From contig NC_043006.1 of assembly GCF_006345805.1 (NCBI RefSeq), positions 29,140,001-29,204,000 of the forward strand: a stretch of 64,000 bases of DNA. The letters run 5' to 3'. Of this stretch, positions 1 to 64,000 are shown one piece after another; position 1 is the stretch's first letter, and every line of letters starts with the position of its first letter. The notes under the pieces were generated by a model, which ran no database searches, was not told where the DNA came from, and was given only the letters and a program-made list of their open reading frames with translations. The stretch is from Octopus sinensis. Taxonomy: Eukaryota. Made by a program: the position numbers and the translations under genes.

Positions 1-147
1 GGCACAGGTGCCAGATGAGGCTGGCGAACGGCCACGATCGGATGGTGTGTGTTGTGCCCACAGCACGGAGGCCAGTCGATGCGGTACTGGTTACGGCCAC
101 GTTTGGGTGGTTTTCTTGTGTGCCACCGGCACTGGTACCACGAAGAA
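1..147 (-). mobile_element. SINE family B, inverted partial copy running off the window edge
   Basis: Reverse complement aligns with 562-722. Confidence 0.8.
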
Positions 148-149
148 TA

Positions 150-1033
150 CAATTCCGACCTGTTGAGGCAGAGGCAAGTGTGTGACACTTGTGGAGACCT
201 GTTGAGGCAAGTGTGTGACACGCGTGACACTTGTGAAGACCTGTTGAGGCAAGTGAAATCAAACCAAATCAAAATAGATGAACATCAATGGAATTTGTAT
301 ATTTGTGGTTCCAGTACCGGTGGCACACAAGAAAACCATCCGATCGTGGCCGTTCGCCAGCCACATCTGGCACCTGTGTCGGTGGCACATAAAGACACCA
401 TCCGAAGACCCGGCGACGTAGACAGTCCACCTATGCATACCTTCCTTCTTGTGACACTTGTGAAGACCTGTTGAGGCAAGTGAAAATCAAATCAAATCAA
501 ATCAAATCAAATCAAATCAAATCAAATCAAATCAAAACAATCAAAATAGATGAACATAAATGGAATTTGTATCTTTGTGGTACCAGTGCGTGGTGGCACA
601 CAAGAAAATCATCCGAACGTGGCCGTAGCCAGTACCGCATAGACTGGCCTCCGTGCTTTGGGGACGTAACAAACACCATCCGATCGTGGCCGTCTCCGCC
701 AGCCTCATCTGGCACCTGTGTCGGTGGCACATAAAAACACCATCCGAGCGTGGCCGTCTGCCAGCCTCGTCTGGCACCTGTGTCGGTGGCACATAAAAAC
801 ACCATCCGAGCGTGGCCGTTCGCCAGCCTCGTCTGGCACCTGTGTCGGTGGCACATAAAATCACCCACTACACTCTCGGAGTGGTTGGCGTTAGGAAGGG
901 CATCCAGCTGTAGAAACACTGCCAGATCTGACTGGCCTGGTGCAGCCTTCGGGCTCCCCAGACCCCAGTTGAACCGTCCAACCCATGCTAGCATGGAAAA
1001 CGGACGCTAAATGATGATGATGATGATGATGAT
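150..1033 (+). mobile_element. SINE-like family B with ~62-bp internal tandem units, (AAATC)n and (TGA)n tail
   Basis: Units start at 674, 738 and 800; 3' end ggcgttaggaagggcatccagc...cccatgctagcatggaaaacggacgctaaa(tga)n recurs at 16153, 36661 and 53281. Calling the tail RTE-type is inference. Confidence 0.85.
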
Positions 1034-1193
1034 TTAATGTATCACTAATTTAAGATTGTATCCAGATTTGTACTCTTATTCACCAAAGGTCTTTGAAGAT
1101 GAGAGTACAAATGATTAATGTAAGATAATGTACATCACCTTTAATAAGAGATATAAATACGTTGAATTCTAAAACAAATTTTGTTTTCTTCAG

Positions 1194-1457
1194 GATTCTC
1201 TATATTCTGTTGAAGAACTGCTGAAAAAGCACAAAGCCTTTGAAAAGACTTTACATTCTCAACAAGACAAAATAGAAGACTTGAAACAATTTTCTGACAA
1301 CCTCTGCAATGAGCAACACTATGCAAGTGCTGAAATAAAGAATTTGAACCAAGCTGTTTGTGAAAGGCACCAGAAACTTTGGACTACTTCTCAGGCACGC
1401 CACAAGACTTTAGATGATGCCCGCAAATATCAGCTGTTCTTGCGTAATCTTTATGAA
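1194..1457 (+). CDS. SPTBN5: beta-H spectrin exon 1 in window (phase 0-0)
   Basis: ttttcttcag acceptor; [18 protein letters not shown]...LFLRNLYE; gtatgc donor; 264 nt. Confidence 0.93.
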
Positions 1458-4400
1458 GTATGCATTTTTTAATTACATTGAGTTTTTGTGCATATGTTTA
1501 TGCTTGCATGTGCACACACACACACACACACACATACACACACACACACACACACACCATATGGACAACTATATTTTAATGAGGTTTCTTAAATATATAT
1601 TAACCGATAATCTGAAGTAATGAAAAAAAGAACAGAGCATACTGAGAATGGCCTGCTTATTAATGCTTAACATTTAAATTCAGGTTACTAATTGGATTCA
1701 AGAGAAACTGAAAATTGCCAGTGAAGAGAACTACAAGGATCCCACCAATTTACAAGCTAAGATCCAGAAACATACAGCATTTGAAGCAGAGTTAACAGCA
1801 AATCGCAATCGTGTTGATGATATTGTACAGGTTAGTTACAAAATCTAGTTATTTTTGACACTGACTTATTATGTTCATAACACTCTAATTTAAGCAAAGA
1901 CTGTAGCTTTTATTATCATCATATAGGCATAGGCTTGGTTTTGTGGCAAGAAGCTTGCTTCCAAACCTCATAGTTCCAGGTTCAGTCCCACTGCATGGCA
2001 CCTTAGCCAAGTATCTACTATAGCCTTGAGCCAACCAAAGCCTTATGAGCAGATTTGGTAGGAAGAAACTGAAAGAAGCCTGTCGTGTGTGTGTATATAT
2101 ATATATCTATACGTTGACTATTTCTACAAATTTAGATGTACATTATTTACATTTGACAGATATTTGTCCTCACCTTGTTTGTTGTTAACGTTTCGGCTGA
2201 TATACCCTCCAGGCTTTAGATGTGTTAATTACTAGCTCTGCAGGACCTTTTAATTAACAATCTCTTTACTAGTATATTGGAAGATGTATTAGAAGTAGAT
2301 TGCAGAAGTGTATAGAAAACTAATTCTCTTCAAAGACTGATGAAAACGGTTTTGAAGTTAAAATGTTTTATTTTTACTGCTCGTGACTCTATTTTAAAAT
2401 CATGTGTTGTCAGCTATCAAAATAAAATTAATTTAATAATTGTTTAACTGTTTAAATGTAGTAATGCTAACAGCACTCTCCTGTTTATTTTACAATGAAA
2501 TTCTTTGAAATTAAGAAGGCCTGAAATGTCTTTTTGTAAGTGCTCTGCTGTTCAATATAATACCATTTTCACTAACAATTGTAATATTTAATAGATATTT
2601 AATGCAACTATCAGATGTGGATTTGAAAAAGTTGCTTCATTATGATCATCAATATTATATTGATTGTTACTATTGATCTTCTTCCATTCAACAGTTCTGG
2701 ACTACTTTGAAAAAATTAGATTATAGTGTAAGTTATAAGTATTGTGAGCATTTTTGTATTTTAATGGTGTATCAAGATATTGTTTTCACAGTTTTGTAGA
2801 AAGATGGTCACATTTTGTAGAATTAGATGTTCACATTAATGGCTGCATGCTGTGTCTTCATTACTTATTTCAAATTATAATCTCAGACTTAAATGTTGGT
2901 TAAGTTTACCTCTCTGTCTTCATTGATTCCTTTAAGATATGATTTATCATCTCTTGACATCTAGGAAGGAACTAAATTGGTACAGGCTGATCATTATGCT
3001 AAAGAGGAAATTGATATTAGCTTAAAGGAATTGGAATGTTGCTGGAAAGAGCTGTTTTCAACAAGCAATAGAAAATATCAATATCTAAAGGAAGCTTTTG
3101 AAGTAAGTACATAATAATAATAATATAATAATAATAATTCTTTTTAATTTTTGTTACAAAGTCAGCAATTTTGAGGGGATAAAATGAGTACAAGTGCTCA
3201 ACTGATACTTATGTTATCAATTCTGAAAGTTGACCCCAGAGGTATTTGAAACTCTGAAAATAAGGTTGGAAGAAATGCCGCTAACCATTTTGTTCAGTTT
3301 GCTAATGCCTCCTAAATAACAATAATAAAAATAATATTCAAATTATGACAAAAACTTTTAAAAAAACAATCATAATGGCGGTGCCCCAGCATGGCCACAG
3401 CTCATGAGCTAAAACTAGATAAAATAAAAATAAAAATAAAAAATATAAAAAAGTGTTCACTACTGGAGCTTTTTCTGACACTTGTAATTAATGTATGTGT
3501 ACATTGAGGATTTCTCTGTGTGTAAATAGGTTTGTGTTAACATGAACATCACCATCATTTTACAACTGTTTTCCCGCAAGTTGGACAGGTTGTTATAGTT
3601 TGTGTTACCTTGCACATCACACACACACATCAACTGAGAAACAGGGCAGCTTCAGGGTTGTGTATATCTTTGGTGCATTTTATCATACCAACACTGAGGA
3701 AATGACAAAGGGCCTGGTGATTTTCTGTACTTGATGTCTGTCTTCCACTTATACAGGCTTGTCCTTTTCAGGTGCCAGGGCCACTTAAAAAGCACCCATG
3801 CCAGTGGTGTATTGATGCACTTGTGCAGGTGTTGCATAAGCACACTGGTGTTGGTGGCATGTAAAGAGCACCCAGCGCACTGTTAAGTGGTTGGCATTAG
3901 GGAGTGCATCCTGCCATAGAAGCCAAGCCAAAACAGACAGTTGGAGTCTGGACAGCTCCTTGCTAGCCAACTCCGTGTCAAACCATCCAACCCATGTCAG
4001 CATAGAGAGCAGATGTTAAACAATGATGATGATGATATGTGTGTGTGTGTATATATTATCATCGTTGTTTAACTTCTTCATCCCATACTGGCATAGGTTG
4101 GACAGATTGACAGGAACCGGCCAAGCAGGAGGCTGTGCCATGCTCCTGTGTCTGTTTTGGCATGGTTTTTACAGCTTGAATCCCTTCCAAACACCAATCA
4201 CTTTACAGTGTGGACTGGATGCTTTTAAGTGGTACCTGCACTGACAGGGTCACCAGGTAACTTTGCAAGACAAGGAATCTTTGAGATGGGAGGGAATGGT
4301 GGAGGAGGAGCTCTTGTGTCAGATGATGAAAGGTTTGTGTGACAGAGAGACAGAAACAGATGTCATGCTGCAAAGGAGGTACATGGTTACCCAGCCAGAG

Positions 4401-4690
4401 AGAGAGAGAAAGGGTAGGAGAGAGCAGGAGAGGGATGGTGGCAAATGCCAGGGTATACTCGCAACGAAAGAAGACCAGGGAATAGATGGAATGGTAGAGT
4501 AAGGAACAGAGATAAATGGTGGCAGGGTATTGCCAAAAGCTCATGAGCAGGGAGTGGAAGTGGGGAATGCTGTGACTGGTGAGAATCTGAGTATATAGAG
4601 GGGGAGGGGATGAGGAAGGCAACAATACAGCGACCAGGGTAGTGAGGACTGGATTGGGGAGTGGGAAATGTGCTTGTATATATATGTGTA

Positions 4691-4743
<53 letters not shown>

Positions 4744-7700
4744 ATTTTCTTTATTTGTGAATTAAGACTACCATTGATTTCGTGTTAAGAAAAATAGGAA
4801 AATATCCTAGTGTCTTAGCATTTTTTCAAGCCGATCACATGGAGAAAGGTGTTTGCCTCCAAACAGTCTCACTTTGTTCACAGGATTTCTCATAAATTTA
4901 TGTGAATGAACCAAGGGACGTTACTCTAGAGTCTCATCTTTTGGAATTTTGTCTCCCTTGAATTTGTATGATTAATTATTTTGCATTCTTTGTTTTTTTT
5001 TTTGTTCTGGTACGTTGAGGTACAATGTCATTGGAGCACATTTCTCCTTTGTGTGAAATTTGTGTGCTATGTGTGTTTTCATTTAGGAAAGGGGCTATCC
5101 TGGTAGGGTTACCCTCGTTTATAGGGGGTCTTCTTTGAAACATTTGAGTGTAAAATATTGATGACCTTCTGGATCTTGGAATCATCTGCAAAGATTCTTA
5201 TGTTGCTGTGCTTGATGTCAGTAATGTCATTAATGTAGATGATGAAAAGAAGTGGGCCCAACACAGTGCCTTGTGGAACACCTCTACCAACTTTGGCTGG
5301 GCTTGATTTTACTCCTTCAACTGTGTGTTGGGTTCTGCCTGTGAGGAAGCACTTCATCCATTGTAGTAACTTTCCAGAGACACCCATGCCGGATAGTTTT
5401 TTCTAGAGAATTTTATGATCAGCCCTGTCAAAGGCCTTGCTGAAATAAAGGTAGATGACATAAGTGTAGGAGCCCCGTCCCAAAGCTCTTAAGATGTCAT
5501 CAAAGTGATGCAGGGGCTGCGTTAGGCAGTGTCTTTCATTACAGAACCCATGTTGGTTGGGGTTCAGCAGTCTATTTCTTTCAAGTAAGTGGGTTATTCG
5601 TGATCTTACCACCCTCTCAAATACTTTGATGATATGGGAGGTGAGTGAAATTGAATGGTAGTTCACTGCAAGGGACTTCTTTTCCCTTTTGAAAACTGGG
5701 ACAGAAAGTTTTCAGGAATATAGTCAATGTCCAGAAAGTTTTCAGGAATATAGCCAATGTCCTGTGAGTTCCTCCACAGATTAGCAAGTTGGTATTGACA
5801 TACCTTGAGGACACAAGCAGGGAACCTATCAGGGCCTGTTGCTGAATTGTGTTTAATTTCGTTTATTGCTGCTAAGACATCAGTGACACCAAACATTATG
5901 TCCGATATATAGTGTGTTGAGGATTAACATCACTGTTACAGTCCAGATCGGCCATATCTGAGCAGTATTGCTTCTGCAGTATCTCGTTCATGGTTTTGGC
6001 ATTACCTCAGCGAGTGCCATTTTCATCAATTAGCAGGCCAACAGTAGAGACAGTGACCTTGTGTTTTTTTGCAAAAGAGAACACTTTGGGGTTGAATTTG
6101 ATTTTCTCAATGATCCATTTCCTCTCAGCTGTTCTTTGGTTATTGATGATGGTCTTCATGTATTGTTGGAGATTATATATTTTTTGATTTGAGCAGGGTG
6201 AAAGATGTCGAATATATGTGTAGCTATTGGCATTATTGTGTGTGTGTCAAAATTGACAAAAGGCAGAGCAGGCCCAAAAAACTGCTCTATTGGGGGCAAC
6301 TAGGATTTTGAGATTGGTGCTTGGGTGTTGAGTATCTTCCACAATAAGTTAACATCCAATAACAATAGCCTTGTGCTTATTATTATTATTTCTAACATAG
6401 AAATGAGGCCATATTTTTTTTTTAATTATATAGGAGGAATATAGTCAATTAAATCAACCTCGGTACTTGAAAGGCAATTTTTATCAATTCCAAAATGGTG
6501 GAAGCAAATTAATCTTAGTAGGATAAGGAATTTAAATATTACAAAGAATTTTTTTAATCCAGCCCCTTAGTGGTTATAAGGTCCATTAGAAGTAATTTAA
6601 ATGATATTAATAATTTTTATGATAATTATAATTTTGTGTGTTTTAATGAAAACCATTAAAGAATAATTTATTGAGTTAGACTGTAAATAAGCATGACTAA
6701 CTAACCAGGCCAGAAGAAAATAAAAATCTCATTAATACCCAAATAATCATTATGCTAATAATTCTATTCTCACATAGGTGTGGCTGTGTGGTAAGAAATT
6801 TGCTTCTCAACCACATGGTTTGAGGTTCAGTCCCACAGCATGGCACCTTGGGCAAGTGTCTTCTACTATAGCCTCAGGCTGACCAAAGCCTTGTGAGTAG
6901 ATTTGGTAGATGGACACTGAAAAAAACCCACCCTATATATATATATATGTATGTATGTATATATTTGTGTTTGTGTGTGTGTTGCCCCCCCCCCAACCAC
7001 CAACGCTTGACAACCAATGTCGGTGTTTACATCCCTGTTACCTAGCAGTTCAGCAAAAGAGACCGATAGAATAAGTACCAGACTTACAAAGAATAAGTCC
7101 AGGGATTGATTTCTTTGACTAAAAGGCAGTGCTCTAGCGTGGTCACCGTCAAAATGACTGAAACCAGTAAAATATTATGAGCATAACATTTGGTCAATTT
7201 TCTGCTCTTGTTTAGATATTTAAATTTTTTGTTGTTGCAGGTTTGAATTGGTTTGTTTCTTGATATCATTATTTCATGTCTATCTTTGTTTAACAGGCTC
7301 TAACAATAAATCGTGATTTGGATGATCTCAATCAGTGGCTGGATGAAACGGAGAGTCAACTGACCTCTGAAGACCATGGCAAAGACTTAGTCACTGTCAC
7401 CATGCTTATTAAAAAAAATCAGGTATTGATTGTCATTATCATTTCTATCTGTTAGAGAATGTTCATATTATTATATGTAATAAAACTATTTATGTTCATG
7501 GAGGGCTTAAGGCACAGGTTTTTTTCTGGTTATTTCAGTTTATGAATTGCAAATAGCTTAAGGTGAACTTAGTAATTTATCACAGCTTGAGAAAAATTTT
7601 TTAACATGACAAATGTAAACTTCATCGATGAAGAAATATTTCTTCAAGATAATTAGTTTTGTAATTTAAAATATACTTAAATACTTTGTCGAACGACAAC

Positions 7701-10700
7701 ACTACCTCTAGAAGTTTTCAAACTTGTCCGATTTTCTAAGAGTTAAAACTTATAATAGATTGATCACAGGTTAGTAATTGTTATCCTGATTGCTAATGCA
7801 TAAACAACAACAACAATAATTAATTAGATATGTAGTCAAATCATGTAATTACTCTCATTTCTTATACTTGTGAAATGCACTTTAGAACAGATTTAAAAAT
7901 TGATTTTCTTTTTTATTGAATACAAAAGTATTTCCTACCCATCACGTTTGTCTTCTTTTTGTACAATCCACTGAAATCCTCTGCTGTATGTTCTGGTACT
8001 TATGTTATCCCAGGACATTGAGAGATAAAGGATTGATATTTAGAATAGTCAGAAACTACTTACACTTTTTTTGTTCTTTTCTCCTTTTTTTTATTATTAT
8101 CTTGAAACCATTTTATTATTATCTATTCTAAACTAACTTGTTGTATATAGTTACTTGGTGACAGAGCTGGTCCAAATGCTTGCCAGAATTGTGCTTGGTA
8201 ACTCGCTGTTTTAAGATTTATTCATTTCAGGATCATATTGGCCTTTATATGTTTAGTAGTTAATAATACTAGTAAAATACTAAATTAATTATATAACTTC
8301 TTTTGCAATATTTATCCTGTGACAATTAGCTATTTTAATTATTAAGGTAATAGAAATTTAAAAGTAACATTTATTGTAATTAGCATTTCTATTTCTGTTA
8401 GGATTTTGAGAATCATCATAATAGGTATATATTCACTTCTTGCCAATTGTATTTCAGCGTCTGAAGCAAGATTTTGAGAACCATAGGAAGAAAACGAACA
8501 ACCTTTATGAGTCCACAAAATCTTTGAAAGAGGAAAATCATTTCATGGGCAAAGAGTTAATGAAAAGAACACAAGAAACTATTGATAGGTAAAATATAGC
8601 TGCTATTTTGTAGTAGTAGTAGTAGTAGTAGTAGTAAACATGTCATCTGAACTTGTAATTGTCTTCATTCCTTATTATTTGCTGTAAATTCATATTTATA
8701 TCTTGCTAGCATACAAAGTGGTATCAAAAGATTTCTGGACTAGTTATGTTTAATAAAAAATGACTTATTTACCTAAGTTTTCTTAGGTAAATAAGTTATT
8801 TAGATAATTCATCTCATTCAAAATAGTCACCTTGCACAGCAATACACTGGTCTCAGAGTTCCTGCCACTTTCGGAATCTGGCTTGGAGCTTGTTCTCCTT
8901 AAGCAAGTCGAGGACCTTCTATGACTTGCTCTGGACCTCAACAGTGATGTTAAAATAGTGACCTTTGAGCTGCATTTTCATCTTGGGGAACAAATGGAAG
9001 TCTGCCAGTGCTAAATCTGGTGACTAGGGTGGGTGTGGAAGTGATGCCATGTTGTTTCGGGTGAGAAGCTCAACTTAGGAGGACTTGGTGAAGAATCCAA
9101 TTCTTCATGCTCCACAGACCCAGTCATTTTTGCCGAATGTCCTCCCTCGGATGCTTCAACACAGTAGAACTCACAGTTGATGGTTTGCACCTGGTAGATG
9201 AATTCTTTCCAGGTGTGATGCTAACGACAGGTGTTCCAGATTACTCATCGTCTTCCAGGGACATTTCCCTGCTTTTGAAGCGCCTATGCCACTCAAAACA
9301 TTGCGTACGACCCATTACCTCATTGCCATAAGCTTGCCATAGCATGCTCAATGTCTCTGTAGCAGACTTCCCAAGTTTAATGCAAAATTTCACATTGGCT
9401 CTTCTTGTCCATGACAAAATCGCTGACAGCAGCATACATGTGATCACAAAAACACAGATTTTACATGTGAAGTAACCCCAAGGATTTCACTTGACTCACA
9501 GCTTCATAAAGGACACTGCTAGCTCTCATTTTGCATGCAACTATATACTGCCATCTGCTGGTGTGCTACAAAACTATTCTGGGACCACCTCATATAGGTG
9601 TCACATCTATGGAATTAGTTCTTCCTGAGTATTTTCAGATATTTCAGTTCAACCAATCTTTTGTTGTATTCCTTCTGGATTTGAAATCATTATTATTTAA
9701 TGTCTGTTGCCCATGCTGGCATGGGTTGGACTAATGTTTACAGCACCTAGGTTTCCCAAGAACTCTCATTTAAGTACTAACTAAGCTCAACGCTGCTTAA
9801 TATCAGGGATTGGAAAAGAACTGGTGCTTTCAGTGTGATATGGTCATAAACTATAAAAGGTGAAAATATTTGATCCATTCTCATTTCTAATTTTTTCTCC
9901 TTCCTTTCAGGTTTGAATCATTATCAGAACCATTCAATATTAGAGAAGAAAACTTAAATGATTCTCTTCAATTATACCGATTCTACCGGGATCTAGAAGA
10001 TGAACTGACTTGGATTAATGAGAAACAGCCAATTGTAGAATCAAAAGATTTTGGTAAATCTCTCCCTGAAGTGCAGAACCTTTTGAAGAAATTCCAGGTA
10101 TGGATTATTCTGTGTTAGAATAATCTAATATCTTGATAAGGCTCTGAATAATTTTTCTATGAGATTTTGTCTAATAGATGAAAACATGAAATTAGAGAGA
10201 TACAAACAAAGAAATAAGGAATCAACTAAATTTGTGTATAATTGTTGAACCCTAAGTCAGCTCTGATTTAGTAAATCAAAGATATTTCAGTTATGACCAT
10301 CCAATTTTTTTCCTAAGCATAACACATATGAGCCACCATTATCTAATGTGTTCTTCTTTTTACAACACTAAAGCATGACTTGAGGATATTTGGGTGTTAT
10401 TTCTAGCATATCAAGTGACCATATAAGTGTGCCTATATTTTGTGTGCCTCATCATTAAGTTTGTATATAATTTTCAAGTGTGGACTAATTAGATTTGTAT
10501 TTTGAAGAAGCACTTAATTGGCAGATTTTAAAAGCTAAATGTTAATAAGAACTGGGGGAAACACAAATAGTCTGGTTTTGATAGTTCAATTTGGATATAT
10601 TTCCATGTTGCTATCACATTGCCATTTCTGCCATTGTAGCATATGAAATTTAATTTTTTTACCAAACTTTTCTACCCTCTTTGGTCTTTGGCTCCAAGCT

Positions 10701-13700
10701 CTGAGTAGTCCAGTATAGAATGAAATATTGATGTGGCTTCCATTCTAGTGTTTCAACAGACTTGGTGATCTTGGTGGCACCCATTTCCTTCTCAAGTTAT
10801 GGCTGTGGGCTGTCAAGTAGCTTTATGTACAGCATAAATATAGGTGAAATTGCCATTTTGATGAGAGATTGCACTATCTGCTTTTGTTCATAATTGTTTC
10901 TGTTTTGTGTGTGTGCTTACAGGTAGGAATCTTGATTTTGTGTACCTCATCATCAAGTTATGGACTATACTTTTCTATGGATGTTATATGGCAGATTAAG
11001 CCTAACCCATCCAAGATTAAAAATTTGAGAACTGGAAACCAGGGTTAAATATAATATGTTTGCTTAGAGAGTCATGAAAGAATTAAGTAAATAACTTTCA
11101 AGACTTTGTTTTCTGTATAAAGTTAGGTGGCTGTGAGAGAAATCTTCACACAATTATTGGGCTAATGCAGCTGAGGTAATTATGCTCGGTAAGCTTACTG
11201 CCTGTTCTTTAGCTAGGTAAAGTGAGACAGGTAAAACTGGGTGTCTCACTGAGATGAAATGAAGAACTTGCTACAGATAGGATTTTGTAATTCATGAGCA
11301 TTTACTTAGCTTCTATCTGGAAATTTAGATTCTGTTTTAAGATTGTATTTAGTAAGACAAAGTGTATCTTGTTATATCTTTATTGGATGCTGAAACGAAA
11401 ATTCTTTGAAGTTAAAACATTAATAAACCGTGTATTTTGTAGGCTGTTGAGTTTGAAATTATTGGCCATGAACCTTCCATTGAAGCTGTTGCAACAACTG
11501 CTCGCAATATGTTGAAAAGTAACCATTTTGAAGCAGCTGATGTTCAAGCTCGGATTGATAATCTTCACATTAAACTTCAGCGACTTAAAGAATGCGCTTC
11601 TGTACGAAAAATAAAACTTCAGAATTCTTTGGAAGCACAGAAAGTAGGTTTTTTTTTTTTGTTACTTTTGATATTAACCTTTGCACAACGGTTCAAATTT
11701 TGCTCCCAAGAAACCTAGTATTTGTTTAAAATTGGGTATGTTTGGTAACATGAAAACCTCCATGTCATACACAAGTCTTGTTTTCATTTCATTAGTTTTT
11801 TTGTTTTTTTTTATAACATTGATGGTTTATTACTGTTATATATATGAGCCAGTGTACTGGGGTATGAGGGATGTGAGTACTTTCATGTCAATCACCCATG
11901 TTGCTTGTCTTGAGGCACTCCAGAGTGTGTGTGTGTGTGTGTAGCAGTAATGTCTTCCTAGGTGTGGGAACAGCATTTCATTGTGAAGAGAAAAGGCAGT
12001 CTTTGAATTGTAGCCTTTGCTATGTTGAGTATGTGCGTTTCTTAGATTTTTACCAATGATGTGGAGCTCTTCTAACATTTGTGGCAACCTTGAAGGTTCT
12101 AATAGTGTGCTTAGATGGGTTGAGTACAATAATGTTTTTTTGTCATCTGTAGACTATTTAAAGAAATTTTCACACCTCCCCCTAAAAATCCCCTGCGTAT
12201 TATACTCGAGGATTTACAGTGTGTATATATATATATCATGTGATCACGTGACCGACCAGGCTATCAGATGTTGCTACACATCGCTGGTCACAATGCGCTT
12301 CGCATTGTTTTAGCCTTCAAATGACGCCACCCTGCTGGCTAAGTGAGCAGGCCAACTGAAGAAAGAGTGAGAGAAAGTTGCGACAAAAGAGTACAGCAGG
12401 GATCGCCACCACCCCCTGCCAGAGCCTCGTGGAGCTTTGGGTGTTTTCGCTCAATAAACACTCACAACGCCTGGTCTGGGAATTGAAACCGCGATCCTAT
12501 GACCACAAGTCCGCTGTCCTAACCACTGGGCCATTGCACCTCCACATACATGTATGTTGTGTGTGTATGTATGTACGTATGTATGGCGGCCTCTGATCAA
12601 CAGGTGTTGTTTTAAGCTCCTAGAAAATCGCCAAGAAATTTCTGAAAAGCTGCGAAGGCCATTATGAATAAAACCCCAAAAAGCCTTGAATGTCTTCCTG
12701 AATGACAAAGTATTGACTTGAGGAAATATAAAGTGAAATATATTAAGCAGGAAGAACCTTTTGCAAATGTAGGAATTATAAGCATTGCACATAACAACAC
12801 GTGGATTTTACGAAATTTCAAAATTAACTGCGATTTTCGATCGGAACAAAAGAATAAAATAAAATCAAATCATTATCTGAATAACTTTTGAGTGAAAACG
12901 TAACAAGATACATTTAAAGAAAAACCATCTGAAATATATAGAAGGGAAGAACAGAAAAAGTAAAAGCCTTTACGAATATACAAAATGTAAACAGCGCATG
13001 GTATCACTTTAACTTGAAAAGAAGTTCAAAATCTTCCACTACCTTGGAAATACCCATCTCTTTGGAAAAACTAGATAAGTATCTGTATGTTTTCTGTCAT
13101 TTATTGAAGCCAAATATTAGGGGAAAGTAGAAGGTTAAATTTACATAAGGTCTTTTTTCTCTGTTTTGCTTATGAGATTATTGATTATTATAGAGAGGTT
13201 TAACTTTCATTACTCCTGATTTAAGAGAATTTCTGTAGTTACAGATAGGCATATATTTATTTGTTCCTTTATTTATTTTTCCCTATCCAAGTAGAATCCT
13301 TGTCAAGTGTTTGCATAACTTCTCTCTCTCTCTCTCTCTCTTCATCATACCGTCATTTCCCCTTTCACTATTGCCTCTCTCTAAATATTTAGACACACTC
13401 TCTCTCTCTCTCTATCTCTTTACTTCACTCCATCATCCTATAATTCTTCTCTCAGACTCTTAATCTCTCTTCTACTGTTTTCTCTTTTTCTCTCTCTATC
13501 TTTCCTCTCTATAAATACATAGACACACACACTCTCTCTTCCTCTTTTTCATTACTTTTCTCCATCGCACCGTCTTTCTCTCAGCCCCTCAAACTCCCTA
13601 AATATAGTATATATATGTATATATGTGTGGTATATATATACACATATATATAAGTACTAGGCTTGGGGTCGATTTGCTTGACTAAAGGCGGTGCTCCAGC

Positions 13701-16700
13701 ATGGCCGCAGTCGAATGACTGAAACAAGTAAAAGAGTATATAATGAATCAGTTTAAGGGAAAAGGATAATAGAGAACATCCAATTTATTATTCTGCAGTC
13801 ATTTATGTTCTTCTGTTTTCATTAGTAGAAGTGCATATTGGTGCCCACTTGCATTATATATCCCCATCAACCAAAAGTTTTGGAAAAGTTTAGAAACTAG
13901 ACTATGTCATCATCATATATATATATATAATATATGTATAATATATATTATACACACACAACTGGCTTCCACAAGTCACAGCTGTGGTAAGAAGTTTTTC
14001 TTCCGATACATATGGCATTGGGTTCAGTCCCACTGTGTGACACCTTCAGCAAGTGACTTCTACTACAGTTTCAGGCTGACCAAAGCCTTGTGAGTGGATT
14101 TGGTAGAGGGAAACTGAAAGAAGCCCATTGTATATATATGTGTGTGTGTCTTCGAGTTTGTTTGACCCCCCCCCCCATCACCACTTGACAACTGGTGTTG
14201 GTGTCACTTAGCAGTTCAGCAAAAGAAACTGATAGAATAAGCACCAGCCTTAAAATATGTAAGTATTGGGGTGGATTCATTTGACTAAAATTCTTCAAGG
14301 TGGTGCCCCAGGATGGCCACAACCTAACGACTGAAACAAGTAAAAGAAAAGATTTATCAGTTTTTCTCTACAATGTATTGGTCAGCCCAAGACTTTAGTA
14401 GAACTATATGAGATGCTGAGCCATAAGACTGAATCTGAGACCACCTGATTGTGCACCAAATTTAACCACAAAGGACAGTAATCTTTGTAAAGATATTTTA
14501 AACTGAATTTCTCATTCTCTTCTATTCTGAAATACAGTTTTATGCTGAAGTGGATGAAGCTGAAGCTTGGATGAAAGAGAAATTACCACTTTTGACAACT
14601 TCTGATCTTGGTGTTGATGAAGATTCTGTACAGGTATCTATGCTTACGTGTCATTTAATTTATCACAAATGTTGCTTTTAATTAATCACTGGAAAAGCTG
14701 AATTAATTTATCTGAAATTATAGTAGCTTATGAAAGTGTTTGTATGTTATTGAATGTGTGTGTTTAGATAGGTCTCCAACCTATCCAGAAAGAAGTTATA
14801 ACTCCAGATAAGAACTGACTTAGACTGTGATGTCTTACCCAAACCATGTCAGCATGGAAGTCACCAAGTGATTTTAATTGTAATTTTTAAATATTATATT
14901 TTAGATCCTCATGAAGAAATTAGATGCTCTTGAGAGAGATATTGAAAATTTCAGTAATAACATTGGTGAATTAGCTGCTGTTCGACACAGTCTTGTAGAC
15001 AGAGGACATTATGATGCAGAAAACATTCAGAGGTACCAGGTAAGAGAGTGTTGTATTCTTCACATTATCAATGATTTTCTCAATTAAGCAAGCTAAAATA
15101 ATACAAAAAAGAAAGATCTGATATTCAATGAATGTGCAAGTTATGTGATGCCATTGTAAATATTAAGGGTTACTGCTGTGTAAAGCCCAAGTCAGTTCTG
15201 ATTGAGCAAAAGTATTCCAACAGTGACCGTCCTATATTGTTATTTCATATTTCATATATTTAATGTGATACATCATACATTTAATACTGCATCATCAATG
15301 TAGCTAAGATGTCATTTTTATAACCCTAACATCAACTCTGAATTCCAATCCCATCTCAAAATATTTCAAGAGTAAAATGTCTTAAATGTTTAAGGAATGA
15401 AACCTTGTCTTAGAATTGGACAAATTATGCTTTGTTAAAATATTTTAGAAATATCTATTCTATTGAAGAAAAATGTTTTTTATCTTTCAAGGAAAAAATA
15501 GAAACCATGTATAGCAACCTGCAGGATTTGTTGACTCAAAGACGTATCAAACTAACAGAAGGCAAGCAATTTTTTGAATTTCTTAAAGATGTTGAAGAAG
15601 CTTCCAACCGAATCCGTGAAAAGGCTGCCATTGCCACCAGTGAAGATTGTGGTCAAGATTTGGAACATGTTGAAGTAAGAATGCTTCTCTTTTTCTTTTT
15701 TTTTCTACACCTAAATTTATATATCAAAATAAAAAAATTCTGTTAGTGTTTGTATATTTAACAACTTCATTGTAAGGATTGCCTAATTGGTTGCTTGCTA
15801 TCTGATGTTGAAACAGATAAATTGTGTATTTCTGTTGGTGTGGCCCTTAACTCTACCTTAACTCTACCCCCCCCCCCCAACCACTCAAACATAATTTTCA
15901 TTGGTTTTAAAACAGAAAAGGTGTAGTTACAAGTAAAATGGCAATTATGAAAAAAGAGAATGCAAAGGAAATATGTCAACTGGTTTTATTAACTGAATTA
16001 TCTTACAGATGGGACGATTTGTGTGCTCGTACTGCGGGTTTCTGCTTGTATTTCAAGACAAAAATTCGCATGAGTCTCAGCTCATACAACAAATTACTTG
16101 TACTGGAAGGTTCTACTGTGTGTGTGTATTATATATATATATATATATATATCATCATCATCATCATCATTTAGCGTCCGCTTTCCATGCTAGCATGGGT
16201 CGAACGGTTCAACTGGGGTCTGTGAAGCTGGAAGGCTTCGTCAGGCCCAGTCAGATCTGGCAGTGTTTCTACGGCTGGATGCCCTTCCTAACGCCAACCA
16301 CTCCGTGAGTGTAGTGGGTGCTTTTTACGTGCCACCTGCACAGGTGCCAGACAGAGCTGGCAAACGGCCTCGAACAGATGGTGCTTTTATGTGTCACCGG
16401 CACGGGGCCAGGCGATGCTACAAACACACAGACAAACAGACAGATATTCTGTTATTGAAACAGAGTTTGTCTCATGACTTGTGATTCACACCATTGCAAT
16501 TGTGAATATATATCTAATGTAAATTAGTCAAACTCGGTGGAGTTGGTCTACTGACATTCTTTCAGTTGCTTACAGCCAGACCCCCTAACCAACAGAAAGA
16601 ATGTCAATAAGCCCTTTACATTAACAAAAAGCCCCAAGGTATCAATGGTGAGTTTGACTTATTTACATAAGTGTTGAGGATTTTTCCCACAATTTATTTC

Positions 16701-19700
16701 CTGTTTGTCTCTGTGTGTGAAAGTAATATTAATTTCTCTTTATTGACAAGAGTAGTAGTAAGATCATAGATAATTAAAAACTGGGAGGCTTAACTATTTT
16801 CAACTCTTTCACAATTACAATTCCAGTTACTCCAACACAAATTTGATGAATTTATGAAAGAACTTGAAACAAGTGAAGACCGCATTACTGCTATCAATGT
16901 TAGTGCAAAGAAGATGGTCGAAGCCAACCATTATAAATCAGATGAAATTGTGGAACATGCAAAACAAATCAGTTTGTTGTGGGAAGACCTAAATGACGCT
17001 TCCAGAGCACGTAAAGAGGTAAAAATTCTATTTCATTTTTGGATTCAATATAGCATATCCTATAGGATGGAAGATAAGTGAGCCAAGTTCTTGATTCAGT
17101 TTAAATCCTTGTCTATAGTTATATCTAGTTGAAGAGAAATAACTTTGAATATTTTTATTATTGTATTTTATTATGTAACATTTTAGCAAATAATACAACT
17201 TGAATTGGATGTCAGTTTTTAAAAATTGAAGTTGGGTTTACTAATCTGTGAAGTTTGTTGTTTTTATTATTTTGGGGGATATCTTATGCATATTATGTAC
17301 CTCAGTTAAGTTAATCAGGAATAGATTTTATCCACAGCACACTGCTGGAATATTAACAATCCAACAAAGGCACCTCAACATGATTGTTTGACCTGCTCAA
17401 AATAATAGCCAAATTTCCTTCAAACTACTGTTTTGAAAAATGACAGTAGAAGGTGACTTTGAATAATGTAGTCCAATGTACAGTATTCCAGAAAAAAAAT
17501 GGATAGTTACAGTTTGAACATTTTCAATCATAGGTGTTCTTGATCACAATATTATTTTCTTAGCTGATAATATGACCATTCTTCTGCCTTCCTTACAAAG
17601 TAAGAAATAAAATAGTTTCAATGCCTTTTTACATTTATCATAATATTATTACTGAATAAAAAAAAAAGCTTAGAAATTTTTAGCTTTTAAGATTGAAATG
17701 AAAAATCCTGTTTAGAATCTCTTTGATTTTCTTACTATGAAAAATTTCTGATTCTTATAAATGGTTATATTTGTTTCCAGGCTTTGATTAATGCTTACCA
17801 GATTCACTGTTATGGACGTGATACAGATGATACTTTGGAGTGGATTAAAGAGAAAGATGCTATTGTGTCAAATGAGGATTATGGCCATGACTTGGAAAGT
17901 GTTCAGTCATTATATACCAGACATAATGGACTGGAAGTAAGAGGAACTCATTCATTCATACACGAATACACTCACCTATAAACATACCTTCATAAAGTAT
18001 ATGCATGATTTTAATAACAATGAAATTATTGTATACAGTGCTCAGGTGCACCACAACTTGTCAGAAAGTGCGTATAAAGTATATGCAGTAATGTACAAAA
18101 TGCCTGGAAAGCGAACAGTGTATGAGTCAGATACATGCTTGTGTGTGTATGGAGGGGAGAAAATCAGGTGTAGTGTTGGCGAATCTCAGAAAGCATGAAA
18201 GTTTTGAAGGATGCAGTGCTCAGACAACTAACAACTGATGCTGGCAGTTTGTTCCATGCTTCAGCAACTCTCAGCGTGAAAAAAATGTTTCCTAAAGTCA
18301 TTTTATTTAGTATATATGAAGACAGTAAATTTGAAAGACAACACTTGTGTATTAACAGTATGGAACTCTTGATTACATGGTCAGGAGTTCAAAACTTAGT
18401 GATTCTATTTTTGGTTGTATTCCCTGGTATCCTTCCTTCTGCTTTTGTATCATAATAGCACTTGCAGAACTCGTTGTGTTTAATCACTTTATGCAAATCC
18501 TAAAGTTATAGAAGCAGACTCTATTCCTCTGTTGACATTCTTACAACATAATTTTAATACTTCTTCTTGTCCCCACCCACTGTGTAAGCATGACTCACAG
18601 CCACATGACTTCTGGTTCAGTCCCACTGCACCAGGCTGACCAATGCCTTGTGAGTGAATTTAGTAGAGAGAACTTGTGTGCGTGTGTGTGAATGTATGTG
18701 TATATATGTGTGTGTTTTTGTGCTTGTCCCCTCCATGACTTAGCAGTTCAGCAAAAGAGGATAAGCACCGGCACTGGGCTCGATTCAATTGAGAGAAAGC
18801 TTTCAAGACGGCTGCAGTCCACTGACTAAAATAAGGGAGGAATAAATAACACCAAAATCAAGTTATATGTTTCCATCATAAGAATAGAAAAATTCCACTT
18901 ACGAAATTTAGTAATCGACCTCTTCTACTCGTTCCAGTGACTTGTCCAATGATGACGATGGATGGATTATTGGGAAAACACAACACAACCCTTCCTTCCT
19001 TCCTTCCATCCATCATTCAATCCATCCATCCATCAATCAATCAATCATATAATTGTTCACTAACCACAGGTGCTACTCAGCAACTGAATCTGCAATGTTC
19101 CGCTCTAAAACTCATTCCTCATTGTTGTTTTTCAGAGAGATCTTGCTGCCATTAGTGAACAGGTTGAAAACATGACTAAAAGTGCAAGACGTTTAGTTGA
19201 AGAATTCCCTGATGCCAAAACCCATGTGGTGAATAAACATGAAAGCATGGTGCAGGCCTGGAATAAACTTGTTGAAAAATCTTCAATAAAGAAAGAAAAA
19301 TTGTTGCAAGCTCAAAAACTTCAGACCTACTTTAATGAATACCGTGAATTAACGTTAGTAGTATTTTAATTTTCTCTCACTTTGCTAAAAAATTATATTG
19401 TTAATCTTTTAATATACTGACTAAACTATCTTGAAGATAAAACTTTAAAGAAATTTAATATCTCATCCCAAATGTTTTTAGCTTAGGTAAATAACAAGAT
19501 AAACTTACAGTTATGAGGCAGATTGACTTCTGTTTAGTTTTAGCTGTTGTACCACAGTGGTACGTATATTCTTCTTAATAAAAGAAAGTTATTTTACATC
19601 AATTTACATTCTTCCTCCTTCCTCTCTCTCTCTCTCTCTCTCAGAGAATAGAGATAAATAGATATCTCTTTTCTCTGTAATTACCAAAAGTGCCTACATC

Positions 19701-22700
19701 ATCAGATTGGTTAGAAAAAAATAGTTAGGCACTTCAAAAAGATACTTTGATAAAAACAAAATGTGGAACTCTCCACTTCTCTAGTAGCTCTCTTGCAATT
19801 CTTTTATTTTTTTTTATTCTTTTTCCCAAGGATTGTATCTTGGGGAGTTAAAGTAGTCAAATTGTTATATTAATTTGATGTTTCAATTTGTATTTTGTCA
19901 CAGTTTTGTGCACTTGATAACCTTTAATAACCCAAGCTCTGCTAACTTTAAAGAGATTATATATACTACAAATAACTGCAGCATTTTCTTATCTTGCTCT
20001 ACTGATCCTATGAATCAGGAGTAGACTACCAGTGCTACTCTAGTAAATGCTCCAGTATTGATTTAACATAAGTCTCAACATATGACAGATCCAGTTGTTT
20101 GATCAATGGGTCCAACTCACATCTCATCTCAGCAATCCTCACAGACACTAGTCCTCTTAATGTAGTTTTCTCTATGACACCGTGTGTATCAAGGTTGATC
20201 CTTTCAGCTTACCTCCTCATGTATTACAGTTTAAATGCATAGTGATACCAGACGTTTGTACACTTAATATAATTTTCAGGCAGACTTGAAGGGACATAGT
20301 TGATCATTTTAATTTCAGGTACAGCCCATTCCCTATTTAAATTATTATATGAAGATAGGAAAACCTTTATTAGTATCCTTTACAATTTAACAGCTTATAA
20401 GATGCTCCTTGTTTGAACATTTACCAAATTCTTGTATTGTTGTATTTTAAGATTTTAATATTTCTAATGGTTTTCAAACTTCACTGTTTCATCTCAATAA
20501 AAAGAATTCACCTATAAGCCATGAACTTAGAAAATTTGGTTGAAACTAAAACAATGCATACTAATAATTTTATGTGTTTATGAACTAATGATGTGCAGAA
20601 GTGGCTGTCTGTACTACAATTTCTGTTTAAATGTGTGAATATGAGTGTAGTATAAGTACATATACTTGCAGTTTTAATTGCCTAAATGCCTTTCCTGAAA
20701 CTTTTCAAGACTTCTCTATATGTTGTTAGTTTAAACTTATCATATACTTTTGAAAATGTAGTCCTGATCTTTAATAATATGCAGATATAAGAACTGTTTG
20801 CTTACAATTACAATGCAAATATAAATAACCCAGTGAGTAAGGTCTAATTCCATCTTAAAACGGAGGCCATTGGATAATGTTGTTCCAGATACAGTATTCC
20901 TGAGCAAAGACCTGGTCACAGCTGAAATACCTTTGAAGATAGGTTTGGTGAATTAGAGCTGATCTGGAGCTAAACAAGGAAGAATAGCATACAAACATAT
21001 GAGCTGATGAGGGGAGCCTTCTAAGTGCTAAAAATAGCAACAAAGTCTTAGCTCACATCCTACTATCTTCAAAAAGAAAGAAAAGGAAGGCTACAGTGAA
21101 TAATGTAGCCATGATATGTAAAAAGATGAAATTACCCTGGTTTTTTATCATAGTTCTGTTCAAAAATGGTTGACTTGAGGTTTAACAATTACAGGTTGCT
21201 AATACATCTAAAATGTTCTGAAATATAAATTCAATAATTTTTCTTTTTTTCTTTAGAACGTGGATCAATGAAATGCTTTCATTGATTTCAGCTGAAGACC
21301 TGGCTAAAGATATTGCTGGTGCTGAAGCTTCTTTGAATAGATTTAAAGAGATAAAAGCTGAAATAGACAGCAGAAAGGAACCAATGACTAAATTTAATCA
21401 AATTGGCCAAGGTTTAATAGAAAATGGGCATTTCTTATCAGAAGAGGTATATTTCACATTTTAATTTATTTATAAAGCAACCACCACTGGGATTGCCATA
21501 CCATAAAATCCCCAACCATTCTTCATTCTGAGTGTATGTTCTCTTTCAATTCCTGCCAACTGGTGCAACTAAAGTCTTGATTGTTTCCTTTGCACCAAGT
21601 TTATTACTCTCCTCCACTTTTTATAAACTTTGTTTGTTGACATTATTTTTCTCTTTTCCCCTCAATTTCTATATCCAGTAATACAGAGAAATGTTGATAG
21701 AGAAAGTCTTCCTAATATCTCATTGTACTTACCAGGATGAGGCTGATGGCCTTTCCCCTCTTTGCTAAAGCAAGTTAGTGGTATAATCCTCTCAATGGAC
21801 GTTACTATCAACCAGCTTTGTTCTATGATAATAACCACTTAATTCTACAGATCAACAATTAGTAGACACAAAATCAGTGTATTTAGAGACACTTATTCAA
21901 TTGTTCTCTATTCACTTTCAGGTATATCTGACTGACAGAAATATCATGTTTGCTTCTGGAGCTTATCATGAACTGTCAGCATCTTCTGGTGACACTGTCA
22001 GGTTGAAGACTTTTAGAAATTACTCATAATAGTTTGGGGTACAAACTGTTCAGTGCATCCTCATCATGGCTCAGCATATCTCCTGAAAATCGCCACTGAT
22101 ACCATTTTACAACATTTTATAAAATGGAAAGTGGACAATCTACCAGCAGTACTATCCAATGGAATATACACTTGAACATTCTGAACTAACATTTTTTATC
22201 ACTCAATTATTGGTCTACTTGTAGATCTTATTGGTTGTATTTAGTAGAATTATATTATTCAATTTGTGGAAAGCAGAATGAGATTTCATCTTCCAAAGCA
22301 GACTTTTTTTTTGTGGTGGGAGGTAGTTTAAATGGTTTATATTGATATATCTGTTCTGACTATTACTAGAATCCTGCATTGTTTCTGTTTTCTGTAGATC
22401 CAACAAAAAATCGACACCCTCACCGAAGCTTATGAGACACTTTTACAGAATTGGAAGGAACACAAAAAGGTTCATGAATACAATCTTGAAGCTCAGGTAC
22501 GTCAATTAATCTCATTTAACATTATTTTCCCTTTTTTTTTTATTTCATTGGTTAGTAACATCAGTGCTAATGACCTTTACAGACCTCTCAAACTGAGGAG
22601 AATCATAATAGTTGTCGGTTTGACAACATTTTTCCTAATCCAAACCTCCAAGTCATTTAAATATGCAAAACTTATATTACACTTGATTGCAGCAGTTTGT

Positions 22701-23416
22701 TAGTACTGTATTGCAAATAATAACATGACTCTTGAATATAAAAACTTTTGCATTTTATTGAATGATTGATTTAATTTCTGAGGCTGTCAACATAAAAACA
22801 TTTCAGTGATAGAAATGAGCTAATTTAGCTTCTACTCCAGCACAAATATTAACTTCTTATCATGGAGAAACCATAATACTTTCTAGTTAGCAGTTTTACG
22901 AGAGATATGTTTGCACCATTGCTGTCTGTATGCTCATATACATGAGCTCAAATGTAACTACAATAATTATATTGTCTGAGAACAAGGCATCTGGCAGTAA
23001 AAAAAAAAAAAATTATCAGCAAACAGATTTTCTATTCATGCTCTGCTAGATGTGTAATGTCAGTTGGTTCATCAATTTTTAGACATTATATTATGTCAAC
23101 TTATTTATATATTTACTAAACTGACAATTACAAGAATATACATACATGTATAGCATATTATGCTTTACATATAAAATATATTAGTATATAAAGATACCAG
23201 TAATTATATTCCTGTATGTTATATTTTGATAATTACATAATTACTGTTATCTTTATATATTAATATATCTTATATGTAAAGCATAATATGTTATACATGT
23301 ATGTATATTCTTGTAATTGTAATTTTAGTAAATAAATAAGTTGACATAATATAATGTCTAAAAATTGATGAACCAACTATTGATCCCCTCCATTTTCTTA
23401 TTGCTCTCTCTCTCTC

Positions 23417-23469
<53 letters not shown>

Positions 23470-23602
23470 TAATAATTTTAAATTTTGTATTTTATATATT
23501 TTGTATATTATATTAATTATTTTTATTTTTTATTTTTATGTTTTGGTTTGTTTTTCACTGTTTGATTTGCCTAATAGTGGTTTTATCTCTAATTTAATTT
23601 AT

Positions 23603-23656
<54 letters not shown>

Positions 23657-26600
23657 GCACACACACACACACACACATGATGGGCTTCTTTCAGTTTCTA
23701 TCTACCATATCCACTCTCTAAGCTTTGGTTGGCCCAGGCTATAGTAGAAGACACTTGCCCAAGGTGCCATGCAATGGAACTGAACCCGGAACCATGTGGT
23801 TGGGAAGCAAGCCTCCTGTGCGTGCATATATATATATAGTTTGTGTGTGTGAGTTCTTTTCAACTGTCACTTGTATGCAAATCCTTGCACTTGAGTGATA
23901 TTGTCATTAGCATTTCTATCAATAAATCATCAACTTGCTTCATACCTTGAAACAAATAAATAAATGAATGAATAGGAATAAATTCCTTCCTTAAAAAGCA
24001 GGATAGGGTTAGGGTCACGAAAAGCATCTGGCTATAGAACGCTGCCTCAGTAGCATATTCATCAAATCTACTGCCATTGTAGAATGAAAAACAAATGTAA
24101 AATAAACAAATACACATAAACACATGCCTGTGTACCCATCATATGTATATAGGTGTGTGTGGAGAGAGAGAGAGAGAGAGATGGTCACAAAGGCACTGTA
24201 ACAATATATGGAATGTTTTTGAATTTTCAGGTTTCCTAGTTTCCATTTATATCATATCAAAATAGTACATTTTTATTCTTAATTTCATTGTAAACTTTCT
24301 TTTAGAAATTCCGTAAAGAAATGGAGCAGTTTGAAAGCTGGATAGCAGTAAGAGACCAGACTGTGAAAGATCAGAAATTCGGCGATTCTATTGAAGAAGT
24401 AGAAGAACTAATCCGAAAACATGAAGATTTTGAAAAAACTGTTGCTGCACAGGAAGAAAAATATAATGCACTCCTTAAAAAGATCAAGGTTTGATACTCT
24501 GCCTTCATAACATTATTACTTTTTCTTCTTCCTTTTTTTATCATAGTTTAAAAACTATTATCGTTTACTCAGTATTTCTATTAATTTTATCAATCTTCAT
24601 ATTAACAGCATTTTCTGAAGGATGTAGCATAAGAATTCCAGTATGATTTATTTGTATGATCTGTAATATTGAAAACTGGTATCTGTCTGTTATAAATTTG
24701 AGAGTGATAAAAACCATCATCATCTTGTACTGTTTACACAGATTCCCATGGCTCTATGTTGCCATTCAATTCTATTATTATGAATTTGAATTTGGAGCTT
24801 GAGTCATAATGAATCTTTCATTAGCTGATTACACAACCATGGAGGCTGCTCCTGTGGATGTGTTGCAGTTACTCTCTTGATAAAGCTTGGTGATCCCAAC
24901 TGTTGATCTTCTAGGACAGTGGTTCCCAACCCCTTTATTTAAATGAGTTTTCCCATGGCCCCCTTTTAATATGCTTATCCTTATATATATATATATGAAA
25001 TTCTGAATTTAGTTCATGGACCCACAATACTACTCCTAGTACTACCTTTACTATCTGTCTATCATTCTCTCTATCTATCTATATATCTATTTACCATTCT
25101 GTCTACCTATCTATCTATCATTCTCTCCATTTATTTACCATTGTCTATCATTCCTTCTATCTATCTATATATCATTCTCTCTCTCTCTATTTACCATTCT
25201 GTCTAGCTATCTCTCTATCTACCTATCCATCATTCTCTCTATCTATCCATCATTCTATCTATCTATCTATCTGTCTGTCTATCTCTCTATCATTCTCTCT
25301 CTATCTATCTATCTATTAACAAAAGTTGTACCGTCTTAGGTTTAAGGTCAGGGTTGATAGTTTTTATGAAATACTTGAATCTCTCCAGTCTTAGCTTAAA
25401 CTTACCACATTGAGGAGACTTTGTTGCAATGTTAAATTTGTTTGACCTAGCTATTTTGTTTATTTTGATTCAGTAATTGATAACTTTTAAACTGATTAAG
25501 CTGTTGCAAGTTTGAGATTGTTCCAGAGAATATAGTATCCTTTAAGCAATTTCAGAGATATATCATCAGCTGCCACAACTAGCACCGTACCATATGAAAG
25601 GAATATAACTGCTTTGTGATTAAATACATCATAACATTGATCTCGAAAACACTGATACACATTTTACCTTTACTTTCTAAAATGTAAGATAAGGTTTAAA
25701 ATTTTTGTCATTATAGATTGAAGATGCTATGGCTGAGAAGCACTTAAAAGAACAACAGGATCAAATGCAATCAGAAAACCGAAAAGATAAGGATCGACTC
25801 AATGAAATTCGACGGAAGGAACAAGAACGAATCTTAGAGGTCAGTAAAAGAAAAATACTTTGGGTTTCAAAATTTTGTTTTCAGGTTTTTTTTGTTTTGT
25901 TTTTTTTAATTAACTTACAAAGATATATAAATAATATTATTATTATAATTTAAACTGATTAAGCTGTTGCAAGTTTGAGATTGTTCCAGAGAATATAGTA
26001 TCCTTTAAGCAATTTCAGAGATATATCATCAGCTGCCACAACTAGCACCGTACCATATGAAAGGAATATAACTGCTTTGTGATTAAATACATCATAACAT
26101 TGATCTCGAAAACACTGATACACATTTTACCTTTACTTTCTAAAAGAAGCTTGAGAGGCGGTTGGATGGAACCTACACTCGCCTCCTTATGAGAGCTCAA
26201 AATCTCTCGTGGAAGCGTCATCCAACCAAACTGCAAATATATGGGAAACTACCACCTGTGGCATCTCTTGTGAAAGATAGGAGAGTCCAGTTTGCTGGAC
26301 ATTGTTGTAGAGCTGAAAACGAGGCAATTTCTACTCTTCTCCTCTGGAAGCCATCTACTCGCAATACCAGAGGGCGCACACTCTCCTACCCTGATGTAAT
26401 CTCCAGGGATACAGGCATCCAGCAACAGGACCTCCGTAATGCTCTGATGGACCATGAAGTCTGGCGTAGCATGGTAAATTCCATTGTCTCGACTACGGTC
26501 GAACAATGATGATGATGTTATTGAGTTTGTTTGTCATGAAGATGATGTTAATGTCTGACTAAGAACATGAAATCTACAATCTTATAGACCTGTTTGGTCA

Positions 26601-29600
26601 GTGTGATCCTCTTATCAAAAGTCTAGTTTTCTCTCTTGTGTTTCTGTTTTGCAGTCTTCAAAAATGGAAAAATGGTTGAAGAAATGATAAAGTTCCTATT
26701 TAAGTTGTACTTTGTTTGACCCACACTTAAGTCATAATATTCCATTGTTTGTAGCATAAGTTACATTTATTCATGAACATCAGAAGAATTTTAGTCAAAA
26801 TTCTTTAACAAAATAGGTTTCTGATAAGGTAGACATATATCCTGTGTGAAAAGTCTGACTGCATACACGTTAGCATATGTCAGGTGCATACAATTGACAA
26901 CACAGTTAATTAATATTTATTCAGTGAGGCAACCGCCTCAAAGCCCGGATTTAAACCCATTAGATGAAGGCATTTTCAAAGTTTTGGCCAATAAAGTTGA
27001 ACTGAAAAGCCCTACAACGAGGCATGAATTGCACGAAGCCATCTTGCAGTCTTGGGAAGAACTATCTGAGCGGAAAATTCGTGGATGTATTCAACATCAA
27101 ACTCGTGTTCGGCGTCAAATAGTTGACTGTCGTGGTGGTAACAGATTCATGTAATAAATTTTGTTTACTTTTGTTTCATAATATATATTTTTTCGGATGC
27201 AGCCAGACTTTTCACACTTTCTACTTTTTCTTTTTTTTATCCATTCATCCTAAAACAGCCATAATGACAAATGAGCTTTCCACCTTTCTTTTTTTATCCA
27301 TTCCTCCTAAAACACAGCCATAATGACAAGCATTATTCTGGCACACTTTCCACCTCATAGAAAAAAGTTTCACCTCTTACTTTCAACTTTTGTTGGAGTG
27401 AAATACAGTGAATTTAATTGGTACCATACTATAATATGGTATTTATTTTATCAGTACTGAAATGTTGAAAAGCATCTCTGATGTTTTGACTTCAAATCCT
27501 ACCAGAGCGGAACTAAATATTACAAAGCCAGAATCTTTTATTTTTTTGAGCTTATTCCCTATTTGAAAGGATAGGCAATAAAATTGTTCTATTTTCTTTT
27601 ATACCATTCAGCAATTGATTCTTATTCATTAAGTATTTCATGTTTTTAAATATACTGATAGAACAGATGATAATTTTAAAGACATATCACTCACCAGACC
27701 ATCTATGCAGTGAGATATCTTATGGATATCTGTATTTTTCCTTGAATGACTTTATCTTTGAAATTAGATGTCTTTTCACTATATGATCCAATTAGTGTAG
27801 TTGCATGACTAAAAAGTATCTATATACTGGTGATCTGATCTTTCTGCTGGTGTTCCTTCAGTATCTTAATTTTATGTCATTAAAAACTCATTCTGATGAT
27901 AGACATAATTTTATGTCTGAAATCTGTTCATGTTAATCTTTTAATTTAGTTGAGATTTAATGAAGAAGGCCCTATATCTAAAACTGTAAATTCTGTAATA
28001 CTACTACTCAGATAAACATAGTTTTGGTTTGCTCTATAAAGGACAATTAGTCTTTAAAACCCTAACAGTAATTAAAGTTCTACAAAGGAAGTCGTTACAA
28101 TACAGGCCTTTACAACATTTTAGCAGAATGGGGAAAAATTGATGATTTAAATTGTTTTTTTTTCCCAGGAAAGAAAACGTGAAGATGAGGAGAGGAAAGC
28201 AAAGGAGTTAATTATCTCTTCACCTAACCCTGAGTAAGTACTATAACAGTTAATGAATTATTTCTGTACACTTTGTTTGTTTCTATGTAATTCATCCATC
28301 CTTTTCAGTCTAAATCTTTGAGATATTCCAACAGCCCTTTAGACAGTTGTCCATTTTACAAAAATTGTAATGTTGTTAAATACGTACTTTCTTCTCTTTC
28401 TATCTTTCTTCAAACAATTAACTTTTCAAGCTAATTATTTCTTTCTGGTCCTAATCACAATGGAATATTTTAACATCAAGAATCTTTGCTTATTTTTGTG
28501 CATATTTACACATTTATGACATTAACGTACCAATTTTATTTGCATATATGCTTGCACATTTGCCTTTTTGGCAGTCAATGTCCACATACATCTCGCAGTA
28601 AAATCGCAACACCCTTCCGCAAAGGATTTTCCGGGGGGCGGGGTTCAGTGTCCCCTTGTGTACAGGGGTTAGAAAGAGTTGAACAGACGAAGAGCAAGGT
28701 TAGTGTCATGGATGTGAGAGGGGAGGAAAGCCACTAGTTTGGGGCAGTTGCAGGCAGAGATGATGGGGTGGCTAGGGTTGTTAGGTTTGCGAATTTGTGG
28801 GGAGGAAGTAAATTGTGGGGGTGCGGACAATGAGGAAGGGGTGGTGGGGGAGATGGGAAGAGGAGATGAGGTCATGGACAGTAGAGGACACCATCTGTTG
28901 GTACTAGGCATGGGGTTGGAGGGAAGAGGGCAGTAGTAGGAGGTGTCTTGAAGTTGATAGAGAGCTTTGGCCTTGTAGAGGTCTATATATATATATATAT
29001 ATATTCTCTACTTTACTATAAATTCAATTCCTTAAAAGTTAGATCTTATTTGATGGCCTTTGTACGCCCCCCCCCACGCCTACTTTCAACAGATATCCAC
29101 TGAATACCCCTAAATTTTCTGTTTATCTCTGTCTCCCTCTCTCAATCATTTACCATTAGCAAGAGATTCCTATACCCGGGGGGGGGGGCTATCCATGATT
29201 GGCTTCTATGTTTTTATATTTTATTTTTCCTTCACCCTTTATTTATTTATCATTTCTTTTTTCACTTTATCCTTAATTGTTTTAGGACTTCTCCTTACTC
29301 CCCACTGCTCTAAGCCCACTATAATATATTATCTCCTACACCCACTCCACTATATAGTCTAGCAGACTTCTTAATGGGATCGCTGACCTTAGATATCATA
29401 TTACACGCTTTCAAGAACTACATTCTTAACCTAAAAGGCCAACATTTCATAGTTGGCCTCGACAGACTCTAGCCACATCCTGGCTGTATTCTTGGGATAT
29501 TCTTTTGTTTTATAAAGTTACTTCTCATTTGATGATTAGGGTATTTTGTAATGGAGTAATGTTCTCATTCTTCTATTAAAGCTGTAAGAAACAGCTGTAA

Positions 29601-30147
29601 TGAACTGGCAATTATCCATTGTATGTTATTATTCATTTGAGTAGATATTTATATATGTGTATAAATTGAGGATGTAATCATTAAAATGATTTAATCAGTG
29701 GCCAGCGTATTGTAACCACCATATCAGTAAAATTAATATTTAAGTATATAATTATAAATATATAATAATAATAATTAAGGGCGCTGGAGGGACAGTGCCA
29801 ATATGCTAGAAACAAATGTCAAATGTTTACAAACCACTCTAAATATGTTCTCCTTTTGGAACAAGGCATTGTCCCTCCAGTGCCTTTAATTATAATTATA
29901 TATTTATAATTACCATCATCGTCATCGTTTAACATCTGCTTTCCATGCTGGCATGGGTTGGACAGTTTGACTGAGGACTGGCAAGCTGGGAGGCTGCACT
30001 AGGCTCCAATCTGATTTGGCGAGGTATCTATAGCTGGATGCCCTTCCTAATGCCAACCATCCCAAGTGGAAACTTTTTATGTGCCACTGGCATGGGCTAT
30101 TATATACTTAAATATATATATATATATTTATTCATTTACTTGAAAAA

Positions 30148-30208
<61 letters not shown>

Positions 30209-30459
30209 TGTAGGAGTGGCTGTGTGGTAAGTAGCTTGCTTACCAACCACATGATTCTGGGTTCAGTCCTACTACGTGACACCTTGGGCAAGTATCTTCT
30301 ACTGTAGCCTCAGGTCAACCAAAGCCTTGTCAGTGGATTTATTATCATCATCATCAATTAACGTCTGTTTTCCATGCTGGCATGGAGCCAGTCAGGGTAC
30401 TGGCATCAGTCACAATCGGTTAGTGCTTTTTATGGGAGCCAGTCCAAAAGAAGCCCGTC

Positions 30460-30511
<52 letters not shown>

Positions 30512-31635
30512 TATATATATATATATATATAGGTGTAGGAGTGGCTGTGTGGTAAGTAGCTTGCTTACCAACCACATGATTCTGGGTTCAGTCCTACTAC
30601 GTGACACCTTGGGCAAGTATCTTCTACTGTAGCCTCAGGTCAACCAAAGCCTTGTCAGTGGATTTATTATCATCATCATCAATTAACGTCTGTTTTCCAT
30701 GCTGGCATGGAGCCAGTCAGGGTACTGGCATCAGTCACAATCGGTTAGTGCTTTTTATGGGAGCCAGTCCAAAAGAAGCCCGTCGTATATGTGTGTGTGT
30801 GTGTGTGTGTGTTTGTCCCCCCTCCCACCATTGCTTGAAAACCGATGTTGGTGTGTCTACGTCCCCGTAACTTAGCATTTCAGCAAAAGAGAACAATAGA
30901 ATAAGTACTAGGCTTACAAAGAATAAGTCCTGGGGTCGATTTGTTCGACTAAAGGCAGTACCCCAGCATGGCCGCATTCAAATAACTGAAACAAAAGAAT
31001 AAAATGAATATATTTTCATATATTTATATTTAATTTTAAAAAATATGTGTGTGTTTGTGTATGTATGTGTGTGTTTGTGTGTCCAAGCGTTTGTACATAC
31101 ATGGAAGTATATGTGAACCAACATGTATCTGCAAGTATAGGCGGAATCTTGAAGCTCAGCTCAGGAGAATTGCATGTGTAACCAATCCTGAAGAACAAAT
31201 CAACAGTACAAAGAAATCAAATGCCAATCCCTTTAAAATGGCCACCACTTTAACAGTAGCAGAATCACCATCCCACTACATCTTCACATTCAAAGCGGTT
31301 TGCCAACGGCCCTTCAGCAACAACACACCCTGATAATCTCAGTGACTAGTGCTAAACTCAGATCACAACAGACAGAGGGGATGTTCTTGAAGCCGGGGAT
31401 TTTGAACTTCTATGTTGCATGGAAACAATTGCAGTGATTAAAGAATAACTGTCCAACCGTACTCCTTCTTGTTGGCTCCAATTTTTTCAGTTGTTTCTTC
31501 ACACACGACAGATGCCCCGATGCAAACCTGAAAGTATGTATAATACTACTACTACTACTGGATAGCACAGGGTAAATCTGAAGGTAGAGGAACTTAATAC
31601 TGGACTCTTCTACGTTCTTAACAGAATATAACATA

Positions 31636-31679
<44 letters not shown>

Positions 31680-32080
31680 CGCAGGAGTGGGTTGGTGGTA
31701 AGTAGCTTGTTTGCCAACCACATGGTTCCGGGTTCAGTCCCACTGCGTGGCACCTTGGGTAAGTGTCTTCTACTATAGCCTCGGGCCGACCAAAGCCTTG
31801 TGAGTGGATTTGGTAGACGGAAACTGAAAGAAACCCCATCGTATATATGTATATATATGTATGTGCATGTATGTTTGTGTGTCTGTGTTTGTCCCCCTAG
31901 CATTGCTTGACAACCGATGCTGGTGTGTTTATGTCCCCGTCACTTAGCGGTTCGGCAAAAGAGACCGATAGAATAAGTACTGGGCTTACAAAGAATAAGT
32001 CCCGGGGTCGAGTTGCTTGATTAAAGGCAGTGCACCAGCATGGCCGCAGTCAAAATGACTGAAACAAGTAAAAAGAGAAA

Positions 32081-32125
<45 letters not shown>

Positions 32126-35100
32126 CTCATAGACAGGTATTTCTTCTAATTTATTGTAATGCTCTCAACATTTTGAGTTGGATATAATTTGATTATCAAA
32201 AATATATTTTTACTAAATTTATACCTTTTACTTATTCTAAAAATGAGGAATCTAGAAGCAGGAAATAATTAAAAGAAAGTTAATTCCATGATGTGTGTTG
32301 TTTTATGTGCTTTCTTTTTTTTTTACACTTTTTTTCTGTTGGTAAATGACAAAGGGTAACTAAAGATGGTAAATATTCTAACATTTGAAACGCCATAAAA
32401 ACCCTACGACATGATGAAATTAATTCCTTTCTTACTAAAACTTTGGCTAATATTCAGTAATACATATTAATTTCTTATAACATAAAAGAATTAACAATAA
32501 TAGTAGTAATAATAATAATGATGATTTCTTTTATTATTAATGATAATAATAATAATAATAATAATAATAACACCAACAAGAAAAATGGCAACGATAACAA
32601 TCACATTAGCTTTGATATAACATACTAATCCATTGTTTTTCTTTCAGCTTTTGTAGCTGTTGAGTTGGTATGTTCCTTACTTTGTTGCATGCTGCATATG
32701 GGTGCAGTTGGTGATGGCTCCTTTCTTTTTTTGTGAGTGTGAAGGTAACCTTTGGTTGCTTGCTGGCTACACAGTGTGTAAAGGTTTTCAGTGGTTCCTC
32801 ATTCATTGTGGTTCCCAAAATCTAGCTACTGCAATAAATGTTTACAATATACTTTTAAAGCTTAACTAGTTCAAGCATTTCTTCCTATTCTGAAGAAATC
32901 GATTAATTCTAAGTGAATGCTGGAGTAAATTTATTACAAAATTTGGGCGTTATTTCTCTTTTCTTTCTTTCATTTCTTGTTACACAAAAATTTTATAAAA
33001 ATATTTTTCACAACTTAGTTTTCAATAGCAATCACAGAAAGGCAACATCATATATTCTAACCTTCCAACAAGTTTAGTCTATCAGAATCTAAGACACTTT
33101 TCTGAATTGCTGAACCCAGATACTTTACACATTTTTTTTTTATTACTACCAAACTGGTTAATGAACATTTACTGGTTTCAGAATATTGTCAACAGGCATG
33201 GTCTGTGAGTCATTGCTTACCTAGCATTTAATAAACTCCTTAAAGTTTTCAATGTTGCCATCTATATGGAAGTTTAGCAACAAGTAGGAATTTATTGTTG
33301 TTGATAGTAATTTTCTAACTTATCAATGCTCCCATTTCAAGCTACTTCTATATTGATAGGAATAAACTTAATGAGGTTCTTTTTTATAAAAAAGAAAATG
33401 CTTATTTATTACTAAACTCAGTTTGCTATAACAGGGATATGCCATAGAAGGTACACACTGTTATGCCTTAAAAGCCTCTCATTAATTATTACATTAGTTA
33501 AGTGAAACTAAATCACTCCAACTTGAAATCAAAATATGCATCCAGCTCACCAAAATTTAACCTACCATGTGATGTTCATTAAAGATAAAATGATGTATTT
33601 ATTAAACTAGTGAGGGATTCACTTGACCTGCTAGAAATTGTGTCCTACCATCTTAAAAAAGGAGGATACATTGGATAATGTAATATCAAGTATATGTCAT
33701 GAGAAAAAGCACTTTGGTTACAACTGAAAGGCCTTTAATAATAGGTGTACTTGATCAGAGCTGATCTGGAACTAAATAACATAGTGATTCAGTGAAATGG
33801 AACCTTTAATGTAATCTATTAAATTTTCCAATATAGCAATCAACTTGTCAACAAACTCCCTAATACCTTTAAATTAGAGATCGCATCTTTACAATCCTAA
33901 ATTTGAGGACAGCATACTTTGCAATGATGATGAGGAAAGTGTGTCTTAAATACCAATTATTTCTAAAAACCTATTTTGTTGAAAACCAGTTTCTTGCTTG
34001 AAAAACACATCCCTCCCACTCCTTTTTTGCGAGGCTTTTCATATTGACATTCTGGAATCTTTGGGTTTCACTATCTCCACAACATGCTACATGATCTTTT
34101 CTCCAAATATACAGTGTGCCTTGAAGGAAACCCGATTTTGATTTTTCAAATTAACTATTCTGAAGTGCATAAATTCTTTGTATTTCCATTAAAAAGAAAT
34201 TCCCTAGTGACTCGAATAAAAATAACTTTAATATTTTTTCATATAAATCTTGATATTTAAATAATGATACAGATTTCTTTTTTTTTTTTTTTTTTTTGCT
34301 TGTTTTATTAAGTTAAATTTTGAAGCTATTTCTTTCTGATTTGACTTATCAAATAAAAGTTCAGAAGCTTTCATTTAATACAGCTTTGAAATAACAGTGT
34401 GGATAGAAAATTATATTGGGTGTTTGTGCGGTTGAAGCATTTTTCCCTTTTAGTATATTACTTATTTGTCTGATATCAAAGTAATAATGGTGAGGTGTAG
34501 AATATTAACTGGATGTATGGTCATTTGCTTCAGAAGAAATTTTGTTTCAACCATTTTTTTAAATGCGAAAGACAAGTTATTTTATCTTTTTTTTTCTCCC
34601 CCCCTCCAGAACGAGTTCCTTCGAACCTGATTCATTGCAAGCATCTGAGGGTCACAAAATGGTACAGAATTTACTGCGTCGTTCAATGAGAGAGAAATCC
34701 AATAAACCCATGACGACTCTGCAGCGCTCTGGAAGCTTTACTCAACAACCTTCTACCCAGAGCGAGGAACACACTCATATCGAAACCCCACCAATGTCTT
34801 CACTTCTTAATAAAAAGGACAAAACTGAGGACTCGAATAGAATTAGGAGAACCGCTAACCTAAGTTTTCGACGTAAAACTCACAGCTTTAAAGAAAAATA
34901 TCACCTTCCAGATAACCTACATTTTCCAGAAATTGAAGGCTTTCTTGAAAGAAAGCATGAACTACAGGCTGGAGGCAAAAAAGCAGCTCTTCGCTCTTGG
35001 AAAACATTTTATACTGCATTATGTGGAAAAGTTTTGTGTTTTTTTAAAGATAAAGATGGTATGGAAGATATCTGAATTTTTATTTCAAATTCAAAGTCAT

Positions 35101-36092
35101 GCAATATTTTATTTGAAACCCCATTTTTAGTTATATCTTTCTTTGCAAAAGATTCATTAAATTATTTTCTTGGTAAATTCTAAGAATTTTTATATCAAAC
35201 ATAAATTTCAATAATTTTTAGATTAGAAGTTTTAAACTTTTGAGTTTGATTGCAAGTTTTGTTATTGATAATGAAAATTCAAATTTTGGTATTTTCAGAC
35301 TGAGGTATAAAAGTTTTTTTCTCTTTCACCTCCACAGCATTAGAAGATAAAATACCTGCTGCACATAGCCTGAATATCAACAAAGCAATTTGTGAAGAAG
35401 CAACAGATTATACAAAGCGAGAAAATGTTCTGCGATTACGACTCAAAGATGGTGCTGAATTTTTGCTAGATGCTGGCAGTCAAAAAGAAATGTCAAACTG
35501 GCAGGAGAAGCTTTGTTATTGGGCCAGTAAGTATTTGTTTTATGCCATGAAGTTCTTTTGAGAGAAAGGAATATTAATTTTGCATTTGTTAACATATTTA
35601 AGAAATTTATAGATGCTTTTTCCCTCTCTTTCCATTCTTTATGTAGTTACTGTAAAACCAAATGTAAGACTTGGCAACTTTTTTTTTTCTTTCATTCTTC
35701 AAAATGCTCTTGATTAATTTAAATACAGATGATACCTCAGAAATCTTATACAATGGCAGGCAATGTATGTAGAATTTATAGAACTTATCTAATTTAAGAA
35801 TAACTCTACTATGTCTCAAATCCTAATAAAATATAAAAGAAATACTGTAGTATATTGATGGTTTGGGGTATGACTTTAATAAAATAGTTTACAAAGGCTA
35901 CACTGATTTATTTTATTTCTATGTACCTTTCATTGAAAATTCATGGAGGAAATTGTAAAGAAAAATCAGGTCTCTTAGAGGCATTAGTAGTTTATAAAAC
36001 TGGAATGTACCCCTGGATTTATTTTTATTAAATGTAGATAGTGAAAGGATTCATAGAATCAGAGCAAATGAGATGATTATCCTCAAGGATAT

Positions 36093-36128
<36 letters not shown>

Positions 36129-39100
36129 ATTGCAGCTAATATTTCCAGAAGATGTAATACCTATTACTATCAACTAGATGAACTAAGACATGTCTAATTT
36201 ATTAACCTCTTCAGAAATAGTATGAAACTAGCTGACGCACCCAGTAATTCTTGGGAAAGCTGGGCTTATCCCTTGGTTCCATTCTCATAATTGTTTCGCT
36301 AATCCAATAACAACAATACAAAGTATGTAATGCTTAAAACAGTTTTTGTGCATTTACAGAGAATACTGAATGGTCTTAAACAGAATCTTGTTTTTAGGAA
36401 TTCCCAATAAGTTATGAATATCCAAATTGTGAAGTCAGTTATGTAATAACATGAAATTAGTTACCCGATAGTAAGAATTCAAATAAAGTAGCCCTGGAAA
36501 GGGTTTTAATGTGTTCCCAGAGTATATAGAACATAGGAAATACTAGTAAGGTATGTATACTAAAATCATGAAGCATGCTACGTAATAACAGGCTAATCAG
36601 ATATGAGATAATAATTCAAAGTAAATAACTTTGAAAAGGGCTGAGACCTCTGGAGACATACTGTGACTGTGAAGACCTGGCAAATAAAGTGAGTTCACAT
36701 CTGTAACCTACACCAGTTTCGCATAACCAGCCCCAGCCCACTCAAAAGTACCTTGGATCGTAGGGCTACCAACTGTGCTTGAGGACACCTATTGAGTCAA
36801 GCACATCAACATGAAAATGAAAATCAAATGGAAATTGTAGTTGTGATACCCGTGCCAGTGGCACATAAAAAGCACTGTCCGAACGTGGCTGTTGCCAGCC
36901 TCCTCTGGCCCCTGTGCCAGTGGCACATAAAAAACACCCACTACACTCATGGAATGGTTGGCGTTAGGAAGGGCATCCAGCTGTAGAAACACTGCCAGAT
37001 CAGACTGGAGCATGGTGCAGCCTCCTGGCTTCCCAGACCCCGGTCGAACCGTCCAACCCATGCTAGCATGGGAAACGGACATTAAATGATGATGATGATT
37101 AATAAGGTGGTTAGCTGGCAGAATCATTAGCAGCATTTCTTCTAGTTTTTACACCTGAGTTCAAATTCTGCCAAAGTTGTTTTTATTGATCTCAAAAGGA
37201 TCAAAGGTAAAGTATCAGTTAAACACTGGAGTCAATGTAATTGAATATCTTGCCCCAAAATTTCAGGCTTTCTGTGCCTATAATAGAAGTAATTATTATT
37301 TCTATTCTGTTGCTCTCCATTTCTATACCTTTTCTGTCATCTACTCTCCTCTACCTCTTGTATTATTTGTCACCCTTCAGCCCACCTCAATCCTACCCAA
37401 TTTCCACAGTTTTCACCTACTTTTCTCTATCTCACCTACTTATTGCCCCACAATACTTGTTCATCATTATATTCACCTCTGACCCATTCTCTCTCATTTT
37501 CCCATACACTTTTGTAACCTCTACCCATACTCACTTTCTGGTCTCTTATTGCCACTCACTTCTCACCTCATATCCACCCTGACACCTCACCATTATTTTT
37601 TATCTCGCTCCAGTTCTACTCCAACCACTCCTACCCTCTGGTCTGTAATGTAACAAAGTGTTACATTATCGACCTCTACAGCAATTCTGGCCCCTTCTCT
37701 CTTATTTTAACCCCTCATCCCATCCCATGCCATAAAGCTGTCTCCATTGCTACTTACAACACCACTCAGTTGAAAGGAATCTTAGTTTTGCAGTCTGCAT
37801 AATGACCTCACTAGTGCTGGTACCACTAAAAGAACACTCAGTGCACACTGAAAAGTGTTGGTTTTAGGAAAGGAGGGAGGGGGTATCCAGCAGCAGAAGC
37901 CATACCAAACCAAACAATAGAGTGCAATAAAGTCTTCGGACCACTTGAATCGTGTCAGACCATCCAATCCATGCCAGTAAGGAACATGGGCATTAAACAA
38001 TGATGGTGATGACAAAGCTTATATATATATTTAAAATACACATTCAGTAGTTTTTCATTTAATTTCAATTCAGATGATGTTTATATTTGAATTCCCAAAA
38101 ACAGGTTGATTTCAACTGACAGTATTTTTTTTTCTTTTGTAAATATGCATTAGATTTAGATTCTTACCTGAAAATCATGATCATAATATTTAACAAACCC
38201 TTTAAAAGCCAAAAGAAAAAAAAAGTTTCTATTTGACAAGGAACTGAAAATTTTCTACCCATTCACCAATAGAACATTTCAGTGAAGCCGCTACAGACCC
38301 GTTGTCCAGCCTTATTTACAGAGGACCATTGTTAATATCTTGTTTCTCCTTAAATTACTGTTGTTTGCAGCTGAGAGCAGTGAAGATGTGAACATGGATT
38401 TAGATCTTGACATGGACATTGATGATTGCTGGGATTCTTCCCAGCAGTCTGCAAATTCATCACCAACACATCAAACAAGAGGAGGTGAAATCTTTGTCAA
38501 ATACTGGGGCTTTTTTAAAAGGCTTTTATTTTTTTAATGAAATTTTTGTTTTACTTTCTGGCTTGGATTTTTCTGCAGATTTTCTCACTCTAAATAACAT
38601 ATGCACCAACTGTCTACTTTCTTTTTTGATTTTGTTGTAAAAGTTTTGAGAATTTGCTTGTGATTTAATATTAACTTGAAATACTTTTACCCTCTTACAT
38701 CCATCTTATTGCTTAGTATTCTGCTGTTTATTCCAAAGCCTTTTTGCTGTTTATTTCCCTAAGTTCTCTCTCTCTCCCTTTTATTGATGGATGACCATTT
38801 CTCTAGAATTGATTTTAAATAAGCTCTCAGATAGATTGTTGGTAAATAGAATCTAATGTTGTTTGTACTGAGATCATTCGTTATGTACATGAAGTGAATC
38901 ATCTGTGACCAGTAACCAAAATTGAGTCATAGGTTTGCTTGTGTCATTGTATGTTGGAAGATAATGTTAGTTATTACAAGTTAAAAACTTAGAGCAAGCT
39001 TTCAAATTGTCATCTGAGTACATATTTAATTTCACATTTCGTTGATTTCATTTAAGGAAAATGTTATTTTGAAAAAATTGTCTGACTTAGGTGCAGGCAT

Positions 39101-39793
39101 GACTGTGTTAAGAAGCTTGCTTCTCAACCACATGGTTCAGGGCTCAGTCCCACTGCATGGTACTTTAGGCAAGTGCCTTTTACTATATCCTCGGGCCAAC
39201 CAAACCTTGTGAGTGAATCTGGTAGATGGAAACTGAAAGAAGCCCATTGTATTTCTATGTTTATGTGTGTCTTTGTGTCCATGTTTCTACCTCATCACCA
39301 CTTGACAACTGGTGCATTTACATTCCCATAACTTAGTGGTTTGGCCAAAGAGACCAATGGAATAAATACTAGGCTTAAAAAATATGTCCTGGGGACTTAT
39401 TTGTTTGACTAAAACCCTTCAAGATGGTGCCCCAGCATGACTGAAACAAGTAAAAGATGAAGGATAACGATCTGTATTTTGAATTCCTAAAGTTATATGT
39501 GTACTGTTCTTATCAATTAACTAAAATTTTGTAATTTAGAAGGACAATAAGCTATTTCTCCAAGTTACTGCTGTTTCATTCTCTTACTTGTTTCAGTCAT
39601 TTGACTGTGGCCATGCTGGGGCACCACCTTTAGTCGAGCAAATCAACCCCATAGCTTATTCTTTGTAAGCCTAGTACTTATTTTATCAATCTCTTTTGCC
39701 GAACCTCCAAGTTACGGGGATGTAAACACATCAGTATTGGTTGTCAAGCGATGTTGGGGAGACAACACAGACACACGTGCACACACACATACA

Positions 39794-39876
<83 letters not shown>

Positions 39877-42800
39877 TATACATACATATACGACAGGCTT
39901 CTTTCAGTTTCCGCCTACCAAATCCATTGACAAGGCTTTGGTTGGTCCGAGGCTATAGTAGAAGACACTTGCCCAAGGTTCCACGCAGTGGGACTGAACC
40001 CAGGACCATGTGGTCGGTAAGCAAGCTACTTACCACACAGCCACTCCTGCACAATAAACATTTGTTATATATAATGTTATAGTAACTGAAATCTCAATAT
40101 AATGTCATTTTCTTGAACGCCGTAGAAGTCATATAACTGAGTAACCATATTATCTGCCTGCCAGCCATTTGATTTTAAGTTCAAATCCAGTGCAAGTTGT
40201 GTACTTAAGATTTACATGGCCTCATTTCATCTTGCTCCAAAGGGGTGAGTCTTTGTATGGTTTTGCTCCCTTACATCAAATCCTGTTCATAAAACAGAAC
40301 ATACTGGACAGTGTTGTTCCTGATACAAGAATAAAAAGCACCCACAGAATAGATATGTGTAGAATACCTTTTGATCATTGCTTTACTTGATAAGAGTTGA
40401 TCTGGAGCTTACTAACTGTATATGTCCTATTTCATTTAAAAATTACTACATTAATTGTTGTATAACAATAGAGCAACGTCATTTAAAACTTTTAAAATGT
40501 TTTTGGCTAAAGTAAATAGGAACTCCAAGTTTCTTATTTGTAAATCAAATATGGAAGTTTTGTATTTGAACATGAAAATTGTATAATTTGCCACTTCTTT
40601 TATTGATCGTCGAGGAGATTACTGATACATCTGATTTTAATAAATTGCAATATTTTGCTACACACAAGGGAAAGTAGAATAGTTTATTAGACATTTTATT
40701 CCCTGTTATCAATTGCTTTCTTCAATTCTCTATTTTTTCTACTAAAAAAAAAAAAAACAACAACAATATAATAATGATTGGGATCATTCTTTAATCCTTT
40801 TGTTGCCATATTTCTGTTGAGATGTTCTGTTTCTTTCAATTAATTTTAAATATAACAAAGATTTTAATTCAGAACTCTTGAAAACAAGACATTTGTACTA
40901 CAGCTCCAGAGGTGGTTTCAGGTGGGTTGGTATCAAAAGGGTTAAACAATATATATTTTACACCACACACAGATGTCTATGTGTGTGTATGGTACCTTAG
41001 AGACTGAATGTTTATATATTTTAAGTTTCACTCTTTTGGGGTTTTTATATGATTAACACACTTTTTTATTCAACATGTTTATCATTAATCATGCTTTGCA
41101 TATTTGTGTGTGTTTTAAAAAAGAAATCTTTTGGCAGTTTTGTTTCTCTTTGGCTCTGTTAATTTTTTTTTTTTTTTTTTGATATATTTCAAACTTGACC
41201 TGGTCCAATTTGAACTTGATTTCCTTTCACCACTCTTCACTTAATTTTTTTTAGCTTCTTAACCCTTTTGTTACCGTATTTATTTTGAGATGCTCCATGT
41301 TTCTTTCAATTATTTTAAATATAACAAAAGAATTTAGTAAAATAACTATCATTAAGCTAGTGTTTGGAACATAAATTGTGACTCAGTTTTGGTGGAAGAT
41401 TTTAATTCAAAACTTATGAGAGCCAGTTTCAGCTGTGTTGGTAACAAAAGGGTTAAATAATTTCACTTCACTTAACAGCTACTTTTATCACTGATGACTT
41501 TCTTCTTCATCACCAACATCAGCAGATACTTTCAGTATTCACCTTCACTTGATCATAAACAATTTCATGCTATTTTCTTTCTACTTTTGCTATCATTGCA
41601 CATTCACTGACCAAATTTTACTGCTTCTTTTGGAACCCATGTACAGTGTTCTTTCCAGCTTCTAAATATTGGGAGGATATTTGATAATCAACTTTATTTC
41701 TTGTATGATTAGATTTCTTTATGTTGATATTTATAGCAGGCTTTTGTACACAAACGTTGGATACCAGTAAACAATCAAGCCAACAAGGGAGAAACTTGCT
41801 CCCCCCTGCTAGAGATAGCTGCCAAATCTTCCTCAAATCTCACCATATCATCTTAAACAAAAACATTGAATAATGCACACCTGGGCTCTCTGAATACAAG
41901 AGAAAGGTCGGATTGTCATGGCTGGAATGGTTTGCTTAACCAAGGCTGTGCTGGACTAAACAACTACCAGTAAACAATTTGTTTGTGCAAATAAATTTTG
42001 TAAATGTGAGATTGTAAAAGAATAGAAAATATGGTTATGCATGACAGAAAAAGCAGCAATGTTTCTTCTTCAGTATATCAGATCAATATCTTCATAAATA
42101 TAAAGTCAAAATCTGAAGAAATTCTGTGTAGGTAATAATTTGTGCAGTGTAGAGTTCTAGAAGAATTATAAATTCAGTTGTTATCAGAAGTGAAAGATCT
42201 AATGTTTCAAAACTTTACTTTTCATCTGAGATGATGGAAAAGAGAGAAAATGGTGTTAGTACTTTGTGGAGGCCAATATTTGCTAAAAATATAGCATCAC
42301 TTTTTACCCTCACAAACAGATGAAGGGCAACTTATTGATATGTTACATTCTTCACCATATATGTCAATTATGTTTATCAAATTTGTCTAGAACTCGCCTA
42401 TGTACACACTTAGTTTGTCTCTATTATTGTCAAATAATAATGTTCATAATCCATTCTGCCTGTCTCCAACTTCCATATTTTGATTTAATCCACAGTATTT
42501 TTTTTTCTATTGTTAAATGTTAAACAGTATATGAAATATTTGCAGTCGGATTGTGTGTGTATGACCCTTGAAATTCATTTGTGTATTTTTCTTGAATGGT
42601 TATAAATGTTTACTCTTGTAAAAGTTTCAACATAACACCCATTGTTGAACATCAAAAAGAATTTCAAATTAACAGTCTTGCACTTTCATTCAATTGTTTG
42701 TTTATTTCTAAATACAGGAAGTTCATAGTTCAAGTTTAAATTTAACTATGATCTAATTGATAAAACTAGATCCAAGGAATAAAACAATAGTGTTCTCAAC

Positions 42801-45578
42801 AAAAACTAAGCTTACATGTAATTACCTAAAAATCCTGAACATGCTTACCAATCAGCTGAAGTACCCTGAATAAGCTGAAGTACCCTGAATTAAATATGGC
42901 TTCAAATTTTGCTTTTTCTTTTATATTTCTTTTGAATATCAATTAGTTTAGTTTTACTGCACTTTTACCACTAACAATTTTTACTCCGCATTATCAAAAA
43001 AATGTCATGGAATCAGTATCAAAATTATTTAATTTACTTTAGTTTAATATGAAATTGTTAATGTCAGTTTTAACTTGATAAAATTTTTTATGAATTTTTA
43101 AAATATAAAGCAACTTCTAATAAGTTATAACTTGATAGCAACAATGATTATTTTTATGTATAATCATTGTATTTTTATTAAACTTTCTTAATATAAGTTG
43201 CATTTTCTTATAATTCATTTATTTTTTATATTTTCTTATTTTATCAGAAGGACTTAAATTTGACTAAGATTTGAGGGTTAATCTGAAACTTTTGTATCTT
43301 ATCACAAGTCTGTCACTTATGTTTTTGCCTTTTTGAAGTTTATTAAAGAATACATTGATATACAACACTTTTTAGTTGTATTTACATTGTACAACCATGA
43401 CGGGATTCTTAATTTAGATAAATGGTTTTTTGTAAGGGTTATTTAGTTTTGAATATTCTTTAGTTAATATATGTGAAATCGTATTATACTTTTACCATGT
43501 AATATTGTTGAAATATTTTTATGTTATTCTAGTTTCCTCAAATTGAATCTGCCTCCTTCCAGGTTGAAAAAAAAATTTCATTATCTTCTTGACAAAATTC
43601 AAAACTAGACATTTCTTCTCATATTTATCTCGAGTCCATTTGTGACTTCCTTAACTGTTTCCATAATCACATTTTTCAGTGAGAGGTTAGTACTGTTTAC
43701 TGTGTTATGGATTCAGCTTTTAAATAGCTTATTGTCCACTCTGTGGAGCACAACAGCCAGTTCAGATAGGGGTTGTTGTGTATACTTGCCTCTTTGATGC
43801 TGTACTTGTGATAAGATGCAAATTTTTTTGCCATCACTCTCAAACAGATTAATACTTCTACTTACAAGTATTCATTTTTATTTCTTTTATAATACATCAA
43901 CCTGATTCTCTTCAAAGGCAACTTCACAAATAGAAATTAATTTCTTGCAAGATTATAATACCAAAATTAAAAACAATATGTCAAGTTAAAATATGATATA
44001 TTAATCTCAGACTGCAAAATTCTCTCTCTTTATATTTGAGTAAATATTATCCCTTCTAAAAATGAAGGAATTTTCAGACATTTAATATTCAGTATGTTTG
44101 TTTCAGTTTTTATTTTATTTTAATATAAATGTATGCATTGTTACTAACAGTAGTGGAAACAGATGAAAATATCAGGACAAATACCATTGAAGATGCTATA
44201 CCTGCAACTGTGACTGAAGAAACCTATAATGTAAAAATTAACCAAAGTCCTTCCCCTCGACAGAGGCATCCCAATTCTTCAGAAAAGCCACATGCGTCAT
44301 CAAAAACTCGATCTTCTCAAGTCTATCCTACAAACTTGCCAGGTAAGTTATGTTTTACTTGACATTTCAAAACAACAGCTTGAAGCAAAAAAAAATTCAG
44401 GTGTCAGAGAAAATAGGATGCTGGAAAACTTTCTCCTATCACTTCTAATACTGGAAAAAGCTAGTTATATTCTGCTGGGGTAACAAGTAAAAAGTGATGT
44501 GTGTTGTCAGGAAAAGGACCATTTATTGGAGAAAGACAGAGGATTAAAAAAATTGTTTGAGTTGGAACTGGTTGGTCTGATCCGTTTCAACATTTCTGTG
44601 GCATAATGGCAGTACATCTTTTATTGGTTCTAGTCTTGGACTATGACCATGCTGGGGCTCTGCCTTCAAGTGTTTTAGGCAATCTTATCAATTACAGTAC
44701 TCATTTCATTATGTAGTTTATTTTATCAATCTGTTTCTTGACTCACTAAGTTATAGGACATAATGGATCACAACGAAAATGGTGTCAATTTTTAAACGTA
44801 GATATGAGCATGAACACACACACCCACACACACAAGCAGCATACACATTTGCAGGTATAGTGTGCATGTTGCATGTGTATCTCCAAACAGTATTATGTTT
44901 TGTGTGTGTGTGTTTATGTATATATATGTATGTATGTGTGTGTGTATGTGTGTGTGTATGTATGTATGTGTGTGTGTGTGTGTGTGTATGTATGTGTGTG
45001 TGTATGTGTGTGTATGTGTGTGTGTGCGTGTGTGTGTATGTGTGTGTGTGCGTGTGTGCATGTGTGTGTGTGTGTGCGCGTGAGTGTGTGTGTGCATGCG
45101 TGTGTGTGCGTGCATGTGTGTGCGTGCGTGTGTGTGCGTGCGTGTATGTGTGTGTGCATGTATGTATGTGTGCATGTATGTATGTGTGTATGTATGTGTG
45201 TGTATGTATGTATCTCCCCAATTTCGCTCTTGCGTCTCACGTTTGATCTTTGACTTCTGGCCGAAATCAGATCGCCATGTTGATTCGCTAGCCTCTGCAC
45301 GCATTTTTTTCTCTCCTTGTTTCTCTCCGTGTTTCTTTTCTGTGTATCTTTCTGTTGAAGAGCGTAGTCTCGAAACGTAAAAGACTTGTTTTATTTATAT
45401 TCCTGAGCGCCATACTAATACAATTGTTTGTTTGTATTCCACCTGCCTTCGTCTTTTGTTTATTTTCATAAAGCTTCCCGTTATGTGTATGTATGTATGG
45501 TATGTATGTGTGTGTATGTGTGTATGTGTGTGTGTATGTATGTGTGTGTGTATGTATGTGTGTGTGTATGTGTGTGTG

Positions 45579-45612
<34 letters not shown>

Positions 45613-45899
45613 ATGTATGTGTGTGTATGTATGTGTATGTATGTATGTATGTATATTTGCATGTATGTATGTATATTTGTATGTATGTATGTATATTTGT
45701 ATGTATGTATGTATATTTGTATGTATGTATGTATATTTGTATGTATATGTATGTATATTTGTATGTATATGTATGTATATTTGTATGTATATTTGTATGT
45801 ATATGTATGTATATTTGTATGTATATGTATGTATATGTATGTATATTTGTATGTATATGTATGTATATTTGTATGTATGTATGTATATTTGTATGTATG

Positions 45900-45939
<40 letters not shown>

Positions 45940-48900
45940 TGTATGTATATATATATGTATGTATATATATATGTATGTATATATGTATGTATATGTATGT
46001 ATATATATATATATATATTATATATATATATACATACAGAGAGAGAGAGAGAGAGAGAGCTTTTGCTTCTGCACAGTCTCAGTATTGATCAGCTCAAGTC
46101 TACAGTAGAAGATAGTTGTCCAAGGTGACACACAATGGGATTGAACCTGGAACCATATAACTGTGATGCAGTCTTTTGAATCACTCAGTGTCTTAGCTCA
46201 GAAGGCTTGCAACTGAGATATCCCATACATCCATATTCTTAGTCTGCTGCCCATTGAGTATTGTTATGACAGCAACACAGATTGATTTGGTCTCTGTAAG
46301 ATCCACTGGAATTAGTTTGTAGCCCATCATACAATTTGAACATGGTATAGCTCTTAGCGATGCCTGTGTTGTGAGTTATATGTATTCTTGTTGTGTGTTT
46401 TTGTGGAGTCCTGTTTTTATTTTCATTTTTGGATTGACATAGATAGACAGTTTTAAGGACAGAGTATTGTTTTAACGTGCGTGATCCCCTTAATGGTTAC
46501 AAAGGAGATAATCATTTCATCCATAATATGAAGCAAGATTTTAAATTTGAAATTGAAATTAAGAAGTCATAAGAAAAAAAAAAAAGATGCATAGAATTCA
46601 GATATTTCCTGTTTGTTTCACTGACTTCATATGAAATTCTTCAAATGTCTAGTGTTTTGTAACTTTGTATGAACTTTTTCATTCTTTTTAGAAATTATCA
46701 CCATGAAATAACTCGTAACTTATTGATTAAACATTTTATAAAGTGAGACATTTCATTAAATATACAGTCTAGAAGAAATTCATGGAGTGTATTTCCTTTT
46801 TCTTTTCTTCATAGCATGTTAGCAGTTTAGGATTGGAGAGAAAGTTCTTTGTTATTCATATACAGAATAACTGTTTCCTATATTGTTCTGTTGCAGATAT
46901 AACTAAATGTTTGTGTGTTAGACATGTTTTTGTAGAACGTGTGGGAGTTGCAGACAATAGCAACTACAACTTATTCTCATCATCTGTTGTCTTTCAGTTT
47001 CAGCCTTCTTGATATTTTTTATCCCTATCAGTTGGTAATATATATACAACTTGTTATTTCCACATATTTTCTCATAATAACTCTATACTTACACTTGATA
47101 GTAACCAGCTGTAATTTGTAGTGTTGTATGTATAAGGAGTGAATAGGTGTAGGAGTGTCTGTGTGGTAAGTAGCTTGCTAACCAACCACATGGTTCTGGG
47201 TCCAGTCCCACTGCGTGGCATCTTGGGCAAGTGTCTTCTGCTATAGCCTCGGGCCGACCAAAGCCTTGTGGGTGGATTTGGTAGACGGAAACTGAAAGAA
47301 GTCTGTCGTATATATATATATATATGTATGTATGTATGTGTGTCTATATGTTTGTGTGTCTGTATTTGTCCCTCTAGCATTGCTTGACAACTGATGCTGG
47401 TGTGTTTATGTCCCCGTCACTTAGCGGTTCGGCAAAAGAGACCGATAGAATAAGTACTGGGCTTACAAAGAATAAGTTCCGGGGTCCATTTGCTCGACTA
47501 AAGGTGGTGCTCCAGCATGGCCGCAGTCAAAATGACTGAAACAAGTAAAAGAGTAAAATAGTATAAATGAAAGAGGAAGACTATACTCAATGTATATTGT
47601 AGAGTTCATTCATTCACTTACCAGAGATGAGAATATCTCGGGTTGGACAGTTCGGCAGGATCAGGTGAATCACAGGGCTGCATCATGTTCCATGTTAGCT
47701 TTGGCATCCATCTTATAAGATGGATGCCCTTCCTAACACCAACCACCTTACAGTGTGTACAGAATGCTTTTTTCTTACCACCAACATTTGTGGGGTTGCC
47801 AAGTAACTAGCAAAAAAAAGGGGGGTGGGGTGGAAAGCCCTCTTGCCCAAGAGAAGGGTGGAGTTTTGAGAGGTTGTAGTAGTGGCTTTATGCCTGAGTC
47901 AAGCACAGGTAGAGGTGTCATGCTATAGAAAAGATACATAGCTACCCTGCATTTATATAAGGGTGGGTGGGAATATCTGGGAGAAAAAGATGGTGATGAT
48001 GGAGTGCCAGAATAAAATCTTTAAGAGATAATATTGGCAGTGGACCAGGGGGGGGAGTTATATGGAGTGAGGGGAGAGTACCAGATGGTTAGAGATGGAA
48101 GCAGAGGGGGAATGTAGTGAGTGATGAACAGGAGTGGCTATGTGGCTTCATATATTTATATTTCTTTTATGTGTTTCAGTCATTAGACAGTGGCCATGCT
48201 GGGGCATCACCTTGAAGGATTTAGTCAAACAAATTAACCCCAGTACTTATGTTTATTTAAGCCTGGTACCTGTTCTATCAGTTCTTTGGTTGAGCCACTA
48301 AGTTACAAGAATGTAAACAAGCCAACACTGGTTGTCAAGCAGTGGTGGTAGTAAAACTCCAAGATAAACACACACATATATATAAAGATGGGCTGCTTTC
48401 AGTTTCCATCTACTAGATCCACTCACAAGGCTTCGGTTGACCCAGGGCTACAATAGAAGACAGTTGCCCAAGGTGTCACGCAGTTGGACTGAACTCAGAG
48501 CCATATGATTGAGAAGCAAACTTCTCACCACACAGCCATACCTGTGCCCCCACACACAAAAATATTGTAAGCATTATAAATAAACCAGGTTACATCTGGA
48601 CAAAGTTGCATTACTGGTCAGAGGTCAGTGATAAAGATCGTTTAATGCAGAAATATTGTGTTTTGTTTTTTTAATTCCTATAACAATGCACAAACATAAA
48701 TATATATTTGTATTTATCTTCCTCTTGAACTCTGCAGACCTTGATGTAATGATTAAATTAGTATTAACATGCTTATTGCTATTGAACATCAAACATCCAA
48801 TGAGAAATAAGTGTGTTGTGAAGAAAAGAAAGCATTAGCTCAATGCTTAATATTTGTCATCATCATCATCGTTTGATGTCCACCTTCCATGCTGGCATGG

Positions 48901-51145
48901 GTTGGATGGTTTGACAGGAGCTGGCCAGATAGAAGACTGCACCAGACTTTGGTGTCTGTCTGTGGCACTCTGGATGCCCTTCCTCACACTAGTCACCCAG
49001 CAGAGTGGACTGAGTGCTTTTTACATGGCCCCCTGCACTGGTGGGGTCACTAAGTAACTTGCAAGACAAAAGGACCTTTGAGAGGGGAGGGAACTTTGGA
49101 GGAGGTGATCTTGTGTCAGATGATGAAAGATTAGAGTGCGATAGAGAGAGAGAGAAACAGGTGTCTTGCTGTAGAGGAGGTATGTGGTCACCAAGCCAGA
49201 GTTAGCAAGAATGAGGACAGAAATAGGCATGCTGCTGTAAAGGAGATACAGGGTTACCCAACTAGAGAGAAGAGAGAGTGGGGGAAACAGCATGAGTGCA
49301 GGAGAGGGATGGTGGAGAAGTGCCAGGTTATACTAACAAGGATCAGAGCATAGATGTGATGGTAGTAATGTAGTTTGGTCTGTATGGTGAAAATTTTATT
49401 GTAATGTGTGGGTAGAACACAATGCTTCTAGAACTCAGCATGTATAGGTGAAAACTCTTTACATGTTTTGCTATTGTTTGTTCACTTTTACAATGTAATA
49501 AGACAGCACTAAATTGGTGTATGTATATGTATGTGTGTATGTATGTATATGTATGTGTGTATGTATGTATATGTGTGTGTGTGTGTATGTATGTGTATGT
49601 ATGTATATGTGTGTATGTATATGTGTGTATGTGTATATGTGTATGTATATGTATGTGTATGTGTGTATGTATGTGTGTGTATGTATGTGTGTGTATGTAT
49701 GTGTGTATGTGTATGTATGTGGGTGTATGTATGTGTGTGTATGTATGTGTGTGTGTATGCGTGCATGTATGTGTATGATGAGATTGACACAAACTCAACT
49801 GCTGGACCTGATGGATTTCCAACGATCCTTCTCAAATCGTGCAAATGAGCCCTTGCAAAACCGCTACAACTTCTTTTTCAGAGCTTTCTTGCAAGTGGTA
49901 AGCTCCCAGTCAAATTGAAAGAAGGGGTAATATGCCCTATCTATAAGGGAGGAAGCAGAGCAGATGCTAAAAATTATAGGCCTATCTCTCTGACCTCACA
50001 CATCAGCAAAGTCATGGAACGAATAGTCCGCAAGAAACTAATCATGTTCCTTGAAGAAAATGACTTGCTGACTGATACCCAGCATGGATTTCGACCAGGT
50101 AGAAGCTGTCTAACACAGCTCCTTCAACACTATGACTGAGTGTTAAAACAGCTACTAAATAGCTCAAATGTGGATGTGATATATCTCGACTTTGCAAAAG
50201 CCTTTGATAAAGTCGACCATGATCTGTCAGAAACTGCATGATCTCAGCATAGGCGGAGAACTTGGAGAGTGGCTGCACAACTTCCTGAAAGATAGAACGC
50301 AGGCAGTTGTGGCCAATGAAGCCACCTCCAAGGAAACACAAATAACAAGCGGTGTTCCACAGGGCACTGACTTGGGGCCACTGCTGTTCATAGTGGCCCT
50401 TTCAGACATGCCCTCAGTTGCTAAGATGGCCACCCTTGCTAGCTATGCAAATACACTGGCCCAGGAAGAATTGCAATCCCTGAGTCAAAATCCGTGCGTG
50501 ACCACAATCCAGAGAAGATTCACAAAGAAGATCGTCTCTTTGCAACAGCTCAGCTACTGGGAAAGATTGAAACAGCTAAGACTCTACTCCCTGGAGAGAA
50601 GACAGGAGAGGTATGCAGTAATATGTGTCTGGAAGATCCTGGAAGGAATTGTGCCAAATTTTGGCATTGTAAGCTACACCAATGCTAGAACGGGACGACA
50701 CTGCATAGTTCCAAAGATCGCAGCAATGCCATCACGCTTCAGGACCAGCTACTAAAACAGCCTGGGTTTCAAGGGCCCACAGCTTTTTAATATTCTCCCA
50801 AAGAGTCTGAGCAACTTGCACAAAGTAGATGTAGCGGTTTTTAAATCAAAGCTGGACATCTTCCTGTCGAGAGCCCCAGATGAACCTACCTCATGGCAAG
50901 AGGTGCAAATGAGAGTAGCTATGTCAAACTCCATTCTCCACCAAGTGCCACATATTAGAGGAGGCTCTTCATAATGACAGTGTAGCACAAAACGGCGGTG
51001 CATCAGCATGGCTGCAGCTCTGAGCTGATACAAGAAAAACGAAATATATACATATATATATATATATATGTATATACATATACATATATCCATATATGTG
51101 TACGCATGTATATGTGTACGCATGTATATGTATGTATATATATGC

Positions 51146-51179
<34 letters not shown>

Positions 51180-51716
51180 GTATCTATATATATGTATCTA
51201 TATATATGCATGTATATATATGCATGTATATATATGCATGTATATATATGCATGTATATATATGCATGTATATATATGCATGTACATATATGCATGTATA
51301 TATACGCATGTATATTTATACGCATGTATATGTATGTATATATGCGTATGTATATATGCGTATGTATATATGCGTATGTATATATGCGTATGTATATATG
51401 CGTATGTATATATGCGTATGTATATATGCGTATGTATATATGCGTATGTATATATGCGTATGTATATATGCGTATGTATATATGCGTATGTATATATACG
51501 TATATATATATATGTATATATACGTATATATGTATATAAACATATATATATATACGTGTATGTATATATATATATATATATATACGTGTATGTATATATA
51601 TATATATATATATATACGTGTATGTATATATATATAATATATATACGTGTATGTATATATATATAGTATATATACGTATATATGTATATAAACTATATAT
51701 ATATACGTGTATGTAT

Positions 51717-51791
<75 letters not shown>

Positions 51792-51794
51792 GTG

Positions 51795-51873
<79 letters not shown>

Positions 51874-52466
51874 TCAGAGAAGCTACACAAAGAAAATCGT
51901 CTCAATGCAAAATGTCAGCTACTGGGAAAGACTGAAGGTATTAAACCTCTTCTCCCTGGAGCGGAGGCGGGAGAGATATGCAGTAATATACATCTGGAAA
52001 ATCCTGGAGGGTCTTATCCAAACTTTTGGCATTCAAAGTTACTCCACCGCAGAACGGGGCGCCGCTGCGTGGTGCCAAGGATTCCAACATCACCATCAAA
52101 ATACAGGTCCAGATACTGCAACAGCTTGGGTTTCAGAGGACCACAGCTTCAACATCCTCCTAAATGCCTGAGAGACTTACATGGTGTGGATGTGGGTTTC
52201 TTTAAAACTAAACTGGATCTCTTCTTGTGGGAGTCCCAGATGAACCTACCTCACGACAGGAGACACGGATGCGGGCAGCAGCATCGAAACTCCTTGTTGA
52301 TCAAGTGCCACGTATCAGGGTGGATTCACAAACTAGTGTGGCTCATTCAGCGGTGGTGCCCCAGCATGGCCGCGGCCTTCGGCTAAAACATTTTTAAGGA
52401 TTTAAGGATTTATATATATATACGTGTATGTATATATATATATATAATATATATATATATATCGTG

Positions 52467-52501
<35 letters not shown>

Positions 52502-52505
52502 CGTG

Positions 52506-52554
<49 letters not shown>

Positions 52555-52557
52555 GTG

Positions 52558-52608
<51 letters not shown>

Positions 52609-53107
52609 GTGTATGTATATATATATGTGTATGTATATATATGTGTATGTATATGTATGTATATATATATGTGTATGTATATGTATGTATATATGTGTAT
52701 GTATATATATGTGTATGTATATGTATGTATATATATATGTGTATGTATATGTATATATATGTATGTATATGTATGTATGTATATATATATGTATCTATAT
52801 GTATATATATGTATGTATATGTATGTATACGTATGTATATGTATGTATACGTATGTATATGTATGTATACGTATATGTATGTATATATATGTATGTATAC
52901 GTATATGTATGTATACGTATATGTATGTATACGTATATGTATGTATACGTATATGTATGTACGTATATGTATGTATACGTATATGTATGTATACGTATAT
53001 GTATGTATATATATTATATATATGTGTATATATATGATATATACGTATATATACGTATATATTGATATGTGTATATATATATAATATATATATATATATG
53101 TATATTG

Positions 53108-53157
<50 letters not shown>

Positions 53158-54220
53158 CGTATGTGTATATACTGTGTATATATATATATACGTATATATA
53201 TTATATATATCGTATATATATATATACGTATGTGTATATACGTGTATATATATATATACGTATATATATATATACGTATAGGAGGATCAGAATACGTATA
53301 CGTATACGAGGATACGTATACGAGATACGTATACGAGGATCAGAATCGAAATCGGGATACGTATACAAGGATCAGAATCAAAATCGATCAATGGAAATTG
53401 CGGATGTGCTACCAGTGCCGGTGGCATGTCGAAACTCTGCTTGTGAAGACCCATTGAGGCAAGTGAGGATCAGAATCGAAATCGATCAATGGAAATTGCA
53501 GATGTGTTACCAGTGCCGGTGGCATGTAAGAGAACTTTCGTTTCGCGACCGTTGCCAGCACCGCCCCGTTTCGTGTCCGTTGCCAGCCTCGCCTCGCCCT
53601 CGTGCCGGTGGCACATAAAAAGCACCATCCGTTCGTGGCCGTTTGCCAGCTCTGTCTGGCACCAGTGCGGGTGGCACGTAAAAAGCACCCACTACACTCA
53701 CGGAGTGGTTGGCGTTAGGAAGGGCATCCAGCCGTAGAAACACTGCCAGATTTGACTGGGCCTGATGAAGCCTTCTGGCTTCACAGACCCCAGTAGAACC
53801 GTCCAACCCATGCTAGCATGGAAAACGGACGCTAAATGATGATGATGATGATGATATATATACGTGTATATATATATATATACATGTATATATATATGTG
53901 TATATATATATGTATATATATGTATATACATACGTGTATATACATATGTGTATATATATATATGTGTATATATATGTATATATATGTATATACATACGTG
54001 TATATATATACGTGTATATATATACGTGTATATATATGTATATATATATACGTGTATATATATGTATGTATATATATGTATATATATACGTGTATATATA
54101 TACGTGTATATATACGTTATATATCATATATATATGTATATATACATATATATGTACGTATATATATCTATATATATAGTATATATACATATATATGTAC
54201 GTATATATGTATATATGTAC

Positions 54221-54259
<39 letters not shown>

Positions 54260-54923
54260 ATATATATATATATATATATATATGTACGTATATATATATA
54301 TGTATATGTTGTATAGTATATATATGTATATGTACGTATATATAATTATATATATATATATATATGTACGTATATATATATATATAATATATATATGTAG
54401 TATATATATATATAATATATATATATATATGTACGTATAATATAATATATATATATATAATATGTACGTATATATATATATATATATATGTACGTTAATA
54501 TATAATATATGTACGTATATATATATATATATACATATGTACGTATATATATATATATATATACATATGTACGTATATATATATATATACATATGTACGT
54601 ATATATATATATATATACATATGTACGTGTATATATATACATATATATACATGTATGTATGTATACCTGTGTATGTATACGTGTATATATATGCATATAT
54701 ATCTCTTTTCTTTTTTACTTTCTTTTACTTGTTTCAGTCAATTGACTGTGGCCATGCTGGAGCACCGCCTTTAGTCGAGCAAATCGACCCCGGGACTTAT
54801 TCTTTGTAAGCCCAGTATATCTATCGGTCTCTTTTGCCGAACCGCTAAGTCACGGGGACGTAAACACACCAGCATCGGTTGTTAAGCAATGCTAGGGAGA
54901 CAAACACAGACACACAAACACAT

Positions 54924-54982
<59 letters not shown>

Positions 54983-57900
54983 TACGACAGGCTTCTTTCA
55001 GTTTCCGTTTACCAAATCCACTCACAAGGCATTGGTCGGCCCGGGGCTATAGCAGAAGACACTTGCCCAAGATGCCACGCAGTGGGACTGAACCCAGAAC
55101 CATGTGGTTGGTTAGCAAGCTACTTACCACACAGCCACTCCTGCGCCTATATATGTATATATATAATATATTATATATTATATATATATATATATACGTA
55201 TATATGTATATATTTATACATATATATATATATACGTATATATACGTATATATACGTATATATACGTATATATACGTATATATTTATATATACATATACG
55301 TATATATGTATATATTTATATATACATATACGTATCTATATATATATTTATATATACATATACGTATATATGTATATATTTATATATACGTATATATGTA
55401 TATATTTATATACACATATATATGTATATATTTATATATATATATATATATACGTATATATATACGTATATATGTATATATTTATATATACATATACGTA
55501 TATATGTATATATTTATATATACGTATATATGTATATATTTATATATACGTATATATGTATATATTTATATACACATATATATGTATATATTTATATATA
55601 CATATATGTATATATACGTATATATATATATATTTATATATATACACATATATACGTATATTTACACGTATAGATACGTATATATACGGATATGCATATA
55701 TATATTTGGTTTATACATAACATTTGAAATTCCTGTTGAACTGTTTACATTTAAATACTGTGAACATGCAGATAAATTTTATGAGGACAGAACTTGAATA
55801 ATAATCTCTCTTGTATTTCAACATCGTTTAACGTCCTTCAAAAAAAATTACTTGGGTCAATTTGTTTGATTAAAATTCTTCAAGGCTGTGCCCCAGCATG
55901 GCCACAGTCTAATGACTGAAGCAAGTAAACAATAAACACTGTGTGTGTGTCTTTTACAGGTTTCATTTGTTAGGCTGGGGCCATACTGGGAGTATAATCT
56001 TCAAAAATTTTTAGTCAAACAAATCAAGCCTACTACTTATACTTTTAAGCCTGGTATTTATTGTCTCTTTTGCCAAACCATTAAATTATGGGAAAATAAA
56101 CACACCAACTCTGGTTGTCAAGTGGTGGTGGGGGACAAATATAGACACAAACATTCACACACACACAGATATATGTATATACAACAGGCTCCTTTCAGTT
56201 TCTATCTACCAAACAATATCACAATGCTTTGGTCAGCTTGACACCGTAGAAGACACTTGCTCAATGGGACTATGTGAGTGCGTGTGAAATATGCATGTAT
56301 ATAATTTCTTTTTTGTTCACCTTAGATTTATATAGTCTCTGTTCAGTCAAAATTTTTTGTGGTAGGTGGATCTCTTTCAAATAGTTAGGTTATAATGAAA
56401 AGGTATTATCATAGGCGGTGAGCTGGCAGAAACATTAGAACGCTGGGCGAAATGCTTAGCGGCATTTCGTCTGTCGTTACGTTCTGAGTTCAAATTCCGC
56501 CATGGTCGATTTTGCCTTTCATCCTTTCGGGGTCAATAAATTAAGTACCGGTTACGCACTGGGGTCGATGTAATCGACTTAATACCTATGTTTGTCCTTG
56601 TTTGTCCACTCTATGTTTAACCCCTTGTGGGTAATAAAGAAATAGGTATTATCATAGATTATTATAGATTAAATTTGGAGTCATGTTATTTATCAGAATC
56701 CATTCACTCGCAATCAGCTGTGTCTGTTTAACTGTATCAGCTTCATATCTTTATATGCTGATATTTGTTTCCAGTTATTCACATAAACAAGTCTGAGCTG
56801 TTTGATAAACAGGGAAGTTATCTCACAAGTGGGGCTTGTTGACAAGAAAGACATCCAACTAAAGAGAACTCTGCCCCCAAAATACACTCATCTTGCCCAT
56901 GATAACATAGAAAAGTAAACATGAGCATAGAAAAGTTTCAAGCTTTGTGCTATCAGCATGCAATACTAAATGCAATACACAATAAATACACTGGACTTGG
57001 AGGGATTGCAATCCCAGAGGCTCAATCAGTGCGAGACCTGGGCATTTACATGAGTAATGATGCAACCTTTTATGTGCATGTTGCTAAATTGGCAATGAAA
57101 TGTAGGCGGCTGACCAGATGGATTCTTAGAACTTTTAGAACAAGAGACCAGGAAACCATGATGGTCCTCTGGAGGACACTTGTCCTAAGCCACTTTGAAT
57201 ATTGCTCTCAGCTATGGTCACCAACCAGTGTCAAATTAATCTCAGAACTTGAGGCAATCCAACAAAGAAGATAGCCTCTATGCAGCATATAAGCTATTGG
57301 GAAAGACTCTATTCCTTAGAGCGTAGGTGAGAAAGATATGCCATAATATACATCTGGAAGATCCTAGAAGGACTTGTCCCAAACTTTGGCATCGAGAGTT
57401 ACACAAATGCCAGAACTGGGCGCCACTGCATAGTGCCAAGGACTCCAAATTTGCCATCAAGATGTAGGACAAGATACTGCAATAGCCTGGGCTTCAGAGG
57501 TCCATAGCTCTTCAATATCCTCCCGAAGGACCTGAGAGACCTGCATGGGGTGGATGTAGGTGTCTTCAAAATAAAGCTGAACCTCTTCCTGTCAGGTGTC
57601 CCAGATGAACCAACTTCGCGGCAGGAGGTGCAGATGAGGACAGCTGCATCAAACTCTCTCATGCACCAAATGTTCAATTGCTAAAAAGCATTTATGAAAT
57701 AATATCATGTAGCAACACCAAATAGTAGTGCCCCAGCAGGGCCACAGCTCGTGAGCTGAAACTAGATGAAATAAATAAAAAATTTTTTAAATGAAATGAG
57801 GTTGATAACTGCAGCAGTGATGACAGAAATGACAGTTCTGTAGAAAATATAGTTAAATGCAGAGGTTTAGAATGTCAGAGGAGAAAGAAATAGTAAAACT

Positions 57901-60900
57901 CTAGATTACACTAGTTGCACTACTAAGTCTAGTTTTAGTTTTTGCTTTTTTGAGTCCAGATTCATTCAGGTTGAAATGCCTTATGTTCAACTTAATATAA
58001 TTGTACCAGTAATATACACTACCTCTCAAGCTCTACTGCATCTCTTTCCTACAAAAATTAAGTTTACAGCTTTAAAAATGTTGCTATATTATGTTCTCCC
58101 AGGTAAAGACGGTTTCATATCCAAAGAGACTTCTGATTCCTGGGATGCCACCAGTAATTACAGTTCATTGTCGCAAAAACCCCCAGAAAATAATGGTTTG
58201 TATATTTCATGCATTTTTTTTTTTAATCTTTCAAAGAAACTCCACTTACTTTCTCACATCACAGTTCATCCTATCATCCAAAGAAGAAAAAAACTGACAT
58301 TTCTATTAATTTTATTTCAGTTAAGAGTTGTTAGCCACAGGAAATAAAATTTGAATACAGAACACACAGAACAGGAATTAGTACCACAAGGCCTCTTATC
58401 TGATACTCTAACAGCTCTGCTAATTCACTAACTTTATTTATCATGCAGAAAATATGAAAGGCAGAGTTGAATTTTGATAGATTTTAGCTCAGTCTATAAG
58501 AAATTGGAACAAGTATCTCAAAGCATTGAGAGTATTAATCACCTTTTAAGTGGGTGCAGTATACAAGCACAAAAGGAGTACAAGTGCAGACATGACTGAA
58601 CAGGAAAAAGAGTGATTTGGGATATTAGACAAATATGTGGATTCAAAACGACAGAAAATTAGTGTGAACACAAAACAGATAAAAAATGAGAATTACAAGA
58701 TCTTATGGGACTTTGCCATAAAAACTGACCATACTATTGAGGCACATGATTAGAGCATAGTCATGAGGTAGTGAGTTTGATTCCTGGATTGGGTTGTGTG
58801 TTGTGTTCTTGAGCAAGTCACTTTATTTCACAGTTCACTCAGCTGTAGAAGTGAGTTGTGATGCCAAGCTGTATTGGCTTTTGCCTTTTCCCTTGAATAA
58901 CATCACATAGGAATGTCTGGGCTACTGCTGGTCTTCCATAAACAACCTTGCCTGGACTTGTACCTCAGAAGGGAACTTTCTAGGTGCAATTTTGAGATTT
59001 GAAGAGACTCCAGACCTCAAGATATAATAGCTGCTAACTAAATTAGCATGCACTAGAATAATAATAAACTTGAAAGCAGCAAAAAGCCACTTTCTATTGT
59101 CAAGAAAGTTTGAAAATTTGCAAGGGAACTTGGCATTAACCCTGAAAACAAGCAAACTGCAAAAAAAGAACAGGTAGAAACAAATTGAGGTGTAGTGGAG
59201 CCAGAAGCTTCTGCATGGACAGTATATACTTCGAAGTCAAAATGCTGATGTAAACCAAGCAACAACCCATCAGTGGTTGAGAAGTTTGTGGCTGAAAGTA
59301 GAGACTGAAGGTTTTGTATTGGCAGCCCAAGATCAAAGCTTTCTTACAACTAAACTACCAGGCTAACATTCTTCAAGATGGTTCTGACCCTAAATGCAGA
59401 TTCTGAGATACATTTAATGAAACAACAGACCAGTCCTGTGCTGACACCAAATGAATACAAAAATCACCACAATAGGGTAGGATAGTTTTTACATTAGAAA
59501 ATATGTAAACACTACAAAATGAGCACTCACGCTTACTGGTATGAACATCAACTTGAGCCAGTTGTTGGAGGTAAAAATGTCACTATCCTCTGGGATTTTC
59601 CAGTCAATACTGACACAACGATCCAGGCTAATTGACTAGACATAATTATTAAAGACAGAGAAGAAAACACTTGTAGATTAATAGAAGTGTTCCCACTGAT
59701 AAAAATTTATCTGAAACGGAATTTGACAAATTAAGTAAATGTAAGGACCTGGAAATTGAAATACAAAAGATCTGGCATCTTAAAGCGAGAACTGTTCTTG
59801 CAATTGTAGGTGCCCTATGTATGATAAAAAATGGATGTCAGACATATAGATAATATCTCAGGAGAACCATGCCTCAGAGAAATCTAAAAGATTGCGCTGA
59901 CAAGTACTGCCCACATCCTTAGAAAAACCCTATTCATTTGTATTACATGAAGATATTTCACTACTGTTTCTGCCTCTTCCCCTCCCCAAGCTTTCAGTCA
60001 AACTGTAATTTCTGTTATCCTTCACTCACCCCAGGACACTGGATGTGTCTTGGCAAGTGATTGTAACAAACATACAGATTAAATTAGTTTTACTGAATTA
60101 TTTTAGTCCCTTAGCATAAGAGTTGCTGAACTATAACTAAGGCATACAAAATTGTGTGTTTAGAGGTCAGTGTATTTTGATTCCAGTTGTGAATGTATAT
60201 AAAGAAAAATTTGTGTGTGTTCATGACAACAATTTATCAATTTTCTCTCATATAAGATTTAGAAGTATGATTCATAAGACTTCAACTTTAGGTATTTAAA
60301 AAAAAATTATTTTCTGTATATTTTAAATGACAATATAATTTTTCCTTCTTCTTGCAGACATTGAAGCACTTCAAAGGGTAAATATTTTGTTCAGTTCTTT
60401 CTCTTAAGTTTCAAGCAGTTGTCATTGGAGTGTGTGTGCATGCATGCAATATTTTGCTTAATGATTCCTTGCTTTGATACATTTTTTTTTTTATTTTAAA
60501 AATAGAAACATAATAGTTAACAACAAAATAAATACTAATAATTGCTTTAAAAGTTTAATGACCTAATGTTACTAAGGTGTTTGTTCATTTTGTTTGTCAT
60601 TTAATTAGTTTTCTTGTTGATGATTGGTGCAGAGACTCTTCCTGCTGTGTCTAAAATAATGTGCCAATTTCAGTATTTGATTCTCAGAAGAGGAGAATTT
60701 GGTAAAAAAAAGAAAAAAAAGCAAGACTTGCTCTGTTCAGTTGGGCTTACATGCTTGTCCCACTTATGGTCGTGAATGTTTTGTTAATGACTGAAAGAGT
60801 ATGATAGTTATGGAATGGGATTCCTCTGGAGGGTCTCTAGAGTGACATTAACCAACAGGGTACACAGCTTGAAGACCAGGGTGTCTCTCTGGGTCAAGCC

Positions 60901-61989
60901 ACTACTTCACATTGAAAGGACACAGCTCCAGTGTTACAGACATGTGATCAGAATATTACAGGAAAAAATTGCAAGATGGAGTCATCAAGCCAAGTCAACT
61001 GGCAAGAGACCTTGGGGTAGACCAAGAAACAGATAGCTGGAGTAATATCTAATGGTCATGCTTGAGAATCCAATTGAAAATGAAAAGTCTAATGACAGAT
61101 TCTTCTGATAGGATTCTATGGAAGAAGTGGCTGAGCACTCTCCCTCCGTTGCCCTCCCAAAAACAGTGATGGGAGAAAATGGATAGAGGGTGGTGTCTGC
61201 TGTTAGGCACCATGGAGGTTTCTTGGTCTGTTGCTTCTTTTTATATTTATGTGTTTAAGAATTGTCAGAGATATACAGTGAAATACTTGCATACTATTAA
61301 CTAAAAAAAAAGGTATAATATATTATTATAATATATAAGCTACAAACTAACTAGAGTACAAATCATAAAAATCTTTATCAAATTTTTAGTACTTTCTTTC
61401 CTTTTCTTATGATAAAGATATATAACAAGTGGGGAGGGGGTGATTATGGTTTATTGAAGAGTAATGTATGCTGAATATAAAAAGTTTATGCTCTAGGAAC
61501 TGAGGCAGAATGAAATAACAAGGTATTAAGGAGGACTTAGCAGAGGGGCTAACTTTTGTTTGGATGGGTTAAAAGGTAATGCTTTTGTTGTGGTCAAGTG
61601 GTTAAAACATTTTTAGTCAGTTTTGTCAGGGTTTTCCCTGGCTCTTCCTCTTATCTTATAAAAAATTACAGCTTGTAACAGTAATGTTTGGATTTCCCAT
61701 TTAGCTGCTGTTAAATGTGTTATTTGGTGATTATTGGTGATTAATTGATTCACTTGTATGTTATGTACATGTATTTCTTCTACATATCTGTGTAAATTTC
61801 TTTCAGCGGCCTATGTCATCCAGCTCAGTTGAAAGTACCACAGATCTTGGTAGTCATCAATTCATGCCTCAGACATTTGAAGATGATGATGATAATTCAA
61901 AACTAGAAAAGGAGAAAAAAAAGAAAGGGTTTTCTTCTTTTTTCAGAAAGAAGAAAGACCACAAAGAAGTGAAGAAAGATAAAAATTAA
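1194..61989 (+). CDS. SPTBN5: Beta-heavy spectrin (karst/sma-1/SPTBN5-like), 3' part; 25 exons, 5' end lies left of the window
   Basis: Manual splicing of 25 GT-AG exons gives one uninterrupted 4074-nt frame. It encodes spectrin repeats (e.g. [35 protein letters not shown]), a terminal partial repeat, a PH domain ([31 protein letters not shown]) and a tail. Alpha-like repeats followed by a PH domain fit beta-H rather than alpha or conventional beta spectrin. Confidence 0.9.
1684..1830 (+). CDS. SPTBN5: beta-H spectrin exon 2 (0-0)
   Basis: aaattcag; [30 protein letters not shown]...DIVQ; gttagt; 147 nt. Confidence 0.95.
1926..2090 (+). mobile_element. SINE family A, 5' half
   Basis: B-box-like ggttcagtccc and gaaactgaaagaagcc shared with full copies. 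Confidence 0.8.
2102..2215 (-). mobile_element. Penelope-like terminal repeat remnant
   Basis: Minus strand gcctggagggtatatcagccgaaacgtt resembles the stem II/GAAAC half of PLE hammerhead motifs; CUGANGA core absent. Confidence 0.4.
2965..3102 (+). CDS. SPTBN5: beta-H spectrin exon 3 (0-0)
   Basis: catctag; [16 protein letters not shown]...LKEAFE; gtaagt; 138 nt. Confidence 0.93.
3377..3445 (+). mobile_element. Solo 3' end of a CR1-group LINE
   Basis: ggcggtgccccagcatggccacagctcatgagctaaaactagat plus A-rich tail matches the LINE end at 57724-57780. Confidence 0.75.
3771..4035 (+). mobile_element. Degenerate family B-type SINE
   Basis: ccatccaacccatgtcagcat...(tga)n tail. Confidence 0.75.
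4057..4670 (-). mobile_element. Family E non-autonomous retroposon (CT-rich body, B-type tail)
   Basis: Same tail; body aligns with 48857-49345. Confidence 0.7.
5150..6340 (-). mobile_element. CR1-group LINE reverse transcriptase fragment, decayed
   Basis: [31 protein letters not shown] and SKAFD motifs across frameshifted ORFs; [13 protein letters not shown] upstream. Confidence 0.9.
6776..7172 (+). mobile_element. SINE family A, full length
   Basis: A-box tggctgtgtgg, B-box ggttcagtccc, internal microsatellite, tail gactgaaaccagtaaaa. Confidence 0.88.
7297..7422 (+). CDS. SPTBN5: beta-H spectrin exon 4 (0-0)
   Basis: tttaacag; [31 protein letters not shown]...KKNQ; gtattg; 126 nt. Confidence 0.93.
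8458..8588 (+). CDS. SPTBN5: beta-H spectrin exon 5 (0-2)
   Basis: atttcag; [12 protein letters not shown]...[18 protein letters not shown]; gtaaaa; 131 nt. Confidence 0.92.
8712..9594 (-). mobile_element. Mariner (Tc1/mariner) non-autonomous, internally deleted element
   Basis: [22 protein letters not shown]...[12 protein letters not shown] region; [17 protein letters not shown]-terminal region; degenerate TIRs tacaaagtggtatc / tatgaggtggtccc. Confidence 0.88.
9736..9851 (-). pseudogene. Full-length 5S rRNA pseudogene fused to a retroposon tail (9686-9732)
   Basis: Minus strand gtttatgaccatatcacactgaaagcaccagttct...ttaagcagcgttgagcttagttagtactt...tgggaaacctaggtgctgtaaac aligns end to end with metazoan 5S rRNA, with many transitions. 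Confidence 0.88.
9911..10097 (+). CDS. SPTBN5: beta-H spectrin exon 6 (2-0)
   Basis: cctttcag; FESLSEPF...[19 protein letters not shown]...LLKKFQ; gtatgg; 187 nt. Confidence 0.94.
10245..10430 (+). repeat. Unclassified interspersed repeat family F (related pieces at ~15175, 17355, 20925, 33610, 41790)
   Basis: Shared motifs such as atttctagca, gagctgatctgga and ccagccatgac on either strand. Confidence 0.5.
11443..11643 (+). CDS. SPTBN5: beta-H spectrin exon 7 (0-0)
   Basis: ttttgtag; [16 protein letters not shown]...LQNSLEAQK; gtaggt; 201 nt. Confidence 0.94.
12237..12543 (-). mobile_element. tRNA-derived SINE family C
   Basis: Head ggaggtgcaatggcccagtggttagg...gcggtttcaattccc (A/B boxes) followed by a non-tRNA body ending cacgtgatcacatg. 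Confidence 0.85.
13320..13590. repeat. (TC)n-rich polypyrimidine low-complexity tract
   Basis: Repeated ctctctctct blocks. Confidence 0.8.
13651..13737 (+). mobile_element. SINE family A, 3' fragment
   Basis: ggcggtgctccagcatggccgcagtcgaatgactgaaacaagtaaaag. Confidence 0.85.
13981..14351 (+). mobile_element. SINE family A
   Basis: Head, body and tail align with 31677-32081. Confidence 0.85.
14538..14633 (+). CDS. SPTBN5: beta-H spectrin exon 8 (0-0)
   Basis: aatacag; [32 protein letters not shown]; gtatct; 96 nt. Confidence 0.94.
14905..15039 (+). CDS. SPTBN5: beta-H spectrin exon 9 (0-0)
   Basis: attttag; [16 protein letters not shown]...[12 protein letters not shown]; gtaaga; 135 nt. 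Confidence 0.93.
15492..15674 (+). CDS. SPTBN5: beta-H spectrin exon 10 (0-0)
   Basis: ctttcaag; [14 protein letters not shown]...[12 protein letters not shown]; gtaaga; 183 nt. Confidence 0.92.
16153..16417 (-). mobile_element. SINE family B, 5'-truncated
   Basis: Close match to 53587-53855 in reverse. Confidence 0.88.
16827..17018 (+). CDS. SPTBN5: beta-H spectrin exon 11 (0-0)
   Basis: attccag; [13 protein letters not shown]...[14 protein letters not shown]; gtaaaa; 192 nt. Confidence 0.94.
17781..17936 (+). CDS. SPTBN5: beta-H spectrin exon 12 (0-0)
   Basis: gtttccag; [26 protein letters not shown]...HNGLE; gtaaga; 156 nt. Confidence 0.94.
18596..18835 (+). mobile_element. SINE family A, degenerate and deleted
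   Basis: ggttcagtcccactgc and ttagcagttcagcaaaagag motifs. Confidence 0.65.
19136..19353 (+). CDS. SPTBN5: beta-H spectrin exon 13 (0-2)
   Basis: tttttcag; [11 protein letters not shown]...[10 protein letters not shown]...YFNEYREL; gttagt; 218 nt. Confidence 0.94.
21257..21446 (+). CDS. SPTBN5: beta-H spectrin exon 14 (2-0)
   Basis: ttctttag; [23 protein letters not shown]...NGHFLSEE; gtatat; 190 nt. Confidence 0.94.
22398..22496 (+). CDS. SPTBN5: beta-H spectrin exon 15 (0-0)
   Basis: ttctgtag; [33 protein letters not shown]; gtacgt; 99 nt. Confidence 0.93.
23062..23378. repeat. Foldback inverted repeat (146/142-bp arms, 29-nt loop); possible MITE
   Basis: Arms 23062-23207 and 23237-23378; 6 mismatches and one 4-nt indel by manual alignment. 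Confidence 0.92.
23676..23821 (-). mobile_element. SINE family A, 5' half
   Basis: Reverse complement of the family A head. Confidence 0.82.
24306..24488 (+). CDS. SPTBN5: beta-H spectrin exon 16, terminal partial repeat (0-0)
   Basis: tctttag; [17 protein letters not shown]...[31 protein letters not shown]; gtttga; 183 nt; resembles the beta-type tetramerisation partial repeat. Confidence 0.94.
25040..25318. repeat. Degenerate (TCTA)n/(TC)n micro/minisatellite
   Basis: Repeated ctatctatcattctct units. Confidence 0.8.
25486..26145 (+). repeat. Identical 197-bp direct repeat (25486-25682 and 25949-26145) flanking exon 17
   Basis: Base-by-base comparison shows no differences. Confidence 0.95.
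25717..25839 (+). CDS. SPTBN5: beta-H spectrin exon 17, charged linker (0-0)
   Basis: cattatag; [14 protein letters not shown]...[10 protein letters not shown]; gtcagt; 123 nt. Confidence 0.88.
26146..26518 (+). mobile_element. RTE-clade LINE 3' end with (TGA)n tail
   Basis: Open frame [22 protein letters not shown]...[11 protein letters not shown]...LLLWKP...STTVEQ, then tgatgatgatg. Confidence 0.9.
26840..27221 (+). mobile_element. Tc1/mariner (maT/DD37D-like) deletion derivative
   Basis: 21-bp inverted repeats 26844-26864 and 27197-27217; TA flanks 4 nt outside them; [11 protein letters not shown]...VDCRGG transposase C-terminus. Confidence 0.85.
28169..28233 (+). CDS. SPTBN5: beta-H spectrin exon 18 (0-2)
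   Basis: tttcccag; [21 protein letters not shown]; gtaagt; 65 nt; its phase links exon 17 to exon 19. Confidence 0.86.
28669..28985 (-). mobile_element. Penelope-like element reverse transcriptase fragment
   Basis: [17 protein letters not shown] and [18 protein letters not shown]...[12 protein letters not shown] resemble PLE RT (PKIHKPNNPGRPIVS). Confidence 0.8.
29779..29885. mobile_element. 107-bp MITE with TTAA flanks (Kolobok-like RR..YY ends)
   Basis: TTAA at 29775 and 29886; TIR gggcgctggagggacagtgcc vs aggcactggagggacaatgcc. Confidence 0.6.
29914..30097 (-). mobile_element. SINE family B-type 3' part
   Basis: ccatgctggcatgggttggac and ggatgcccttcctaatgccaacc. Confidence 0.82.
30206..31005 (+). 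mobile_element. SINE family A with an internal B-type fragment; 5' 325 bp tandemly duplicated
   Basis: Heads at 30206 and 30531; the non-microsatellite parts of the two units are identical. Confidence 0.88.
31677..32081 (+). mobile_element. SINE family A, full length, flanked by (TA)n
   Basis: Complete head, body and tail. Confidence 0.9.
34610..35058 (+). CDS. SPTBN5: beta-H spectrin exon 19, linker plus N-half of PH domain (2-1)
   Basis: ccctccag; ...[44 protein letters not shown]; gtatgg; 449 nt. Confidence 0.93.
35338..35526 (+). CDS. SPTBN5: beta-H spectrin exon 20, C-half of PH domain (1-1)
   Basis: ctccacag; ...[38 protein letters not shown]; gtaagt; 189 nt. Confidence 0.94.
36661..37100 (+). 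mobile_element. SINE family B variant
   Basis: gccagtggcacataaaaagcac units and (tga)n tail. Confidence 0.85.
37105..37245 (+). mobile_element. tRNA-derived SINE family D, degenerate
   Basis: ggtggttagctggcagaatc and gagttcaaattc; similar to 56414. Confidence 0.7.
37320..38013 (+). mobile_element. Family E retroposon (CT-rich body, B-type tail)
   Basis: Pyrimidine-rich body ending ccatccaatccatgccag...aatgatggtgatg. Confidence 0.65.
38371..38484 (+). CDS. SPTBN5: beta-H spectrin exon 21, acidic tail (1-1)
   Basis: gtttgcag; [37 protein letters not shown]; gtgaaa; 114 nt; phase compatible. Confidence 0.8.
39090..39462 (+). mobile_element. SINE family A
   Basis: Head to tail alignable. Confidence 0.85.
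39581..40031 (-). mobile_element. SINE family A, full length
   Basis: Reverse complement of a complete copy. Confidence 0.9.
40795..40941. mobile_element. piggyBac-like MITE (short variant)
   Basis: TTAA flanks; tccttttgttgcc...ggtatcaaaaggg. Confidence 0.75.
41263..41452. mobile_element. piggyBac-like MITE
   Basis: TTAA TSDs at 41259 and 41453; perfect 13-bp TIR cccttttgttacc. Confidence 0.85.
44151..44342 (+). CDS. SPTBN5: beta-H spectrin exon 22, S/T/P-rich tail (1-1)
   Basis: tactaacag; [15 protein letters not shown]...SPSPRQRHP...PTNLP; gtaagt; 192 nt. Confidence 0.8.
44899..46058. repeat. (TG)/(TATG)n microsatellite complex interrupted by a PLE end
   Basis: Alternating purine-pyrimidine runs; gtatgtatatttgtat-type higher-order units at 45650-45895. 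Confidence 0.95.
45214..45482 (+). mobile_element. Penelope-like terminal region carrying a minimal hammerhead-like motif
   Basis: tcttt-ctgttga-a-gagcgtagtctc-gaaac-gta-aaaga at 45347-45384. Confidence 0.55.
47146..47558 (+). mobile_element. SINE family A, full length
   Basis: Complete copy. Confidence 0.9.
47630..48130 (-). mobile_element. Family E retroposon, degenerate
   Basis: ggatgcccttcctaacaccaacc followed by a purine-rich (plus strand) body. Confidence 0.6.
48160..48548 (-). mobile_element. SINE family A
   Basis: Reverse complement head and tail. Confidence 0.85.
48857..49345 (-). mobile_element. Family E retroposon
   Basis: Aligns with 4057-4480. Confidence 0.75.
49774..51044 (+). 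mobile_element. CR1-group LINE RT to 3' end, with internal deletions
   Basis: [66 protein letters not shown]; 3' motif at 50994. Confidence 0.92.
51873..52411 (+). mobile_element. CR1-group LINE 3' fragment
   Basis: [32 protein letters not shown]; 3' motif at 52352. Confidence 0.9.
53281..53855 (+). mobile_element. SINE family B with a stuttered 5' junction
   Basis: Repeated gaggatcagaatc restarts; standard B tail. Confidence 0.85.
54721..55149 (-). mobile_element. SINE family A, full length
   Basis: Near-consensus reverse complement copy. Confidence 0.9.
55846..56270. mobile_element. SINE family A fragments, tail-to-tail (plus-strand 3' piece, then minus-strand copy)
   Basis: gccccagcatggccacagtctaatgactg, then reverse-strand body. 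Confidence 0.65.
56414..56643 (+). mobile_element. tRNA-derived SINE family D with target-site duplication
   Basis: A-box ggtgagctggcagaa, B-box gagttcaaattcc; direct repeat aggtattatcatag at 56401-56414 and 56644-56657. Confidence 0.9.
56920..57785 (+). mobile_element. CR1-group LINE 3' fragment
   Basis: [34 protein letters not shown]; 3' motif at 57724 and A-rich tail. Confidence 0.92.
58103..58195 (+). CDS. SPTBN5: beta-H spectrin exon 23 (1-1)
   Basis: ttctcccag; [30 protein letters not shown]; gtttgt; 93 nt; open in the required phase. Confidence 0.68.
58612..59945 (+). mobile_element. R4/Dong-clade (restriction-like endonuclease) LINE fragments with an intervening SINE-like piece (~58753-59005)
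   Basis: [23 protein letters not shown] zinc knuckle, [26 protein letters not shown]. Confidence 0.85.
60358..60377 (+). CDS. SPTBN5: beta-H spectrin 20-nt micro-exon 24 (1-0)
   Basis: tttccttcttcttgcag acceptor; (D)IEALQR; gtaaat donor; supplies the phase change needed to read the last exon in its long frame. Confidence 0.72.
60760..61190 (+). mobile_element. RTE (Rex3/Expander-like) LINE 3' fragment, decayed
   Basis: [36 protein letters not shown]. Confidence 0.82.
61807..61989 (+). CDS. SPTBN5: beta-H spectrin last coding exon 25
   Basis: tttctttcag; [10 protein letters not shown]...[36 protein letters not shown]; TAA at 61987-61989. Confidence 0.85.
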   Translation, partial: RPMSSSSVESTTDLGSHQFMPQTFEDDDDNSKLEKEKKKKGFSSFFRKKKDHKEVKKDKN

Positions 61990-62744
61990 TCCATTCTCCT
62001 GTGTTCCTGTCTGTTCATTCCCCCCCCCCCCGATTCATCTGCCAGTAACTGCTGTACAGTTTTAGGACTTTCTTTCTCTGCTGGCCGTAGAGAAATGTCA
62101 AATCAAGATTTATAATTTGAAGCAACACATTCCAAATAAGCCTTATGCAGGATTTTGTTTTTTTTGTTTTTGTTTTGTTTTTTTGACAGAATTTTCTAGA
62201 ATTCCATTCCAAGTTTTCCTCTCTTTCTACATGGCATCAATTAAAGAAAATGTTCTATGATTTAACATTTACTTCACCTCAAATTTCAATCCCTATCAAG
62301 AATTTTTTTAACATCTTTTATTTTTAACCCATAAATTATTTCACACGAGCATTGTTTCTAATTATCAAAAAGGGGTCAGCTAAAAAAATATCCTTGGAGA
62401 AGATTAATCTTAAAACTGAGTTTGGATCCACTGTAGATTTATACCAAAATCCAAGCTCATGTATAAATGATGGCCAAACTCATCTATTTGTTTTATAAGA
62501 TGAACAGATTCATCTGGTACTTTTCAAACTGACTTTTCATTAATTTTTTTTTTAATTCTTAAATTTCAAAGGTGCAAGGAAATCTTTTTTTTTTTCTTTT
62601 TTTTTTTAATTTTTATTTTTAAGAAAAAATTTTGTTTTGATGTTTTTGTTTCTCAGATTTTATTAATTGTGTGTGTGTTTTTGTTACTCAAATTTTAGTA
62701 CTTTATAAACAAAACGCACATACATAAACATTAATATTCATCCT

Positions 62745-63227
62745 CTTAATGTCCCCATGCTTTTCTATGCTTGCATTGAGTTGGATGGCAGATTTTCCAC
62801 ACCAGATGCCCTTTCCTGTATCCACACAAAGCAACAGACATGCTTTTGCCAAATATTGGAAAGGAATGACAATGGCAGTCATTTACAACAATCACATGAT
62901 GTCAAGTCAAAGGTCAGAGCTATACTCACACATATTATATGTGTCTTTCACTGAATCCTTGTGAATGCTGGAAACTGAAAGAAGCATCCTATATGTATGT
63001 GCATGCTTGTATTACTGTCTCCTTGCCTCAACACTGTGTGACAGTTGTAAATGAGTCTCATTGTTATGCAAGCAGTGTTATTCATTTCCAAATTTTCATG
63101 AAAACTTATCTGGTCATGGGAAAATATTACCTCATTTGGATATGAGGGTTGGCAACAAGAACGGCATCTGGCTGTAGAAAATCTACCTCAACAAATTCCA
63201 TAGAAGCAGGGAAACATGGACATTAAA
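62745..63227. mobile_element. Retroposon pieces in the putative 3' UTR: minus-strand tail 62745-62830, plus-strand SINE 62960-63227
   Basis: ggcatctggctgtagaaaatct...catggacattaa present on both strands; plus copy has the family A gaaactgaaagaagc motif. Confidence 0.65.
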
Positions 63228-63516
63228 TTGATATGTTTTTCTTTGTTTTTTATCAAAATTGAAGCTGAGAATTTGTCTTACAACTCAAGTTTCAGTTTCA
63301 ATAGAAAACAAAAAAACATATCCTCTACATGTATTAACCACTCTTCATTCCTCTGACATAATTCTATATATTATAAAATATTGGTTTGTGTGTGTGCGTG
63401 TGTGTGTGTGTATGTAATGTGAAGACAGGAACATACAAATATGAAATAACAAGGTTCATTATTAACGAGAAGTTAAAATTCAAGTGTTTATAGTTTTCCT
63501 ACAAAGGCTTGAACTT

Positions 63517-63639
63517 AATAAAAAGGCTTGTTTGATAATGTTAATAATCTGTTGAATTTATACGTGTGTGTGTGTGTGTGTGTGAGTGTGTGTGTAACAA
63601 GGCAGAAAAATTAGGTTTATGAAGGATCCATTGAATAAA
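63517..63639 (+). promoter_or_regulatory. Candidate polyadenylation signals (AATAAA at 63517 and 63634)
   Basis: Hexamers ~1.5-1.65 kb after the stop; AT-rich context makes chance hits likely. Confidence 0.25.
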
Positions 63640-64000
63640 TTCAACATATATTTTAACATTATCAAACAAACTTTTACCAAACCAATAATTTCCATGAAGT
63701 TGATGCCTTTGTTGGAAAACTATAAGCACTTGAATTTCAACTTCTCATAAATAATGACCCCAGTTATTTTGCATTTGTAATAATTTCTTGTTTTCATTCT
63801 GGTAAAATACCATGACAGTCAAGACATCTCATGTACTAGGACATCTTTTTTGGAGTTTTTCTAATGCTTCACTGTATAACCCAACTGACAATTTAGTTAC
63901 TGTCCCCACAATATGCCAAAATATTTAATAGCATAATATTTACTACAATATTGTTGATTCACTGAAGGAACAAGCCCAGAGCCTTGAACTAAAAACATGC

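Follow-up and report, generated by a model that had tools for sequence, protein, structure and literature searches.

The window analysed here, 64,000 nucleotides of the Octopus sinensis genome (contig NC_043006.1, positions 29,140,001 to 29,204,000 of the forward strand), carries the 3' part alone of a gene whose identity as a beta-heavy spectrin of the karst / SMA-1 / SPTBN5 type is supported by comparison with its relatives. Beta-heavy spectrins have about 30 spectrin repeats and about 3,500-4,600 amino acids, conventional beta-spectrins about 2,100-2,600, and size was judged here via the relatives of the gene. The mRNA of one relative holds an open reading frame of 3,513 amino acids, still open at its 5' end, with which the first exon of the window aligns at residue 2127; a contig with an arthropod homologue sums to about 3,800 amino acids with CH domains at the N-terminus. 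The representative search took database relatives and the translation of the window's terminal exon as queries, and the best-scoring full-length library matches measured 3,754-4,656 amino acids, with conventional-sized beta-spectrins scoring lower. After the last repeat comes a PH domain (Pfam PH_9, 3.9e-19; PH, 3e-11), which beta-spectrin PH domains in the PDB also match. Other marks of the type, CH domains at the N-terminus, an SH3 domain among the repeats and the lack of an ankyrin-binding repeat, belong to parts of the gene beyond the window. The long open reading frame, the long library matches and the PH domain bear out the beta-heavy assignment of an earlier, sequence-only reading. A conventional beta-spectrin was rejected on the library ranking, on the sizes of the long relatives, and on the weak similarity (45.8 bits) that the closest insect homologue shows, in its PH domain, to the PH domain of Drosophila conventional beta-spectrin (1DRO).

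From the PH domain to the stop codon, the features of the locus are as follows.

34610-35058, + strand: exon of 449 nt, phase 2 to 1, linker and first half of the PH domain (splice sites read; Pfam PH_9/PH; tblastn to P0037)
35338-35526, + strand: exon of 189 nt that completes the PH domain, phase 1 to 1 (splice sites read; tblastn to P0037)
38371-38484, + strand: exon of 114 nt, phase 1 to 1, acidic segment (near-identical ORF, P0149, in a close relative)
44151-44342, + strand: exon of 192 nt, phase 1 to 1, disordered and Ser/Pro-rich (ORF P0141, 85% identity, in another octopod-like assembly)
58103-58195, + strand: exon 23 (23rd in the window), 93 nt, phase 1 to 1, ending PPENN (its GKDGF start is common to the RNA-derived homologue P0037)
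60291-60357, + strand: 3' splice-site region upstream of the micro-exon, with an AG-free zone of 66 nt, the pyrimidine tract tttttccttcttctt and the AG at 60356-60357
60358-60377, + strand: putative micro-exon of 20 nt, ACATTGAAGCACTTCAAAGG, phase 1 to 0, coding with a carried-over G for D-I-E-A-L-Q-R (Pinctada orthologue)
60378-60383, + strand: 5' splice site of the micro-exon, gtaaat after an exon end AGG (5.3 bits, rank 16 of 24)
60430-60446, + strand: a (GU)4 run, then two overlapping UGCAUG hexamers, 60-69 nt past the micro-exon donor
61807-61989, + strand: translated part of the terminal exon, RPMSSSS to KDKN in 60 codons, with the stop TAA at 61987-61989
61827-61828, + strand: weak in-exon AG, splicing to which would bring back the long frame with the micro-exon left out
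61830-61832, + strand: TGA reached on skipping of the micro-exon, inside the last exon with no exon junction downstream
61909-61956, + strand: basic-aromatic core of the tail (K-rich, G-F-S-S-F-F, K-rich)

Exon 23 (acceptor ...gttctcccag) ends ATAATG before a gtttgt donor and carries a G over into the next exon, so that it leaves in phase 1; the long frame of the terminal exon opens in phase 0 directly behind the acceptor tttctttcag. The four exons that lie between the exon beginning the PH domain and the micro-exon all run from phase 1 to phase 1, so skipping any of them cannot mend this mismatch. The 20-nt segment (acceptor atttttccttcttcttgcag, donor gtaaat), whose length is 2 modulo 3, would turn the incoming phase 1 into the phase 0 of the terminal exon, and when it is present the ribosome would read DIEALQR and then the 60 residues of the terminal exon. 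It falls within the 3-27 nt range of micro-exons, has a usable AG and GT, contains no stop codon in the open incoming frame, and its surroundings have no second copy within the window. The sequence-only reading had placed exactly this segment as the bridge between exon 23 and the last exon, with DIEALQR and a 60-residue tail as the product of inclusion, AAYVIQLS and a stop at 61830-61832 as the product of skipping, and that stop within the last exon; every coordinate and both translations were reproduced, inclusion reading ...PPENN-DIEALQR-RPMSSSS... with 60 residues from the terminal exon, and no junction follows the TGA.

Splice signals taken alone make the 20-mer moderately unusual. It tops the 212 open candidates of at most 150 nt, bounded by AG and GT and leading from phase 1 to phase 0, in the intron at 58196-61806 (13.6, against 10.7 for the next), and it outscores all 1,366 candidates of three upstream introns as well as all candidates across 26 kb of downstream introns; when the mononucleotides of its intron were shuffled 300 times, 11 of the shuffled sequences reached its score. 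Under a weight matrix built from the 23 other sites of the same gene, its acceptor scores 12.1 bits, second of 24. The donor is mid-range in strength. The decisive support for the micro-exon is, in our judgement, comparative, and comes from a 23-nt exon in the pearl oyster Pinctada that makes an equal phase change.

The Pinctada imbricata protein KAK3093468.1 was spliced-aligned, exactly, onto its own genome (assembly GCA_033119305.1), and over the stretch that starts ahead of the PH domain and runs to the stop codon, the number and the phases of its exons equal those of the octopus. The C-terminal exons measure 92 nt (phase 0 to 2), 596 (2 to 1), 189, 78, 297 and 81 (each 1 to 1) and 23 (1 to 0) in Pinctada, and 65 (0 to 2), 449 (2 to 1), 189, 114, 192 and 93 (each 1 to 1) and 20 (1 to 0) in the octopus, followed in both by a terminal exon in phase 0. 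The second-half PH exon is thus 189 nt and phase 1 to 1 in both, and upstream exon lengths of 187, 201, 192, 190, 99 and 183 nt are identical. The oyster micro-exon (L002:23155-23177) is annotated, codes for DHITDEVK and, like that of the octopus, directly precedes the terminal exon; the two also share a TTGCAG acceptor with a UGC at -5 to -3, a long AG-free zone, and an early stop on skipping. Some 1.3 kb further on lies the Pinctada terminal exon, which codes for RPISEPP...KSMFGFLKKKKDKD (in a fuller reading VRPKPSPRSPRPISEPP...KSMFGFLKKKKDKDHDEHK) and resembles that of the octopus in its RP(I/M)S residues and in a K-rich G/M-F-G-F-L-KKKK tail. The genes differ in micro-exon length and peptide (DHITDEVK against DIEALQR), in the start of the terminal exon, which lies 10 residues earlier in Pinctada (VRPKPSPRSP), and in the downstream UGCAUG hexamers, which the oyster lacks. 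Because the peptides DIEALQR, DEEEVQM(R) and (T)DEVK(VR) are weakly similar, orthology of the micro-exons rests on position and phase. On this comparison the segment at 60358-60377 is very probably a genuine coding micro-exon, inherited from a common ancestor of cephalopods and bivalves. It would not be pan-bilaterian, since in the one arthropod beta-heavy gene examined (L004) no micro-exon was found and the RPxS-equivalent residues and the tail sit inside a single larger terminal exon.

Other relatives, among them RNA-derived homologues from two further species, bear on the frame of the last exon. The RNA-derived P0002, an intron-less contig of 4.9 kb, carries the tail in frame with its PH domain (...DEEEVQMRIRTPSSASGSRPMSEPP...GVFGFLKKKKDKD), as do P0037/P0153 (...YTDITRYSSSEV...), which come from four sequencing runs; the RPMS/RPIS residues and the tail are common to octopus, P0002, P0003 and P0037. 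Between Octopus sinensis and an octopod contig (L001), the terminal exon is 94.5% identical with one 24-nt in-frame indel, flanks fall to 72-77%, and across the first 13 and last 29 codons there is a single synonymous change; the coding frame of the last exon is, on this alignment, constrained between the two octopods. That contig aligns with the window at 60652-62935 only, ending 275 nt short of the micro-exon, and its upstream part is a longer transposon copy. A tail query of the protein collection returned no transcript-derived product of the locus, only a 66-residue ORF from a related genomic contig, and exact look-up there of the window ORFs at 60156-60299 and 61813-61989 gave no match. 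The tails of the relatives bear out the earlier choice of the long frame as the one translated from the last exon and show it to be conserved, and the conserved RPMS/RPIS residues fit its choice of the 61807 acceptor over the weak AG at 61828.

The tail itself is lysine-rich, its last 30 residues comprising 14 K/R, 5 D/E and 3 F, and it has the dense lysines and arginines, the interspersed aromatics and the disordered setting of a basic-aromatic cluster. The same kind of motif stands at the extreme C-terminus of beta-spectrins of both beta-heavy and conventional size, and by this comparison beta-spectrins as a family end in a lysine-rich, Phe-containing tail. If it behaves like basic-aromatic clusters elsewhere, the octopus tail may assist the adjacent PH domain in holding the protein at acidic membranes. 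Acidic lipids and calmodulin are ligands of the MARCKS effector domain and of adducin's MARCKS-related C-terminal tail, and phosphorylation on serine switches both; like the octopus tail they present a lysine cluster with Phe and Ser near the C-terminus of a membrane-skeleton protein, although searches of Pfam and PDB detected no sequence homology and returned no meaningful relatives of the tail. Vertebrate beta-I and beta-II spectrins exist in short and long C-terminal forms, with or without the PH domain, and there too splicing at the 3' end of the gene alters the membrane-binding elements carried; they gain or lose the PH domain through alternative terminal exons or splice sites, whereas the octopus micro-exon would do no more than fix how the final 60 residues are read.

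How would an exon of 20 nucleotides be recognised? Most likely through an unusually strong 3' splice site with its long pyrimidine tract, a distal branch point, which the 66-nt AG-free zone implies, and the UGC adjoining the AG. In the octopus that UGC is single and occupies -5 to -3 of the acceptor (60353-60355), an offset equal to that in Pinctada, whereas TGC stands at -5 in 1 of the 41 other acceptors of the two genes. The AG-free zone, 66 nt in the octopus (23-65 nt before other internal exons) and 74 nt in Pinctada, is among the longest in each gene, and the tract is 84% pyrimidine. Exons dependent on SRRM3/4, that is on the eMIC domain, are documented to have a UGC near the 3' splice site, a long AG exclusion zone and a long UC-rich tract (PMC8797185; 10.1101/2024.09.17.613571). 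The octopus micro-exon, shorter than 27 nt, shows all three. The statement in the sequence-only reading that SRRM3/4-type neural micro-exons carry upstream UGC motifs is borne out by those papers, and here the motif is co-located in octopus and oyster. It departs from that class in lacking a weak 3' splice-site context, its tract reaching the AG and its acceptor being the second strongest in the gene. TGCATG occurs three times in the whole 3.6-kb octopus intron and is absent from the Pinctada intron; the hexamer is therefore not conserved, and Rbfox control is kept as a weak lead only.

Because the tail is conserved, inclusion would be the default form in the octopus. A second reading, which develops the tissue toggle suggested in the sequence-only reading, extends this explanation and does not contradict it: inclusion would occur only with an activator (for example Srrm234 in its eMIC isoform, in neurons, or Rbfox, in neurons and muscle), and elsewhere skipping would yield a stable mRNA and a tail-less protein ending AAYVIQLS, with the basic-aromatic tail made in some tissues and not in others. 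We hold such regulation to be a real possibility, though one that falls short of an even chance. The position of the UGC and its rarity elsewhere in the two genes, AG-free zones that match the published eMIC hallmarks, and the octopus UGCAUG pair all speak for it, as does the location in the last exon of the stop reached on skipping. Against it, a tract abutting the AG makes a strong conventional 3' splice site where SRRM4-dependent exons typically have weak, distal ones, Pinctada lacks the UGCAUG pair, and the skipped transcript was seen in no species, all RNA-derived relatives carrying the tail in frame. The retention of the tail motif across beta-spectrins also argues for inclusion outside neurons. 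In flies and worms beta-heavy spectrin has a mainly epithelial role, in tissue without eMIC activity, which again favours inclusion outside neurons. Given the conserved tail and the intact frame of every RNA-derived or annotated relative within reach, a switch is no more likely than inclusion that is constitutive or the default.

Known splicing systems offer parallels. Drosophila karst, of the same gene family, has an eMIC-dependent exon (Sci Adv 2022, PMC8797185; bioRxiv 10.1101/2024.09.17.613571), and this counts in favour of regulation in the octopus; however, the fly exon (chr3L:3367153-3367215) is 63 nt long and preserves the frame, against 20 nt and a frame change here, and the octopus tract abuts its AG in a strong 3' splice site. 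Non-triplet alternative splicing is a recognised class in C. elegans with 136 events, including a micro-exon of tnt-3 (Nat Commun 2026, PMC13247117). Exons of this kind, which give alternative C-terminal lengths and are often regulated in neurons, likewise favour a switch, and the octopus exon resembles tnt-3 in being a short exon near the 3' end, of a length not divisible by three, that picks the frame, with one form stopping soon and, having no NMD-eliciting junction, resisting NMD. The two part company in that a long dual-coding region is read anew in tnt-3, whereas the octopus skip frame ends after 8 codons; moreover, both isoforms of the worm events are demonstrated, whereas support in the octopus is for the inclusion-type product and comes wholly from relatives. 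Most eMIC micro-exons preserve the frame. Lin and colleagues are said to have described, in 2020, a neural micro-exon of Bak1, also 20 nt and non-triplet, whose inclusion alters the reading frame as that of the octopus exon would; there, inclusion reportedly destroys the frame and triggers NMD, whereas in the octopus inclusion would create the conserved frame and skipping would truncate the protein.

A bolder form of the regulated reading holds that the micro-exon, kept since before the bivalve/cephalopod split, is an eMIC/Srrm234-type, UGC-dependent on/off switch that makes neurons or another tissue class tail-plus and others tail-less, and that, together with a 38-nt frame-breaking exon, several non-triplet mini-exons grade the membrane-binding C-terminus; we offer it tentatively and think it somewhat unlikely as a whole. 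The 38-nt frame-breaking exon is seen in transcripts of a related cephalopod, upstream of the PH domain; a search for an octopus counterpart of that segment found none.

Three alternatives remain. That a different or additional exon within 58196-61806 supplies the shift, for instance one matching the 114-nt VVRHQKLEANGDEF... segment of a decapod-like relative, is improbable: P0037 does have about 37 extra residues between its exon-23 homologue and the DITR-YSSSEV junction, but tblastn of that segment against the octopus intron found no counterpart, and this candidate was rejected; being a multiple of three, the segment could not in any case take over the frame function of the micro-exon, and all remaining phase-1-to-0 candidates fall at least 3 bits short of the 20-mer's score. 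Still less probable is that the micro-exon goes unused and exon 23 is joined to the AG at 61827-61828. The arithmetic works, since the carried-over G with TT GAA AGT gives VES in the long frame (...PPENN-VESTTDL...), but this AG scores -4.0 bits under the own-gene acceptor matrix against +4.0 for 61807, a good AG precedes it, and its use would delete RPMSSSS, whose RPMS/RPIS core P0002 and Pinctada keep; it was rejected as an acceptor for its weak score and for that conservation, and Pinctada resolves an equal phase problem by means of a micro-exon. Least credible is coincidence, in which the protein ends AAYVIQLS, the long frame is 3' UTR and the 20-mer a chance AG...GT pair: about 4% of shuffled introns give a similar splice score, but octopods keep the long frame at the protein level, its indel being in frame, and it shares homology with the C-termini of beta-spectrins, those of molluscs and arthropods among them, while the skip-frame peptide is not conserved, Pinctada by hand translation reading GASQALTPFTTPYL and then a stop.

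For the preferred reading, a coding micro-exon included by default, the first consequence concerns the gene model. Exons of about 20 nt are often missed by gene finders and by standard RNA-seq aligners, and if this one is overlooked in annotation the octopus beta-heavy spectrin comes out 67 residues short, with a conserved beta-spectrin motif lost; one exon of 20 nucleotides would determine whether the last basic-aromatic element of the C-terminus is made at all. Constitutive inclusion would make this an ordinary micro-exon, if a neatly conserved one. Should skipping prove to be regulated, the exon would be a compact and deeply conserved case of frame-switch splicing controlling the attachment of the spectrin skeleton to the membrane, and a concrete target for asking whether the bilaterian eMIC programme runs in cephalopod nervous systems.

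The 3' part of the beta-heavy spectrin gene was rebuilt with a related transcript as guide, and the coordinates of the sequence-only reading were reproduced exactly, including 58103-58195 as exon 23, since 23 exons precede the micro-exon in the rebuilt gene. The exons that bear on the C-terminus are:

25717-25839, forward strand: exon ending in phase 0
28169-28233, forward strand: exon of 65 nt, phase 0 to 2
34610-35058, forward strand: exon of 449 nt, phase 2 to 1
35338-35526, 38371-38484 and 44151-44342, forward strand: three exons, each phase 1 to 1
58103-58195, forward strand: exon 23, 93 nt, phase 1 to 1, one G left over
60358-60377, forward strand: micro-exon, 20 nt, ACATTGAAGCACTTCAAAGG, phase 1 to 0, flanked by atttttccttcttcttgcag on the acceptor side and gtaaat on the donor side
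61807-61989, forward strand: coding part of the terminal exon, after tttctttcag, 60 open codons with TAA at 61987-61989

As had been proposed, the last exon has its long frame in phase 0 from 61807, and exon 23, micro-exon and terminal exon join in frame. Skipping any phase 1-to-1 exon leaves this frame out of reach because those exons keep the phase; the mismatch therefore needs an element of length 2 mod 3. Omission of the micro-exon yields the predicted AAYVIQLS, closed by a TGA at 61830-61832.

Sequence comparison shows that the last exon's long frame is genuinely coding. Against L001, a genomic contig of a related octopod (Logan SRR11869384), window 60652-62935 shows 72-77% identity. Within the terminal coding frame, where 183 bases can be aligned, identity rises to 94.5%; a 24-nt insertion stays in frame, and the first 13 codons together with the final 29 show a single synonymous change. 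A homologous tail ends P0002 (...DEEEVQMRIRTPSSASGSRPMSEPPGTEEKHEKDKRKSHGVFGFLKKKKDKDHKEHK...), a Logan contig of 4.9 kb without introns, whose 57% identity to the Pinctada protein makes a molluscan origin probable; such a tail also closes Pinctada imbricata KAK3093468.1 (...DHITDEVKVRPKPSPRSPRPISEPP...KEKKHKSMFGFLKKKKDKDHDEHK...) and the cephalopod-like transcript P0037/P0153, assembled identically in four runs. The RPMS with which the octopus terminal exon starts corresponds to RPMS/RPIS in other molluscs, which supports the 61807 acceptor over the AG at 61828. The last intron also holds a transposon-derived stretch (window 60652-61272; L001:1266-1824), whose shared position at 72.5% identity points to an old insertion; L001 falls short of the micro-exon because its transposon copy runs further 5'. 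Elsewhere in the spectrin introns lie reverse-transcriptase-like retroelement ORF fragments at about 5112-5923 (reverse strand), 49849-50752 and 56906-57680 (both forward), and the 13.8-kb intron before exon 23 carries several kb of TA/CA-type microsatellite at about 44750-46130 and 51000-55800.

Candidate micro-exons were defined as every AG...GT segment of at most 150 nt that has a length of 2 mod 3 and no stop in the incoming frame. The 20-nt segment is the top-scoring of 212 such candidates in intron 58196-61806 (13.6 against 10.7 for the next) and exceeds all 1,366 in three upstream introns; an equal or better candidate arises in 11 of 300 shuffles of its intron. Position weight matrices derived from the other 23 acceptors and 23 donors of the gene give the segment's acceptor 12.1 bits, second of 24, and its donor 5.3 bits, 16th of 24; the rival in-exon AG at 61828 scores -4.0 bits. 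The neighbourhood 60100-60640 is single-copy within the window. Judged from splice signals alone, the case for a genuine micro-exon is suggestive, not conclusive. An AG inside it (60365-60366) would yield an 11-nt version (CACTTCAAAGG, ALQR; window 60365-60377), also phase 1 to 0, with a weak acceptor (-1.3 in a rough score); the junction of a cephalopod-like relative, ...YT-DITR-YSSS..., would suit an 11-nt exon starting ACATT.

Exact alignment of the Pinctada protein onto its genomic locus, L002, gave the C-terminal exons of the pearl oyster gene.

Table. C-terminal exons in Pinctada and octopus, with phases in brackets.
Exon before the PH exon: Pinctada 92 nt (0 to 2); octopus 65 nt (0 to 2)
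PH first half: Pinctada 596 nt (2 to 1); octopus 449 nt (2 to 1)
PH second half: Pinctada 189 nt (1 to 1); octopus 189 nt (1 to 1)
Next three exons, all 1 to 1: Pinctada 78, 297 and 81 nt; octopus 114, 192 and 93 nt
Micro-exon: Pinctada 23 nt (1 to 0); octopus 20 nt (1 to 0)
Terminal exon: phase 0 in both

Exon lengths of 187, 201, 192, 190, 99 and 183 further upstream are equal in the two species, as is the 189 of the table, and intron positions are strongly conserved. Within the regions compared (window 9911-25839, L002 6491-13547), octopus exons of 96, 135 and 183 form a single oyster exon of 414, and octopus 156 + 218 matches oyster 183 + 191. In the oyster, the micro-exon lies at L002:23155-23177 (ATCACATCACAGATGAAGTGAAG), between the acceptor tttatattgcag and the donor gtgcgt, and encodes D-HITDEVK; its skipping would likewise reach an early stop. 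The micro-exon peptides are only loosely alike (DIEALQR, DEEEVQM-R, TDEVK-VR). Because ordinal position and phase change agree and the genes are collinear elsewhere, orthology is the only reasonable reading, and the micro-exon is therefore older than the bivalve-cephalopod split. It is not universal, since one arthropod beta-heavy gene, L004, has the equivalent residues within one larger terminal exon.

Identification of the gene as beta-heavy spectrin has support from several sides. The relative's mRNA L006 contains a 5'-open ORF of 3,072 aa and, after it, a PH-to-tail ORF of 405 aa; the two fuse to at least 3,513 aa once a 38-nt segment is removed, and residue 2127 is where the first exon of the window aligns. 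Among the full-length matches of an exhaustive profile search, the best measure 3,754-4,656 aa and proteins of 2,050-2,600 aa score lower. An arthropod homologue contig encodes CH domains together with spectrin ORFs that total about 3,800 aa, and the PH domain of the closest insect homologue is only distantly similar to that of Drosophila conventional beta-spectrin (1DRO). The 38-nt segment, TGGATAACGAGAGATTCAATGTTGCGTTCAGACTTTAG, occurs in all four of the relative's transcript assemblies (L005:132-169, L006:9175-9212, L007:5375-5412, L008:6048-6085), between the segments homologous to octopus exons 28169-28233 and 34610-35058, where it breaks the frame and terminates the protein (...RKKDDEWITRDSMLRSDFSS, then stop) ahead of the PH domain. 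It resembles a further non-3n mini-exon, one that truncates the C-terminus; the octopus window, where it would be expected at 28234-34609, yielded no counterpart.

The last 30 residues of the tail comprise 14 K/R, 5 D/E and 3 F, and neither Pfam nor PDB yielded relatives. Endings of the same kind close beta-spectrins of beta-heavy size (...KKKGFSLFKRNSKRN, ...KDKKGVFGGLFSKKKK, ...GGVFRIFSKKKSKHQN, ...RKAFSIFKRSSKANKF) and of conventional size (...NKSVFKKFFGKKE, ...KRRSFFTLKKN), so the micro-exon would gate a family-wide C-terminal motif. Its pattern, found in roughly the final 25 residues, is a K/R run, G/S, V/F, F/L, x, x, F/L, F/L and K/R-K-K in this order; it is seen in many animals, at window 61909-61986 and in proteins P0157, P0166, P0179, P0183, P0188, P0178, P0208, P0213, P0087 and others, and no description of it was found in the literature searched. 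The MARCKS effector domain exemplifies such basic-aromatic clusters. By analogy, we infer that the tail may bind acidic membranes electrostatically and hydrophobically, beside the PH domain; the C-terminal region of Drosophila beta-heavy spectrin, which includes its PH domain, mediates membrane association (PMC11361641).

Constitutive or near-constitutive inclusion of the micro-exon has about an even chance of being correct: its 3' splice site is strong and of the conventional kind, beta-spectrins in general conserve the tail motif, the tail is in frame in every RNA-derived or annotated relative, and the best-known roles of beta-heavy spectrin lie in epithelia. Against these points, a regulated switch is a somewhat less likely but serious possibility. 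The sole UGC within 100 nt upstream lies at -5 to -3 (uugcag) in octopus and oyster, a position at which only one of the 41 other acceptors of the two genes has it, and the AG-free zones of 66 and 74 nt, respectively, are among the longest in each gene. In vertebrates and Drosophila, exons that depend on SRRM3/4 or eMIC have a published signature (PMC8797185; bioRxiv 10.1101/2024.09.17.613571): a UGC near the 3' splice site, which the sequence-only reading had rightly associated with SRRM3/4-type micro-exons, an extended AG exclusion zone and a long UC-rich tract. The literature also lists karst, the fly beta-heavy spectrin, with an eMIC-dependent 63-nt exon (chr3L:3367153-3367215) and a neural 330-nt exon (chr3L:3366444-3366773) that share flanking junctions. 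Furthermore, two overlapping UGCAUG hexamers lie 60-69 nt downstream of the octopus micro-exon; a (GU)4 run precedes this Rbfox-type pair (window 60430-60446), the 3.6-kb intron holds only three TGCATG, and the oyster intron lacks the motif. Without the micro-exon, translation would end within the last exon and the 3' UTR would gain just 157 nt, so such an mRNA should be stable. The small share left falls to minor rivals.

Non-triplet exons that set alternative C-terminal length are a recognised class, with 136 events in C. elegans, among them a non-triplet tnt-3 micro-exon (PMC13247117), and the octopus micro-exon, likewise non-3n, sets the frame of the C-terminus. Micro-exons with UGC-type enhancers are well described too, and the oyster micro-exon is already part of a public annotation. 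The mechanism is thus not new; the octopus micro-exon is of use to annotators and makes a reasonable candidate for a frame switch under regulation.
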